Positions 1 through 64,000 of a stretch of DNA of 64,000 nucleotides are shown piece by piece. The position numbers were made by a program, and so were the translations under genes. Under the pieces are notes generated by a model. That model searched no databases. It worked only from the letters and a program-made list of their open reading frames with translations, and had not been told where the DNA came from. This DNA comes from Bryobacterales bacterium (GTDB lineage: Bacteria; Acidobacteriota; Terriglobia; Bryobacterales; UBA6623): the NCBI GenBank assembly GCA_965116065.1, contig OZ220485.1, positions 3,760,347 through 3,824,346 on the forward strand, read 5' to 3'. Every line of letters starts with the position of its first letter. The first letter of the stretch is position 1.

Positions 1-238
1 CATGCTTACGGATTTCGTTGATCGTTCCGTGCGGCTCGATCAACTCGTCAGGTTCACTCCAGTCACTCGCCTCGCCCTTGGGTCTCGGCACCGGCAGTTG
101 GGTCGAACTTGGTCTCCGGCCAGGCTGCCGCCGATTCAGTGCTCGTCCGTGTTTGTCCAGCGCCCAGTGATCGCCCGGCTCTTGGTATGGCGTGTGCAGA
201 ATCCACTGATGGTTGGTACTCGAGATCTCATCAGGCAT
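1..238 (-). CDS. Partial CDS (first 79 codons, continues off the left edge): N-terminus resembling type III restriction Res-like / DEAD-box helicase proteins
   Basis: ATG at 238 on the minus strand, open to position 1. It is absent from the ORF track because there is no stop in the window. The translation MPDEISSTNHQWILHTPYQEPGDHWALDKHGRALNRRQPGRRPSSTQLPVPRPKGEASDWSEPDELIEPHGTINEIRKH follows the N-terminal pattern I recall for this family (P-[FY]-x-E-P-x-x-H-[WF], GRRxSS, P-[IV]-P-R-P-K, IN-x-IR). This is memory-based only. Confidence 0.4.
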   Translation of the reverse strand, partial: MPDEISSTNHQWILHTPYQEPGDHWALDKHGRALNRRQPGRRPSSTQLPVPRPKGEASDWSEPDELIEPHGTINEIRKH

Positions 239-882
239 GAGAATCTACTAGTTGAGCAGATTGGCTGGGGCGCATCGGTCCCAAACTCCGCACCGCCGGC
301 AGAGACCGATCGGCCCAAGCGTTCGAATGCGCCACGTTCTCGTGGGATCAGGTCAGCTACCTTCGCGGATAGAGATTCATCCTAGAATCGGACATGGAAC
401 CTCCGACACGGGGACGGAATGTGCACGGATATCACTTGGGATACAGGCGAATGAGCGAGTAGAGCGCACCTGCGCAGCGCAGGCAAACTCTACCGCGAAC
501 TTCTACGCAATGCCGACTCCTTCGACTACTCCCACAGGAAGACCCAGACCCGCTCCGAACAGCGTCGCCGACTGGTTACCCCTTCGGCACGTAGCCAGAC
601 CAAGGGATCTCGTACATTGAGGCTTGATCGCTCTCAGGAGGATGGGTCGACGGCCCGGAGATTTCCCCGAAACGGCTCTCTGGATGCATATGAACCGGAC
701 ATCGCATGCTGGTTGATGCCTCTGACCTCTTGGTCCGTGTCGCTGCTACCCGTGTTCTGCCGCGCATCTCCCAAGACGCAGCGAGGTGAATCAGCATGTC
801 CGCTACACTGAACGCAGTGTCTCCCGTGGAGTCGTTCACCTCGCATGCCGAGGCTTGATCCCCACTGACACACGGAACCATC

Positions 883-2244
883 GTGCCCAAGACCTTCTAC
901 TTGGAGACGTTCGGCTGTCAGATGAATGTCCACGACAGCGAGAAGCTCCGCAGTCTGCTTGTGACTCGCGGGTATAGCCAGGTCCAGTCTCCGGACACGG
1001 CCAGCATGCTCCTGTACAACACCTGCAGCATCCGGGACAAGGCCGAGCAGAAGGTGTTCTCCCGCCTCGGCGGTGTAAAGCGCAGCGGCTCCGCCAAGAC
1101 CATCGGGGTCTTGGGCTGCGTGGCACAGCACAACGGCGAAGGCATTTTCGACCTTGCACCGCACGTGGACTTCGTGTGCGGCTCGGCCAGCTACAACGAC
1201 TTGCCCGCCATCCTGGAAAGGGTCGAATCCGGTGAAACACGAGTCACGGGTCTGAACCTAGAAACCGACGAGACGTTCGATGTGCCCCGGACCGAGCGGG
1301 AACGGCCCTACAGCGCGTACATCACGATCATCGAGGGGTGCGACAAGTCCTGCACGTACTGCGTGGTGCCATTCACCCGGGGGCCGGAGCGCAGCCGTGA
1401 CAGCGCATCAGTCATGCGCGAGGCGCGCGAACTCTCCGACCGAGGCTACACGGAAATCACGTTGCTGGGACAAACCGTCAACAGCTACCGCGACCCTTCG
1501 CCCGCTGGCTGGAGCTTCGCCCGGCTGCTGGACGAGATCGGACATCTGCCCCGGATCCGGCGGGTGCGGTTCACCACCTCGCACCCCACCGATTTCACAG
1601 AGGACATCGTTCGAGCCATCGACGGCAATGAATCGCTCTGTGACTGGGTGCACCTCCCCGTGCAGTCGGGCGCGACCAGCGTCCTCCGGGGAATGCACCG
1701 CACCTACAGCCGGGAACAGTACTTGCATTGCATCGAGATGCTCAGGAGTGCGAACAGAACGATTGAGCTCAGCACTGACATCATCGTGGGTTTCCCGGGT
1801 GAATCCGAAGCGGATTTCCAGCAGACGCTCTCCCTGCTGGATGCGGTCGAATACTGCTCGGTCTTCTCCTTCAAGTACTCGCCACGCAAGGGCACGCCGG
1901 CCGCTGAGATGCCACAGATTCCCGAGGAAGAGAAGGCAAGGCGCCTGCGGGAGTTGCAGGAACATCAACGTCGGATCCAGTTGCGTCGGAATGCCGACCT
2001 GATCGGACGTTGCGAAGAGGTTCTTGTCGAGGGCCACAAGAAGAAGTTCAACCAGTGGGTCGGGCGCACGACCCAGAACCGTGTGCTGAACTTCACGGAT
2101 TCCTCAGCCTTGGCCGAAGGTCGCGACCTCCGTGGCAACTACTGCAACGTCCGGGTTACCGCATCCGGTCCGAATTCCCTGGTCGGCGACCTGGTGTCGG
2201 CCAATACGGAGACCGCATTCCAAGGGTTTCACGTCCTGAACTGA
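883..2244 (+). CDS. miaB: tRNA-2-methylthio-N6-dimethylallyladenosine synthase (radical SAM methylthiotransferase)
   Basis: 453 aa, GTG start. N-terminal FYLETFGCQMNVHDSE...NTCSIRDKAEQK, radical-SAM CxxxCxxC (CDKSCTYCVVP) and a C-terminal TRAM-like region. Confidence 0.9.
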   Translation: MPKTFYLETFGCQMNVHDSEKLRSLLVTRGYSQVQSPDTASMLLYNTCSIRDKAEQKVFSRLGGVKRSGSAKTIGVLGCVAQHNGEGIFDLAPHVDFVCGSASYNDLPAILERVESGETRVTGLNLETDETFDVPRTERERPYSAYITIIEGCDKSCTYCVVPFTRGPERSRDSASVMREARELSDRGYTEITLLGQTVNSYRDPSPAGWSFARLLDEIGHLPRIRRVRFTTSHPTDFTEDIVRAIDGNESLCDWVHLPVQSGATSVLRGMHRTYSREQYLHCIEMLRSANRTIELSTDIIVGFPGESEADFQQTLSLLDAVEYCSVFSFKYSPRKGTPAAEMPQIPEEEKARRLRELQEHQRRIQLRRNADLIGRCEEVLVEGHKKKFNQWVGRTTQNRVLNFTDSSALAEGRDLRGNYCNVRVTASGPNSLVGDLVSANTETAFQGFHVLN

Positions 2245-2257
2245 AAGGGAGACAACG

Positions 2258-2749
2258 ATGGCAGAGATCGAGATGAGAATCTGCGGCCTGATGATGGACC
2301 CGATCACGAACATGCCGATCGTGGTCCTGAAGGACAAGGCCAACAAGACCGTACTGCCCATCTGGATCGGTGTGTACGAGGCGAACGCAATCGCCTTGGA
2401 GATCGAGAAGGTAGCCACCCCCCGACCCATGACGCACGACCTGTTCACGAACCTGATGCAAGCGTCCGAAGCCTGGATCCAGAGAGTGGTCGTCAGCGAG
2501 CTGAAGGACGATACCTTCTTCGCCGTGATCTGGCTCCAGCAGAAGGATGGCCAACTGATGTCCATCGACTCACGACCCAGCGACGCTCTGGCATTGGCGC
2601 TCAGGATGGACTGCCCGATCTATGTCAACGAACAGGTGATTGCTTCGTCGAAACTCTCCCCAAGCCTGAACGACAAGGCCAACAGCGACGAACTGCTCAA
2701 GTGGCTGGATAACCTTGGAGAAGAGGACTTGGGTCAGTACAAGATGTGA
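2258..2749 (+). CDS. Bifunctional nuclease family protein (DUF151)
   Basis: 163 aa. PIVVLKD...VLPIWIGVYEANAIALEIEKV...RPMTHDL and SIDSRPSDALALALR are typical of DUF151. It starts 13 nt after miaB, a common synteny. Confidence 0.8.
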   Translation: MAEIEMRICGLMMDPITNMPIVVLKDKANKTVLPIWIGVYEANAIALEIEKVATPRPMTHDLFTNLMQASEAWIQRVVVSELKDDTFFAVIWLQQKDGQLMSIDSRPSDALALALRMDCPIYVNEQVIASSKLSPSLNDKANSDELLKWLDNLGEEDLGQYKM

Positions 2750-2963
2750 CCGGGATTAGCGACGGATGCGGCGAGGCTCAGATTTCCCGAGATAGGGACC
2801 ATGCCTCCTGCCTGTTCAGATCTATGCCCCCAATATCGTCCTACGCGGGCCTCTGACTGGCTTGAATTCGTGACGATCAACATCTGGGCACTTTCAGCAC
2901 CTTAAGCGTGGACGCCCAAGCTGGATCAAGCACTTTCAGATGCAGGATCAAGAGACCTCTTGG

Positions 2964-3533
2964 TTAGGAATTTCCGGTCATATTTTTGATTGAAATAGTC
3001 TTTGTATCGGGAGTTCTATCTCTCATGAATATCTCCCATTGTTCTGCATCTTTATCAATCAGAATTCGAGACTTCGAAATATAATCGTTTCCAGCCCAAA
3101 CGAGCAAGAAAGAAGCGAGTATCATGAGTTCAAGTAGCCCTAGAAAAATCCAGGTAATCCATCCTGTAATCTGGACTTGAAGGGTGACCGCTATAGTCCC
3201 ACCGACAACAACGACTAGCGCAGACCATGCCAAGATATTGGAGATCTTTCTGTCCCTCTGACCTACACCAAACACATAATCAGACAACTTACGCCATCCT
3301 AAATGGTCTGCTATGACTTTTTTGTTCTTGGCATCATTCTCAACGATTCCCGCCCAAAACGAAAGTCGTTTATAGTAATCTGACTTCTTTAGACCATTTG
3401 ATACGTTGTCCAACTTCCCCATTTTCTCGCGAGCATATTTCCTGAGTTGTGCTCGATGTTCCAATGTTTCTAATCGGAGATAAGCGAGATTTGCAGCTAA
3501 AACAAATACAGCCATATTGACTAGAGTTTGCAC
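2964..3533 (-). CDS. Hypothetical small membrane protein (island gene B), no family recognised
   Basis: 189-aa ORF in a strongly AT-rich stretch (22/60 GC by hand count for 3001-3060). Hydrophobic segments lie at about aa 98-119 and 123-146, with a weaker one at aa 4-19. GTG start at 3533 with a GAGAG about 10 nt upstream; an alternative ATG is at 3515. It lies 67 nt downstream of, and is co-oriented with, gene A. Confidence 0.6.
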   Translation of the reverse strand: MQTLVNMAVFVLAANLAYLRLETLEHRAQLRKYAREKMGKLDNVSNGLKKSDYYKRLSFWAGIVENDAKNKKVIADHLGWRKLSDYVFGVGQRDRKISNILAWSALVVVVGGTIAVTLQVQITGWITWIFLGLLELMILASFLLVWAGNDYISKSRILIDKDAEQWEIFMRDRTPDTKTISIKNMTGNS

Positions 3534-3600
3534 AGCGAATACTCTCTCGAAAGCTATGGCAGAGGTCTAGTACAGGCCATTCTCTGTTCTAGATTTGGCA

Positions 3601-4131
3601 TCAGTGCATGTCAGCCGGGACGACATCAACAGATTTGCAATCAGCCCATAGTTCCTCATATATCTTGGCCAAGTTCTTCGCACCTTCCGGATGCCCGAAA
3701 GCTGCAACAGCTGACGACTTTGTCTTGTCCTCTTCAAAGCGATAGCTGTTCTTGTCGACAACGACGAAATGAAACTGGTACCGATCCTGTACGTCTTGGG
3801 AGGCGATACGCAATTCGATACTCGATACATCGGAACATGCCTTGAATAATGGATGAATTCGTCGATCCTCGGGGATATCTTTCTCCAGAATAATCCTCAG
3901 CTTGTTATTGGCGGACGATGCTAGAAACAGCTCCGCCTCCTCGACCACCGAATTCCTTCCGTATACCCTAGCATTAAGGGAGCCTGACAGAATGTCAACC
4001 GTTCGCTCTGCATTCGCAAACAGATACTGAATGACAACAGAGGCGTGCTCAACGGATGCGTTGTAGGTCGGCGTGCCGTCTCGTCTGGATGCGAGTGACT
4101 GCACCAGTGCTCTGTACTCGGGTAGAGTCAT
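3601..4131 (-). CDS. Hypothetical soluble protein (island gene A) with PLD-like motif order but no HKD lysine
   Basis: 176 aa, ATG preceded by AAGGAA 8 nt upstream. The motif order AERTVDILSGSL / NNKLRIILEKD / SIELRIAS / FHFVVVDKNSYRFEED / AKNLAKIYEELW resembles a single phospholipase-D-like domain, but it has H-F-V instead of H-x-K. The fold assignment is a guess from pattern. Confidence 0.55.
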   Translation of the reverse strand: MTLPEYRALVQSLASRRDGTPTYNASVEHASVVIQYLFANAERTVDILSGSLNARVYGRNSVVEEAELFLASSANNKLRIILEKDIPEDRRIHPLFKACSDVSSIELRIASQDVQDRYQFHFVVVDKNSYRFEEDKTKSSAVAAFGHPEGAKNLAKIYEELWADCKSVDVVPADMH

Positions 4132-4712
4132 GCTGATGTTCCTTGCTTTCGCACAAAGTCGTGAGCCCGCATCAATCTCATGGTACGTTCTTCCACTATC
4201 GCCGGTTACCGCACGATACGATCCGCTCGTAGCCGAGACGATCCAGTTCTCACTCTGAGTGTGACAGATCCCCGTTCTCCCCGCCCTGTCGACGAAGACA
4301 CAGCGATGCGATGGTCCGGTTCAGCGCACTCAAGCCTGCGCTCCTGACGCCGTCTGATTATAGGCAACCCATTCTGAGATCGCAACTGGCGGGACAACGA
4401 GACAACCTCGAGTTGCGGCACGTCGATGCGTCCACCTTTCTGAACTCGGAGGAACATTGTCGCCGTCATAGCGCATCTGCCACTTCAAGCGTCATCGTGC
4501 ATCCGCTGCATCAGGACAACCAAGATTCGGGGAATCGCCTAGACCCAGGTTCCCGAGCCCCCGTAAATTACTCCCAAGCAACAGCTTGTGCCAGATCCAA
4601 GAAAGTCCACCCAGACGCTTGGAAGAGGCGCTGCACTCGCTCAGATGTCTCAGGATCGAGTTCGACTTCGTGACGCGCGAAGACAGCCCGTGCTGGAAGC
4701 TCCAGGGATGGA

Positions 4713-5654
4713 TCAGACTACCGGGCCGCGATGCTCGCCCAGTTCGGCGGCCCGCCGCTCGCCGTCTTCCATCACCTCACTAAGCTCCGTTCCCGCAAGC
4801 GGCTTGTAGGCCTGCACGGTCGCCACCGCCTTCTCCAGTTCGGCAACGGACTTCATGCCCATGATCGCGACCGAAAGACCCGGAATGCCCAGCGCGTACC
4901 GAACCGCACGTCCATAGTGCGGCTCGTCCGAGAGGATCGCCCCGTCACCGACAGTACCGCCAAGAATCTTCATCGCCACGACGCCAAGGCCGCGGTCCGC
5001 AGCCTCCTGGAACACCGTACCCTCGAAATCGTATATGTGACGGTCGATCGGGTTGACAGCGGCCATCACCGCCTCGACGCGTCCCGAACGGAGAATCGGC
5101 AGCGCCCGCGCAGGCCGCAAGTGGCAGGTCATCCCGATGTGGCGCACCAGCCCACGCTTCTTCAGTACTTCGAGCCCAGCGAGCGCACCGTCCTCGCCGA
5201 GCAGGACATCCAGGCTGGGAAACCGGTCGGTTCGCCCCACGTTGTGCAGGTGGACGAGATCAAAATGCCCGGCCCCTGTCTTCTGCAGGCTCTCCCGTAC
5301 CTGCCATGTGGCATCCTGCCGGGATGTCGCCTCCACCTTGGTGACCACGACGAACTTGTCCCGCTTGCCCTTGAGCGCCGGTCCCAGCCGACGTTCCGAC
5401 TGTGCATAGATCGGCGCCGTATCGAGATAGTTCACACCAAGGTCGGCCGCCGCCGCGATGACATCGTTGACCTCGGTCTGGCTGATCCCCTCGCGACCGA
5501 GCGGCGACGTGCCGATCCCTAGCACACCCACCTCCAGGCCGGTCCTGCCGAACTTCCGCTTGGCGACTGACTCAGCCCGGGCTGTGGCTCCGGCGGCCAG
5601 CACTCCGGTGATGGCGGCGGTCTTGCCGAGGTCCCTGCGAGTGATCTGTGGCAT
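4713..5654 (-). CDS. Aldo/keto reductase with twin-arginine (Tat) signal
   Basis: I chose the start at MPQITRRDLGKTAAITGVLAAGATARA because GGAGGAA lies 6 nt upstream of this ATG (5654); the track ORF extends to 5729. The body has AKR motifs (GIGTSPLG, NYLDTAPIY, HLHNV). Confidence 0.85.
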   Translation of the reverse strand: MPQITRRDLGKTAAITGVLAAGATARAESVAKRKFGRTGLEVGVLGIGTSPLGREGISQTEVNDVIAAAADLGVNYLDTAPIYAQSERRLGPALKGKRDKFVVVTKVEATSRQDATWQVRESLQKTGAGHFDLVHLHNVGRTDRFPSLDVLLGEDGALAGLEVLKKRGLVRHIGMTCHLRPARALPILRSGRVEAVMAAVNPIDRHIYDFEGTVFQEAADRGLGVVAMKILGGTVGDGAILSDEPHYGRAVRYALGIPGLSVAIMGMKSVAELEKAVATVQAYKPLAGTELSEVMEDGERRAAELGEHRGPVV

Positions 5655-5823
5655 TGGGTTCCTCCGACTCATAGTGTAGGGAATCGGCTTCCCGGATGCC
5701 CGCGGCGTGCCTGCAACCGGTCCTCGCACAGCGGTCCTTGACGATGATCAGTCCGGCGACTCCGTTCTGAACTAGAATGGGACTTGGTCGGAACACCCCG
5801 GCCCCGCTCTCGTCCAATCCTCC

Positions 5824-6399
5824 ATGGAGGCCGATCCGACCGCAGTCAGCGGGTCCCGTCCGCCTGACGTGAACGTTCTCAAGCCGACCGGCATCAATGT
5901 TCGGGTGTGGATCCGCGACATCGCCCTCTCGTTCCTGATCGCTGCCTTCGTCATCGTGTTCCTGTGTCAACCCGTCAAGGTCGAGGGCACGAGCATGCTC
6001 CCGCAACTGGAAGATGAGCAGCGGATCTTCGTCAGCAAGATCTCCTATCGCTTCGAGAGCATCGAACGGGGTGACGTGATCGTGTTCCGTTTCCCCGAGG
6101 ATCCCTCACGCTCCTACATCAAGCGCGTCGTCGGCCTGCCCGGCGACACGATCGAGATCAGGGAGGGTCAGGTCTTCATCAACGAGACCGCCTACCCCGA
6201 GCCGCACGTGCCGCCCCACTACCGGGACCAGTCCAGCCGTGCCCCCTCGGTCGTTTCGGAAAACACCTACTATGTGCTGGGCGATCACCGCAACACCTCG
6301 AACGACAGCCGCACCTGGGGTACGGTTGCCGAAAGGTTCGTTACAGGCAAGGCCGTCTTCGCCTACTGGCCTCTTGGGAAGATCGGTGTCGTCCGTTAG
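5824..6399 (+). CDS. lepB: Signal peptidase I
   Basis: 191 aa with an N-terminal TM segment. It has the catalytic box VEGTSMLPQL, GDVIVFRFP, YIKRVVGLPGD and LGDHRNTSNDSR. Confidence 0.85.
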   Translation: MEADPTAVSGSRPPDVNVLKPTGINVRVWIRDIALSFLIAAFVIVFLCQPVKVEGTSMLPQLEDEQRIFVSKISYRFESIERGDVIVFRFPEDPSRSYIKRVVGLPGDTIEIREGQVFINETAYPEPHVPPHYRDQSSRAPSVVSENTYYVLGDHRNTSNDSRTWGTVAERFVTGKAVFAYWPLGKIGVVR

Positions 6400-6417
6400 T
6401 CCGGGCTGCCACGAAGA

Positions 6418-7551
6418 ATGAGTTTTCCAGCCATACTCGCGCTCGAGGACGGACGCTGCTTTCACGGACGCGGGTTCGGAGCCCGCACCGAAGCCGCCGG
6501 GGAAGTGGTCTTCAATACCGGTCTTACCGGCTATCAGGAGATATTCACGGACCCGTCGTACAGCGGCCAGATCGTGGTCCTGACGTACCCTCACATCGGC
6601 AACTACGGCACCAACCCCGACGACAGCGAGTCCGCATGCCCGTGCATCGAGGGACTCGTCACGCGAGAGTTCTCGTCGATCGACAGCAACTGGCGGTCCC
6701 GGCAACCGGCCTCGGAATTCCTGGCATCGCGCGACATACCGGTCCTGGCCGACATCGATACCAGGGCCTTGGTACGCCACATCCGGCGGCATGGGTCTCT
6801 TCGCGGTGTTGTCTCCTCCATCGACACCAACCCCGACCGCTTGGTGGACAAGGCCAGGGCAACGCCCAGGATGGCCGGACTCGACCTTGCCAGCGGCGTC
6901 TCCACGCCCACTTGCTACCAGTGGACGGACGGCCCTCCGGATAGCCTGCCATCAGCACTGCCAGAGAACCCGGCCGAGCATTCGTTCCACGTGGTGGCCT
7001 ACGATTTCGGCATCAAGCGGAACATTCTCCGGCGCCTGGCGGCCATCGGCGCTCACGTCACAGTTGTCCCCTGCCAGACATCGGCCGAGGATGCGCTGGC
7101 GCTGCAACCCGACGGCGTGTTCGTCTCGAACGGCCCAGGGGATCCCGAACCGCTGGCGGGGCCAGCGGCGGAAATCCGCAGGCTGGCGGGACGCGTCCCG
7201 ATCTTCGGCATCTGTCTCGGTCTGCAGGTTCTCGGCCGAGCCCTTGGAGGCAGAACCTACAAGCTCAAGTTCGGGCACCACGGGTGCAATCACCCGGTCC
7301 TGAACAACCGCACCGGGAAGGTGGAGATCACATCCCAGAACCACGGCTTCGCCCTCGACCCGGACTCCCTGGACGCATCGTCGATCGAACTGACTCATGT
7401 CAACCTCAACGACCAGACCGTCGAGGGATTCCGCAGCCGCAAGGACCCGCTGTTCTGCGTCCAGTACCACCCCGAAGCCGCCCCTGGCCCCCACGATTCC
7501 CGGTACCTGTTCGACGAGTTTCGCGACCTCATGCTGGCTTCGGCGGGCTAG
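6418..7551 (+). CDS. carA: Carbamoyl-phosphate synthase small (glutaminase) subunit
   Basis: 377 aa. N-terminal [15 protein letters not shown]...[21 protein letters not shown] and the GATase triad region IFGICLGLQ...QYHPEA. Confidence 0.95.
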
Positions 7552-7586
7552 TCACCAGCAGAGATCGCCCCCTACCAAGCCTGTCC

Positions 7587-10805
<3,219 letters not shown>

Positions 10806-10864
10806 GTGCGGCGGCCTGCAGGCGCGTCGGATCACCCGCTGCGAGTCGCTGTCGGCCGGCCCAC

Positions 10865-10870
10865 TAGAAT
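10865..10870 (+). promoter_or_regulatory. -10-like TAGAAT, 8 nt upstream of purH ATG
   Basis: It is part of the 9-mer CTAGAATGG (10864-10872), which also occurs upstream of lepB at 5772-5780. No convincing -35 is present. Confidence 0.3.
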
Positions 10871-10878
10871 GGACGCTT

Positions 10879-12429
10879 ATGGGTAGGATTCGGCGTGCGC
10901 TGCTGAGTGTCACCGACAAGACCGGTCTGGCGGACTTTGCCGGCCAACTCGCATCCTGTGGCATCACACTCGTCTCTACCGGCGGGACCGCGAGGACTCT
11001 GCGCGAGGCCGGTCTGTCGGTCCTTGATGTATCAGAGGTGACCGGATTTCCGGAGATGCTGGACGGTCGAGTGAAGACCTTGCATCCGCGGATCGCGGGC
11101 GGCATTCTGGGGATTCGTTCGAATCCCCAGCACGTCAGTGCATTGCAACAGCACGGGATTGATCCGATCGATATGGTCGTCGTCAACCTGTACGCATTCG
11201 AGGCAACGGCGGAGAGGGAGGGCGCGACATTCGAAGAACTGATCGAGAACATTGACATCGGGGGCCCGTCGCTCATCCGGGCTGCAGCCAAGAACTTCCG
11301 TGACGTCGCAATCGTGACGGACCCGGCCGACTATGAGGCCATCGCCGACGAAATCGAGACCGCTGACGAGTTGTCCGAGAGCACGCACTGGAGGCTGGCG
11401 CGCAAGGCCTTCGCAGCCACTGCTGCGTACGACCATGCGATCAGCGCCACACTTGCCGGACTGGAGCCCGGTCAGGCTCCGGGCGCGATGAAACCGGACC
11501 CTTTCCCAGCCTCCCTGGACATGCATGTGCCCAGAGCGCGAATGCTCCGGTACGGAGAGAATCCGCACCAGCAGGCAGCCCTGTATACCGACGGTCGGTC
11601 CGGCGCGGCAGGTGCGCAGCCCTTGCATGGCAAGGCACTGTCGTACAACAACCTGGTCGATCTCGATGCCTCCTGGCAGCTAGGCCTCGAGTTCGAGCAA
11701 CCAGCGGTGGCGATCATCAAGCACACCAATCCATGCGGCTGTGCGGAGGGTCCGACGCTGGCGGACGCATACCGGAAGGCGTTGGCCTGCGATCCGGTAT
11801 CGGCATTCGGCTCGGTGATCGCCACCAGTGTGGAAATCGACACCGAGACGGCCCAGGAGATGTCGAAACTCTTCGTCGAGGCGATCGCAGCGCCCGGGTT
11901 TTCCTCCGGAGCACTGGCCGTCCTTACCCGGAAGCGAAACCTGCGACTGCTGGCTATCGAGCGGTCCGCTCCCGGGACGGTACTCCGGAGCATTTCCGGC
12001 GGATACCTGGTCCAGACCGAGGACCGAGGGGAGACCAGCCCGGAACGATTCGAGGTCGTCAGCAAGCGGGGACCGACCACAACCGAGGAAAGCGCACTAC
12101 GTTTCGCATGGAAGGTGGTCAAGCACGTGAAGTCGAACGCAATCCTGTACGCAAGAGACGGACAGACGATCGGCGTCGGGGCGGGACAGATGAGCCGGGT
12201 CGACGCCGCCCGCGTCGGTGCGATGAAGGCGGTGTTGCCCCTCGAGGGGAGCGTAGTCGCGTCTGACGCCTTCTTCCCGTTCGCGGACGGTGTCGAGGAA
12301 CTCGCGCAACGCGGCGCGACAGCCGTCATTCAGCCGGGCGGGTCCAAGCGCGACGCCGAGGTCGTCGAAGCGGCAGATCGTCTGGGATTGGCGATGATCT
12401 TCACCGGAGTGCGACACTTCCGGCACTGA
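10879..12429 (+). CDS. purH: Bifunctional AICAR transformylase / IMP cyclohydrolase
   Basis: 516 aa. RRALLSVTDKTGLADFA, GGTARTL, VKTLHPRI...VVNLYAF and the C-terminal GGSKRD...FTGVRHFRH. Confidence 0.95.
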   Translation: MGRIRRALLSVTDKTGLADFAGQLASCGITLVSTGGTARTLREAGLSVLDVSEVTGFPEMLDGRVKTLHPRIAGGILGIRSNPQHVSALQQHGIDPIDMVVVNLYAFEATAEREGATFEELIENIDIGGPSLIRAAAKNFRDVAIVTDPADYEAIADEIETADELSESTHWRLARKAFAATAAYDHAISATLAGLEPGQAPGAMKPDPFPASLDMHVPRARMLRYGENPHQQAALYTDGRSGAAGAQPLHGKALSYNNLVDLDASWQLGLEFEQPAVAIIKHTNPCGCAEGPTLADAYRKALACDPVSAFGSVIATSVEIDTETAQEMSKLFVEAIAAPGFSSGALAVLTRKRNLRLLAIERSAPGTVLRSISGGYLVQTEDRGETSPERFEVVSKRGPTTTEESALRFAWKVVKHVKSNAILYARDGQTIGVGAGQMSRVDAARVGAMKAVLPLEGSVVASDAFFPFADGVEELAQRGATAVIQPGGSKRDAEVVEAADRLGLAMIFTGVRHFRH

Positions 12430-12581
12430 ATGGTCGGCGATTCGGCAACCATCTACGGAGTGCTTGGATCACTTGGTTGGGAGATGCACCTGCAGTGTCG
12501 ATCCCCATCGACGCATCCTCTTGTGCGCCTTCTGGATCGCTGAGTTGTGACTCTCCCGGATGCCACGCCCTTCGGTCTGCG

Positions 12582-12827
12582 TCAGAGGTGTCGACACACC
12601 GCTTCGTGTCGGAGACGTTCCCCCTCATGGTCGACGAACTCGAGGTCGCAAGTGGCGCAATATCGAACAGGCAGGTCGACTTTCAAAGTAACCGCAGAAT
12701 CGCCCGAACCGTACTCGAACTCGTCGCACCGGACGGACATTTCGATAGCCCCACTAGCACACAGTGGGCACTCGAGTTCATCCGATGCTCTTCTTCCTGA
12801 GGACCTCGTCATTTCTTCCGGTGCCAT
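12582..12827 (-). CDS. YgiT/MqsA-type zinc-ribbon protein (putative antitoxin, no HTH domain)
   Basis: CPLC...(x37)...CATC zinc-ribbon with the YgiT-like layout (CPLCASGAIEMSVRCDEFEYGSG...VRYCATCDLEFV). I chose ATG 12827 (AAGGGA about 10 nt upstream), which lies 14 nt past the upstream gene's stop. The track ORF extends to 12893. Confidence 0.6.
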   Translation of the reverse strand: MAPEEMTRSSGRRASDELECPLCASGAIEMSVRCDEFEYGSGDSAVTLKVDLPVRYCATCDLEFVDHEGERLRHEAVCRHL

Positions 12828-12841
12828 GTTCCGTCGTCCCT

Positions 12842-13210
12842 TCACCCTCGTTCGGAGTGGCGGAAGTTCCGCCCATATGCCTTGCTCAGCCACAGTTCCA
12901 GCTTCACGTGGAGCTTGGTCGATGCCGACCCGGGGTCTGTGCCCATGACATAGCCCGTCGCATCTGGCCGTATCTTCAAATCGACCACTTCCACTTCCTT
13001 TCCAACCTCAAGATGCGATGCGATGAACTCCCATGCCGTCATGTCGGTGAGAAGAGCATCATCGCGTTTGGATACACCACCTGCTCTGATCGCCAATCCG
13101 TTCGGCCTCGACTCTAAGAGCCGTGGCTTCGCTTCTTCGAGCGGGCCCAGTCGATCAGTTGTCGTCTTGTGGGCCAACTGATCGCAGAGCTTCGCTCCCG
13201 GAATCTCCAC
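12842..13210 (-). CDS. Putative toxin partner of the zinc-ribbon protein (loosely MqsR-like), family uncertain
   Basis: 122-aa ORF with a GTG start and GGAG 9 nt upstream, immediately upstream of the YgiT-type gene (toxin-first order as in mqsRA). The C-terminal KLHVKLELW...RNFRHSE only loosely recalls the MqsR tail. Confidence 0.4.
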   Translation of the reverse strand: MEIPGAKLCDQLAHKTTTDRLGPLEEAKPRLLESRPNGLAIRAGGVSKRDDALLTDMTAWEFIASHLEVGKEVEVVDLKIRPDATGYVMGTDPGSASTKLHVKLELWLSKAYGRNFRHSERG

Positions 13211-13692
13211 GATTGCTCACTCCTCACAACACCTATCATATGGTTCATTTCGTCGAGCCATATCAAGTAAGTCGGCCTGACTCCGGGATATACACGTCAA
13301 GAAACTGATTCACAACGCCTTGCGGAACTCGTGCCGCGTTAAGAAAGGGCTGGGTCTCCGCAGTGCGACGACTCAGGACCGGTCACCGGACATCGGGCAA
13401 CTGTGCTGGGCTATGACCTTTCTCGGCTGCGGTGTACAATCAGCCGGAAGCCGGACAGTGTCCCGTCACGGACTTGTGTCTGGCGGGAGTGCGACTCGCT
13501 GGCAGGCGGTGGGCCGCCTCGTCCCGTCTGTTCTGCTGCCAGCAGGGACCACAACGGTATGTGGCTGGGATCCTGCAACTGGGGGAGACGACCGTAGCCC
13601 TGACTACACGTCACCAAGCAATCGGCGCCGAGGCGCATCCCGCTGGCGCCCACGGCGGCTGGTCCCGGTCGTCCGTAACTGAGGAGAAGTCC

Positions 13693-15315
13693 ATGCAAAG
13701 ACAGGTCATGGTACTCGCGCTGCTGCTTGTCAGCACACCATTACTGTCGGGTCGGCCCAATATCGTCTTCATGATGGCCGATGACCTGGGCATCGGTGAC
13801 GTGAAGTGCTACGGCGGGGACCGCTGCAAGACGAGCACGCCATCGATCGACTCGCTCGCGCGGGACGGAATGCTCTTCACGGACGCCCATTCGGTGGCAT
13901 CCGTCTGCGTTCCGTCCCGGATCGCCATCATGACCGGTCGCTACGCGTGGCGGTTCTCCCGCCCGACCCGCAACGGACCATGGGGATTTCTCAACCCTCA
14001 GCTATCACCTGGAACCTCCACGCTGGGCACCATGCTGCAAGGTGCCGGATACCGCACCGGATACGTCGGCAAGTGGCACTTGGGCACGCTGATGCAGACC
14101 ACGGACCGCGAGAACCAGGGACTGGACAACGTGGACTATGACCGTCCGCTCCGGGTGGGCCCGAACGACTACGGATTCGACTACTCCTTCATCCTTCCCG
14201 GCTCCCTCGACATGTACCCCTACGTGTTCGTCCGCAACGGCCACTTCCAAGGGCGTGTCACCGCGCGGAAGGGCTGGAGTGCATTCAACCGGATCGGCCC
14301 GGCCGCCGAGGACTTCGAGGACTTCAGAGTCCTGGATGTGTTCGCCACCGAAGCAGAGCAGTTTATCAGGCGAAACGCGGCGTCGGCCCGCGATGGCCAG
14401 CCGTTCTTCCTATACGTGGCTTTGACATCTCCGCATACGCCGACCAGCCCGAGCGAGGACTTCGAAGGAACCAGCTCAATCGGACTCTACGGCGACTTTG
14501 TCGAGGAAACCGACGCCACGATGGGTCGTGTACTTGAGGCGCTGGAGCAGCACGGTCTGACCGACAACACCCTGGTTGTCGCTACATCGGACCATGGCGC
14601 GGCCCCCTACGCCGGGAACATCCGCAAGGCCACTGCGGGCCAGATCCACGATCTGGAAGAACTTGGCCATTACTCCAGCAGTATCTATCGTGGCTACAAG
14701 TTCACGGTGTTCGAGGGCGGCCTCCGCATTCCCTTCGTCGTTCGCTGGCCCGGTACCGTCGACCCCGGCACTCGCTGCGACCGTCTGGTGGGACTGAATG
14801 ACGTCCCGGCAACATTCGCCGAGGCGGCTGGTGTCGAGGCGCAGCCCGGAGCCAACCCGGACTCGTTCAGCATCCTGCACCTGCTCAGGGAGCCGTCAGC
14901 GTCGGCCCCGCATCGGGCTCTGGTGATGCAATCGCCGCAGGCATTCGCAGTCCGTTCCGGCCAATGGAAGCTCACACTGACTCCCGGCAGTGGTGCGCGT
15001 GGACTGTGGGGCACGAAACCCGTCCCGGAGCAGGCATGGGGAGACGCACTGCAAGCATTTGGTCGCAAACCCACCACAACGGATCTCCGACAAGCACCCT
15101 TCGTCCAGTTGTTCGACTTGCAGGCGGATGTGGGAGAGACAACGAATATCGCGGCCGACCATCCCGAAATCGTGGACCAGCTCGGTCGGGAACTCGATCG
15201 TCTGATCACACGAGGACGCAGCACGCCCGGGCCCTCACTCCCGAACGACGTGGAATCGGTGGATGTGCATCGGAACGCCAACCAGTGGATCCGGAAACTC
15301 TCCGGCTCCTACTGA
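13693..15315 (+). CDS. Arylsulfatase (Cys-type, secreted)
   Basis: I chose ATG 13693 (GAGGAGAA upstream; MQRQVMVLALLLVSTPLLSG signal); the track ORF starts at 13432. It has NIVFMMADDLG and the sulfatase signature CVPSRIAIMTGR. Confidence 0.85.
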   Translation: MQRQVMVLALLLVSTPLLSGRPNIVFMMADDLGIGDVKCYGGDRCKTSTPSIDSLARDGMLFTDAHSVASVCVPSRIAIMTGRYAWRFSRPTRNGPWGFLNPQLSPGTSTLGTMLQGAGYRTGYVGKWHLGTLMQTTDRENQGLDNVDYDRPLRVGPNDYGFDYSFILPGSLDMYPYVFVRNGHFQGRVTARKGWSAFNRIGPAAEDFEDFRVLDVFATEAEQFIRRNAASARDGQPFFLYVALTSPHTPTSPSEDFEGTSSIGLYGDFVEETDATMGRVLEALEQHGLTDNTLVVATSDHGAAPYAGNIRKATAGQIHDLEELGHYSSSIYRGYKFTVFEGGLRIPFVVRWPGTVDPGTRCDRLVGLNDVPATFAEAAGVEAQPGANPDSFSILHLLREPSASAPHRALVMQSPQAFAVRSGQWKLTLTPGSGARGLWGTKPVPEQAWGDALQAFGRKPTTTDLRQAPFVQLFDLQADVGETTNIAADHPEIVDQLGRELDRLITRGRSTPGPSLPNDVESVDVHRNANQWIRKLSGSY

Positions 15316-15407
15316 GTTGAACGGTGGAAAATGCACTGGATCGTGAGGCGGAACGCGGTACCCCTGGCCACAGGCTGGGCCGGACCCTATGCCAAACTGG
15401 GCGAACG

Positions 15408-16622
15408 ATGCGATTTGACGAAGCAGCCAACAGAGTGCGCGTCGCGGAACTGCGCCGACGCGGGGTGGACGTGTGGGGTCCCGAGCGCGTGTACGTGGAC
15501 GAGAATGTCCAACTGGACCGGATCGAGCCAGGCGCCGTCATCCGCCAGGCTTCGCTCTCCGGTCCGCACCTGAGCATCGCTACCGGTGCCGAGATCGGTA
15601 CGTCCGGTCATGCTGAGGTGAACGATTGCCAGATCGGCACCGGTGTGCAACTGGGCTCCGGGCTGTACATGGGGGCGACTCTGCTCGAGGGTGTGAAGGT
15701 CCGTGGATTTGCCGAAATCCGGCCGCACACCCTGCTGGAGGAACAGGCGGAAGCGGCCCACTCGGTGGCCCTGAAGAACACGACGTTCACGGCCTGCTGC
15801 GTCGCCGGATCGCTGATCAACTTCTGCGACATATTCGTCAGCGGCGGCACATCAAGGGAGGATCACACGGAAGTGGGCTCTGGAGCGATCCACTACAATT
15901 TCGATCCCCGTGGCGACAAGTGGGGCAGCTTGATCGGCGAAATCCGGGGCGTGCTGCTGCGGTCCGCACCAGTATTCGTCGGCGGACATTGCGGCATCGT
16001 GGGCCCTGTGACGATCGGACTCGGCGCCATCACCGCCGCGGGTTCCACCATTCGCAGGAACGTGCCGGAAGGTACGCTCTACGGGTCGGCTGCAAAGGAC
16101 ATCTCGCTCCCCGACTTCGACCGCACCGCATCCAGGTCGATGACGGGCAGGCTGCGGACCACAGTGCAGTTGATCTCCACGCTGCACGCTCTGGACGCCT
16201 GGTACCGATTCGTGCGGATCCCTCATGCCCGAGGCAACGAAGGGAGGCTCTACGACGCAGCCCGGCGGCGCATAGGCGCCCAGATCGACGAGCGGATCGT
16301 ACGGCTCGACCGGGCAGTTGACAGCCTTCGGGCGGCCCTTCCCCGGCAGACGAACGGCCCCGCCGGCGGGGGGCCACAGGGAGATCACGTCCGCCTGGTC
16401 AGGAACTGGCCCGAATTGCGAACGATCTTGCATCGGGCCGGAGACCCCGGCCCCCCTCCCGCGAGATTCCTTGAATGCTATTCCCGCAGTCGACAAGAAG
16501 GCCAGAGCCATCTGGCTTCGATCCGGGGAGCGGCACCGGTTGCGGACATGGCCGAAAACTGGCTCAACGACCATGTCACGGACATCCAGGATCTCTTCGT
16601 CAGCGCGGTCGAGACCGAATGA
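15408..16622 (+). CDS. Left-handed beta-helix (hexapeptide-repeat) protein, GlmU C-terminal-like, with helical C-terminal extension
   Basis: Repetitive hexapeptide-like stretches (IGTGVQLGSGLYMG..., VGSGAIHYNF, VGGHCGIVGPVTIGLGAITAAGSTI). The start is uncertain: ATG 15408 or GTG 15324. The function is not assignable from sequence alone. Confidence 0.5.
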   Translation: MRFDEAANRVRVAELRRRGVDVWGPERVYVDENVQLDRIEPGAVIRQASLSGPHLSIATGAEIGTSGHAEVNDCQIGTGVQLGSGLYMGATLLEGVKVRGFAEIRPHTLLEEQAEAAHSVALKNTTFTACCVAGSLINFCDIFVSGGTSREDHTEVGSGAIHYNFDPRGDKWGSLIGEIRGVLLRSAPVFVGGHCGIVGPVTIGLGAITAAGSTIRRNVPEGTLYGSAAKDISLPDFDRTASRSMTGRLRTTVQLISTLHALDAWYRFVRIPHARGNEGRLYDAARRRIGAQIDERIVRLDRAVDSLRAALPRQTNGPAGGGPQGDHVRLVRNWPELRTILHRAGDPGPPPARFLECYSRSRQEGQSHLASIRGAAPVADMAENWLNDHVTDIQDLFVSAVETE

Positions 16623-16955
16623 AGCTCGCCGGGAATTCAAGCTCCCCCGGCGAAGGCTCTTCCGGACCACCTCGCCCCCGGGGAGGTTGATGCAGCCGTC
16701 CGGTCCTGGCCCGCATCATCGGGTGCATCGTCGCTTCATGTCCGGCTGGAGGGACACTCGTCGAGTGGATACCTGGACTCCGGGTCCTTCGCCAGCGGGC
16801 GGACTGCCGCACGTCTCCGCGACACGTCGCCCGGAGCACTTCATGGCAGCAGGCGCCATCAGTGACCGTGACCAAATCCAAGGCTTCGTGCGGCACGCAG
16901 CGGAGTACATCCAGCGGCACGGCCCGGCGAGCGCCGGGGAGACCGCTCGCTGCCT

Positions 16956-18173
16956 CTAGTTCCGGACCAGCCGAAAGGTCCCGTAGTGGTAGGGGTAGCC
17001 TTCGCGGAACCAGTTCCGGAAGGTCCGCCGAATCAACGGCAGGGCCGTGCGCTGGGAGCCCCCTTTCAGAACGTAGTGCGTGTCATCGAAGAACGCTGCC
17101 GAATAATCCGGATAGAACGGATAGGGATCGAACCCCGGAAAAGGCCGGAGCAAGGCGGAGGTCCACTCCCATCCGTTACCGACCATCTGGGAGACGCCGA
17201 AGCAACTGTCTCCGTCCGGTGACGCCGTCACCGCACACGGATCCCACCGGACGAGGTTGACGTTGGCGTGGCGCGGTTCCGGTGACTCGGTTCCCCAGGG
17301 AAAGCTGGTGGACCCCGATGGAGCCGACCCGAACGCGGCACGGTCCCACTGCGCCTCCGAAGGCAGAGCCGCTCCGGATCGCCCGGCAAACTCCCGCGCC
17401 TCCTGGTGGGTCACATGCACCGGCCAATCCAGTGGAAGGGAAATCTCGCCGGACATCGTGCGCAGCGTCCAACCCCGCTCGCTGCGCCGCCAGTAGTGTG
17501 GCGGCTTGCCACCATCCTCGACGAAGCGGAGATACTCCCCGTTGGTGACCTTGTGTTTGCGGACGGAGAACGGAGCAATGTCCAAGCAGTGTTCCCCGAA
17601 CTCGTTGTCCCACCCGAACCCCGTCCCGCGCGCTCGGCCGAGTGTCGCCGTGCCGCGCGGAACGTCGATCCACTGTTCGGTCGGCGGCGGCACGGACGGC
17701 GCGGCATCGGGACCGCCATCGGGCTCGATCAGCTTGTGGGACGGATCGAGATTGTGCAGCAGGTAGCACAGGGTCTCTGCATGCATGAGGCGGTGCTCGA
17801 TGCAAACACGGGCAACATCCTCCGGCACGGTGTCGAACACTCCGTCGACGGTCCTGCGGACAAGCTGGCAGTAGGCCCGGGTTTCTGCCAGACCGGGCCA
17901 GTCTTCCGGAACATCGGAAGGCAGGTCACTCGCATCCGGGTCGATGCCGAACGCGAACAGCGCATCAAGTTCGACGTTGACCGAGTCCCCGCCCAACGCA
18001 TGACGGCAGATCATGTTGGCATCGAACGCCTCGAGATGGCCAAGGTAGAAATTCAGCCGATGCCGTTCCGGCACCGGTCGGACAAACAGCGAAGCGGGCC
18101 GGACCAAGGCAAACAGGGCGTCGGTGCAGTCCCTCGCCTCCTGCAAGCTTCTCAACTGGGCAGTCGAACTCAC
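16956..18173 (-). CDS. egtB: EgtB-type sulfoxide synthase (DinB_2 + FGE-sulfatase domains)
   Basis: 405 aa. It has an N-terminal DinB-like segment (FYLGHLEAFD) and a C-terminal FGE/SUMF1-like domain (GNGWEWT...VLKGGS). It is divergently adjacent to egtD. Confidence 0.75.
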   Translation of the reverse strand: MSSTAQLRSLQEARDCTDALFALVRPASLFVRPVPERHRLNFYLGHLEAFDANMICRHALGGDSVNVELDALFAFGIDPDASDLPSDVPEDWPGLAETRAYCQLVRRTVDGVFDTVPEDVARVCIEHRLMHAETLCYLLHNLDPSHKLIEPDGGPDAAPSVPPPTEQWIDVPRGTATLGRARGTGFGWDNEFGEHCLDIAPFSVRKHKVTNGEYLRFVEDGGKPPHYWRRSERGWTLRTMSGEISLPLDWPVHVTHQEAREFAGRSGAALPSEAQWDRAAFGSAPSGSTSFPWGTESPEPRHANVNLVRWDPCAVTASPDGDSCFGVSQMVGNGWEWTSALLRPFPGFDPYPFYPDYSAAFFDDTHYVLKGGSQRTALPLIRRTFRNWFREGYPYHYGTFRLVRN

Positions 18174-18222
18174 GCCTTACATTATCGGCAATCCCGGCCT
18201 GGCCCCCGGAATTGACCCAGCA

Positions 18223-18231
18223 TGCTATAAA
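18223..18231 (+). promoter_or_regulatory. Extended -10-like element TGCTATAAA, 7 nt upstream of egtD ATG (leaderless-type arrangement)
   Basis: An AT-only hexamer in a GC-rich intergenic region, with a TGn extension and 7 nt between the hexamer end (18231) and ATG 18239. Confidence 0.4.
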
Positions 18232-18238
18232 CGGCCGA

Positions 18239-19198
18239 ATGGACAACGGTAATCCCCTTGCGTCCGACTTTGCGCGTGACGTGCGGACCGGTCTTTGCAG
18301 GGAAACTCGCAAGTGCCTTCCTGCCAAGTATCTGTACGACGATGTCGGAGCCGCCTTATTCGAAGCGATCACGCGCCTGCCCGAATACGGTCTGGCGAGG
18401 GCGGACGAACGGGTCGTCAACGACTGCGCGACGATTCTCCCGGCCTGCCTCGCTGCACCCGAGGTCATCGTGACGGAACTGGGAAGCGGAAGTGGCTCGA
18501 AGACCCGCCGGATCCTGGAGGCGTTTCCGCAGGGCCGTGTGCTCGAGTACCATCCCATCGACATATCGCAGGAGTCCCTGGCCCTCTGCCAGCGCCGACT
18601 GGACGGTCTCGTCCCGGTGAAACCCTTCCACGGGACCTACTCGGACGGACTGGACGCACTCAGCCGGTCGCGGCCGACGGATGTCCCGATGCTCCTGCTG
18701 TTCCTCGGCAGCAGCATCGGCAACCTCGATCCTGCCGAACGATCATCCTTCCTGGCCCACTTGCATGCGCACCTGCTGCCCGGAGACTGGATACTGCTGG
18801 GATTCGACCTGATGACATGCCGCGATCGCCTGCTCAAGGCCTACGACGATCCGGCCGGCGTCACGGCTGCCTTCAACCGCAACGTGCTCGGGCGCGTCAA
18901 CCGCGAACTTGCGGGGGATTTCGACATCACGTCCTTCGGCTATGTCGTCCGCTACGACGAGACGCAGCGTCGAGTCGAGATGCACCTGCGCTCGGACCGC
19001 GATCAACAGGTCGTGATTCCGGGAGCCGGAGCGACTTGTCGGCTCCGGCACGGCGAGACCATCTGGACCGAAAGTTCGTACAAGTTCCGGCCGGCAGACG
19101 TGCATCGGGAACTGGCAACCGCCGGGTTCGCACCTGTCGAGGAGTGGATCGATGACGAGTGGCCGGTCCTGGAAGGACTGTGGACGATCGGCGGCTGA
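18239..19198 (+). CDS. egtD: L-histidine N-alpha-methyltransferase
   Basis: DVRTGL...KCLPAKYLYDDVGAALFEAITRLPEYG, the SAM motif ELGSGSGSKTR and SSYKF. I chose ATG 18239 because TGCTATAAA (an extended -10) ends 7 nt upstream; the track ORF starts at 18212. Confidence 0.85.
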   Translation: MDNGNPLASDFARDVRTGLCRETRKCLPAKYLYDDVGAALFEAITRLPEYGLARADERVVNDCATILPACLAAPEVIVTELGSGSGSKTRRILEAFPQGRVLEYHPIDISQESLALCQRRLDGLVPVKPFHGTYSDGLDALSRSRPTDVPMLLLFLGSSIGNLDPAERSSFLAHLHAHLLPGDWILLGFDLMTCRDRLLKAYDDPAGVTAAFNRNVLGRVNRELAGDFDITSFGYVVRYDETQRRVEMHLRSDRDQQVVIPGAGATCRLRHGETIWTESSYKFRPADVHRELATAGFAPVEEWIDDEWPVLEGLWTIGG

Positions 19199-19207
19199 AT
19201 ACCGGAA

Positions 19208-20365
19208 TCAGATCAGTATTTCGGGGATTCTCTCGCCGAGCATGTCGCCGCCCGGAACACCCAGCAGCGCCGTCGCCGTCGCGGCGATATCGACATGCGC
19301 GATCGGACGATCCGTCTCGCCGCGGTCCAGTCCCGCACCCAGCGCCAGCATCCAGACGTTCCGGCAGGAGGGATCGCCGCTCCGATGATTGAGGAATCCG
19401 TTGGCGGTATCCCGGTCCCCGTCGCGCCCCAGTTCGGGCAGGATCAGCAGAGTCGTCCGGTCCCTGTAGGACGGGTTCGCCTGGACCTCGTCCCACAGCA
19501 TGCCGCACAGTCGGTCGGTCTTGGTGACGGCTTGCAGGTAGAGCGAGTACGCACCCCAGTGCGCCACATCCATGTCCCAGAAATTCACGAGCAGCAGGCG
19601 CGGAGCAAACTCACGCATGACCTCCCGCGCCACGAAGAACGTCAACTCGTCCCCCGAATTCGGAGCTTCCGGCCCGTAGATGTACTCCACCAATCCCCTC
19701 TTGAGCGTCTCCCTGACCTGCCGGTCGAGTTGGCGACCGGCCCGGAAGATCGTCCACCCGATGCCCTCGTAGCCGGCGTTGAGAATGCCCTCGAGCTGCC
19801 GCAGCACGTTCTCGCGGGCCGCAACGCCCTGGTCAAGGTCCCGCTTGATCACCTCGTCAACGGCCTCGAGCAGCAACTGCTTCGGCAGTACGACATTCGC
19901 TCCGAAGTCCTCTCCGTAACCGCGAGACCTTGTCGCACCCACGGATGCGAAGCTCTTGTTGGTGCAGATGGCCCACGCGTCGGTCGCCGGACGGTCCGTA
20001 GCCTTGCGGTAGTACTCGAAGATGGTAGGGCTTGCCGCCCGGTCGAAACCGAAGTCGTCCACTCGCTGCCAGTTCCCCGTCACGATGCTGGACGTCGAGT
20101 TGTAATGCGACAGAACGCCGCTGTTCACGCAGTTCGCAAAGAACCGGCCTTCGGCTTTCAGGCCGGCAAGCCGCGGAATATTGCGCAGCCCTTGCGGCGT
20201 GAAGGTCTCCTGATACCGGCAGCCGCCACCGAACGTGACCACGATGAGGTTGCGGTCAGATGGCAGTGGCTCCTGCTCTTGGGCGCGAAGCCAGTGCGGT
20301 GTCAGCCTCTCGGCGATGGCCAGACCCGCGAGTCGGAGGAAGTCCCGCTTCGGAAGCCGGAGCAT
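19208..20365 (-). CDS. DUF1501-like (alkaline-phosphatase/sulfatase superfamily) protein with Tat-like signal
   Basis: 385 aa. N-terminal KRDFLRLAGLA, LIVVTFGGGCR, and a C-terminal ELGRDGD...NHRSGD...LALGAG...HVDIAATATALLG matching the DUF1501 layout as I recall it. Its start overlaps the upstream gene's stop (TGATG). Confidence 0.5.
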   Translation of the reverse strand: MLRLPKRDFLRLAGLAIAERLTPHWLRAQEQEPLPSDRNLIVVTFGGGCRYQETFTPQGLRNIPRLAGLKAEGRFFANCVNSGVLSHYNSTSSIVTGNWQRVDDFGFDRAASPTIFEYYRKATDRPATDAWAICTNKSFASVGATRSRGYGEDFGANVVLPKQLLLEAVDEVIKRDLDQGVAARENVLRQLEGILNAGYEGIGWTIFRAGRQLDRQVRETLKRGLVEYIYGPEAPNSGDELTFFVAREVMREFAPRLLLVNFWDMDVAHWGAYSLYLQAVTKTDRLCGMLWDEVQANPSYRDRTTLLILPELGRDGDRDTANGFLNHRSGDPSCRNVWMLALGAGLDRGETDRPIAHVDIAATATALLGVPGGDMLGERIPEILI

Positions 20366-21048
20366 CAGTACTCGACGATCTCGCCGCCCGCGATCTTCCT
20401 GCGCTCGTTCGGGCCGATGTCCAGCGGGTGGTCGTAGCCGGCGAGAATTCGCCCCGATGGGGAGTAATACGGGCCGATGTCACAGGCCATCGAGCCGGCA
20501 CCCTGCTCCACGAACGTGATCCTGGTGATGAGCTTGGCGGACTTGTAACCGTACTTCGAGGGAGCGAGCAGCCGGAGAGGCGCACCATGCTGGTCGGTCA
20601 GGGGTCTGCCCGCCATCTTCAGGCACAGCATGACACCGGGCTCGGCCATCTCCTCCAGGGACATGTACTCGTACCATTTGTCCGCGCAGTCGATGCGCAC
20701 CGCGGTTGCGCCATCAAGTGGCTTGACGTCCTCCACCAGATTCCCGAACCGGAAGCCGCCCCACGTGGTCCGTGCGGACCAGCACTGCACGCACTTCAGT
20801 CGCGTCGACTGGTCGACCTGCGGGTAACCGCGCAGGTCCGGGACCGTCAGGGAGAGCGGTCTCTCCACCATCCCGCCCACCTCCAGCCGATAGGCGTCCT
20901 GGTCAATCGGCGGCACGGGGTTGTACCACATGATCCGGAAACCCATTTCATCGGGTGTATCGGTCGGCAGCAGAACGCGGCTCTGCCCCGCTGCCCGCGA
21001 AGCGGCCGCCAGCGAGGAGGAAACCGCCAGGAATCTCCTTCGATCCAT
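20365..21048 (-). CDS. Molybdopterin-dependent oxidoreductase (sulfite-oxidase/YedY-like Moco domain) with Tat signal
   Basis: 227 aa. MDRRRFLAVSSSLAAAS, YRLEVGGMVERPLSLTVPDL, KCVQCWS, and PLRLLAPSKYGYKSAKLITRI. Confidence 0.8.
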   Translation of the reverse strand: MDRRRFLAVSSSLAAASRAAGQSRVLLPTDTPDEMGFRIMWYNPVPPIDQDAYRLEVGGMVERPLSLTVPDLRGYPQVDQSTRLKCVQCWSARTTWGGFRFGNLVEDVKPLDGATAVRIDCADKWYEYMSLEEMAEPGVMLCLKMAGRPLTDQHGAPLRLLAPSKYGYKSAKLITRITFVEQGAGSMACDIGPYYSPSGRILAGYDHPLDIGPNERRKIAGGEIVEY

Positions 21049-21087
21049 GCCTGCCCTGAGTCTAGCAACACCGGCCGCAGCCGACGA

Positions 21088-21777
21088 CTACTCGGGATCG
21101 AATATGTACCCGTGGCCATGGACGGTGACGATCCAGCGCGGATTCCTGGGGTCGTCCTCGATCTTCTGCCGAAGCCATCCGATGTGGACGTCAACCGTGC
21201 GGGTGGACAGCCCGGCCCTGTAGTGCCAGACTTCACGCAGCAGGACCTCCCGTGTATGAGCCTGCCGAGGATGACGAACGAAGTACAGCAGGAGCTGGAA
21301 CTCCTTCGCAGAGATCTGGAGCCGCTTCCGGCCCTTGAACACCGCGAACTGCTTCACGTCCACGACCGTGTCACCGAACTCGTGCACCGGCGGCAGATTC
21401 TCGTCCGCATTCATGCGTTCGCGACGCAGGATGGCCTCGATGCGTGCAATGAGTTCCAGCATTTCGAACGGCTTCACCAGATAGTCGTCCGCCCCGGTCT
21501 TCAGGCCTCCCACCCGATCCATCAGTTGTCCCTTGGCCGTCAGCATCAGGATCGGCGTCATGACACCCCTCTTCCGCAGATCCCTGCAGACATCAAGTCC
21601 CGGCTTCTTCGGCAGCAGCAGGTCGAGCACGATCAGGTCGATTCCGCCGTCCAGTGCGCGCTCGTAGCCCTGTAGGCCGTTCTCCGCCGTCTCCACGTCG
21701 AATCCTTCGGCACACAGACGATCCTCAATGGTCATGCGGATACCGGCCTCGTCTTCGATCAGCAGAATGCGCTCCAT
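21088..21777 (-). CDS. OmpR-family response regulator
   Basis: 229 aa. Receiver domain (ILLIEDE...DLIVLDLLLP...MLTAKG) plus a winged-helix domain (FQLLLYFVRHP...TVDVHIGWLRQKIE...GYIF). Confidence 0.9.
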   Translation of the reverse strand: MERILLIEDEAGIRMTIEDRLCAEGFDVETAENGLQGYERALDGGIDLIVLDLLLPKKPGLDVCRDLRKRGVMTPILMLTAKGQLMDRVGGLKTGADDYLVKPFEMLELIARIEAILRRERMNADENLPPVHEFGDTVVDVKQFAVFKGRKRLQISAKEFQLLLYFVRHPRQAHTREVLLREVWHYRAGLSTRTVDVHIGWLRQKIEDDPRNPRWIVTVHGHGYIFDPE

Positions 21778-21786
21778 GGAACCGAT

Positions 21787-23589
21787 CTACCCCCGGTCCG
21801 ACCGATCGACTGGCAGATCAAGTGTGAATACGCTGCCCTTCCCGACTTCGCTCTCGAAATACAGTCTGCCACGCATCCGACGGGCCAGATCCCGGGCGAG
21901 CTTCAGACCCAGTCCGGATCCCTGAACCTTGGCCGCGCTGGCTGCAGCCCCTCGATAATACGGATCGAACACGTGGCCGGCCTCGTCCTTTGGTATACCC
22001 GTTCCCCGGTCGTGAACACGGACCCGAACACGCGGAACTCGCCGGCTGTCGTCCAGGCACGTCTCGATCCGTATCCAGCAGCCCGGCTTGCCGTACTTGA
22101 CCGCATTGCTCACCAGGTTCGCCAGAATCTGCTGCACGGCACGCTTGTCCGCCCTGACTGGCGGAAGGTCATCGTCCGAATCCTGCTCGACGGTGAAGCC
22201 GGACTGCGCGATGATCGGCTGCGTCCGTTGCAGCACGTCAGCCACCACCTCGCGCACATCAAGCGGCCCGGTCTCAAGCGGGCGCCTGCCCGCATCAAGG
22301 GCTGCGAGCTCGAGCGTCTGCTCTACCAGGTCGCTCAACCTCCGTCCCTGGTCCCGGATGAGTTCGCCGTACGTCCGTACCTTGCTGTCGGATGTCAGGA
22401 CGCCATCCGCGATATTCTCCCCAGCCGAACGGATCACCGCCAGCGGCGTGCGCAACTCGTGCGTGACCCCGGCGATGAACCGGACCTGCATCTCGGCCAG
22501 TCCCTTCGCTTTGCGGGCTGTCGCGACGACCGCTGCAGCGGCACAGGCGAGCACCAACAACACACCGAGACCGGCGGAGAGGTTCCGCAGCCGCAGTCGG
22601 AGCAATTCTGCGGAGAGATATCCCGACACGTGTGCGCCAGCGAGTTCCACGCCGAAGGGCGGCCTGACACCGGCAACCAGGACTCGCGGACGCCCCAGCC
22701 CTTGCACCAGTCGCCGGTTGTCGAGAATGACAAGCGGCTGGAGCGACTGCTCGTTCGAATCGATTCCCGTACGGACCGGCGTCGAGTCCCGGAACTGGGC
22801 ACCAGTCGCTCCCGGAAAGGCTCCTACGCCTAACTGGATTGGCACCCGGTTGTCGACACTGGCCAGCCAATCTCTGTCGATCGATGGCTCCGAGCGATAC
22901 AGGAACCGCGGTCCGGCGCTGGCCAGCACGGCAATTTCGTACTGGCGCTTGTCATCTGGGCCCCCGAATATCCGCGCCTCCAATTCCGGAAAAACGGCGT
23001 CATGAATGTAGGCCCAATCCACGTCAAGGATCATGTAGCCGGTCTGCTGTGCCTGCAGTCCACGCCCGGATTCGAACTCACTGCGGATGAGCATTCCGAG
23101 ACGCGGCAAGCACAGCCAAAGACGCAGTCTCGGGGTCCACCTGGAGCCAAGCCGGTCGAACCGCTCTCGCAGACCAGTCAGCCGGGCATCGATCGCCGCT
23201 TCCCGAAACTGGCCGTCACCCGCCACAAGTTCCCGGAACTCCCACTCACCCGTGCTTCTCTCGGAGACCAGAACCAGTCGACGCAACAGATTCGGATACG
23301 ACGTGGTTCGAGACCACAGAGAGTAGTTCTCCGCATATCGCCCCAGCCCCGGACCGCGATTGCTCCACACTCGCTGCTGGAACATCGTTGTCAGGAGATT
23401 CACCTCGCGCTGCAGGACCTGCTCGAACTCACGCATTGAGTCTGCGAGCCTGTTCTGCATCATCGTTTCCTCGGCATCGCTCAACTCTTGGATCCAATAA
23501 ACCTGAAGACCTGCCAAGGCGAACAGCGTACAGACCCCCAAAGCGATCGCGCCCCAGTACCACCGCTCACGAAACTCTCGGGTATTCAC
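21787..23589 (-). CDS. Sensor histidine kinase with large periplasmic domain
   Basis: 600 aa, GTG start. Two TM segments flank a periplasmic region of about 300 aa. It has the H-box FIAGVTHELRTPL, the N-box LANLVSNAVKY and G-boxes DRGTGIP / GSGLGL. Confidence 0.9.
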   Translation of the reverse strand: MNTREFRERWYWGAIALGVCTLFALAGLQVYWIQELSDAEETMMQNRLADSMREFEQVLQREVNLLTTMFQQRVWSNRGPGLGRYAENYSLWSRTTSYPNLLRRLVLVSERSTGEWEFRELVAGDGQFREAAIDARLTGLRERFDRLGSRWTPRLRLWLCLPRLGMLIRSEFESGRGLQAQQTGYMILDVDWAYIHDAVFPELEARIFGGPDDKRQYEIAVLASAGPRFLYRSEPSIDRDWLASVDNRVPIQLGVGAFPGATGAQFRDSTPVRTGIDSNEQSLQPLVILDNRRLVQGLGRPRVLVAGVRPPFGVELAGAHVSGYLSAELLRLRLRNLSAGLGVLLVLACAAAAVVATARKAKGLAEMQVRFIAGVTHELRTPLAVIRSAGENIADGVLTSDSKVRTYGELIRDQGRRLSDLVEQTLELAALDAGRRPLETGPLDVREVVADVLQRTQPIIAQSGFTVEQDSDDDLPPVRADKRAVQQILANLVSNAVKYGKPGCWIRIETCLDDSRRVPRVRVRVHDRGTGIPKDEAGHVFDPYYRGAAASAAKVQGSGLGLKLARDLARRMRGRLYFESEVGKGSVFTLDLPVDRSDRG

Positions 23590-23831
23590 GGACTTGTTTG
23601 ATTATTAACGATCGTTGCCACTAAGCAAAATCACTCGGCGTTGCCAGCCCGAAGTCCCCTGGCAATTCCACTTCGCAAACCTGTCACCTGCCCATCGGCT
23701 CCGACCGGGGACATGCCACGGAAGACCACCGGGAGACCTGTGTTTGGATTCCCATGCGATGCACTGCATCACGGTGATTGAATCCTAACACGTCTCCGTG
23801 CATATAGAGTCTTCAGCTATATGATGTTCCC

Positions 23832-25240
23832 ATGTACGTGGAAACTGTCCCCAATCGCAACTCCCCACCCGCCATTCTCCTCCGCGAGGGCTGGAGGGAG
23901 GGATCCAAGGTCCGCAAACGCACCCTCGCCAATCTCTCCTCGTGGCCCCAGCCCAAGATCGACGCACTCCGCAAGCTCCTCCGCAACCAGCCTCTCGTCA
24001 GCCCCGATCAGGTCTTCTCCATCGCCAGTTCACTGCCTCACGGTCATGTCGAAGTCCTCCTCGCCGTTCTCGGCCGATTGCGCCTGCCGGCCCTGCTCGA
24101 CCGTCGGCCCTCCCGCCAGCGGGACTGCGTCCTTGCCATGATTGCCCAACATCTGCTCCACCCCACCTCCCCGTTCGCCGACACCCGCCTCTGGCGCTTT
24201 TCCACCCTGCCAGCGAGTTCAGCCTGCTTGACGCCGACGACGACGATCTCCTCGACGCAATGGACTGGCTCCGGCAACGCCAGCAGCGCATCCAGCAGCG
24301 ACTCGCCCGGCGCCACCTCGAGGAAGGGGCCCAGGTGCTCGTTGCCGGGACCGACGGTGTGCTTGCCGACGGTCCCGGCCGTCCGCTTGCATTGCAGGCA
24401 TGCTCCGGCGATTCCGCCGGTCCTGACACCCTGCCAGATGCGGTGGAGACACTGCGTAATCGCTGCGGACTCCGGCACCTGGTCCTGGTCGGTGACCGCG
24501 ACCTGCTGACCGACGCCCGCATCCGGACATTGCGGCGATACCCGGACCTGAGCTGGATTTCGGCCCTGAGCGCCGACGCGATTCGCCAGCTGGTCCATGC
24601 CGGGAGCGTGCGGACATCCCTGTCCGAGCAATGTGATCTGACCGAGATCAGTGCGTCGCAGTATCCCGACGAGCGCCTCGTGGTCGGCCACGATCCAGCC
24701 TTGGACACCCTGGACGGCATGTATGTCATCCGCACCAGTCAAACCGACTTGGCGGCCGAGGATGTCGTGCACGGCTACAGGAATCTCGCGCGGTTCAAGC
24801 GTGCGTTCCGTCGCCGCACGAACGAAAACTCGCCGGTGCGCCCCATCTGGCACCGCTGCGAGCAGCAGATGCGGACCCACCTGTTCCTGTGTCTACTGAG
24901 CGACTACGTCGAATGGCACCTGCGGCAGGCATTGAAGCCGCTGCTCGGCGCGGAAGAAGAGATCGAGGAGTGGTCAGCGCCGGGCACCCCGGTCGCAACG
25001 GCCGAACCGACGGAGCCAAAATCAGCGAAGAAGAACCCCCGGACGACTGCAGACGGCCTGGAACGGCTCGGTCTTGCGACCCTGATGCAAGCGCTGGCGA
25101 CACGGAGCCGTCATCAATGCCGCCTGCAAGGCGATTCCCAGGGACGCACCGTGGAGATGCTGACCGAGCCCACACCGCTGCAAGAGCAGGCGCTGGAACT
25201 CGTCCGATCGTTCGCAGTGGACGAGACCTCGGATCGTTGA
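23832..25240 (+). pseudogene. Decayed IS1634-family (IS4-like DDE) transposase gene, frameshifted and internally deleted
   Basis: The N-terminus MYVETVPNRNSPPAILLREGWREGSKVRKRTLANLSSWP... (frame of ORF 23832..24509) is a recognisable IS1634-type start. From about 24200 the homology continues in another frame (ORF 23942..25240: LLDAMDWLRQRQ..., VLVGDRDLLTDARIRTL, YRNLARFKRAFR, IWHRCEQQMRTHLFLCLLSDYV). The region that should carry the first catalytic Asp and the YSRDHRPD-type block looks scrambled or shortened. Confidence 0.65.
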
Positions 25241-25354
25241 CCAGGCTGAATTCCTGCCAAGGCGTTCTGGCGATTCCTGTCCGGGAACTCCGGACTGGGG
25301 GGCTCTTCGTCCAGGCGTCCGCCCGCCATCTCCCGGCTCATGCCGGATCCGGGA

Positions 25355-25360
25355 TAGAAT
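25355..25360 (+). promoter_or_regulatory. -10-like TAGAAT, 7 nt upstream of the HDAC-family gene ATG
   Basis: GGGATAGAATTCTGGATATG. The hexamer ends at 25360 and the ATG is at 25368. Confidence 0.3.
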
Positions 25361-25367
25361 TCTGGAT

Positions 25368-26309
25368 ATGGCCTCGACTGCGTTGCTGGCCCCTGAAGCT
25401 TCCCGGCTCCACCGAACGCCACCGGGGCATCCCGAACGGACCGAGCGCTTTCAGGCCGTGCAGCGAGTCCTCACGGAGGAGGCGCTTGCGGCGCGCATGC
25501 AGTGTCTGCCGTCAGGAAATGTCGATACGGACACGCTCCGGCTCTGTCACGGTTCGGCGTACATCGACCTGGTCGAACGGGAGATCACCGAGGGAAGGCG
25601 GATGCTGTCAACGGGGGACACCCACGTTGGACGGGGCTCGCTCGCCACCGCACGGGCAGCCACGGGAGCAGTGTGTGCGGCGACCGACGCGGTGACAACC
25701 GGGGAAGTCAGCCAGGCCTTCTGCGTGCTCCGTCCTCCCGGACACCATGCCCGCCCGGATCACGGCATGGGATTCTGCATTTTCAACAACATCGCCGTCG
25801 CAGCCCGGTACGCGATCCGCAGGAACGGTCTCGACCGCGTTCTGATCGCTGACTGGGATGTTCACCACGGCAACGGCACACAGGACATCTTCTACTCGGA
25901 TCCCGATGTCCTCTTCTTCAGCACTCATCAGTCGCCGTGGTACCCGGGCACGGGTGCCGCCAGCGAAACCGGGGCGGGTGCCGGTTCCGGATCGACGATC
26001 AACTGCCCCCTCCCGGCCGGTTCCGGCCGCGCGGAAATCCTGGGAGCCTTCCGGGAGAGACTGCTGCCGGCGGCGGAAGCCTTCCGGCCCGATCTGGTGA
26101 TGATATCGGCCGGGTTCGACTCCCGTGTCGGGGATCCACTCGGTCGCTTCCGTCTGCAGGACGAGGATTTCCGCGAACTGACCCTGCTGTTGCGGGATGT
26201 CGCCGACCAGCACGCGAATGGCCGACTGGTGTCGGTCCTGGAGGGCGGCTACAGCCTCGAAGGCCTGTCCGCTGGCGTTGCCAGCCACGTGGCAGCCCTG
26301 CTCGAATGA
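25368..26309 (+). CDS. Histone deacetylase-family (HDAC/AcuC-like) amidohydrolase
   Basis: 313 aa. GHPERTERF, RPPGHHA, GFCIFNN, DWDVHHGNGTQ, and EGGY near the C-terminus. Confidence 0.85.
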   Translation: MASTALLAPEASRLHRTPPGHPERTERFQAVQRVLTEEALAARMQCLPSGNVDTDTLRLCHGSAYIDLVEREITEGRRMLSTGDTHVGRGSLATARAATGAVCAATDAVTTGEVSQAFCVLRPPGHHARPDHGMGFCIFNNIAVAARYAIRRNGLDRVLIADWDVHHGNGTQDIFYSDPDVLFFSTHQSPWYPGTGAASETGAGAGSGSTINCPLPAGSGRAEILGAFRERLLPAAEAFRPDLVMISAGFDSRVGDPLGRFRLQDEDFRELTLLLRDVADQHANGRLVSVLEGGYSLEGLSAGVASHVAALLE

Positions 26310-26324
26310 CGCTGCGGGTGCCGA

Positions 26325-26711
26325 TCAGTCCACCTGGATCGAAACGATCCTCGATGTCGTGACGGTCGCGTGCTCGGGGTGCTGGAACTCCATGTGCATC
26401 CCCAGGCCGAGATAGGCCCGTCTCAGCATCGAGCCGCCCCAGCTCGACCCTCGTACACAGACCGGGACCGGCATCGGGCAGAACTCGGGATGCCCCGAAA
26501 TCCATGTCTGGCCGTCGCGAATCCGAATCTCGTAGCGGCGGTTGAGGGTCTCGACCAGAACACGACTGCCTTCGTCCAGTGCACCAAGTCGAACTCCGCC
26601 CTCGAATTCCGACTGGACCATCCGCGAGCGAATCGCATCGTCCAGTCCATGCCCGGAGAACAACGGCCCCAGCCGGCCGGTCCTGTTCCGTCCCGCCATC
26701 GCTCCAGGCAC
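26325..26711 (-). CDS. Hypothetical protein
   Basis: 128-aa ORF convergent with the HDAC gene. Third-position GC looks coding-like, and an internal alternative start (MVQSEF, 26621) is possible. I recognise no family. Confidence 0.4.
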   Translation of the reverse strand: MPGAMAGRNRTGRLGPLFSGHGLDDAIRSRMVQSEFEGGVRLGALDEGSRVLVETLNRRYEIRIRDGQTWISGHPEFCPMPVPVCVRGSSWGGSMLRRAYLGLGMHMEFQHPEHATVTTSRIVSIQVD

Positions 26712-26737
26712 CCGATCAGCAGCCCTTTCAGAGCATG

Positions 26738-29700
26738 CTAGCGCACCGCTCCCAACTTCCTGTAGTATTCCGCAACAGCCTCCCGGTAAGCCTCCGGCAC
26801 CGTCTCGCCGACGATGACCCGAACTTCCTCCTTGTCGTCCAATTCAACCTGCCGGCGGAGTTTCACCTCGAGCTGTTCGAGAAGCGCCAGCATGTTCCGG
26901 TATTCCGCCGCGAGCAATTCCGGATTGCCCAGGAACCGTCCGTCACCGGCGTCCTGGGCGAAACGCCGGAGATCCGCGATGTCGCTGGGATCGAATTCCA
27001 GCTGTTGACGCACTTGCCAGGTTAGCTGCGGCACCTCCGCAAGTCCCTGTTCCAAAGCCCGTTCCATCCGCTCGCGGACTGCGGGGTCGTCAGGGCGTGG
27101 AACGCTGCCGGCACCCCAAGGACGATCGACCGGGCCACCCCAACTGCCCCAACCGCCGCGACTGTCACCGTCGGAGGCCCGTGTTCCACGTCCGGTCCCC
27201 GACTGACCCGATGCGCGTCCTCCTGCCTGCTGCCCCGGCCCCTGGGACAGTGGATCCTGCCGTGTCTGGCCGGGCACTTGGCCAGTCTGATCACCGTTTC
27301 CCGGGAGAGCCGCCGGAGAGCCGTCCGCCCGGGCCCCCTCGGAGGGGCGCGCCGCCTGCTCCAGATCCCGTCGCAGCCGTTCCACATCCGAAAGCAGCCG
27401 GGCCAACCCGCGGTCGGAGCCCTGCTGCCCCTGTCGGGCAACCCCCCTGGCGTCCTCGATGCCGTCCCGCAACCGCCGCAACGCCCTGGAAACAGCCTCC
27501 TCGTTGCTGGCCGCGTAGGGAGCCAATCCCCTGCGCACAAGGTCCTCCGCTGCTCGAATCAACATGGACGCTTCGGACTGCTGCAGTTCCATGACGGCAT
27601 TCAGCAAGGTCTTCGATGCTTCGTCGTTGCGCCCTCGCAATGCGCGGGCCTGCCGCTGGAGACCTCTCTCGACTTCGGCGAGAGTGTCGCCCATCTCGCC
27701 CTTCCGATCGGCGAGGTCGACCTCTTCCTCTCTCGACAGGCCAGTCGGCAGAACGCCGGTCTGCCGACCTCCCTGCCTCTTCAGTTCCGCCAAGGCCACT
27801 TCCAGCGATTTCTGCAACTGGCCGGCAGCGGCTTCCTGCTGCTCGACAAGTCGGGACGCCTCGCGGGAGAGACTCTCCAGGGCGGAGGCGCTCTGTTCTT
27901 CCTGTCGCTGCCGGAGAGCTTCAACCGCCCTCTGCAGTTCCTGCGATGCACTCGCCGTGGACGCTCGCGGATCCGGATCGCGATTGCTCCGATCCATCTC
28001 CCGGGCCGCCCGGTCCAACTGCTGGATCGCCTGTTCGAGTTGCTGACGGGTCCCGGCCCCTCCGCCCGATGACCCGCCGGTTCCGCTTGAGGAACCCTGA
28101 CCGGACTGTCCGCCCGCCATCTGCGTCGACTGGCGCTGCTGACGCTGCAGTTGCTCCAGTCGACGCTTGAGGTCCTCGGCCTCGCGTCGCAGCATCTCCT
28201 GACGCCACCGCTGCTCGAAGCTGGCACGATCGCGGTCCTGCGACTGCTCCGCCAGTTGTTCCTGGCGCCGCGCAAGCTCCTCGAGCTTCTTCATCGCCTC
28301 GTCGATCTCCTGTTCCATGCGCTCACCCGAGGCGCCACTGCCGGTCTCGTACTGGTTCTTCTCCAGATCCATTTCGAGTTCGAACATCTCGGCCAGGTCA
28401 CGCGAGGCGCCTCCGCCGCTCCCGCCACCTCGACTCATCGAGATCTGGATATCGGTGAACAGGTTCTCGGCACGGAGCAGGAACTGGAGCGCCTGCTGCT
28501 CGGGCCCCACGGCCTCGTCCAGGCGAAAGCCGGCGAGAGCCTCTGCGGCCGGCTCCATGAACGAGGCGGCCTGTTCCAGGAAATCCGCGAACTGCTTGAA
28601 CTTCGGATCCGTTGTCGTCAGCTGCCGCGCCCGGGTTCTCTGCACCAGGGTCTGCGCTTGCTGCATGAGCGTGCCCTGCAACTCGGACAGCATGCTGGCG
28701 CTCTCGCGCAACTTGCTGTCCTCCCGTCCGTCCTCGGAGTCCCTCTCGCTGATCAGGTTCCAGGTGGCGAGAATGATCTCTTTCTGCCGGCGGGAGATCT
28801 CGTCTTGCTGCTGTCCCTGCTGACCACCCTGCCCGCCCGCCTGCTGGGACTGAGAATACCGCCTCTCATACGGCTGGACGGTGATGAAGTACATGTCACT
28901 ACGGATCTCGCGTTTGGCGTCCCGGGCAACGACGTAGTAGCTGATCAGGTCACCCGGCGACAGACCCGCTTCGGGCGCCGGGGGCGGCAGGCGGTCCGTG
29001 TCCCCGCCGACCGGCAGAATCGTCACGTCAGCCGACGGACCGAGATCCTCGAGGTAGAAGAGATGGTCGCGGGAGACCCTTTGCGCGCCGGTCCGGCCCA
29101 CGAGGGCCACGGCCCGTTCCTCCGCTCCGTTCACCGAGTAACGCAGTTCCACCCCGCGCAGGCCGAAGTCGTCGGCCGCCTCGATGCTGACAGTCACCTC
29201 CTCGACACTGCTGGCTCGCCAGTCACGGCCAGGCTTGCGGATCTTCACGGTCGGCTTCTCGTCCGGAACGGCGGTGATGAAGAAATTCTCGGTCAGGCGC
29301 ACGCGCTCGCCCTGGTACCTGGCGGCGATGTGGTACGTCGAATCCTCGCTGACTTCGATCTCGGCCTGACCGCCTTGCAGTGGCAAGGCCCTGTCCCCCA
29401 CCACGAGCAGTCCGTTGGTCAGGTCCTTGTCGGTCGTCAGGATGATCGAGACACGGGTGCCGGGAACCGCAGCGATATCACCACCGGGATCCTGGACCAG
29501 TGGCTCCATCCCGCTCCACGCCGGGTAGTCGTACTCCAGACGGATGTTCTCCACGGTGGGCATCTCAACGACATCCACTTCGAATTCGCGACTCTGGAGC
29601 CTTCCGGCCGTCACGAAATAGCGCAGCGGCTCGCGCACCATCGAGAAGGAGAACGCATAGCCATTGCCCTGCAACTGGGGGCCCATCGGGGCCCGCTCCC

Positions 29701-30433
29701 AGTCAACGCTGCTTTCGAACTTGGCGTGGATCTCCACGCTGCCGGGCTCGAATCCCGTCACCCCCGCAGTCACATCCAGACGGCCGCCCTGACGGATGGT
29801 GGTGTTACCGGGTTCCACCAGCAATTCGTACAACGGCTCGTCCTGGGCAACGAACCAGCCCGCCCAGAGCTTCGCCGTCCCGTACTGCCAGTAGCCCGGG
29901 CCCAACGTACCCAGCCAGATCAGGGAGCCGATGCCGACGGCGGCCGTGGCGGCGAAGCCCACGGCCAGCCACCGGTTCACGACGGCGTCGATCGGGACGG
30001 CGGCGACGGCCTGCTCCGTCTCACGGGCCAACAGCCCAAGGAGCGGGCTGGGCGCCCGCCCGCTCTCCTCCGCCCGGGCCCGTTCGTCGGCCCACGTGCG
30101 AAGCCGCCCATCGAATTCGGGCGACCGGCGTTCGGCTTCGTCCGCAGCGCGCTGGAGGCGAGGGCCGATCAGGAGTTTCCGCAGCGGCACGACCACGAGG
30201 ACTCCGATTGCGAACACCAGCATCGCAGCGAGGAAGAGGCGGGCCCCGACGATGCTGGCGTCCGAGAAAGCTGCCCGGTTCGCCAGATACACGCACACCG
30301 CCGTCGCACCCAATGCCGTCAACGCCACGGCACCGGCACCGCGGGTGGCAACCGTCGCCCGCAGTCGACTGGCGATGGTTCCCAGATAACTGTCGAGGCC
30401 GGGGCTGGCTTCGTTCGAGTCTTCGAATAGCAT
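26738..30433 (-). CDS. Large membrane-anchored coiled-coil protein, DUF4175-like (terminal gene of Bat-like cluster)
   Basis: 1231 aa. It has N-terminal TM segments, a beta-rich middle, and long E/R/Q-rich coiled-coil with Gly/Ser/Gln low-complexity tracts (QQAGGQGGQQGQQQ, GGQSGQGSSSGTGGSSGGG). It starts 5 nt after the BatA-type gene's stop. Confidence 0.7.
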   Translation of the reverse strand: MLFEDSNEASPGLDSYLGTIASRLRATVATRGAGAVALTALGATAVCVYLANRAAFSDASIVGARLFLAAMLVFAIGVLVVVPLRKLLIGPRLQRAADEAERRSPEFDGRLRTWADERARAEESGRAPSPLLGLLARETEQAVAAVPIDAVVNRWLAVGFAATAAVGIGSLIWLGTLGPGYWQYGTAKLWAGWFVAQDEPLYELLVEPGNTTIRQGGRLDVTAGVTGFEPGSVEIHAKFESSVDWERAPMGPQLQGNGYAFSFSMVREPLRYFVTAGRLQSREFEVDVVEMPTVENIRLEYDYPAWSGMEPLVQDPGGDIAAVPGTRVSIILTTDKDLTNGLLVVGDRALPLQGGQAEIEVSEDSTYHIAARYQGERVRLTENFFITAVPDEKPTVKIRKPGRDWRASSVEEVTVSIEAADDFGLRGVELRYSVNGAEERAVALVGRTGAQRVSRDHLFYLEDLGPSADVTILPVGGDTDRLPPPAPEAGLSPGDLISYYVVARDAKREIRSDMYFITVQPYERRYSQSQQAGGQGGQQGQQQDEISRRQKEIILATWNLISERDSEDGREDSKLRESASMLSELQGTLMQQAQTLVQRTRARQLTTTDPKFKQFADFLEQAASFMEPAAEALAGFRLDEAVGPEQQALQFLLRAENLFTDIQISMSRGGGSGGGASRDLAEMFELEMDLEKNQYETGSGASGERMEQEIDEAMKKLEELARRQEQLAEQSQDRDRASFEQRWRQEMLRREAEDLKRRLEQLQRQQRQSTQMAGGQSGQGSSSGTGGSSGGGAGTRQQLEQAIQQLDRAAREMDRSNRDPDPRASTASASQELQRAVEALRQRQEEQSASALESLSREASRLVEQQEAAAGQLQKSLEVALAELKRQGGRQTGVLPTGLSREEEVDLADRKGEMGDTLAEVERGLQRQARALRGRNDEASKTLLNAVMELQQSEASMLIRAAEDLVRRGLAPYAASNEEAVSRALRRLRDGIEDARGVARQGQQGSDRGLARLLSDVERLRRDLEQAARPSEGARADGSPAALPGNGDQTGQVPGQTRQDPLSQGPGQQAGGRASGQSGTGRGTRASDGDSRGGWGSWGGPVDRPWGAGSVPRPDDPAVRERMERALEQGLAEVPQLTWQVRQQLEFDPSDIADLRRFAQDAGDGRFLGNPELLAAEYRNMLALLEQLEVKLRRQVELDDKEEVRVIVGETVPEAYREAVAEYYRKLGAVR

Positions 30434-30437
30434 TGGC

Positions 30438-32450
30438 TCAGTCCCCCCTGACGGCGTCCAGGTGCCGATTGCCCACCGCTGATTCTATCAGCGCCAGTCC
30501 CAGCAGCAGGAGCAGGAGCAGGCGCCAGACACGCCAGATGGGCGTGAAGCCCGACGGGACACCCGCCGTTTCGAGCGCCACTTCCGCATCTTGACCCGTC
30601 GACTGCCAGATCGCAAGTGTGTCTGGCTCGATCCTCGCAAGGCTGGATTCACGAGGGTCCGGATTCACTGCGACGAGTTCCGAGCGGCTGCCTCCCCGAA
30701 TCTCGTAGAAGCCGAGCGACTCGAGCGCGATCGTCTCGCGGCTCACCGAATCGGACAGGCCCAGGACGGACTCTCCCGACGAGTCGATGACCTGGACGGC
30801 CCCGCCGGCCCCGCGAAGCGCCCCCAACTCGATCACATCGCCCAACAGCGCTCTGCCCCGCGTCGCTCGGGCCCCGGTAAGATGGCGCGCCATCTCGGCG
30901 ACGAACGGCACGAAGACCGGAGTAAGGGGCAGATCGTTCCAGACATTGTCGAGGGTCGAGGCAAAGACCAGCACGCGTCCGCTGCCGACGGTGCGCTCGA
31001 TCAGGATCGGGTCTCCGTTCCCCAGGCGCATGGGCACGGTGTCACCCTCTTCAGGCTGCACGCGGGCATACAGGAAAAACTTGACCGGGCGAAGCCCCTC
31101 GGCAGCACCCACCACCGCGTGCGACCGGTCCGCCTCGCCAGCGACCTGGAACGGCTGACCGCCCCGCTCGGAAGACAGAGGCTGTTCCAGGGCGTGATCC
31201 GTCAGCGCCGCGCGCCGCTCGATGGTACTGTTCGGTCCGAGTGCGACGAAGACCGCGCCGCCCGCCTCGACCCAGGACCGCAGGCGCACATCGAACCCGC
31301 GTTCCAGACGGGAAACGTCGGAAAGCACCACCAAGGCGTACCCGCCCGGATCCAGACGGGCGGCCTCACCCGGAGAGACACTGTCCAACCGGTACCGCCG
31401 GGTCGCACTGGCCTCGACCGCCGAGCGGAAATAGACCAGGTCCCGCCGGCGGGCGTCCTGGGTGACGAACAGAATCCGGTCCGGATCGGAGTTGTCCAAC
31501 GCGATCCTTCGCATGTCATCCACAGTGAGACGGTCCGGGGGCTCCAGCCGGAACTCCGCCCGGCTGAAACCCCTGGGCGGGTCGGTGATCTCGAACGCAT
31601 ACGTCGAGCGGCCGCCGGCGGGCACCGCCCGCCGCTCGCTGCCAACGACCCGGCCGTCGATCGACAGCGAGACGGTGCGGTCTGCGGTCTGCGGCCCGAA
31701 ATTCGCGACCGTCACATCGAATCTGGGCCGCTCCTCTCCGAACAGCCGGGCGGCCCCCTTGATGCTGTCGATGGCCCAGTTGGTGGACTCACCGCCCGCC
31801 ACATCGTGTACGACAAGCTCCGCCGAATCCGGCAGGACCAGATCACGGAAACGAGCCGGCATGGCGGAACTCTGCAGGTCGGTCACGAGATGCACCACGG
31901 ACGTGATCTCACTGCCGACGAGCGTGCGCACGGCCTCGATCACGTCCCCGTAGTTGTTGCGGGCGTCGGTGGGCTCGAGATCTGCCAGAACGCTCCGCAA
32001 CGTGGACACGTCTTCCGTCGCATCCGTGAGGACCCGTACGGACGGTCCATTGGCGATGAGCTGGGCGCGGTCGCCGCGCCCCAGGGAGTCGATGATGCCC
32101 CGGGCCGCATCCAGGGCGGTTTCCCAACGGTTTCCGTACTGCATGCTCATCGACGTGTCCACCGCCACGACATGGAGCTTCGGAGCATCCCCGGTGATCG
32201 CTGTCGGCGGCCGTTCCCAGATCGGCCCGGCAAACGTCACGGCCAGCAGCAGCAGCAGGGCAAGGCGCAATGCCAGCAGCAGCAGGTACTGCAGCCGGCG
32301 TTCCCGCACGGTGGTCTCGGTCCGCTTGCGGAAGAACATCAGCGAACTGAACTCCAGGCGGACGGGATTCTGCCTCCGCATCAGGTGCAGCCACAGGGGC
32401 AGGCCCACCGCGAGCCCGCCAGCGAGGAACCAGGGCGACAGCAGATCCAT
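30438..32450 (-). CDS. BatA N-terminal domain + vWA-like protein
   Basis: 670 aa. The N-terminus MDLLSPWFLAGGLAVGLPLWLHLMRRQNP is the aerotolerance-regulator BatA N-terminal motif. It is followed by a second TM segment and VAVDTSMSM (vWA MIDAS-like). Confidence 0.8.
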   Translation of the reverse strand: MDLLSPWFLAGGLAVGLPLWLHLMRRQNPVRLEFSSLMFFRKRTETTVRERRLQYLLLLALRLALLLLLAVTFAGPIWERPPTAITGDAPKLHVVAVDTSMSMQYGNRWETALDAARGIIDSLGRGDRAQLIANGPSVRVLTDATEDVSTLRSVLADLEPTDARNNYGDVIEAVRTLVGSEITSVVHLVTDLQSSAMPARFRDLVLPDSAELVVHDVAGGESTNWAIDSIKGAARLFGEERPRFDVTVANFGPQTADRTVSLSIDGRVVGSERRAVPAGGRSTYAFEITDPPRGFSRAEFRLEPPDRLTVDDMRRIALDNSDPDRILFVTQDARRRDLVYFRSAVEASATRRYRLDSVSPGEAARLDPGGYALVVLSDVSRLERGFDVRLRSWVEAGGAVFVALGPNSTIERRAALTDHALEQPLSSERGGQPFQVAGEADRSHAVVGAAEGLRPVKFFLYARVQPEEGDTVPMRLGNGDPILIERTVGSGRVLVFASTLDNVWNDLPLTPVFVPFVAEMARHLTGARATRGRALLGDVIELGALRGAGGAVQVIDSSGESVLGLSDSVSRETIALESLGFYEIRGGSRSELVAVNPDPRESSLARIEPDTLAIWQSTGQDAEVALETAGVPSGFTPIWRVWRLLLLLLLGLALIESAVGNRHLDAVRGD

Positions 32451-32454
32451 GGCG

Positions 32455-33345
32455 TCAACGCCTCCGCAGGCGGAACAGCAGGTACTCGCGCAATGCGAGA
32501 TCCAGCGGCTCGGACGTATTCAGCAGGACGTAGTCGGCACCCTCCCCGCCGACGCGCCGTCTCATTTCGTTCACGTGTGCCTTGATCAGGCCCGGATAGA
32601 CGCGGCGCGCGTACTCGGAAGAGACTTCCATCCGCTCCCCGGTCTCCATGTCCTCCATCATGGCTGCCGAGGTCAGCGATGGCTGCAGTTCTTCCGGATC
32701 GAGGACATGGAAGAACACCAGATCCTGCCCCTGGTAGGCGACGGCGCGCATCGACTCGACGACTTCGTCGGCATCGACGAAGAAGTCCGAGATCATGGCC
32801 ACGAGCCCGCGACGGCGCAGCAGGCGTCCCATGGCCTGCAACGGCACATGCAGATCCGTCCCGGTCGTCGCCTCGGCCTTCTCCAGCGCATGCAGGATGC
32901 TCTGAAGGTGCCGCGGGCGGAAGACGGCCGGCCGAACTTCCCGGATCGCCTCGTCGAACAGCACCAGACCCACCGCATCGTGCTGGCGCGTCGACAGATA
33001 GGCAAGGGCGGCGGCCAGGTAGCGACCGTAGTCCAGCTTGGTCATCACGCCCGATCCGTAGCCCATCGACGCGCTGCAGTCGAGCAGGATCATCAAGTGC
33101 GTGTTGGTCTCTCCGAGGAACCGCTTGACGTACACCCGGTCCGTGCGCGAGAGCACGTTCCAATCGATGTATCGCGGGTCATCGCCCTCGGTGTAGGCAC
33201 GATACTCGGCGAACTCCTGACTGAAGCCGAACAGCGGCGAGCGGTGCTCTCCGTGGAGAAATCCGTCGACAACGGTCTTGGCAACGAGTTCGATGTTCGC
33301 GAGGCGCTGGAGGATGGCGGGGGCAAGGAGTTGCTGGCCGGCCAT
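32455..33345 (-). CDS. DUF58 domain protein (vWA-related, MoxR partner)
   Basis: 296 aa. FAEYRAYTEGDDPRYIDWNVLSRTDRVYVKRF and LLDCSASM. Confidence 0.85.
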   Translation of the reverse strand: MAGQQLLAPAILQRLANIELVAKTVVDGFLHGEHRSPLFGFSQEFAEYRAYTEGDDPRYIDWNVLSRTDRVYVKRFLGETNTHLMILLDCSASMGYGSGVMTKLDYGRYLAAALAYLSTRQHDAVGLVLFDEAIREVRPAVFRPRHLQSILHALEKAEATTGTDLHVPLQAMGRLLRRRGLVAMISDFFVDADEVVESMRAVAYQGQDLVFFHVLDPEELQPSLTSAAMMEDMETGERMEVSSEYARRVYPGLIKAHVNEMRRRVGGEGADYVLLNTSEPLDLALREYLLFRLRRR

Positions 33346-33402
33346 CGCGTCAGGCTCCCCACCCGCTCACTGACCCCGACCCGATCCGCTCGTGCATGCA
33401 GC

Positions 33403-34431
33403 CTAGTCCTGGCCAGGCGCCGGCTTGGAGTCGAGCATCGCCCGCAGCACGTCGTCCACCGTCGTCTTGTCGGACTCGGCGTAGAAGTTGGTCAGCACTC
33501 GGTGCCGAAGGATCGGCAGTGCCAGCGCCTTGAGATCCTCGACCGTGACGTGGTAGCGGCCGGCGAGCAGCGCCCGGGCCTTGGAAGCGAGCACCAGAAA
33601 CTGCGTCGCCCGTACGCTGGCCCCGTAGTTGACGTACTTCCTGACGATCTCCGGAGCTTCCGGATCCGTCGGCCTCGTCGAGCGGATGAGCGATACGGCG
33701 TACCGTGCGGTCGGCTCCGAAACCGGCACCTGCCGGACAAGCCACTGATATCGCAGGATTTCCTCGCTGGAGGTCACCGCTTCGACCTTGGGCAGCGGCG
33801 TACCGGCCGTGTTGCGATCCACGACCTCGCCTTCCTGCTCGGCCGAGAGATAGTCCAGGACAACGTTGAACAGGAAGCGGTCCAGTTGCGCCTCGGGCAG
33901 CGGATAGGTGCCCTCGAGTTCGATCGGGTTCTGGGTCGCCAGCACGAAGAACGGCAGGTTCAGCTGGTAGCTGTTGCCCCGGACGGTGACGGAGTGCTCC
34001 TGCATCGCCTCCAGCAACGCCGCCTGCGTCTTGGGCGGCGTCCGGTTCACCTCGTCGGCCAGCAGGACGTTCGTGAAGAGCGGCCCCTGCACGAACGTCC
34101 AGCTGCGCCGCCCTGTCGCCGTGTCCTCCTCCAGGATGTCCGTACCGGTGATGTCGGTCGGCATCAGATCCGGCGTGAACTGGATTCGCTTGAAGGTCAG
34201 GCCGAGCGCCGAGGCCAGCGTGCTCACCAGCAGGGTCTTGGCCGTGCCGGGCATGCCGGTGATCAGGCAGTGGCCGCCGACGAGCAGCGTGATGAGGAGA
34301 TTGTCGATCACTTCATCCTGGCCGACGATGATCAACCGGACCTGCTCGCGAATCCGGTCCATCGAGGTCCGGAACGACTGGACGAGTTCATCCGCCTGGG
34401 CAGGGTCTTCGGAGGGCAGGATCGCGTCCAT
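33403..34431 (-). CDS. MoxR-family AAA+ ATPase
   Basis: 342 aa. Walker A LITGMPGTAKT, Walker B VLLADEVNR, FFVLATQNP and LPEAQLDRF. Confidence 0.95.
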   Translation of the reverse strand: MDAILPSEDPAQADELVQSFRTSMDRIREQVRLIIVGQDEVIDNLLITLLVGGHCLITGMPGTAKTLLVSTLASALGLTFKRIQFTPDLMPTDITGTDILEEDTATGRRSWTFVQGPLFTNVLLADEVNRTPPKTQAALLEAMQEHSVTVRGNSYQLNLPFFVLATQNPIELEGTYPLPEAQLDRFLFNVVLDYLSAEQEGEVVDRNTAGTPLPKVEAVTSSEEILRYQWLVRQVPVSEPTARYAVSLIRSTRPTDPEAPEIVRKYVNYGASVRATQFLVLASKARALLAGRYHVTVEDLKALALPILRHRVLTNFYAESDKTTVDDVLRAMLDSKPAPGQD

Positions 34432-34439
34432 CGATATTC

Positions 34440-36701
34440 CTATTGCTTGACTTGCAGGAGCAACTGCAGGGCCGGTCGGTACGTCGGAGCTTGCTCCAGA
34501 GCCCGCAGCACATGCAGCCGCGCCTTGGCAGAATCGCCTATCTTAACGTAGACCCGGGCCAGGTTGTACTCGGCCGCGGCCCGGTCGAGGGGGTCGAGCG
34601 CCAGAACGGCCTCGAACTCTCGCTTCGCCAGGTCGGGTCGACCCGACGCGAGCAGGAGGTCCCCGAGCCGGGCATGGACCTCTTCGTCCTGCGGCCAGAC
34701 ATAGAGCAGGCCGTCGTACACGCCGATGGCCTCGGCGTCGCGGCCGGCTTCCTCCAGCCAGCGCCCGAGTTTCTTGAGGGTCTCGGGCTGACGCCCGCCA
34801 CGCCGTTCGTACTCGAGCAGTGCATCGACCGCTGCCTCGCGATCTCCGGTCTTGTCGTGAGCCATTGCGAGAAGGCCGTACGCGCTGCCGGCACCGACAT
34901 GCTGGGGATAGGCTTCCCTGGCTGTCCGGGCCGGATCAAGGACCGCTTCCCAGTCCTCCTCCCTGGCAGCTTCCAGGGCGCGCTTGAGATTGCGCTGCCA
35001 GCGGGGCATCCCGTCGAGCGCCGGCCCCAGGAACCCCTTGAGGTATTCGAGGAACTGCTCGTCGAATGCCTCGGGTTCCATGCCGAGCACGGCCCGGATG
35101 TTGGCGGAAGTCGTCATCTCGCTGTCGGCGAACCCGCGCAGAAGATCCACGAGTTTGGATTCCTCCCACGTCTCGGCGATGAAGCGGCAGATGTATCCGG
35201 CCTGCAGGTACGACACGGCGACCTGGCCCGGGTACCGTGGGCGGATGAAACCCCGGTCGAGGTCGGCGACCGGCAGCAGATCGCCCTTCCGCATGACCGC
35301 GACGAACTCCGGAGTGACGGACTCGCCCCAGCGCGGATCGGCCATCCACTCCTCGTACATGGAGATCCCCTCCGAGTACCACCGGGGCACCAGGTGCCCC
35401 GTGGATTCCAGCGTGAAGACATGGGCAAGCTCGTGCCACAGGGTGGTGCCCCAGTGAAAGTCGCCGGGCTCGCGGCCCGAGGGACTGTCCATGGCGACGA
35501 CGTATCCGAACGTCACCCCCAGCAGTCCGATACCGGGCATGGCCATGGTGCGGACGGCGAAGTCGTCATGGTTCGGGTAGAGTTCGACACGCACCGGACG
35601 CTCCAACTCGAAACCATACTTCCGGGTGAACGTATCGATCGCACGTTCGGTAAGGTCGAGAACGTAGGGCAGCAGCAGCGCGGACTCGTCCCGATCAAGG
35701 CGAACGTGCACCCGGGGCTCCTGACGGCCCGGCGGCACCTCGCCGGAGAATGTCTCGAACCGGTCATAGGTGTCCAGCAAACGCAGGGTATTGACCGTCT
35801 TGGCGCTATAGGGGTCCCCCCGGTAGGCGATTTCCAGGTGTCGCGCACCTTCCTCGTCAAGGCCCTCGCGCAGCAGGTTGACACCCAGTTCCGCATGGGC
35901 ACGCCAGAGCCTGGGATTGATCCGAACCGCCTTGCGGAGTCGTTCGGTCGCCTCACGGTAGCGACGGGTGATCACGTAGAAGTGAGCCTGCTCGGTGTAG
36001 ACTTCGCCGTAGCGCGGGTTGAATTCCAGGGCTTTCTCGACCCATTGATTGTCCCGCTGTCCCTCGAGCAACTCGAGCGAGGCCAGCAGTGCGTACGCCT
36101 CCAGCGGGGCTGTCTTCAGCTTCTCCGACTGACGCAGTGCCGTGACAAGACTCTTGCGGGCTTCATCGAGGCGCCCTTCCTCAAGCGCCATGCGTCCCAT
36201 CAGCAGGTGCCCCTCAACCTGATCGGGTCGTTCCTCGAGCGTCTTGCGAACCTCCTCGATCGCCTTGCCGTCGAAGCGGGTGGCGAGCACCCTGGCCATG
36301 CCGAGGCGGGCCGGCACATGCCCCGCATCGATTTCCAGTGCCTCATCGAAGAGCCTCGCCGCTTCCCTGTCCTGGTGGGAATCGATGTACAGGTAACCCC
36401 AGCGCACACGCAGGTCCGGGTTCTCCGGTTCACTCCGGACGGCCTCGCGAAACCAGTTGTTGGCCGACTTGAGGTCCCCGAGCATCCAGTACGCTTCCGC
36501 TCGCTCCGCCGGCGTGCCGTCCACCGAGATCACCTGGTAGCAGGCGGAGGCCTCGCCGAGACGGCCGCGATCGTGCAGGACATCGCAAGGATCAAGGGCG
36601 GCAGGGCGCAGCCCCCTGTCCTGCCCCCGCTGGCCCCACGCTCCCGGGACGGCGACGGCGATCAGGAACGCCACCAGCGACACCCGCAGACCGCGGGTCA
36701 C
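34440..36701 (-). CDS. Secreted TPR-repeat protein fused to a gluzincin (HEXXH...E) peptidase-like domain
   Basis: 753 aa with signal peptide MTRGLRVSLVAFLIAVAVPGAWG. TPR-like repeats sit at both ends, with a central WHELAHVF...SEGISMYEE. Its start overlaps the upstream gene's stop by 4 nt. Confidence 0.7.
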   Translation of the reverse strand: MTRGLRVSLVAFLIAVAVPGAWGQRGQDRGLRPAALDPCDVLHDRGRLGEASACYQVISVDGTPAERAEAYWMLGDLKSANNWFREAVRSEPENPDLRVRWGYLYIDSHQDREAARLFDEALEIDAGHVPARLGMARVLATRFDGKAIEEVRKTLEERPDQVEGHLLMGRMALEEGRLDEARKSLVTALRQSEKLKTAPLEAYALLASLELLEGQRDNQWVEKALEFNPRYGEVYTEQAHFYVITRRYREATERLRKAVRINPRLWRAHAELGVNLLREGLDEEGARHLEIAYRGDPYSAKTVNTLRLLDTYDRFETFSGEVPPGRQEPRVHVRLDRDESALLLPYVLDLTERAIDTFTRKYGFELERPVRVELYPNHDDFAVRTMAMPGIGLLGVTFGYVVAMDSPSGREPGDFHWGTTLWHELAHVFTLESTGHLVPRWYSEGISMYEEWMADPRWGESVTPEFVAVMRKGDLLPVADLDRGFIRPRYPGQVAVSYLQAGYICRFIAETWEESKLVDLLRGFADSEMTTSANIRAVLGMEPEAFDEQFLEYLKGFLGPALDGMPRWQRNLKRALEAAREEDWEAVLDPARTAREAYPQHVGAGSAYGLLAMAHDKTGDREAAVDALLEYERRGGRQPETLKKLGRWLEEAGRDAEAIGVYDGLLYVWPQDEEVHARLGDLLLASGRPDLAKREFEAVLALDPLDRAAAEYNLARVYVKIGDSAKARLHVLRALEQAPTYRPALQLLLQVKQ

Positions 36702-37669
36702 GGCACCCCTCGCTCTGGCGGGCGTTCGCCGTCGACGATGCGCTCCTGGATCGCAGCCAGTTCCAGCAGCAGTGCCTGCAGGGCGTCCAGGTACTCGGCT
36801 TCCACCATGTCATCCTTGCGGGCTGCCAGGTCCGCGACGCGGCGCTCGAGTTCCTCCCGCCGCAGCAGCAGGGGCCGAAGGGAGGGATCGTCGGCCAGTT
36901 CGGCAGCCTGACCGAGACGCGCCAGCAGGAATCCGTCCGCTCGCTCGCCCTGCAGTTGCGGATGCTCGGTGGCAAGCCGCTTCGCATCCTCGAAGTGCGC
37001 CCGGACCTTGCTCTCGGCATACCGGAACGCCTCCAGCGCGGAGATGGTCTCGTTCTTGTCGGTGTCCGCCTTCGCTGCGACGAAGGCCTCTGCCCAGTAC
37101 TTGCCGAAGATGGTCGCATTGCGCTCGCGCCCGTTCCTGGTGGCCGTGATGACGATCCGGCGCGGTCCCTTCAGGGTCTCCAGTGCGCCACCGCTCGAAC
37201 TCGTCGTGTTGACGACGAGCTGGCGGGCGACTGGAACGGCGTCAAGCCAGTTCTTCAGTTGCCGGTCGGTGATGTCCGGTCCCGGAATGTTGAACTTGTA
37301 GGTGCCGCCATCGTGGGAGCCATGGCCCAGAAGGAAGACCGCGAGCGAGTCGCCGGGCGCCACGGCGTCAGCCAGTTGCCCGAATTCGGACTCGATCCGC
37401 GGCAGTGTCGCCTGCGTGCCCGCGACCACCCGGACCAGCGCCTCGCTGCCCGCGACCTGCTGGAGAGCAGGCAACACCGTCCGGATCTCCTCCCGGTACC
37501 GCCGTGTGTAGTCACGGGTGCCGCCGAGCCCCTCGATGACCAGAAAGTGGGTCGCCGCCGGCGAGACGCCGGTGGCGACCGCCAGCACCGTGCCGACCAG
37601 CAGGACCGCACGCGGATACCATCGCTCGCAGCCTCTCACACGACACCCCATCGCTTCCGCAGCGTCCAC
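36698..37669 (-). CDS. Caspase/peptidase-C13-fold protein lacking the catalytic cysteine
   Basis: 323 aa. LAVFLLGHGSHDGG (His strand) followed by QLVVNTTSSSGGAL where D-x-C-x-S-G is expected. The only Cys residues are aa 9 and 14, before the hydrophobic leader. The C-terminus is coiled-coil. Confidence 0.55.
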   Translation of the reverse strand: MDAAEAMGCRVRGCERWYPRAVLLVGTVLAVATGVSPAATHFLVIEGLGGTRDYTRRYREEIRTVLPALQQVAGSEALVRVVAGTQATLPRIESEFGQLADAVAPGDSLAVFLLGHGSHDGGTYKFNIPGPDITDRQLKNWLDAVPVARQLVVNTTSSSGGALETLKGPRRIVITATRNGRERNATIFGKYWAEAFVAAKADTDKNETISALEAFRYAESKVRAHFEDAKRLATEHPQLQGERADGFLLARLGQAAELADDPSLRPLLLRREELERRVADLAARKDDMVEAEYLDALQALLLELAAIQERIVDGERPPERGVP

Positions 37670-39888
37670 TCGGCACCGCGCAGGGCCAGCAGCAGCAGAA
37701 ACAGAGCCGGCATGTTCCAGAGGTCCAGGATTTCGCGGGTCGTGATGCCGGCTTCCGAGAAACGAATCTCTCCCGGCAGCATGTCCAGCTCGTCCAGTTC
37801 CCAGTAACGCCCCCCTGTCTGCCTTGCAAGCTGCGCCAGCAGGTTCGCGTCGCGTTCGGGGTGAAAATACTCTGCCACACCTCCCTGGCGGCGGACATGG
37901 AGCGAATCCGCGCCCAGACGATCATCGCCAAGATGGGCGACAGCCTCGATACGGTACACGCCCAGGTTCGGAACATCCACCTCCGCCTCGTAGATCCCCG
38001 GTTCGGCGGAGGAAGGCCTCAGATCGACTGTCAGCGGGAGACCATCCTCGGGCGTGACGACGGCGGTCACGCTGGCGTTGTTGGCGTAGGTGTAGTCCTT
38101 GGCCCGGACCTCGGCACGCAACTCCACCCGGGACTCGTCGGCATAGTTGGACCGATTGCTCGTGAGGCGGACAGGGCCCTGCGAGCCGGCCACCAGACTG
38201 CGCAGCAACTGGCGCCAGAACGTATCGTGCCGCAGGTCGTCGCTCGGCAGCCGCATGCGCCAGCGCCAGCTTCCTCCAGTGGCGAAGATCGCGGACCGGC
38301 CATGGCCGTAGTTCTGCCGTACGAGCAGCGGCAGGCTGTCACGGCCGAAGCGGGTCGACAGAAGGGTCACGGCGGCCGGTTTGGGACTCCCCAGCCGCTG
38401 GAAATCGGCCAGTGCCGGCAACTCCTCCCACAGTTCGGCGTTTCTTTCCGGGTCGGAGTCGAGCCGGCAGACCAGCGAGTCCCGCCCCTGGGGCGAGAGT
38501 TCCGCCTTGACCCGTTCCCGGACGAACGAGTCCTCGCCCCCGACCAACGTCGCGGGCAACACATCGACGATTTCCGAATGCTGCCAGCCGCCCGCACCGA
38601 GGCCGTTGCGGCCGCCCAGCATCAGAAGCGTGCCGCCCCTGCGGCTGACGAACTCACGCACCGCAACCTGCTGCTTCGGGGAGAAGAACGGAGCCTCGAT
38701 ACTGCCGATGATCAGCGCATCATACGCGAACAGGTCCTTCTCCTCGGACGGAAAGCCGTCCTCCAGTTCCTCGGGAGTGTCGACCCCCTGGCGGTAGAAC
38801 TTGTTGGCGGATGTGCGCAGCATCGTCACCAGTTGCACGCTCGCATCGTTGTGCACGGCCCGCCGCATGAACTTGTACTGCCAACGGGGCTCTCCCTCGA
38901 CGTACAGGATACGGCGGCGCCCGCGGGGAACATCGACGATCCGGCTCCGTACGTTGTTGGCCTGAATCTCCTCCTCATCCACCGGTTCGACGGAAAAGGC
39001 GAGGTTCCGGACACCGGCCTCGCCCGCACCGAAGTCGATCCACTCGCGCCGCACCGGCTCACCCGGCCGCAAGGTGACCGGCTTGCTGGCGAGGACGCTG
39101 GAGCCATCCCGGACCGTGATGCGGGTCTGTCGCGTCTCCTCCCCGTCGTGTCGCAGGGTGACTTGGGCGCTGACCCGTGACCGCGGCAACGACCTGGCAG
39201 CAACCGTGACCGGCCCCATCTCGATGTCGCCCGCGATGCGCTCCCGTCCGACGCCGATCGTATGGACCGGGACGTTGAACTGGCGAATCTCCGCCATCAC
39301 CTCGCGCCCGAACCGCTCGGTGTTGTCCGCCCCGTCACTGACCAGCAGGACGGCCCCGAGCGGTACGGCCGTGGACTCGCGAAGCACGCTCAGCAGAGAC
39401 TCCCCGACACCGGTGCTGGCGCCCGGCTCCGGAAGCGACTCGGGCCCGAGGGAATCAATCCGTTCGGGCCGGGCCGCGAACCCGAAGAGACGCAGCTGGA
39501 ACTTGTCGGCGAGGGTCGGCAGTACCTCCTTGGACAGTGCCTCCGACGCCTGCGCAAGACGCGACACACCATTCTCGCCCAACGACATGCTGCGGGAGGT
39601 GTCCAGCAGCACGGCGACGGCGTTCTGCCGGTTCTTCAGGGACTGAATGGCCAGAGCAGGCTGCCAGAGCAGCACAAGGACAAGGGCCGTCGCCAAGCAT
39701 TGCAGGGTCCAGACGGTCCACAGGGCCCGTCCGGGCAACCGCTGCGGTACGCGACGCACATGCCAGGCGAGTCCGGCCGCGACCAGTGCACAGGCCGCTG
39801 CGAGCAGCCAGCCCGGCCAGCCGCTGGCGAGCAGGAACTCTCCCTTGCGGTAGGCGGCCAGCGGGTACTTGAAAAGAAACTCGAACAC
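37636..39888 (-). CDS. Membrane-anchored vWA-domain protein
   Basis: 750 aa, GTG start. N-terminal TM helices, then VAVLLDTSRSMS (MIDAS) and a long C-terminal region. It starts 11 nt after the DUF4159 stop. Confidence 0.7.
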   Translation of the reverse strand: MFEFLFKYPLAAYRKGEFLLASGWPGWLLAAACALVAAGLAWHVRRVPQRLPGRALWTVWTLQCLATALVLVLLWQPALAIQSLKNRQNAVAVLLDTSRSMSLGENGVSRLAQASEALSKEVLPTLADKFQLRLFGFAARPERIDSLGPESLPEPGASTGVGESLLSVLRESTAVPLGAVLLVSDGADNTERFGREVMAEIRQFNVPVHTIGVGRERIAGDIEMGPVTVAARSLPRSRVSAQVTLRHDGEETRQTRITVRDGSSVLASKPVTLRPGEPVRREWIDFGAGEAGVRNLAFSVEPVDEEEIQANNVRSRIVDVPRGRRRILYVEGEPRWQYKFMRRAVHNDASVQLVTMLRTSANKFYRQGVDTPEELEDGFPSEEKDLFAYDALIIGSIEAPFFSPKQQVAVREFVSRRGGTLLMLGGRNGLGAGGWQHSEIVDVLPATLVGGEDSFVRERVKAELSPQGRDSLVCRLDSDPERNAELWEELPALADFQRLGSPKPAAVTLLSTRFGRDSLPLLVRQNYGHGRSAIFATGGSWRWRMRLPSDDLRHDTFWRQLLRSLVAGSQGPVRLTSNRSNYADESRVELRAEVRAKDYTYANNASVTAVVTPEDGLPLTVDLRPSSAEPGIYEAEVDVPNLGVYRIEAVAHLGDDRLGADSLHVRRQGGVAEYFHPERDANLLAQLARQTGGRYWELDELDMLPGEIRFSEAGITTREILDLWNMPALFLLLLALRGAEWTLRKRWGVV

Positions 39889-39898
39889 CTCGGCCCAC

Positions 39899-40708
39899 TC
39901 AGTGCGTCATGGCGTAGATGACGTAGTTGACGGCGAAGCGGTACGCCAGAGCCGTCAAGTTCTCGGGATATTCGGGGGTGTCGGCATGTTCCCACGCATC
40001 GCCAAGATCCATGTTGTAGTTGATGGCGACCATGAGCCGCCCCTCGTCGTCGTAGACACCGCGCCAGTGCGGCGTGTAGCCGTGCTTCTCCCAAGTGGTG
40101 CCGGACCACACGTACTGGATGCCCGGCACCTGGATCCGATGATCAAGGTCGTAGAGGGTGTGCAGGATCGGATCGGCCTCGGGGATCTCGACGATCGTCC
40201 GCTGCGGAAAGACACGCTTCATGCTCGCTTCGAAGCCGGCCCACTCGTACGCCCCGTGAAAGTCGTCGACGACCAGGAACCCGCCCCGGAGCAGATACTC
40301 CCGCAACCGCGCCGCCTCGAACTCGTCGAGGTGCCAGCGGCCCACCTCGACAGCATAAATCCAGGGATAGTCGAACAGGGCCTCGTCCATCGGATCGAAG
40401 AACCTGCCGCCGTACGCCGTGTCGATCAGCGTCAGTCGGCTGATGCCGTTGGTCAGGTGGTACTCGGCGTCCGGCCAATCCGTGCGCCAGCCACCCCGCC
40501 GACGCCCCCGTCCACCGTGTTCTCCGGAGCCGTAGGCATACCGTACGAACTGGAATTCGGCACGTGCATCCGGATCGAAGTCCCACGCGCGAGGGTCACC
40601 TCCACCGCCACGGCCCCCCCAGAACTGCAGGGCGGTCAGCAGCGGCACGGCAGTCAAGGTGAATACGCCGACCGGAACCGCCAGATTTCGTAGCGTCGCC
40701 AAGACCAT
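39899..40708 (-). CDS. DUF4159 domain protein
   Basis: I chose ATG 40708 (MVLATLRNLAVPVGVFTLTAVPLL...). The body has DWPDAEYHL, DYPWIYAVEVGRW, EAARLREYLLRGGFLVVDDFHG and AINYNMDLGDAWE. The track ORF (to 41332) is an extension overlapping rpoD. Confidence 0.75.
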   Translation of the reverse strand: MVLATLRNLAVPVGVFTLTAVPLLTALQFWGGRGGGGDPRAWDFDPDARAEFQFVRYAYGSGEHGGRGRRRGGWRTDWPDAEYHLTNGISRLTLIDTAYGGRFFDPMDEALFDYPWIYAVEVGRWHLDEFEAARLREYLLRGGFLVVDDFHGAYEWAGFEASMKRVFPQRTIVEIPEADPILHTLYDLDHRIQVPGIQYVWSGTTWEKHGYTPHWRGVYDDEGRLMVAINYNMDLGDAWEHADTPEYPENLTALAYRFAVNYVIYAMTH

Positions 40709-40785
40709 GCGGCAGCCTGTCCCCGGAGGATGCCTGACTGTAGCACAGAAGCGGACCCGCAAGGCAATGGCGGACCCGGTTCCGG

Positions 40786-42222
40786 CTAGGCCGGCACGAG
40801 GTGTCGCAACCGCTCGATGCTGGCGGGATCGCGAAGCTTGCGGAGCGCCTTGTTCTCCAGCTGCCGGATACGCTCCCGGGTCAGACCGAAGTGCTTGCCG
40901 ATCTCCTGCAGGGTCTGCTCGCGGTGGGCCCCGATGCCGTATCGACGCTGCAGGATCTCGCGCTCGATCTCCGGCAGTGTCTCGAGCACGCTGGCGGCCT
41001 CCTGTGGCAGGTTGCCCTTCAGGAGACTGTCCAAGGGGGAAACGGCTTCCTTGTCCTCGATCAGTTCCTCGAGGCTGGATTCGCCGTCGGGGCCGACCCG
41101 GGTCTCGAGCGAGACCGGAGTGAGGGCGATGAGGCGGAGCTTCTCGACCCGCTCGAGATCCACATCGAGAAACTCGGCAACCTGCTGGTTCGTGGGTGCC
41201 TGCCCCAGGTCCTTCTCGAGCAAGCGGAGCGCTCGATGGAACTTGTTGAGTTGCTCGTTCATGTGGACCGGAATCCGTACCGTCCTGGACTGGTCCGCCA
41301 GCGACCGCATGATCGCCTGGCGGATCCACCACGTGGCATAGGTCGAGAACTTGAAGCCCAGCCGGTGGTCGAATTTCTCGACGGCACGAGCCAGACCGAT
41401 GTTACCCTCCTGGATCAGATCCAGGATGTGCATGCTGCGGTTCGCGAATTTCTTCGCGATCGACACGACAAGGCGCAGGTTCGCCTCGATGAGTGCGTTC
41501 TTGGCCACCTCGGCCTGTTTGCTGCCGACGTTGATGCGTTGCAATTGCCGGCGGGCCGCAGTCTCGTCCATCGGCAGCCATTCCAGCCCCAGCGTATCCG
41601 GCGCCCGAAGGCGCCTGGCATCACGGACGAACATCGCAGCGTAGGTGCGCCACACGTCCTTGTCGAGGTTGAGATGCCGGATCTCCCGCATGACGGCCAC
41701 GACTCGGCGGTAGTACTGCCAGCGCTCCGCTCGCCACTCGGACGACTCCCGGTTCGAAGCCTCGTCCAGATGCTGCTTTGCCCCCTGTATCGACGCCAGC
41801 GCAGCCGCGATCTTGCCCAGCCGCTGTTTCAGTCCGCGGACGCTCCGCATCACGTCCTCTGCATCGGAACTGGCGCCGCCTTCGACCACACGCCGACCCA
41901 CCTGCGGCTCCTGCTTCAGCTTCATCCGCAGCTTGAGCAACTCGGACCACAGCCAGGATGTCCGGGACAGGTCGTGACGCACCCGCTCCTCCGCCCGTTC
42001 GAGCCGCTTGGCAAGAGCCACCTCACCAGCCTTGTCCAGCAGGCGGACCGCGCCGATCTCGGACAGGTACAGCCGCACGCTATCTTCCGGGGGCGAGGCA
42101 TGCTCCCGCTCCCGCCCATCAGGGGCAGCGCTCCGACCGAGGACATCCATGGATGCATCACCAGCCGGGAGCGGGGCATTTTCCGCCGGGGCCGTCACCG
42201 TTGCAGCAGTCGCACTCAGCAT
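40786..42222 (-). CDS. rpoD: RNA polymerase sigma-70 factor (primary-type)
   Basis: Regions 1.2-4.2 are present ([70 protein letters not shown]). The start is uncertain: ATG 42222 (MLSATAA) or TTG 42285 inside the AT-rich promoter patch. Confidence 0.9.
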
Positions 42223-42272
42223 CTTTTCGTATTGGACGCCCGCCGGACCGATTCGGTTGCACGTCTCGCCGA

Positions 42273-42295
42273 TATAATTTAACAAAATTTTATCA
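42273..42295. promoter_or_regulatory. AT-rich divergent promoter patch between rpoD and ctp: TATAAT (+, 42273-42278) and TGATAAAAT (-, 42287-42295)
   Basis: GATATAATTTAACAAAATTTTATCATTTTG is an almost pure A/T run in a GC-rich genome. It contains a consensus -10 facing ctp and an extended -10 facing rpoD. Confidence 0.4.
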
Positions 42296-42368
42296 TTTTG
42301 GACGCTCGGAGTCCACCAGCCGCGTTATCCGGAGTCATTGATTCGCCGGAGCCTATAATCGCGTACAG

Positions 42369-43847
42369 GTGCGACCGCGAGTTTGCAGCGCCGGGTTCGG
42401 ACTGTACCTGGCCGTTGCGACGCCGCTCGGTGCGGCTTCAGCCGGATCCGGCAACGTGGCGGAGACGGAGAGACATACCCGGCGGTTTCTCGAGGTCTTC
42501 GGCCTTCTGGGTCAGCGCCTGGCCGAACCCTTCGACACGGCGGAGTCCATCTACCGCGGGGCGCTGCCGGCGATGCTCCACACGCTGGACCCGTTCTCTG
42601 CATTCCTTGATCCGCAGCAGCTCGAGAGCCTGCGGGAGATGCAGCGGTCGACCGAGAGGGGATTCGGCAGCGTCGTCAATCTCCTGCCCGGACGGGTGAT
42701 CGTCCTGCAAACGCTGCCCGGTAGTCCGTCCGAGCGGGCGGGCATCGCTCCGGGCGACGAGATCCTGGCACTCAACGGCCAGCCACTTGCCCAGTTCCCG
42801 ATCGAGCAACTCGTGGCGGTGCTGGCGAATGCCCGTCAGGACCGGGCGCAGCTCATGGTCAAGCGCCCCAACTTTCCGAACCTGCTGGAAATGACGCTGG
42901 TGCCGGCGGAGATGGCGGACCCCAGCGTTTCCCGCCACTTCCTGCTCGAGCCGGGTATCGCCTACGCGAAGATCCTCAATTTCGAGGCTGCGACCGCCAG
43001 CGAGTTGCACGGCATTCTCGGCTCCCTCGGTGGCCGGGACCTGTCCGGTCTTGTGCTGGACCTGCGGGGGAACCCTGGCGGGATCATCGAGTCGGCCGTC
43101 CAGGTTGCCGCATTCTTCCTGCGGCCGGACGAGCGAATTCTGTGGATCCGCGGCCGCGACGGGAACAAGGAGGCACTGCGGGTACCACCGCACTCCGCTC
43201 CGTACAGCTTTCCGTTGCGGGTCCTGATCGACGGACGCACGGCGAGCGCAGCAGAACTCGTGGCCGGTGCGCTGCAGGATCACGGACGGGCACGCCTGGT
43301 CGGGCAGCGCAGTTTCGGCAAGGGCCTGGTCCAGAGCGTCTTCGAACTGAGTGGCGATACCGCACTGGCGCTCACCACGGCGTTCTACGAGACGCCGTCC
43401 GAGCGGTCCATCCAGCGCTGGACCAGCGCGTGCGGAGAGTTTCAGCTGGCCCCTTGCGGGCCCGGCGGGCACGACGGCAGGGTCCGTGGAGGCATCGAGC
43501 CCGACAGGGAGGCCGGACCACGTCCGTTCTCCCGGCTCGAACAGGTGCTGCTCGCGAGCAACTCCTTCCTGGAGTTCGCCCGCGACTACGTCAGCGTTCG
43601 CCCTGACATCGACCGGTCGTTCGAACCCGACAACGGGATGCTGGACGAGTTCCAGGTCTACCTGTCGCAGCGCCATATCCGGCCCGCTCTCGCCGAATGG
43701 TCGTCCACGCTCGGGTTCGTCCGCTCGATGCTCAAGCAGGAGGTGCTCAACCTGACGGCGGGAGTGGCGGCTGGCGACGAAATCGAGATCCGCAGGGATC
43801 CCGTGGTGGCCGTCGCACTCGCGGAACTGCGCGCCGAGGCCCACTAG
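42369..43847 (+). CDS. ctp: S41-family C-terminal processing peptidase (PDZ-containing)
   Basis: 492 aa. PDZ region (GSPSERAGIAPGDEILALNG), GLVLDLRGNPGG, LIDGRTASAAE and GQRSFGKG. Confidence 0.85.
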   Translation: MRPRVCSAGFGLYLAVATPLGAASAGSGNVAETERHTRRFLEVFGLLGQRLAEPFDTAESIYRGALPAMLHTLDPFSAFLDPQQLESLREMQRSTERGFGSVVNLLPGRVIVLQTLPGSPSERAGIAPGDEILALNGQPLAQFPIEQLVAVLANARQDRAQLMVKRPNFPNLLEMTLVPAEMADPSVSRHFLLEPGIAYAKILNFEAATASELHGILGSLGGRDLSGLVLDLRGNPGGIIESAVQVAAFFLRPDERILWIRGRDGNKEALRVPPHSAPYSFPLRVLIDGRTASAAELVAGALQDHGRARLVGQRSFGKGLVQSVFELSGDTALALTTAFYETPSERSIQRWTSACGEFQLAPCGPGGHDGRVRGGIEPDREAGPRPFSRLEQVLLASNSFLEFARDYVSVRPDIDRSFEPDNGMLDEFQVYLSQRHIRPALAEWSSTLGFVRSMLKQEVLNLTAGVAAGDEIEIRRDPVVAVALAELRAEAH

Positions 43848-43909
43848 CGCAACGGGATCCGTTTGCGCGCCGTGGACGAAACGTGCACACTGGTTGCAGA
43901 GGGAAACAC

Positions 43910-44875
43910 GTGTTCACCAGACAGATACTCCTGACCGTCACCTTGGCCGCCCTTGGTACCACTGCCGGGTGCAATCGGTCGGACACCGTCCGGATCGGAG
44001 TCGTGCCGAAAGCGGTCGCGCACGAGTTCTGGGTCGCGGTCCACGCCGGAGCGGACGAGGCTGGACGCGAAGCCGGCGTCACGATCGAGTGGCAGGGCCC
44101 GTCCGCCGAGACCGAGTTCTCCCGTCAGATCGAGATCGTCGACGCCATGATCAATTCCCGGGTGGACGGCATCGTCCTGGCACCGACCGAGGCCACGGCG
44201 CTCGTCGGAGTGGTCGAGCGGGCCGGACGGGAGGGGATTCCGGTGACCATATTCGACTCCGGGATCAACACGGACGAGTACGTTTCCTTCGTGGCGAGCA
44301 ACAACCGCAAGGCCGGCTCCACGGCTGCGCACACCCTGGGGGACCTGCTGGACGGACAGGGCAGGATCGTGGTGATCAAGAACGTACCAGGATCCGCATC
44401 GACCATGGAACGCGAAGCGGGTTTCGAGGAAACGCTGGCCAGCGACTATCCGGGCATCGAGATCGTCGACTTCAAGTACTGCCAGTCGGATCGCTCGATC
44501 GCCCTGCAGGTTTCCGAGAACATGCTCACGGCGAATCCGGATCTGGACGGAATCTTCGCCTCGGCCGAACCGGGAACGGTCGGTGCCGCTACGGCGCTCC
44601 GCAACCGCGACATGGTCGAGCAGGTCAAACTGGTCGGTTTCGACTGGACCTACACGCTGGAACGGGATTTTCGCGAAGGAGTGATCCGTGCGCTGGTGGT
44701 GCAGGATCCGTTCCAGATCGGTCGCACGGCCGTCCAGTCCGTGCTGGCCGCGCTGCGCGGAGAAACGCCCCCGAAACGCATCGACACCGACACGCATGTG
44801 GTCACACTGGAGAACATCGACGATCCCGAGATCGTCGCGGTCCTGCGGATCGACCTCGGTGAATACATGCCGTAG
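43910..44875 (+). CDS. Periplasmic sugar-binding lipoprotein (RbsB/LacI-type PBP, ABC substrate-binding protein)
   Basis: I chose GTG 43910 (VFTRQILLTVTLAALGTTAGC lipobox); the track ORF starts at 43697. It has IGVVPKAVAHEFW, VDGIVLAP, IPVTIFDS and VKLVGFD. Confidence 0.8.
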   Translation: MFTRQILLTVTLAALGTTAGCNRSDTVRIGVVPKAVAHEFWVAVHAGADEAGREAGVTIEWQGPSAETEFSRQIEIVDAMINSRVDGIVLAPTEATALVGVVERAGREGIPVTIFDSGINTDEYVSFVASNNRKAGSTAAHTLGDLLDGQGRIVVIKNVPGSASTMEREAGFEETLASDYPGIEIVDFKYCQSDRSIALQVSENMLTANPDLDGIFASAEPGTVGAATALRNRDMVEQVKLVGFDWTYTLERDFREGVIRALVVQDPFQIGRTAVQSVLAALRGETPPKRIDTDTHVVTLENIDDPEIVAVLRIDLGEYMP

Positions 44876-44891
44876 CCCATCGGGATTTCCC

Positions 44892-46103
44892 TCAGGCAGA
44901 GAACGCGGTACGCAGCCGGGCAAGGGCCCAATCGAGTTCGTCGCGCTCGACGACCAGCGGAGGCGCGATCCGGATCACGTGATCGTGCGTCTCCTTGCAG
45001 AGCATTCCCAACTCAAGCAAGCGTTCGCAATACACCCGGGCGGGCACCTGCAGTTCAATGCCTGCCAGCAGGCCTCGACCGCGGACTTCGATGATGTCGG
45101 GATGGGAAAGCCGCCGCAACTCATCCAGGAACCACGCTCCGATCTCCGCCGAACGACGCACCAGCCCCTCGTCGAGTGTCACCTGGAGCGCCTCCCGGGC
45201 CACGGCGCATCCCAACGGGTTGCCACCGAACGTCGAACCGTGACTCCCTGGATCGAAGACCCCCAGAACTTCGCGGCTCGCAATCACCGCCGACACCGGA
45301 TAGCACCCTCCCGCAAGCGCCTTGCCGAGAACGAATACATCCGGCTGCACTCCCTCGTGACGACAGGCGAACAGTTCGCCGGTGCGACCGAGTCCCGTCT
45401 GAATCTCGTCGGCGATCAACAGGACGTTACGGGAGCGGCAGATCTCGGCGGCGGCAGCCAGATACCCCTCGGGCGGAATCAGAATTCCGGCTTCACACTG
45501 GATGGGCTCGACCAGGAACGCGCAGGTGTGCTCGGTAATGGCCGCTTCCAGCTTGGCGGCATCACCAAAAGGGATGGAGCGAAAACCCGGCGTGAACGGT
45601 CCGAACCCGTCCCGCGAGGCGGAGTCGGAGGAGAATCCGATGATCGTCGTGGTCCGGCCGTGGAAATTGTTCTCGCAGACCACGATTTCGGCGCGGTCCG
45701 CGGGAATCCCCTTCCGCATGTAGCCCCAGCGGCGTGCAGCCTTGATCGCCGTCTCGACAGCCTCCGCTCCGGAGTTCATGGGCAGGACCATCTCCATGCC
45801 GCAAAGTTCCGCCAGTTCGCGGCAGAACAGGGGCAACTGGTCGTTGCGGAACGCCCTCGACGTGAGCGTGACGTGCTCGGCCTGCACGCGCAGGGCGTGC
45901 AGGATGCGGGGGTGACAGTGGCCCTGATTCACTGCCGAGTAGGCACTCAGGCAGTCCAGGTAGCGGCGACCATCGACATCGTAGACCCACGCCCCCCTCG
46001 CCCGCGCCACGACAACCGGAAGAGGGTGGTAGTTGTGAGCGCCCCAGCGGTCCTCGATGGCCAGCATTTCGTCCGTCCGGGAAGCTTCGATTGCGTGCGC
46101 CAA
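44892..46103 (-). CDS. rocD: Ornithine--oxo-acid aminotransferase
   Basis: [49 protein letters not shown] and the PLP lysine region VLGKALAGG. The start is probably TTG 46103 (GAGGG 7 nt upstream); the track ORF extends to GTG 46166. Confidence 0.85.
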
Positions 46104-46165
46104 GCGTGAACCCTCGCAGGTTACAGGGTACCACCGGGCGCCTCTCGGGGCGCTGCCACCCGACA

Positions 46166-46546
46166 CTACTCGGGTTCCGGGACATAGATCACTTCACCGC
46201 TCTCGAGCCGGTAGGCGACTCCCAGCCGCTGCCCCCGCCCCTGACCTCGCTCCTCGCTCGATCGGAGACGCTCGATGTGGCGGCCCTTCTTGACGATCAT
46301 CTCCATGTCGGGCTTGCCCGGATTGGTGACGATCGTGATGTCCCGCGTGCTCATGCGGGCCGCAACCTCGGCCAGGCTCGTGCTCCCGGCCAGGGCCAGA
46401 ATCAGAGCGACCACCAGCACCATGCTCGCGTCGAACAGGTTGACAACGCCCCCCAGCGGATCACCGTCGTCCGGAGACACCATCGCTTCATCCGCCCGTC
46501 GCTGCCATTCCCGGCGACGCATGCGCCTATCCGAGCCCTTCACCAT
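46166..46546 (-). CDS. DUF2149 domain protein (single TM)
   Basis: I chose ATG 46546 (AAGGAGA 9 nt upstream), which overlaps the end of the MotA/ExbB gene by 20 nt. It has [18 protein letters not shown] followed by a soluble C-terminus. The family call is from memory of the MotA/ExbB-DUF2149 pairing. Confidence 0.6.
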
Positions 46547-47135
46547 CTGTCGCGGTCTCCTTCCCGTCTGTCCGCGCCTGCCAGGCATCCAGCAGATAGT
46601 GCATCTCCGTCAGGTCCTGGCGGCCCCACTGACGGACCAGCACCGCCAGGGCATGCGAGACGCCGCCCACGATCAAGCCGACCACCGTGGTGGTGAAGCC
46701 GATCAGAAGATTGGCCGCCATGGACTGCATGTCGCCGGCCGCCAGGCCGGCGAGCGCCGGCTGCAGCGGAATCAGCGTGCCGACCAGCCCCAGCATCGGA
46801 CCCGTGCGCGCAAGGACCGCAAGCCTCTCCGCACGCCCCCGCAACTCGTTGCCAAGATCCGCTACGGTCTTGTCGAGCCGCTCGGGATGCTCCGTTGCAG
46901 CGTGCGCGAAGCGGCCGAGTGCCAGCTTCCAGTCCAGCGCCAGGAAGCGCTCCGGACTCGGAGTTCCCGCATGGTACCGGCGAAGCGCCTCCCGGTTGGC
47001 CCGCCGTTCCAGTGCATCCGACAGGACACCACCGGCGAGATAGGTGGTGTACACGAAGAGCGCTACGATCGCCACCAGTGCGGGCAGCAGGAACGCACTA
47101 GAAATCCAGTAGAGAAGACTTTGCAGGTGTTCCAC
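46527..47135 (-). CDS. MotA/TolQ/ExbB proton-channel family protein
   Basis: 202 aa with three TM segments. The signature is ARTGPMLGLVGTLIPL...GFTTTVVGLIVG. Confidence 0.8.
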   Translation of the reverse strand: MEHLQSLLYWISSAFLLPALVAIVALFVYTTYLAGGVLSDALERRANREALRRYHAGTPSPERFLALDWKLALGRFAHAATEHPERLDKTVADLGNELRGRAERLAVLARTGPMLGLVGTLIPLQPALAGLAAGDMQSMAANLLIGFTTTVVGLIVGGVSHALAVLVRQWGRQDLTEMHYLLDAWQARTDGKETATDGEGLG

Positions 47136-47168
47136 ATGAACCCCACCGACCCGAGGTCGCCCCGGGCG

Positions 47169-47618
47169 TCATCCGCGCCGTTCCGCTGCCAGGACCTTCT
47201 CCAGCCGTCGGACGAAACGCTCGTGCGGCTGGAACCGAGCCCGGAGGAACGCGATCGCCAGTTCTTCGGCGCGGTCGGCATCGACGACCCGCCCGCCCAG
47301 ACAGAGAACGTTGAGGTCGTCGTGCTCGACCCCCTGTGCGGCCGAATACGGATCGTGGCACACGCAGGCCCGCACACCTTTCAGTTTGTTGGCGGCCACG
47401 CACGAGCCGACGCCGCTGCCGCACACGACGATGCCTCGGTCAGCCTCGTTTCCTCGCACCTTCTCGGCGACGGCGACTGCATAGTCGGGATAATCGTCAT
47501 CGGCATCATACCGGTGAGACCCGACATCCGACAAGGCGTAACCGGCCTCAGTGAGCCGCTCCACGAGCACCTCCTTGAGGGCAAGGCCAGCGTGATCAGC
47601 ACCGATAGCGACACGCAT
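47169..47618 (-). CDS. rpiB: Ribose-5-phosphate isomerase B
   Basis: I chose ATG 47618 (MRVAIGADHAGLALKE...). It has GIVVCGSGVGSCVAANK and HDDLNVLCLGGRV. The track ORF (to 48116) is an upstream extension. Confidence 0.9.
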   Translation of the reverse strand: MRVAIGADHAGLALKEVLVERLTEAGYALSDVGSHRYDADDDYPDYAVAVAEKVRGNEADRGIVVCGSGVGSCVAANKLKGVRACVCHDPYSAAQGVEHDDLNVLCLGGRVVDADRAEELAIAFLRARFQPHERFVRRLEKVLAAERRG

Positions 47619-48144
47619 CAACTCCCAATCATATCCCAGAACCAGACGGTGACAGCAGGGCCGACGGCGCGTCTGGTGCGGTTCAACTTGGGAGCGGGAA
47701 GGCCGGTCCTGTACGTCTGCACCGGTGGGAGAAGGGCTGCCGAGGGAGAGCGAACCAATGTGGGGGCGGCAGGCGGAAGGTCGTGCCGAGGACCGGAACG
47801 TCACCCCACCGGGAAGCGTTGCCGTGCTTGCGGAGCGAGACCGCCAAAGCGGACGCCACAGCCTGCAACGATGAGTGTCGGAAGCGCCGGAACCGGCAGG
47901 CGCAGTGCCGATTGTCTCGGCAACGGCGTCACTGCGATTCCTGCTTGCATCCTGACCGTGGAGTTCCCGATACCGTCGACCGCCGGTCGATCCGTCCTCA
48001 CCGACCCGAAGGACCTTCCGTACGCGCCTGTAATACCATGGAGTTGCTGAGCCGTTCATCGAAAGTGGTGCGGTCCGGCCCTGACCAGGGGGCGTCCGGC
48101 CGCCTGAACCGGCCAAAATCCAGCGCGGCCATCAGCCGCCGCTC

Positions 48145-49527
48145 ATGAAAATAGGTTTCATCAGTCTTGGATGCCCGAAGAACCTCGTCGACAGCGAGGT
48201 CATGATGGGACTGCTCGAAGCTCGCGGCCACGAACTCACTGCGGATCCGGGCGAAGCGGAGGCGCTGGTCGTCAACACCTGCAGCTTCATCGAACCGGCC
48301 AAACAGGAATCGATCGATACGATCCTGGAGACCGCGCGGTACAAGACGGCCGGCCGCGCGAAGAGACTCGTGGTTGCGGGCTGCCTGGTCGAGCGCTACC
48401 GGGATGAACTGCGCGAGAACATCCCGGAAGTCGACGCGGTGCTGGGAACGAACGAGATCGAGTCGATCATCCGTCACTGCGAAGGCTGGACTGATCCGGC
48501 GGAGGACGGCAGGCAAGAACCGTACCTCTATCACGACCTCACACCGCGCCGACTCGCGACCCCGCGCCATTTCGCCTACATCAAGATCAACGAGGGCTGC
48601 GACCACCCCTGTTCGTTCTGCATCATCCCCCAGTTGCGGGGCAACTTCCGCAGCCGTCGTTTCGAGTCCGTCGTGAGCGAGGCGGAGAGACTGTTCCGGC
48701 AGGGCACCCGCGAAGTGAACCTGATCGGCCAGGACACGACGGCATTCGGTGAGGATCTCGGACTCCGTGACGGTCTCCCGACACTGCTGGACCGGCTCGG
48801 CCGCATCGAGGACGGAGGTTGGGTCCGGGTACTGTACGCCTACCCGAACCGGATCACCGACAAGCTGCTCGAGACCGTGGCACGCCACGAGAACCTGTGC
48901 CCCTACCTGGACATTCCCCTCCAGCACGCCAGCGCCAGCGTGCTGCGCCGCATGCGGCGCGGGGCCAGCGGCGACATCTTCCTCAAGCTCGTCGAACGCA
49001 TCCGCCGGACGATCCCGGGAGTGGCCCTCCGCAGCAGTTTCATCGTCGGCTTCCCCGGAGAAACCGAGGCGGACTTCGCGGCACTCTGTCAGTTTCTCGA
49101 GGCCGCCGAGTTCGACCACGTCGGCTGCTTCCGTTACTCGGACGACCCCAAGAGCGCCAGCCACGCGCTGGACGGGAAGCTCGACCGACGCACCATCTAC
49201 AACAGGCAGCGGCGCCTGATGGCCGTTCAGCGCCGGATCTCGCGGCGACGAAACCGCGCTCGCGTCGGTGGTCTGCTTCCCTTGGTAGTGACCGGGCCCT
49301 CTCCCGAAACCGAGCTCCTGTGGCAGGGCCGACTGCAGACCCAGGCCGAGGAGATCGACGGAAAGACCTACCTAACCCGCTTCCCCGATGGCGTGACACC
49401 ACGTCCGGGCGATCTGGGAACGGTCCGCATCCACCGCGCCACCGATTACGACCTCTTCGGCGAAGTCGAGCGGATCATTCGCCCGGCGACGCGTCCCGCG
49501 GCAGACATCCTCCCGGTCCTGCAGTAA
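48145..49527 (+). CDS. rimO: Ribosomal protein S12 methylthiotransferase
   Basis: 460 aa. MKIGFISLGCPKNLVDSE, NTCSFIEPAKQES, radical-SAM CDHPCSFCIIP and a TRAM C-terminus. Confidence 0.9.
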   Translation: MKIGFISLGCPKNLVDSEVMMGLLEARGHELTADPGEAEALVVNTCSFIEPAKQESIDTILETARYKTAGRAKRLVVAGCLVERYRDELRENIPEVDAVLGTNEIESIIRHCEGWTDPAEDGRQEPYLYHDLTPRRLATPRHFAYIKINEGCDHPCSFCIIPQLRGNFRSRRFESVVSEAERLFRQGTREVNLIGQDTTAFGEDLGLRDGLPTLLDRLGRIEDGGWVRVLYAYPNRITDKLLETVARHENLCPYLDIPLQHASASVLRRMRRGASGDIFLKLVERIRRTIPGVALRSSFIVGFPGETEADFAALCQFLEAAEFDHVGCFRYSDDPKSASHALDGKLDRRTIYNRQRRLMAVQRRISRRRNRARVGGLLPLVVTGPSPETELLWQGRLQTQAEEIDGKTYLTRFPDGVTPRPGDLGTVRIHRATDYDLFGEVERIIRPATRPAADILPVLQ

Positions 49528-49543
49528 CGACGAAGAGAACAGA

Positions 49544-49750
49544 ATGACCGTTGACCGCGAGCGCTGTCCGATCTGCGGCAAGCCGGCAGATCCGAAGCAA
49601 GCGTGGTTTCCGTTCTGCAACACACGCTGCCAGACGCAGGATCTCGCCAACTGGTCCGCGGGAGCGTACTCCATCCCGGCACCCGCGAGCGAAGCCGACG
49701 AGCACCTTGATCCCTCCAGTGGACAGCAAGAGGGTGCGACAGATGACTAA
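49544..49750 (+). CDS. yacG: DNA gyrase inhibitor YacG (zinc finger)
   Basis: 68 aa. CPICGKP...FCNTRCQTQDLANW. Confidence 0.8.
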   Translation: MTVDRERCPICGKPADPKQAWFPFCNTRCQTQDLANWSAGAYSIPAPASEADEHLDPSSGQQEGATDD

Positions 49751-50210
49751 GCGACGCCTGGCAGTCACACTTGCCACGTGGTTCTACAGCGGCTACTCGC
49801 CGCTCGCCCCCGGCACGGTCGGTTCCGTGCTGGCGGCCGCCATCGCCTGGCTGGTCTCGAGTCGGCTCGCGGTACCGCCGTGGACATTCTCGGTAGCCGC
49901 CGCCTGCATGATTCCGATCGCCATCCCGATCATCGAGCAGGCAGAGGCCGAGTTCGGGTCCACCGACCCATCCAGCGTGGTCCTTGACGAAGTGGTCGGC
50001 CTGTGGATCTCCATCGCCCCGGTCTCCGCAACATCGTGGCCACAGTGGGTCGCGGCCCTGGTACTGTTCCGTGTCCTCGATATCGCGAAGCCCTTCGGGA
50101 TCCGTCGTCTCGAAGCTCTCCCCGGCGGTCGCGGGGTGCTGGCCGACGATGTAGCTGCGGGGGCCTGCGCTATGATTGGAGTTGTACTGGTTCGCTGGTT
50201 AGGCTACTGA
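49743..50210 (+). CDS. pgpA: Phosphatidylglycerophosphatase A
   Basis: I chose ATG 49743 (MTKRRLAVTLATWFYSGYSPLAPGTVGS...), which overlaps the yacG stop by 8 nt. It has VLDEVVG and DIAKPFGIR. Confidence 0.85.
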   Translation: MTKRRLAVTLATWFYSGYSPLAPGTVGSVLAAAIAWLVSSRLAVPPWTFSVAAACMIPIAIPIIEQAEAEFGSTDPSSVVLDEVVGLWISIAPVSATSWPQWVAALVLFRVLDIAKPFGIRRLEALPGGRGVLADDVAAGACAMIGVVLVRWLGY

Positions 50211-50235
50211 CCCCGGAGCGTCCCACGGGCCACGA

Positions 50236-51246
50236 ATGGCCAGTCGCAAGAAGTCGAAGATTTGCATCGACAGTGTGTCACCGTCCGCGGTGATTCCGGG
50301 AGGGCGCCTGACGATCCTGGGTTCCGGCATGGGCGATGCAGGCTTCCGCCAACCCGAAGTGCTGTTCGGAGACAAGCACGGGAGAGTGGTATCCAGCGAT
50401 CCCGGGCGGGTGGTCGTGACCGTTCCGGATACGGTCGACATCGACTCACTGCGCGTGCGTTTCCAAGATGCCGACAGCGGGTCCACGCCCTTCGGTCTCG
50501 GCAGTACCCTGGGCACCGAGTTCCATCCCGTCGCCAACCCGGCAGTGGACGCGGAAGGAAACGTGTTCACGACCCAGAGCGGGGCCCGCGGCAAGTCGAC
50601 TCCCGTCTCGGTCTTCCGGGTTGCGCTGGACGCCAGTTCGGTGAGTGCGTTCGTGTCCGGCGTCGTCAATCCGACCGGACTCCTGGTGCTGCCGGACGGC
50701 AACCTGCTCGTCTCGAGTCGGCACACCGGGACGGTGTACGAAGTCGCCCCGTCCGGGGAAAAGGAAGTCTTCGCCGAGGGGATGGGCGTCGCGACGGGGC
50801 TGACAGCCGACCCGGACGGCAACGTGTATGTGGGCGACCGGACCGGGACCGTGTTCAAGATCAATCGCGCACGGAAGATCTACGTCTTCGCAACGCTGGA
50901 ACCGTCCGTCGCCGCCTACCACCTGGCGACCGGCCCCGACGGCGCCCTGTACGTGACCGGCCCCTCGACCTCCAGCTACGATGCCATTCACCGGATCGAT
51001 CCGGACGGCAACGTGTCGATCTGGCGACGAGGGTTCGGCCGTCCCCAGGGTATCGCCCTCGACGGGCACCACCGCCTGCACGTATGCGCCTCGCATCGCG
51101 GCCAGCGCGGGATCTTCCGGGTGACGGAGACCGGAGTGGAGCAGGTTGTGTCGGGACAGAACATCGTGGGTCTGGCGTTCGCGCTGGACGGGTCACTCGT
51201 GGTGGCAACAAGCAGCAGCCTCTATCACGTTCCGAGTCTGGCCTGA
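50236..51246 (+). CDS. IPT/TIG domain + NHL/SMP-30-like beta-propeller repeat protein
   Basis: 336 aa. The N-terminus is IPT-like (IDSVSPSAVIPGGRLTILGSG). It has repeated propeller-blade motifs (PTGLLVLPDGNLLVS, ATGLTADPDGNVYVGD, GPDGALYVTG, PQGIALDG). Confidence 0.6.
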   Translation: MASRKKSKICIDSVSPSAVIPGGRLTILGSGMGDAGFRQPEVLFGDKHGRVVSSDPGRVVVTVPDTVDIDSLRVRFQDADSGSTPFGLGSTLGTEFHPVANPAVDAEGNVFTTQSGARGKSTPVSVFRVALDASSVSAFVSGVVNPTGLLVLPDGNLLVSSRHTGTVYEVAPSGEKEVFAEGMGVATGLTADPDGNVYVGDRTGTVFKINRARKIYVFATLEPSVAAYHLATGPDGALYVTGPSTSSYDAIHRIDPDGNVSIWRRGFGRPQGIALDGHHRLHVCASHRGQRGIFRVTETGVEQVVSGQNIVGLAFALDGSLVVATSSSLYHVPSLA

Positions 51247-51295
51247 ACCGAACGGCGTCCAGGACCCAGCCCGACTCGAGACCGAATTCGCTCCG

Positions 51296-52558
51296 ATGCA
51301 GGCCGAAGTGATCGCCGTCGGCTCCGAGCTGCTCACCCCCAGCAGGCTGGACACGAACTCGCTGTTCCTAGCCGGCAAACTGGCCGAGCGGGGGATCGAA
51401 TTGGCCAGGAAGTCCGTGGTCGGCGACGACCGAAACCTGCTGGCGGCAGAGATCCGCCGGGCCCGCAGGGACTCCGACATCGTCATCCTCAGCGGCGGGT
51501 TGGGTCCGACGCTGGATGACCTGACGCGCGAGGCGGTAGCGGATGCCACCGGTCGAGAACTGAAGATGCACGAATCTCTGGTGGACGAGATTGCGGAGCG
51601 GTTCCGCCGATTCAACCGGCCCATGGCAGATGTCAACCGGCGCCAGGCGTACGTTCTCGAAGGCGCCGAGGTCCTGCCGAACCCCCGCGGAACGGCACCG
51701 GGCCAGTGGCTCGAAGACCGATGGGGCATCCTCATTCTCCTGCCCGGACCGCCACGGGAACTCGAGCCGCTGTTCGAGGACGCCTGCCTCCCGCGCCTTG
51801 ACCGGCTCGTGCCCGCACGGAGCTTCTTCACGTTGGTGCTGCGCGTGGCCGGTATGGGCGAATCCGACATCGAGCAGCGGATCGGACCGATCTACTCGGA
51901 CACCCCCAGTGTCCAGACAACGATTCTCTCGTCGCCAGGGGACGTACAACTCCACCTGCGGGGCGTCGCGGACACGGACGACGAAGCCCGGGACCTCGCG
52001 GAACGGCTGGGAAATCTGGTGATGGCGGAACTCGGCCATGCCGTGTATTCCATCGGAGGCGCCCCGCTGGACGAGATCGTGTCCGGGCTGCTCCGCAGAC
52101 GCGGGCTCAGGCTGGCTTCGGCCGAAAGCTGCACGGGGGGCCTGCTGGCAGCCAGACTGACCGATGCCCCGGGAAGTTCCGAGTTCTTTGCCGGGGGCTT
52201 CGTCAGCTACAGCAACGGGGCAAAGTCCGGATGGGTGGGGGTGGACGCCGCAACCATCAAGACCCATACCGCGGTGAGCGCGGAGGTGGCCGCCGAGATG
52301 GCCGAGTGTGCGAGGAATCACGCCGCCCAGGCACTGGGAGAGCCGGCAATCGGCGTGTCCACGACAGGTTATGCCGGCCCGACAGGCGGAACGCAGCGCG
52401 ACCCGGTCGGCACCGTTTACTTCGGAATCGCCGATGGCGGAGGCACGTGGACGCACCGACGCCAGCTGGGAAGCGGAAGGCAGCGCATCCGGACCCTGGG
52501 TGTACAGACCGGACTCGACCTGCTACGCCGACACGTGCTGGGACTGAACGGTTCCTGA
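51296..52558 (+). CDS. cinA: CinA-family protein (MoCF-binding domain + nicotinamide-nucleotide amidase domain)
   Basis: I chose ATG 51296 (MQAEVIAVGSELLTPSRLDTNS...). The C-terminal PncC-like region is AESCTGGLLA...TGYAGP. Confidence 0.85.
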   Translation: MQAEVIAVGSELLTPSRLDTNSLFLAGKLAERGIELARKSVVGDDRNLLAAEIRRARRDSDIVILSGGLGPTLDDLTREAVADATGRELKMHESLVDEIAERFRRFNRPMADVNRRQAYVLEGAEVLPNPRGTAPGQWLEDRWGILILLPGPPRELEPLFEDACLPRLDRLVPARSFFTLVLRVAGMGESDIEQRIGPIYSDTPSVQTTILSSPGDVQLHLRGVADTDDEARDLAERLGNLVMAELGHAVYSIGGAPLDEIVSGLLRRRGLRLASAESCTGGLLAARLTDAPGSSEFFAGGFVSYSNGAKSGWVGVDAATIKTHTAVSAEVAAEMAECARNHAAQALGEPAIGVSTTGYAGPTGGTQRDPVGTVYFGIADGGGTWTHRRQLGSGRQRIRTLGVQTGLDLLRRHVLGLNGS

Positions 52559-52564
52559 ATCGGT

Positions 52565-53116
52565 TCAGCCCCTGGCAACCAGCGCACCCGCCGTACGCAA
52601 CGCCTCCCGGAGGCCCTCGACGGCGGCCGTATCGCAGCACCGTTTCGGGATCACGTAGTGTTCGCCGGGACCGGGCGACACTAGGAAACTGCGCCGAGTC
52701 TCCTCGGCATCCCAGACATCCTCCCATGCCATCCAGTCGCCACGACCCGCTGCCCGGACTTCGACTCCGCTGTCGCAGATGTGAAAACGCATCCGCAGGG
52801 GCTTGCCGCCGGACAGACGGAAGTCCCGGCCGACGAGCCAGACAACGGAGCCCACGGCCCCGCAGGCGATGAACCCGAGAACGACCGGGAGCCACAGCCA
52901 GACACCACCTGTGATCCAGGCGACTCCGATGGAGACGGTCAACGCCAGTGCATAGACCCGAAGAACGATCCGGCCACGGCGCGAGAACTGCGCCAGCGTG
53001 GCGAACACCGCATCCGAATACCGGACATCAGCGACAATCTGGAACTCGTCGGGAACAGGCTCAGGCGACGGGACCATCTGGAACTCGTCGGGAACAGGCT
53101 CGGGCGACGGGACCAT
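52565..53116 (-). CDS. Two-TM membrane protein, YcxB-like C-terminus; N-terminus duplicated
   Basis: 183 aa with TM helices at about aa 50-95 and a C-terminal soluble part (FHICDSGVEV...RRSFLVSPGPGEHYVIPKR). The first 13 codons, including the ATG, are duplicated in tandem. Confidence 0.5.
   Translation of the reverse strand: MVPSPEPVPDEFQMVPSPEPVPDEFQIVADVRYSDAVFATLAQFSRRGRIVLRVYALALTVSIGVAWITGGVWLWLPVVLGFIACGAVGSVVWLVGRDFRLSGGKPLRMRFHICDSGVEVRAAGRGDWMAWEDVWDAEETRRSFLVSPGPGEHYVIPKRCCDTAAVEGLREALRTAGALVARG
53039..53116. repeat. 39-bp tandem direct repeat x2 (1 mismatch) covering the start codon region of the 52565..53116 gene
   Basis: Units at 53039-53077 and 53078-53116: CTGGAACTCGTCGGGAACAGGCTC[A/G]GGCGACGGGACCAT. 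Each encodes MVPSPEPVPDEFQ on the minus strand, and the single difference is synonymous. Confidence 0.9.
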
Positions 53117-53199
53117 CGAATCCGCATTCTAGCGCAGGGACGGCCCGTCCTGGCCCTTGCCCGGTTCCTGGACCGAGCGGACGGCAAGCCCTGGCAGAA

Positions 53200-56079
53200 T
53201 CAGCGGCCGTGCCTGTAGTTGACCCAGACCGGGCTGCCCCAGGCCATGTTGCCGTCGTCCTGAATGACCCGTACGTAGTAGTAGTGCGTCCCCGGCTCGA
53301 TCTCCGAATCGGTATACGAGAAGGTGACTTCCTCGACGCCAGGATGCGCGGTGTAGACGAATGTGCTGTCCTTGATGACATCGATCTGCCGGATCCGGCC
53401 GGTCCCGATGATCCTCACATCCAGGCGAGGTGGCTCGCTGACCGGAAACTCCTCCCCCATCGCGTGGCCACCGCTCTGGAAATCAACGATGATGTTGTCG
53501 GTGGCGGCATAGGTCCGGCGCGCGTGCAGCGAGTCCCAGATATCCTCGTATGTCCGCTCCGGCGAGTAGACGGCCGCGTAGGACATGTGGGTCGAGCGAT
53601 GGTCGGAACTCGCGATGAAGCCCATCTTGTAGCCTTTCTCCAGCGCGTTCCAGACGAAGCCCTTGGGGCGCATGTCGCCCGACGTGATGTAGCCCCCAAC
53701 CACGATCCGCTCCGCCGTAGCACCACGGGGAGCCCCCAGATACTCGTAGGAATCGCGATTGCCCTGGAAGATCTCGACGAGGCGCTCCACCTGTTCATCG
53801 TTGTACCGCCAGTCCGTTCCCATCTGCGTGGCGGGTGTATGGGGAATACTGATGGCCTCCTGCCGGCCGCCGGACAGCAGTTCCTTCCACAGCAGCAGCG
53901 TGTCGTCCTCGGCGACGCCGATTTCCCGGTCCCCGGGCTTGATCCGGATCGGGGCGTAGCCCCGTCCGCGCCAGACGATGTTGCGGTGGCCATCGGGGTA
54001 CGCGACGGTCCTCTCGTAGTTCAGCAGGGGATAGAAGACGCCGGGAATCCTGTACACGGCCACAGCCTTGTCGACCATCCACCACATGTACTCGGTATCG
54101 GCTTTCTCCGGAAGGACATGCTCTGACGGCCCGAGAAAGTCCATCCCGGCAGCATCGATGGCGTAGCGGTACGAGTCATAGAGGCTCCCGTCGCTGTAAC
54201 CGTCGAACGACAGGTCCGTGTGGCGGTGCAGATCCCCCCACGTCAAGTGATAGCGCTGGTCGCCGACATCCATGCGGTACGTCTTCCACAGGGGCGGGCG
54301 CACCTCCGGCTGCGAATCGTCAGCGGGCTGCGGTGCAGGGAGATCGTCGGCTCCGACGAGAAACTCGTTCCGTACCGCTGCGCCCGGCACACGGGCCAGG
54401 TCCAGCTTGCCGGCATGGACATCGTACTGCCAGAAGCGCCCGCCGTCGGGAGGGTAGCTCTTGCCATCCGTCTGGGACGCGATCCACAGGTTCCCGTCCC
54501 CGTCCACCGCGGCTGCCGGCCTCTGCTCGTTGCGGCCATCCGAGAAGGGAATCCAGACGGGCGGTGTCCAGCCCTGCCCGTCGAACATCGTGACCTTGTA
54601 GTCCCAGTACGGAAAGATCGATCGCTTCGCGACCGAAGGCGGATTCGCACGCCCGAGCGTGCGGGTCCGCAGAATTGCCCAGACCCGGCCCTTGCCGTCC
54701 ACCTGGAGCAGCGGATACTCGGTGTAGGTCTGCCTGGCGCTGTCAAGACCGAGAGCCATCCAGCTCCCCGTGATCGGACTGGCTGGAAAACGATGGTGGA
54801 TGGGCGGCACGGGGCGCGCGATGCGCCCCCGATCCAGCACCCGCACCTGAGCCTGTCGATGGAAGTACAGGCCGCTCTCGCCCCGATGGATCCCGTTGAT
54901 GCCGTAATGATCCTTGCCCCAGTTGGGCCCGCCGTTATCCCAGGCCATCCAGAGGCGGTCACGGTGGTCATAGACAATGCTGGCGTGGGCCTGGAAGTCC
55001 TCACCGGCCGTGACACGCTCCACCGGACCGAGCTTGCCGCCCGCGAAGCGACGCAGGAAGATATCGTAGTTGCCATGCCGGTAGCTGTCCCAGGCAATGG
55101 CCGCCTCGCCTCGCGAATTCACCGCGACCGAAGGCTCCCAGTCGCTGGCCGGATGCTCGGTGACCCGGACCGGCTCCGACCATTCTCCGTCACGACGGAT
55201 CAGCAGGGACACGTCCGTGTGCCCTTCGGCCCCGGACTGATACACGAGGTATACGTCACCATTCGATGCGGCTGCCATCCTGGGGAACGTGTCCGGCCCC
55301 GGGCTGTCGGTAAGGGCGCCTTCCGACAGCGAGCCGCCGATGGCGTATTCCATCCTGTGCAGGTTCACCCGGCCGGAGCGGATGGCCGACACAACGGCGG
55401 TGACCGCACCGGGTGCGGTCGCAACCAAGTCCACCTGGTAGTACTCGCCGGGCGGACCAATGGTCACCGGGTCATCCCAGGTCTCCCCATCAGCCGATGA
55501 CCGCAACTGGACCGTGTCCGTCCCATCCTCGAACGCGATCCATGCCACCCACACGCGACCATCCGGCCCGATCGTGACGGCCGGGTAGTCATCATCCGCA
55601 AGGCTGTCCGACATCCGGCGTGAGGGAATCACGCGCTCCACCCGCATGCGGCCATCCAGCAGTTCCAGAGGCTTCCCATAGTGGATCTCGCCCACCCGGA
55701 ACACCCCATCGCCCTGCGCGGTCCGGACTGCGACCCGTGCCTCTTCGCCGCCCTCGACATCGACCACGACACCCTTCCAGCGAGTCGCGGAAAAGGTGGC
55801 CTGATCCCTCGGCTCCATCTGGAGATTGCCATCCCACTGGTTACCGCAGGTCCAGGTCGTCGCGGTAGCAGCCTCCTCGAGCGCGAAATGATGGGTCGCA
55901 ACGATCGCGACGGTCCCGGACGGCGAGGACACGGCTCCGCTCCAGTCCGTAACCTCCGCGTCGGCGCCACCGAACAGGATGCGAAACCGCTGGCTAGCCG
56001 ACAGCGGCAAGGCGGCGAGCAGCACGAGAATCCAGGCGCACTTGCGGATCAAGGATGCGGGCGGGCACATGAAAGTCAC
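53200..56079 (-). CDS. Large secreted protein: N-terminal beta-propeller/BNR-like region + C-terminal DUF3604-like (PHP-type metal-dependent) domain
   Basis: 959 aa with a signal-like N-terminus. The C-terminal half has WGDLHRHTDLS...DFLGPSEH...GHRNIVW...IPHTPA...EIFQG...ASSDHRSTH, matching the DUF3604 His/Asp pattern as I recall it. Confidence 0.55.
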   Translation of the reverse strand: MTFMCPPASLIRKCAWILVLLAALPLSASQRFRILFGGADAEVTDWSGAVSSPSGTVAIVATHHFALEEAATATTWTCGNQWDGNLQMEPRDQATFSATRWKGVVVDVEGGEEARVAVRTAQGDGVFRVGEIHYGKPLELLDGRMRVERVIPSRRMSDSLADDDYPAVTIGPDGRVWVAWIAFEDGTDTVQLRSSADGETWDDPVTIGPPGEYYQVDLVATAPGAVTAVVSAIRSGRVNLHRMEYAIGGSLSEGALTDSPGPDTFPRMAAASNGDVYLVYQSGAEGHTDVSLLIRRDGEWSEPVRVTEHPASDWEPSVAVNSRGEAAIAWDSYRHGNYDIFLRRFAGGKLGPVERVTAGEDFQAHASIVYDHRDRLWMAWDNGGPNWGKDHYGINGIHRGESGLYFHRQAQVRVLDRGRIARPVPPIHHRFPASPITGSWMALGLDSARQTYTEYPLLQVDGKGRVWAILRTRTLGRANPPSVAKRSIFPYWDYKVTMFDGQGWTPPVWIPFSDGRNEQRPAAAVDGDGNLWIASQTDGKSYPPDGGRFWQYDVHAGKLDLARVPGAAVRNEFLVGADDLPAPQPADDSQPEVRPPLWKTYRMDVGDQRYHLTWGDLHRHTDLSFDGYSDGSLYDSYRYAIDAAGMDFLGPSEHVLPEKADTEYMWWMVDKAVAVYRIPGVFYPLLNYERTVAYPDGHRNIVWRGRGYAPIRIKPGDREIGVAEDDTLLLWKELLSGGRQEAISIPHTPATQMGTDWRYNDEQVERLVEIFQGNRDSYEYLGAPRGATAERIVVGGYITSGDMRPKGFVWNALEKGYKMGFIASSDHRSTHMSYAAVYSPERTYEDIWDSLHARRTYAATDNIIVDFQSGGHAMGEEFPVSEPPRLDVRIIGTGRIRQIDVIKDSTFVYTAHPGVEEVTFSYTDSEIEPGTHYYYVRVIQDDGNMAWGSPVWVNYRHGR

Positions 56080-56130
56080 CGGAATCGCCTCATCATAGCC
56101 GACGAGGCGCGACTCGCCGCCCGCCGCAGA

Positions 56131-56931
56131 TCACGGACTGGAGGTCTCGGCAGGGGCGTCCGTCACCTGATTCTGGTAGTTGATGATCGTGTCGACGATC
56201 GCGATCTCGACCCGGCGGTTCTTCTGCCGCGCCTCCCTGGAACTGCCCGGCACGCGCGGGCTCTGCTCGCCGAATCCCTTCGCCTCCAGAATCTCGCCGG
56301 GGATGCCGGCTTCGGCGAGGTAGTCCCGCACCGCCGCCGCCCGCCGCTCGGAGAGACTCTGGTTGTAGGCTGAGGGACCCTGATCGTCGGCATGCCCGTA
56401 CACGAAGACCCTGAACCCGTAGGAGGCCAGCATGACTCCCGCAATTCGACTCAGGATCTCGCGGTCCTCGGGGCGGAGTTCGACACGGTCGAAGCCGAAC
56501 AGCAGGGAATCCTCGGTGAGCCGCACCACCATGCCCATCGGGGTCCGGTCCGTTTCGGCGATCCGGCCAAGTGCCTCGCGCATGCGGTCCAGTTCCTGGA
56601 AGCGCTGGACTCGCAACCGCTCGGCCGCACTCCGCTGCCGCTCGGCCTCCTTCTGTGCGGTGTTCGCGCTGTGGCGGGAGCGCTCCGCATCGGTCAGGGC
56701 CAGGTCGCGCTCCAGAATCGCCTGTTGCAGCGCCTTGCTGACAACATCCTCGCGCCCTCTCGCGTCCCGCAACTGGTTGGTGAGGGCGAGTCCTTCCTGG
56801 TTCGATTCCACGAGGGTACGGTCCAGTGTCTGCACACGTTGCCAGAGCAGCCATGTCACCGAGGTAACCACGACGAGGAGCGGAAGGCAGAAATACAGCG
56901 CGATGCGCTCGCTGCGACTCCGGAGCGGCAT
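56131..56931 (-). CDS. OmpA/MotB-domain protein with N-terminal TM and coiled-coil
   Basis: 266 aa. The C-terminal OmpA-like peptidoglycan-binding motifs are VYGHADDQGPSAYNQSLSERRAAAVRDYL...NRRVEI. Confidence 0.8.
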   Translation of the reverse strand: MPLRSRSERIALYFCLPLLVVVTSVTWLLWQRVQTLDRTLVESNQEGLALTNQLRDARGREDVVSKALQQAILERDLALTDAERSRHSANTAQKEAERQRSAAERLRVQRFQELDRMREALGRIAETDRTPMGMVVRLTEDSLLFGFDRVELRPEDREILSRIAGVMLASYGFRVFVYGHADDQGPSAYNQSLSERRAAAVRDYLAEAGIPGEILEAKGFGEQSPRVPGSSREARQKNRRVEIAIVDTIINYQNQVTDAPAETSSP

Positions 56932-56982
56932 GGTGCCCTCATTGTTGCAGCATCGACATGGAACCGCCCCGGCGATGCCCGA

Positions 56983-57291
56983 CTAGAACCGGAATCGGCG
57001 GGGATCCTGCTCGGGCATTTCCTTGCGCAAGGTGTTGAGCAGGAGGCGGTGGAAGGCGCAGAGCTTGCCGTCCGGCGCGGGATGCCCGCACTTGATGCAC
57101 ACCGCGGTCTCACCCCGTCCGCCGTTCGACTTTCCGAGCCGGTTGCCGTTCACGTCATGGCGAGGTCTGCCGTTCCTGCGGGCCGGCGCCCGGTTGCCGC
57201 TGAATCCGTTGCGGGAACCCCCACTGGAATGCATGCGGCGGCGCGGCCCGTTCACGTTCCGTCCTGGGCGATTGGTGGTGTAGTCTGGCAT
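56983..57291 (-). CDS. Small basic R/N/G-rich protein with C-terminal CxxC...CxxH zinc-knuckle-like motif
   Basis: About 102 aa from ATG 57291 (the track ORF extends to 57360). The third codon position is GC-rich, as in neighbouring genes. It has CIKCGHPAPDGKLCAFH. I recognise no family. Confidence 0.35.
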   Translation of the reverse strand: MPDYTTNRPGRNVNGPRRRMHSSGGSRNGFSGNRAPARRNGRPRHDVNGNRLGKSNGGRGETAVCIKCGHPAPDGKLCAFHRLLLNTLRKEMPEQDPRRFRF

Positions 57292-57378
57292 GTCGAGTCT
57301 GCTTGCGAGTCTGCGAAACCCTGCGGGTGCGGTCCGCTTGTTCCCGGCCCCGCCCAACAAGGCTCCGGATCGGCCGGT

Positions 57379-57948
57379 CTAGTTGGAGGGATTCGATGCG
57401 GCGAGAGGGTTCGCCGTGTCATAGGCCTGGATGATGGCACCGGTGATGTTGACTTCCGTCACCGCATACAGGACCGGACTCTGCGGATTCGAGATGTCCA
57501 GGACAACCTGATAGTCGTTGTCCTTCGCATACTTGTCGATCACCGCCATGATCTTCTGGCCGACCGAACCGAACAGCTGGCTCTGCTCCTGGGCAAACTC
57601 GCCACGCGCATCTTCCATGCTGCGCTGCAAGGCCGTCTCCTCCCGCTGAATGTCCCGCGCGAGACTGCGCTGGGCTTCATCGCTCATGGTGTTGGCACCC
57701 TTCTGCAGTTGCTCGCGCAACTGGTTGACCTTGTTCTGGGATGCCTCCAGCTGTTCCTGCTTGGGCCGGTACCTCTCCTCCAGTTCCCGGATCAGCTTCT
57801 GGCCTTCCGCGGTGCGGGAGATCGCTTCCTGCACGTTGAGAACGGCAATGCGCGGCTGCGCGGACACATTGCCAACAAGCATGGAACCCGCCATGAGTGT
57901 CAACGCCACCGGGGCGAACCGCAGTCCGGTCCATTGCGTTCGATGCAT
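57379..57948 (-). CDS. skp: OmpH/Skp periplasmic chaperone
   Basis: I chose ATG 57948 (signal MHRTQWTGLRFAPVALTLMAGSMLVGNVSA). It has a coiled-coil body and sits immediately downstream of bamA, the classic bamA-skp order. Confidence 0.8.
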   Translation of the reverse strand: MHRTQWTGLRFAPVALTLMAGSMLVGNVSAQPRIAVLNVQEAISRTAEGQKLIRELEERYRPKQEQLEASQNKVNQLREQLQKGANTMSDEAQRSLARDIQREETALQRSMEDARGEFAQEQSQLFGSVGQKIMAVIDKYAKDNDYQVVLDISNPQSPVLYAVTEVNITGAIIQAYDTANPLAASNPSN

Positions 57949-58207
57949 ACTGGAGTCCTCCGCTGGATCGCCAAGCCGGCGTCCCAACATCCTCAGGGTA
58001 CCACGGACAACCTTGCGGAATGCTCTGCTTTCGAGTCGCGGACAGGAGCCGGTCCCGACGGGCACGGATTCCGGCCCGCTGCTGGCGGGACGGAGCGCGT
58101 TCAGAGTCCGTGCAGCACCTTGATCGGGAGACTGCACGCCGGACGGTACCGGGTGCCCGGATACCGCAAAGCCCGTGCGCGGTGTCATTCGCGTTCCTCC
58201 GTATCGA

Positions 58208-61198
58208 CTAGAATGTCCTGCTGATCGTGAACCGGAACATCGACCGGCGCTCGAAGTACGGCAGCGGTGTCCCGACGGGCCGTACCGCATTGATGAAGGA
58301 GTTGTGATTGGGGAACAGGGAACGGTCCGCAACGATCGGAGGCCGGAGATACTCCTGCAACCGCAGCGGGTTGTACGCCCAGTAGAAACGGAACGGGGCG
58401 TTGACCACCGGCATCATCACCTGCAGCTCGATCCCGGTGGAACTGCGAATCTTCTGCGTCGGTCCGATGACGCCGATCCGCTCCTGGAAGCCTGCCTGCG
58501 GGAAACGCTTGTTGAGCTCGAGCGTGCGGCCGGGGTTCAGGCGCACCTGGCTCTTGCGCAGAATCTTGTTGAATCCGATGTCCCAGAACGGGGCCAGCAC
58601 CACCGGTCCGAAGAGCTTGATACGATACTCGAAGTTGTAGACGAAGCGGGTGTCGCCCCCGGGGAAATTCAGGCGAAAGACCGGCACTTCGGTGGTGATC
58701 GGCACCCGCTCCTCGACGCCGTCCACGATCCGCACCTGTGTCCGCTTGGTGCCATTGTCGTTGACGACGGCTACGTTGGTGAAGTCCGGGATCCACACCA
58801 TGGGGCTGATCGCCCAGATCTGGAAGCCCCGGACATCGTTCTCACCCCCCATGAACGAGCGGTTGAACGGGGGCGGCACACGCCCTCCGTAGCCACTGAG
58901 GAACGAGAACAGACCGCGCATGGCGATCGTCTGCCGACTGCCATGGGGGCGGAAGTACTTGGCCTCGACCGTGGGCTGGATGAACCGGGTGTTGCCGCCG
59001 ATTCCGGCGATGGCAACGCTGGCGAAGAGACTCTTGCCCTTCGACGGGGTGATGGGATGGTCGACGGTGTTGTAGAAGTAGCCGGGCGTGATCTGGCTGG
59101 TCGTGATGCCCTCCAGCGAGTTCGGCCCCGAAACGCCCTCGAAGTTCATGTACGTGAACAGATTGGTGGCCGTCTTGCTGAACGTGACGATGTTCGAGCG
59201 GCGGTAACTGTAGGTCAGGCTCAACCGCGCAAAACTCCGCCGCAGCGGGTAGCTGACGAACGTCGTGAAGCCGTTCGAAGTGTTCCGGTAGTCGAGAATG
59301 TTCTCCGGTCCGAGCTGATTGAAGAGCGGGATCAGGTTCGCCCCCGCGAAGATCGATGCCTCGCGAGCCTGGTTGAAGCTGAAACGGCTCGAGAAGATCG
59401 TGAAGCCGGCCTGAATGGGCTTGTCGAACAGGTACGGCTCGGTGTAGCCGAACTGCAGCACCCGTTCGCGACTGCCCAGCTGCGCGTCGAAGGACAGTGT
59501 CTCGCCGAGCCCGAGAAAGTTGTTGGTGGAGTAGCCGAAGCCGATGAAGCTACCCGCGAATCCCGACACGCCGCCATTGAGGTTGATCATGTTCCGCCCG
59601 CGCTCCTTGACCTTGAGCGTCAGGTCGACGAGTCCGTCGCGCGTGTTGCGGGTGATCACGGTGTCGGTCTCCGGCCCTTCGGTCTTGATCGGATCGAAGT
59701 AGCCGAGCTGGTTCAGCCGCAGCATGCTCAGGTCCCAGACGCGGGTGTTGAACATGTCACCCTCGTCAAGCAGGATCTCGCGGCGGATGACCTTGTCGCG
59801 CGTGGTCGTGTTGCCGTCGAACTCGATCCGGCGCACGAAGAACTGCTTGCCCTCGTCCACGGACAGGTTGAGGTCGATCCTGGGCGGATCGTCATCCTCC
59901 CGGAACTCGAAGCTGGGTTCGGCCACGAAATCGATGTATCCGAACTCCCCGTAGAGCTTCTTGAGGTTCTCCATGCCCTTGCGGAGCTTCTCCACATCGA
60001 AGATACCCCCCTCGGTCATGGCGAAGACCGGGCCCAGCACCTGATCGGGGACGCGGAAGAGCTCCACGTCGGTGAAACTCAGCAGGCCGCGCACGTAACG
60101 AGGTCCCTCGTCCAGGAGCAGGTTGACATCGGCGTGCTTCTTCGGCTTGTTGAACAGCATCGACCACGGAATCAGAAAGGTGCCCCGGCCGGGCGAGTCG
60201 CGCACCTCCAGATCATGGCTGAGAACGTTCGCCTTGAAATAGCCCCGCTTCTGGTAGGCGTTGCGCAAGCGCTCCTTGTCCTCCTCGAGCTTGCGGATGT
60301 CGAACGTGCGGGTGAAGAGATTCTCCAGGACGATGCTCTTGGGGATGCCCAGCGGCTTGGTGTTCTTCATTGCCCGGCGGGCGTTGCGGTAACTCATCAC
60401 GTCGAGACCATCGAAGGTGACCTTGCCGACCTTGACCTTCGGCCCCTCGTCGATGTTGAACACGATCTCCACCGAGGCAGGAGGAATCTGCCGCACCTCG
60501 GGGTTCACTTCCGCATACTGCCGGCCGCGCTCACCCAGGAGCTCGCGCAGCACGTAGACCGCACGGTTGACCGTTGTGGGGTCATAGCGCGACTCGACGG
60601 TCAGGCCGACGTTCCGCTCCTTGAACCGCTCGAGGATGTCGGACAGCGTGGCGGACTTGTTGCCCTCGTAGCGGATGGTCCGAACCACCCGTCGCTCCGT
60701 GACCACGAAACGGACGAGCTTGCCGACTTCTCCGTCCTCGACCTCAAGTCGCAGATCGTCGAAATAGCCGGTGTTCCACAGCACCATGAAGTCCCTGCGC
60801 AGGGTCTGGGCATCGTAGAGGTCCCCTCGCTTGGTGAAGATGCGGGCGGCCAGGCTGTCGCGTGGAATCCGGCGGGTGCCGCGAAACGAGACCTCCTCGA
60901 TGATGTCCTCGCCCGTCCGACGTTGCGGCTGCTCCTCTTCCTCGACCGTCTCGAACGGTGAGGCCGGCGTCGGCTGCTCCAGAGGGATGTCCTCGAACGG
61001 CGAGGGCGATTGCCGGGCCTGCGCCAGCAGGTAGGGCGGGGCCGGTCGCGGATCGCGATCCGGTGCGGGTTCCTCGACCGACAGCGCCGCGGGCCGCCCG
61101 GCGGTGTCCGGAACGGCATCACGCTCCTGCGCGTCGGCCAACGTGGCGAAACAGACGGCCAAGGACGTGGCGAATCGGGTCAGACGGCTCGGATTCAT
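58208..61198 (-). CDS. bamA: Outer membrane protein assembly factor BamA
   Basis: 996 aa with a signal peptide, multiple POTRA-like repeats (IEEVSFRGTRRI, VRTIRYEGN, VGKVTFDGL, VRRIEFDGN) and a C-terminal beta-barrel ending in F. Confidence 0.95.
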   Translation of the reverse strand: MNPSRLTRFATSLAVCFATLADAQERDAVPDTAGRPAALSVEEPAPDRDPRPAPPYLLAQARQSPSPFEDIPLEQPTPASPFETVEEEEQPQRRTGEDIIEEVSFRGTRRIPRDSLAARIFTKRGDLYDAQTLRRDFMVLWNTGYFDDLRLEVEDGEVGKLVRFVVTERRVVRTIRYEGNKSATLSDILERFKERNVGLTVESRYDPTTVNRAVYVLRELLGERGRQYAEVNPEVRQIPPASVEIVFNIDEGPKVKVGKVTFDGLDVMSYRNARRAMKNTKPLGIPKSIVLENLFTRTFDIRKLEEDKERLRNAYQKRGYFKANVLSHDLEVRDSPGRGTFLIPWSMLFNKPKKHADVNLLLDEGPRYVRGLLSFTDVELFRVPDQVLGPVFAMTEGGIFDVEKLRKGMENLKKLYGEFGYIDFVAEPSFEFREDDDPPRIDLNLSVDEGKQFFVRRIEFDGNTTTRDKVIRREILLDEGDMFNTRVWDLSMLRLNQLGYFDPIKTEGPETDTVITRNTRDGLVDLTLKVKERGRNMINLNGGVSGFAGSFIGFGYSTNNFLGLGETLSFDAQLGSRERVLQFGYTEPYLFDKPIQAGFTIFSSRFSFNQAREASIFAGANLIPLFNQLGPENILDYRNTSNGFTTFVSYPLRRSFARLSLTYSYRRSNIVTFSKTATNLFTYMNFEGVSGPNSLEGITTSQITPGYFYNTVDHPITPSKGKSLFASVAIAGIGGNTRFIQPTVEAKYFRPHGSRQTIAMRGLFSFLSGYGGRVPPPFNRSFMGGENDVRGFQIWAISPMVWIPDFTNVAVVNDNGTKRTQVRIVDGVEERVPITTEVPVFRLNFPGGDTRFVYNFEYRIKLFGPVVLAPFWDIGFNKILRKSQVRLNPGRTLELNKRFPQAGFQERIGVIGPTQKIRSSTGIELQVMMPVVNAPFRFYWAYNPLRLQEYLRPPIVADRSLFPNHNSFINAVRPVGTPLPYFERRSMFRFTISRTF

Positions 61199-61417
61199 GG
61201 ACGGGAATCTGGTCAGGAACCGGAAGCGCCGGGGCCGACAACGGATTCAGGACGGGCCGCCGGGCTCATGAACGGAATACGCATGCGCTTTGATTGCCGT
61301 TTCAACACGGGCGTTCGATATTCGCAGTGGAACCGGCATAAGGGATGTCGCTGACTGCGAGCACCCGCCTGCACCGGCACGACGATCCGTTCCGGTCGAC
61401 GGACCGCACCCGCAACC

Positions 61418-62092
61418 TCAATCGGATCGTCGGAATTCGATCAGGAACTCTCCCAAGGAACCATCGTAACTCAATTCCAGGTACTTCCGCCTGGTTCTGG
61501 AGGGGATCTCGAAATACAGGTACCCTCCGACCGGATCGTCGTGGGCGACAAGCGGCAATTCGAGCTTCCGCAGCCGATCCACGACCGTGTCCTCACCCTG
61601 CTGGTCGAGTTGCTCGACGGAGCGCTTCTCCTGGGTCGCCGAACCGGCCCCGGCCATGCGGGGAGGCATGCCCAGTCGACGAGGGCGCTGGCCGGTTCCG
61701 GGCACCCCGCCCCAGATCGGGGCGTCGGGATTCTCGGCGAACACGGTGCCCGATGATGATGTGCGCTTGGCCGTGAGATCAAGCACGGCGCTGCCGGCGA
61801 TCCGGCCTGGCGATACCGCTGGCGACGTGTCGTTGTTGTTGCGGGCCCGCAAGAGGAACTCCTCACGCTGGAACTCCAGTTGGGAACCGTACAGCGGGCG
61901 CACCCGCAGTTCAACGAGAACAACCTCGCCTTCTAGGCTGGCCCCGGTCACCTTCCGGATCTCGGTCGTGTCACGGACGAGGCGGGCGCGGATTTCCGCA
62001 TCGGGGAGTTCGCGCGAGTACCAATCCGGCTGGCTGGCCACCGCAAGAGCCCCTGCCAGAAGTGTGCCGAACAGGAAGATCACTCGCACCAT
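61418..62092 (-). CDS. Hypothetical secreted protein
   Basis: 224 aa with signal peptide MVRVIFLFGTLLAGALAVAS. I recognise no family. Confidence 0.5.
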   Translation of the reverse strand: MVRVIFLFGTLLAGALAVASQPDWYSRELPDAEIRARLVRDTTEIRKVTGASLEGEVVLVELRVRPLYGSQLEFQREEFLLRARNNNDTSPAVSPGRIAGSAVLDLTAKRTSSSGTVFAENPDAPIWGGVPGTGQRPRRLGMPPRMAGAGSATQEKRSVEQLDQQGEDTVVDRLRKLELPLVAHDDPVGGYLYFEIPSRTRRKYLELSYDGSLGEFLIEFRRSD

Positions 62093-62189
62093 GGCCGTTC
62101 GCTGCTCAGTCTAACCCATCGTCTGGCCGGCATCCACGAGCACAGCGGCGATCGCACACACCAGGGGCGGGCAGCGACGAGAGACGAGA

Positions 62190-62217
62190 CCGGGAACCGG
62201 GCCGATCCGGCTCCCGG
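62190..62217 (-). terminator. Weak hairpin downstream of the ABC-F gene (possible intrinsic terminator)
   Basis: CCGGGAACCGG-GCCGAT-CCGGCTCCCGG forms an 11-bp stem with one mismatch and a 6-nt loop. Only a modest U content follows on the minus strand. Confidence 0.25.
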
Positions 62218-62264
62218 AGAGTCCCAGTCGATCTGGCCTTCAAGAGGCACCCCCACCTGGTCCT

Positions 62265-64000
62265 CTACTCCGCCAGAAGTTCCGAGAGTTCCGCCCACTC
62301 TTCCTCGTACCTGTGGATGCGCCTCTGGTTCGCTTCCAGATCATCGAGAATCGTCCGGCGCCGATCATGATCCGTTCCGTTGGTCGCCAGTTCCGCCTGC
62401 AGGACCCCGCTACTCTCCTCGAGCTCCTCGATTTCCTGCTCGATCGCGCCGACCCGGTCCCGAAGGTCGGCAGCCTTGATGGGATTCATCCGTTGCTGTC
62501 GCGTGGGCGCGGCCGTGCGCAGTGCCTGCTTCAGTTCCTTGCTGACGGTCGGCACCGCTTCCGTGTCCGGCCCCTGATCGCGACGTTGACGCGACCACAG
62601 AAACTGCTCGTAGTCACCCGGGTACACCTCGACATCGCCACCGCCGACCGAAACGACCTTGTTCGACAGCCGATCGATGAAATACCGGTCGTGCGATACG
62701 AACACGAGCGTGCCATCGAACTCCAGGAGCGCCTGCAGCAGGACATCCTTGGCTCGCAGGTCGAGATGATTCGTCGGCTCGTCGAGCAGCAGGACATTGC
62801 TGGGCTGGACCAGCATCCTTGCCAGTGCGTACCGGTTGCGCTCTCCGCCCGAAAGCACACCGATCCTCTTGAAGACATCGTCACCGCTGAACAGGAAGCA
62901 ACCCAGCAATCCCCGCAGGGCCGCCTCGCCCATCATCGGGGCATGGGCCACCATATCCTCGATGATGACCCGCTCCGGGTCCAGTTCGCGGTACTGGTCC
63001 TGCGCGAAGTGATCGATGCTGGCGCGATGGCCTTCCCGGCGGGTGCCCACCGAGAACGGCTCGTGGCCGGCGAGAATCCGGATCAGGGTCGATTTCCCGG
63101 CTCCGTTCGTACCGACCAAGGCAATCCGGTCGCCCCGCTCCACACGGAGCGAGATTCCCGCGAACACCCGGTTGTCGCCATACGACTTGGCGACGTTGTC
63201 AAGTTCCAAGACAACCCGGCCCGACGGGGCGGGTTGCGGAAACCTGAAGCGGATCGTCTTCTCTTCCGGGGGAACTTCGATCCGATCCATCTTCTCGAGT
63301 TCCTTGATGCGGCTCTGCACCTGCCGCGCCTTCGTCGCCTGGTAGCGGAAGCGCTTGATGAACGCCTCCAACTGCTCAATGCGGTCCTGCTGGTTCCGGA
63401 AGGCCGCTCGGATCTGGGCGACGCGCTCATCCCTCTGCTTCTCGAATTTCGTGTAGTTGCCGGTGTAGAAATGCGCCCGTGCGTTCCACAGATGAACAAC
63501 CTTGCGAACCGTCGTGTCCAAAAAATAGCGGTCATGGGAAACGACGATGTAGGCGGATGGATAGCAGCGCAGGTAGTCTTCCAGCCAGTTGCGCGCCTCA
63601 AGGTCCAGGTGGTTGGTGGGTTCGTCGAGGAGCAGAAGATTGGGCTTGGCCAGGAGCAGTTTCGCCAGCGCGATCCTCATCTGCCATCCGCCGGAGAATT
63701 CCTCGCAGGGCCGATCCCAGTCCTTCCGGGGAAAGGCCAGCCCTCCCACGACAGTGCCGACCTGAGCCTCCTTGGTATACCCGTCGAGCGCCTGGAAGCG
63801 GTTCGAGCACCACTCGTAGCGGTCCATGACCGCCTGGAATTCCGGCGTGGACGGGTCCACCTCGGCCATGCGGTGCGTCAGTTCGTCAAGCTCGGTCTCC
63901 AGCGCAAGGGCCTCGTCAAACACGCTGAGACACTCACCGAAGACGGTCCGGCCGGAGAAGGCCAGCCCCTCCTGCGGCAGGTATCCGACACGGATGTTCT
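62265..64000 (-). CDS. ABC-F family ATPase (Uup/YheS-like), 5' end beyond the right window edge
   Basis: Two ABC cassettes (LSGGW...LLLLDEPTNHLD; GTNGAGKST...LSGGERNRY...LLLDEPTNHLD) and a C-terminal coiled-coil. The reading frame stays open from 63923 to 64000 (IRVGYLPQEGLAFSGRTVF...), so the N-terminus is outside the window. Confidence 0.9.
   Translation of the reverse strand, partial: NIRVGYLPQEGLAFSGRTVFGECLSVFDEALALETELDELTHRMAEVDPSTPEFQAVMDRYEWCSNRFQALDGYTKEAQVGTVVGGLAFPRKDWDRPCEEFSGGWQMRIALAKLLLAKPNLLLLDEPTNHLDLEARNWLEDYLRCYPSAYIVVSHDRYFLDTTVRKVVHLWNARAHFYTGNYTKFEKQRDERVAQIRAAFRNQQDRIEQLEAFIKRFRYQATKARQVQSRIKELEKMDRIEVPPEEKTIRFRFPQPAPSGRVVLELDNVAKSYGDNRVFAGISLRVERGDRIALVGTNGAGKSTLIRILAGHEPFSVGTRREGHRASIDHFAQDQYRELDPERVIIEDMVAHAPMMGEAALRGLLGCFLFSGDDVFKRIGVLSGGERNRYALARMLVQPSNVLLLDEPTNHLDLRAKDVLLQALLEFDGTLVFVSHDRYFIDRLSNKVVSVGGGDVEVYPGDYEQFLWSRQRRDQGPDTEAVPTVSKELKQALRTAAPTRQQRMNPIKAADLRDRVGAIEQEIEELEESSGVLQAELATNGTDHDRRRTILDDLEANQRRIHRYEEEWAELSELLAE

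Follow-up and report, generated by a model that had tools for sequence, protein, structure and literature searches.

How should a low-GC gene pair lodged between ordinary housekeeping loci of a Bryobacterales bacterium (Acidobacteriota) be understood, as cargo of biological conflicts or as an accessory function of the cell that carries it? The pair, here denoted A and B, lies in a 64,000-nucleotide stretch of contig OZ220485.1 (assembly GCA_965116065.1), referred to below as the window. A preliminary description, made from the sequence, had taken it for a candidate undescribed conflict or defence module consisting of a phospholipase D (PLD)-like protein devoid of the catalytic motif and a small membrane protein. 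We analysed the locus, the two proteins and their homologues in other genomes to evaluate this proposal.

Layout and composition of the locus

The principal features of the locus are as follows.

2750–3900: segment of locally raised divergence from a 98.9%-identical strain; a recombination breakpoint falls within A at about 3900
2750–2963: region 3′ of B, up to the convergent BFN gene; no other stretch varies as much between the two near-identical strains
2964–3533, minus strand: gene B, 189-aa ORF with a GTG start
3534–3600, minus strand: A–B spacer, 67 nt
3601–4131, minus strand: gene A, 176-aa ORF
4139–4144, minus strand: AAGGAA Shine–Dalgarno sequence, 7 nt before the ATG of A (4131–4129), read from the sequence

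The AT-rich insert, its two minus-strand genes 67 nt apart and the ribosome-binding site of A were all recovered as originally reported, and the flanking genes likewise have the identities assigned to them (miaB-like radical SAM, BFN/DUF151, AKR and lepB). The GC content dips to 0.41–0.49 over approximately positions 2850–4050, against 0.58–0.66 in the flanks; A and B have GC contents of 0.503 and 0.411, respectively, and the remaining window 0.644. The same holds for third codon positions, with GC3 values of 0.55 for A and 0.40 for B, compared to 0.77–0.82 for miaB, BFN, AKR, lepB and carA. The 67-nt spacer is consistent with an operon junction, and A and B are usually separated by 6–99 nt in the homologous loci. 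Alignments of homologues back the GTG start of B.

No tRNA gene was found in window positions 1–20000, in agreement with the preliminary description, but its statement that transposases and integrases are missing nearby has to be amended at the left edge of the window. There, positions 1–238 (minus strand) cover the first part of a gene for a ResIII helicase, a component of a type III-like restriction–modification system, and the matching region of the 98.9%-identical strain harbours, in addition, an IS5-type element. The immediate neighbours of the pair are plain housekeeping genes, as at several other loci.

Rfam yielded no match in 2500–5000, and promoter and terminator scans around the pair stayed at chance level; a candidate promoter-like site, TTGCGA-17-TATAAT, is located at 4385–4357 (minus strand). 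The 11-bp palindrome CACTCTGAGTG, which had been suggested as an operator, is indeed present at 4251–4261. Palindromes of this 5-N-5 type occur 104 times in the window, one per 615 nt, and CACTCTGAGTG is absent upstream of A in 29 of 29 homologous loci; by both its frequency and its lack of conservation, we consider it a chance match.

The two proteins and their structural relatives

Gene A encodes a soluble, acidic (pI 5.6) protein of 176 aa that consists of a single PLD-like domain and belongs to the Pfam family DUF7931 (PF25559; E 1.8e-14, 54.1 bits versus a gathering cutoff of 27). The match spans profile positions 4–141 of 149, and the same precomputed domain is assigned to all 36 of 36 A homologues. 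The earlier statement that neither protein belongs to a named family therefore stands for B and fails for A. DUF7931 comprises 2,691 representative clusters at E ≤ 1e-3 (1,077 at E ≤ 1e-10), and searchable literature contained no mention of it.

The AlphaFold2 model of A (pLDDT 94.5, pTM 0.90) matches PLD-fold structures in the PDB with Foldseek E-values of 1e-7 to 1e-5 (TrmBL2, Nuc, NucT, PLD3, F13 and FAM83). The best match is TrmBL2 (5bpi; E 1.7e-7, TMq 0.64), Nuc (1byr) matches with an E-value of 5e-7, and the Foldseek probability is 1.00 for Nuc, NucT, PLD, PLD3, F13 and PssA as well as for viral PLD-fold proteins. The modelled fold is confidently PLD-like, as the preliminary description had deduced from the order of motifs.

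The second part of that deduction, the missing catalytic HxK, extends to the family: the HxKxxxxD motif is found in 0 of 151 DUF7931 sequences (A plus 150 diverse representatives). The sole histidine near the HKD position, H121, is replaced by asparagine in 45 of 150 members and is not followed by lysine two residues on. No Pfam PLD family matched A at E-values up to 1, and the profile of the A family matched no PDB sequence at E-values up to 10. Judged by these sequence comparisons, A would retain the PLD fold without its catalytic function, the HKD motif having been lost. Its family nevertheless conserves the polar residues N24, H29, E83, D126, R131 and E133 across ~150 members; D126 is kept in 148 of 150 and R131 in 146 of 149, the other four being highly conserved too. 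These conserved residues may form a catalytic site of a new kind rather than one for binding.

Three groups of known proteins provide points of reference for A. Nuc (1BYR) and NucT (6EHI) are likewise stand-alone single domains of ~150–175 aa (Foldseek E 5e-7 to 1e-5, TM-score ~0.6), but the A family lacks HxK(x)4D, has no detectable sequence similarity to them and always occurs with B, whereas Nuc, a periplasmic nuclease, is not known to depend on a membrane partner. The effector-binding domains of TrmB (2F5T) and TrmBL2 (5BPI), which include the best match to A, employ a PLD-like fold for binding rather than catalysis. TrmB proteins add to it a winged-helix DNA-binding domain at the N-terminus and a barrel subdomain at the C-terminus; by contrast, A is a bare PLD-like domain, bacterial and linked to a membrane protein, with no sequence homology to TrmB detected. 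Finally, the DUF1669 domain of FAM83 (4URJ, 5QHM) shares the PLD fold with A (Foldseek E ~2e-6) and is a pseudo-PLD which is no longer catalytic and acts as a scaffold for protein interactions. It differs from A in being a eukaryotic signalling scaffold without sequence kinship or a membrane partner.

Gene B encodes a basic (pI 9.7) membrane protein of 189 aa with three hydrophobic helices. An N-terminal hydrophobic helix (aa 4–21), which carries the conserved motif LAxNLAYLR and had been overlooked, is followed by a 75-aa helical loop of net positive charge, as judged from hydropathy and charge, by the previously recognized transmembrane (TM) hairpin (aa 97–118 and 124–147), and by a cytoplasmic helix and tail. 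The AlphaFold2 model is all-helical (pLDDT 78.5), and its best fold match in the PDB, with an E-value of 2.8, is not significant. In the fold search, B was unlike known pore-forming effectors.

Searches of Pfam, NCBIfam, PHROG and PADLOC assigned B to no family, and neither A nor B matches a characterized housekeeping family. Screening against the PADLOC models, a check on the proposed defence role, gave no convincing match: in PADLOC-DB v2.0, A had none and B only a weak one, to the 2-TM region of the Pycsar effector PycTM (E 0.0015). This similarity can be attributed to compositional chance, because just 1 of 15 members of the B family shows it, no cyclase is present among the annotated neighbours and B has no cNMP-binding domain; we rejected kinship with PycTM as noise. 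Matches of B to MASE1, DUF2207_C and PspM were equally weak, below cutoff and non-recurrent.

Pairing, exchange and neighbourhoods of the A–B loci

In 28 of 30 non-redundant loci, the gene directly downstream of A is a B homologue; the remaining two loci have little or no sequence beyond A, and the pair occurs in essentially every informative locus. The loci belong to Acidobacteriota (Bryobacterales), Alphaproteobacteria and Spirochaetia, with hosts including Pseudorhodobacter and an alphaproteobacterium that bears a gene transfer agent (GTA). The sampled DUF7931 subfamily, with members down to ~30% identity to the A of the window, is thus the obligate partner of a membrane-protein family that is unclassified in databases. 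The divergence of A is mirrored by that of B (Mantel r 0.82, reached in 0 of 2000 permutations), B being the faster-evolving partner (mean identity 0.28 versus 0.48 for A). Both are under purifying selection (dN/dS 0.11–0.33); for A, the value is ~0.11 in two of three strain pairs and 0.33 in the other, and for B it is 0.13–0.19. In the source organism, the pair is present twice, in diverged form: the two A copies share 56% identity, the B copies 27%.

Two apparent departures from this arrangement dissolved on inspection. The candidates for a third conserved gene, ~195-aa downstream ORFs (L006, L008) and a 185-aa ORF (L001), are mutually unrelated, and the seemingly solitary B next to the GTA cluster (L017–L020) has an intact, uncalled A ORF directly upstream. 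At several loci (L005/6, L011 and L042), B is truncated or frameshifted and A is intact; given that the loci were mostly found via searches with A, this pattern of B decaying and A staying is a biased and weak hint of B toxicity.

Comparison with the 98.9%-identical strain places a sharp rise in divergence on the pair. Mismatches amount to 5–14% over 2750–3900 versus 0–3% in the flanks, and the 2750–2963 spacer combines 14% mismatches with an 86-nt indel. Synonymous divergence (dS) is 0.18 in B and 0.26 in the distal part of A, compared to 0.03 in the 5′ third of A, and 0.026, 0 and 0.008 in AKR, lepB and carB, respectively. This peak of synonymous divergence, centred on the pair, shows that alleles have been exchanged between the strains at the A–B locus.

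In 18 of 18 loci, the pair is poorer in GC than its surroundings, with a mean difference of 10.5 points. The neighbourhoods differ from locus to locus, and DNA similarity to other loci does not extend beyond the coding parts of A and B. Of 22 non-redundant loci, at least 8 contain a recognized defence gene within ~7 kb; IS elements or integrases occur in at least 5 others:

Window and L049: type III restriction–modification
L001: dCTP deaminase
L002/L010: SoFic and PIN
L008: Dsr1
L009 and L012: type IIG restriction–modification
L033: type I HsdR
L011: TOTE-AEP and Schlafen
L005/6, L007, L016, L021 and L048: IS elements or integrases

Toxin–antitoxin-type genes (PIN, Fic, PhdYeFM and PSK_trans_fac) are also found beside the pair at some loci. 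For random genes, the background of a nearby defence gene is ~20%, a rough estimate which assumes that defence genes make up 1–2% of all genes. Set against this assumed background, about one-third of a small sample of loci would amount to a modest enrichment. The neighbours are often defence-related or mobile, but the association with defence genes is moderate, many other loci having nothing but housekeeping genes around the pair.

No A homologues were detected in collections of phages, plasmids (72,556 plasmids) or IMG/VR viral contigs. Searches around the pair revealed no direct or inverted flanking repeats above chance, no target-site duplications or terminal repeats and no element boundaries, and the IS elements and integrases beside other copies belong to differing families. 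These searches gave no sign that the pair is cargo of a defined IS, integron, prophage or ICE. The pair is best viewed as a self-contained, horizontally exchanged accessory operon.

Possible functions of the pair

The pair looks like horizontally exchanged conflict cargo, and we tentatively favour, as a plausible reading, a conflict module made up of both proteins, with B as the membrane effector and A as its non-catalytic sensor or gatekeeper; the module would most likely be an abortive-infection-type defence or a toxin–antitoxin-like addiction system. B would enter the inner membrane via its N-terminal helix and TM hairpin, with the 75-residue positive loop and the C-terminal helix facing the cytoplasm, and, once released or activated, would harm membrane integrity. 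A, putatively cytosolic and non-catalytic, may bind a ligand or trigger, be it a nucleic acid, a nucleotide, a phospho-ligand or a phage protein, through the polar patch of N24, H29, E83, D126, R131 and E133, and would gate B, either restraining it until the signal arrives or activating it. We infer this sensor-plus-effector mechanism from the architecture, with the toxicity of B, its physical contact with A, the trigger and an effect on phages all being putative elements.

The layout has parallels among soluble sensor and multi-TM effector modules in general, such as RexA/RexB of phage lambda. In RexAB, a small multi-pass membrane protein is under the control of a cytosolic partner, and its activation collapses membrane function; the system differs in being prophage-encoded, in contrast to the A–B pair, which was not found in phage collections, and shares no homology with it. 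A precedent for a soluble partner restraining a toxic TM effector within a two-gene operon is type II Metis, in which the soluble HAD phosphatase MisB prevents the toxicity of MisC, a ligand-sensing TM effector predicted to oligomerize into a pore (bioRxiv 10.1101/2025.11.05.686725). Unlike A, MisB is an active HAD phosphatase rather than a PLD, the TM protein itself is the sensor, and no homology of Metis to A or B was found.

The conflict-module reading draws on the pairing and co-divergence of the two genes, selection on both, their foreign composition, copy number and neighbours, allele exchange, decay of B, the fold of A and the Metis precedent. Counted against it are the lack of PADLOC matches and of phage or plasmid homologues, the modest defence enrichment, the housekeeping loci and the dissimilarity of B to pore formers. 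The preliminary interpretation is thus partly supported, its own checks having come out mostly in its favour. The narrower proposal that DUF7931 and B constitute an undescribed cross-phylum abortive-infection system, with a dead PLD sensing infection and gating a three-helix effector, is possible but somewhat doubtful.

Alternatively, the pair could perform an accessory envelope function unrelated to conflicts, with A as a ligand-binding regulator of B, which would act as a channel or in stress response or lipid handling, the pair being niche-adaptive cargo. The top structural matches of A to TrmBL2/TrmB effector-binding domains, the many loci amid metabolic or housekeeping genes, the lack of defence-model matches and of phage or plasmid homologues, and strong purifying selection on both genes are in line with this possibility. 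It is nonetheless rather unlikely, in view of the patchy cross-phylum spread, two diverged copies in one genome, the consistently foreign GC content, shifting neighbourhoods with restriction–modification, Dsr1, dCTP deaminase, IS elements and integrases, allele exchange between strains and repeated B decay; moreover, the pair has no constant neighbour among metabolic or transport genes.

Gene order and conserved pairing are compatible with a type II toxin–antitoxin module. A pure addiction cassette that plays no part in immunity, with B as a small membrane toxin, A as its antitoxin and death of cells that lose the pair, would account for an acidic A preceding a basic membrane protein across a short spacer in antitoxin-first order, for the multi-copy, mobile and low-GC character of the pair, for the PIN, Fic, PhdYeFM and PSK_trans_fac neighbours and for the loci that lost B and kept A. 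We regard it as unlikely: A lacks a DNA-binding domain through which it could autoregulate, its confident globular fold does not point to a disordered region like that of labile antitoxins, both proteins exceed the typical size of such components, a simple neutralizer has no need for a strongly conserved polar site, and the pair was found on none of 72,556 plasmids, a frequent location of addiction modules. Such a cassette overlaps in practice with the conflict module favoured above.

Least probable is an enzymatically active A that uses a non-canonical site (H29, E83, D126, R131 and E133) on the PLD scaffold and acts at the membrane on a phosphodiester (lipid head group or nucleic acid) with B as anchor or substrate presenter: near-invariant charged and polar residues across 150 diverse members and the phosphodiesterases and phosphatidyltransferases among its fold neighbours (Nuc, NucT, PLD3, PssA) fit this notion, but HxK(x)4D is missing from all 151 sequences, H121 is often asparagine, PLD families and solved structures give no sequence match, and the best structural matches include non-catalytic PLD-fold proteins.

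Our results tie the sampled subfamily of DUF7931, a large family of no assigned function, to a new family of membrane proteins. If the pair is not a conflict module, it would still represent a cleanly defined two-protein system, and its alphaproteobacterial homologues are likely to offer easier hosts for genetics. Should it prove to be a defence or toxin module, the known repertoire would gain a pseudo-PLD as a novel sensor fold along with a novel family of effectors, and from the under-studied soil Acidobacteriota; the anti-phage reading, if true, would give a function to an orphan family of ~2,700 clusters at 50% identity.

Anatomy of the locus and its divergence between strains

The A-B feature is real and well delimited. 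GC content falls here, as the preliminary description had claimed: measured in sliding windows, it drops from 0.58-0.66 to 0.41-0.49 over approximately 2850-4050. Both genes lie below host values in GC and GC3. The two ORFs, the Shine-Dalgarno sequence of A and the flanking housekeeping genes were likewise confirmed.

Features of the locus and their composition
2964-3533, minus strand: gene B, ORF of 189 aa, GTG start; GC 0.411, GC3 0.40
3601-4131, minus strand: gene A, ORF of 176 aa, ATG start; GC 0.503, GC3 0.55
4139-4144: AAGGAA, 7 nt upstream of the ATG of A
miaB, BFN, AKR, lepB and carA: GC3 0.77-0.82
Remainder of the window: GC 0.644

The two genes are 67 nt apart, and the GTG start of B is backed by the alignment of homologues. 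To the left lie a miaB-like radical-SAM gene and the BFN (DUF151 nuclease) gene, which is convergent with B; to the right, a Tat-signal aldo-keto reductase gene (AKR), co-oriented with and upstream of A, is followed by lepB, carA and carB. Searches at the locus yielded no tRNA, no Rfam match and no repeats flanking A-B above chance level. The 581-nt AKR-A spacer (4132-4712) has a host-like GC content of ~0.58, is nearly identical in both strains compared below, and contains a sigma-70-like match at chance level only (TTGCGA-17-TATAAT, 4385-4357, minus strand) as well as spurious-looking ORFs. The 11-bp palindrome at 4251-4261 exists, but its proposed role as an operator is wrong: 5-N-5 palindromes number 104 in the window, or one per 615 nt, so that one in a 581-nt spacer is the chance expectation, and this particular one is missing upstream of A in all 29 homologous loci examined.

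Comparison with L049, a metagenome contig carrying the same locus from a 98.9%-identical strain, revealed divergence sharply localised at A-B.

Mismatches between the window and L049
901-2700 (BFN, miaB): 0-3%
2701-3000 (3' spacer, B-BFN): 14%, plus an 86-nt indel
3001-3900 (B and the distal two-thirds of A): 5-7%
~3900 to 14100: 0-2.7% per 300 nt

The excess is synonymous and peaks over 2750-3900, centred on the pair, with dS of 0.26 in distal A (3601-3900) and 0.18 in B, against 0.03 in the 5' third of A, 0.026 in AKR, 0 in lepB and 0.008 in carB; leftward from the pair, dS falls from 0.12 in BFN to 0.06 in miaB. Relaxed constraint does not fit this peak, because dN/dS stays near 0.1. One of the two strains has thus gained, through recombination with a breakpoint inside A near 3900, a diverged version of the cassette, a pattern expected for accessory genes exchanged among strains. 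Elsewhere, L049 has a ~1.2-kb insertion, missing from the window, that separates miaB from the ResIII gene (L049:13336-15169 versus window 239-882); it is an IS5-type element with DUF4096 and DDE_Tnp_1 ORFs; the 900 nt around it diverge by 14-18% between the strains.

Two uncharacterised protein families

The score of A against Pfam DUF7931 (PF25559; 54 bits, cutoff 27) places it, at the sequence level, in a family of which we found no mention in the searchable literature; PADLOC, NCBIfam and PHROGs gave no match. With 32 homologues as input, AlphaFold2 modelled A at very high confidence (pLDDT 94.5, pTM 0.90), and Foldseek searches of the PDB confirmed the PLD-like (phospholipase D) fold suspected earlier, a good structural intuition, with matches to TrmBL2 (E 1.7e-7), Nuc (5e-7), bacterial PLD, PLD3, vaccinia F13, FAM83, NucT, the TrmB sugar-binding domain and PssA; a viral structure library returned the same fold class. 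By fold, its nearest counterparts are Nuc/NucT, the TrmB/TrmBL2 effector domains and the FAM83 pseudo-PLD, none of them homologous.

When 1.84 billion representative proteins were searched by profile, 2,691 relatives of A emerged at E <= 1e-3 (1,077 at E <= 1e-10); the best 150 of the 2,691 are nearly all stand-alone proteins of 165-230 aa. The suspected loss of the catalytic HxK holds across these 150, none of which carries HxKxxxxD. H121, the histidine of the 'H-F-V' noted earlier, is kept as His in 98 of them and replaced by Asn in 45, and the top conserved polar residues are D126 (148/150) and R131 (146/149), together with N24, H29, E83 and E133. Soluble and acidic, A has the PLD fold and a conserved polar patch but no catalytic motif, so that functionally it is no member of the catalytic PLD superfamily. 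That the PLD scaffold supports some new enzymatic activity, with B serving as anchor, appears improbable.

B belongs to no family in Pfam, NCBIfam, PHROG or PADLOC, all matches being weak, below cutoff and non-recurrent within the family; a PycTM match was dismissed, as it occurs in only 1 of 15 family members. Neither A nor B belongs to any PADLOC system. The AlphaFold2 model of B is all-helical (pLDDT 78.5) and has no significant fold neighbour in the PDB (best E 2.8). Hydropathy supports the predicted hairpin of two strong transmembrane helices (aa 97-118 and 124-147) but adds a third hydrophobic segment, an N-terminal helix at aa 4-21 bearing LAxNLAYLR, the best-conserved motif of the family; most members have three such segments. 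The 75-residue loop that links the first helix to the hairpin contains 18 K+R versus 10 D+E, an excess implying a cytoplasmic location. Overall, B is basic and combines three hydrophobic helices with a loop on the cytoplasmic side.

Pairing, exchange and genomic surroundings

A and B form an obligate, co-evolving and selected pair that is horizontally exchanged and often resides in defence or mobile neighbourhoods. HMMs for both proteins were run on every locus retrieved from public assemblies, GTDB genomes and JGI metagenomes, with non-redundancy set at 90% A identity. Conservation as a pair, which the preliminary description had proposed to check, was evident: a B homologue directly follows A in 28 of 30 non-redundant clusters, and in the two exceptions the contig has little or no sequence beyond A. 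Pairing extends to A homologues at 30-45% identity and is seen in Bryobacterales (evidently the lineage of the window itself), in one Pseudorhodobacter, in an alphaproteobacterium that bears a GTA and in a genome from Spirochaetia, with short spacers (mostly 6-99 nt) and no conserved third gene. A and B distances covary (Mantel r 0.82, 0/2000 permutations as high), B diverges faster (mean identity 0.28 versus 0.48 for A), and dN/dS of 0.11-0.33 for both genes in three close comparisons indicates purifying selection.

A second, diverged pair is present in the same or a near-identical organism (L048:8001-9101), its A 56% and B 27% identical to the window copies (B HMM, E 1.6e-52); a PhdYeFM-type antitoxin, a reverse transcriptase and an IS element lie nearby. 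In the alphaproteobacterial loci L017-L020, the pair immediately follows an RcGTA-like tail cluster (GTA_TIM, Phage-tail_3, Rcc01698_C), with A at ~7444-7953 and B at 8001-8591 in L017; the source pipeline left the A ORF of this lineage uncalled, intact though it is (HMM E ~4e-65).

The pair has a lower GC content than its flanks in all 18 loci with enough flank (mean gap 10.5 points), and almost every lineage places it in different surroundings. Recognised defence genes lie within ~7 kb in at least 8 of 22 non-redundant loci with usable flanks.

Defence genes near A-B
Window and L049: type III methyltransferase (E 8e-140) and ResIII helicase, just beyond miaB
L001: dCTP-deaminase type defence protein (4e-56)
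L002 and L010: SoFic and PIN
L008: Dsr1 (7e-131)
L009: type IIG restriction-modification (MmeI-like)
L011: TOTE primase-helicase and Schlafen/AlbA_2 protein
L012: type IIG/ISP fragment
L033: type I HsdR

Window 1-238 (minus strand) encodes the N-terminus of a ResIII helicase, running off the left end, which shares 91% identity over 78 aa with the L049 gene; in L049 the type III DNA methyltransferase gene comes next (L049:15170-20531; PADLOC MTase_III, E 8e-140). Directly left of miaB, ~2.7 kb from B, there is thus a type III-like restriction-modification system. In L011, a Bryobacterales MAG, the region upstream of the pair (L011:82-4321) encodes AEP-TOTE with ResIII (E 1e-96) and a Schlafen/AlbA_2 protein with HATPase_c_4. 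IS elements or integrases adjoin the pair in at least five further loci (IS3, IS66, IS1595, DDE_Tnp_1, tyrosine recombinases or reverse transcriptase). No A homologue turned up in 50,697 phage records, 72,556 plasmids or IMG/VR viral contigs. Outside the coding regions the loci share no DNA similarity, which leaves no definable ends of an element.

The enrichment near defence genes is suggestive, not decisive, since the ~20% background for a random gene at such a distance is an estimate from an assumed defence-gene density. The defence reading put forward earlier is plausible, with circumstantial support only. Other loci have plainly housekeeping surroundings (ileS, DAHP synthase, P-type ATPase, a two-component system or a GTA tail cluster).

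A candidate conflict module

Our favoured, though tentative, reading of A-B is a conflict module. By analogy, B would be a membrane-damaging effector and A its cytosolic sensor or gatekeeper, whose relic PLD pocket may receive a ligand or trigger. The nearest architectures are RexAB and type II Metis, neither homologous. RexAB follows the same logic as that proposed here. In type II Metis, a soluble partner restrains a transmembrane effector, sparing the cell, until a nucleotide signal arrives (bioRxiv 10.1101/2025.11.05.686725).

An accessory membrane or regulatory function devoid of any conflict role, to be set beside the housekeeping loci, is unlikely. Somewhat less likely still is a pure toxin-antitoxin cassette, a reading that overlaps with the conflict module. 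B is truncated or frameshifted next to an intact A in L005/L006, L011 (73 aa remaining) and L042, which fits a toxic B, but the sample is biased, most loci having been found through A. L005 and L006 are two assemblies of one locus, in which a degraded B remnant (HMM E ~1e-3) precedes an unrelated 195-aa transmembrane protein; in L005 alone an insertion directly follows A (L005:6776-8708), with IS3-family genes (HTH_Tnp_1, rve) and one unannotated ORF.

We rate A-B, read as a conflict module, as a known layout, a soluble partner and a transmembrane effector encoded by two genes, made of uncharacterised families. Although one among many such candidates, it is clean and testable, and would give a large orphan family a function.
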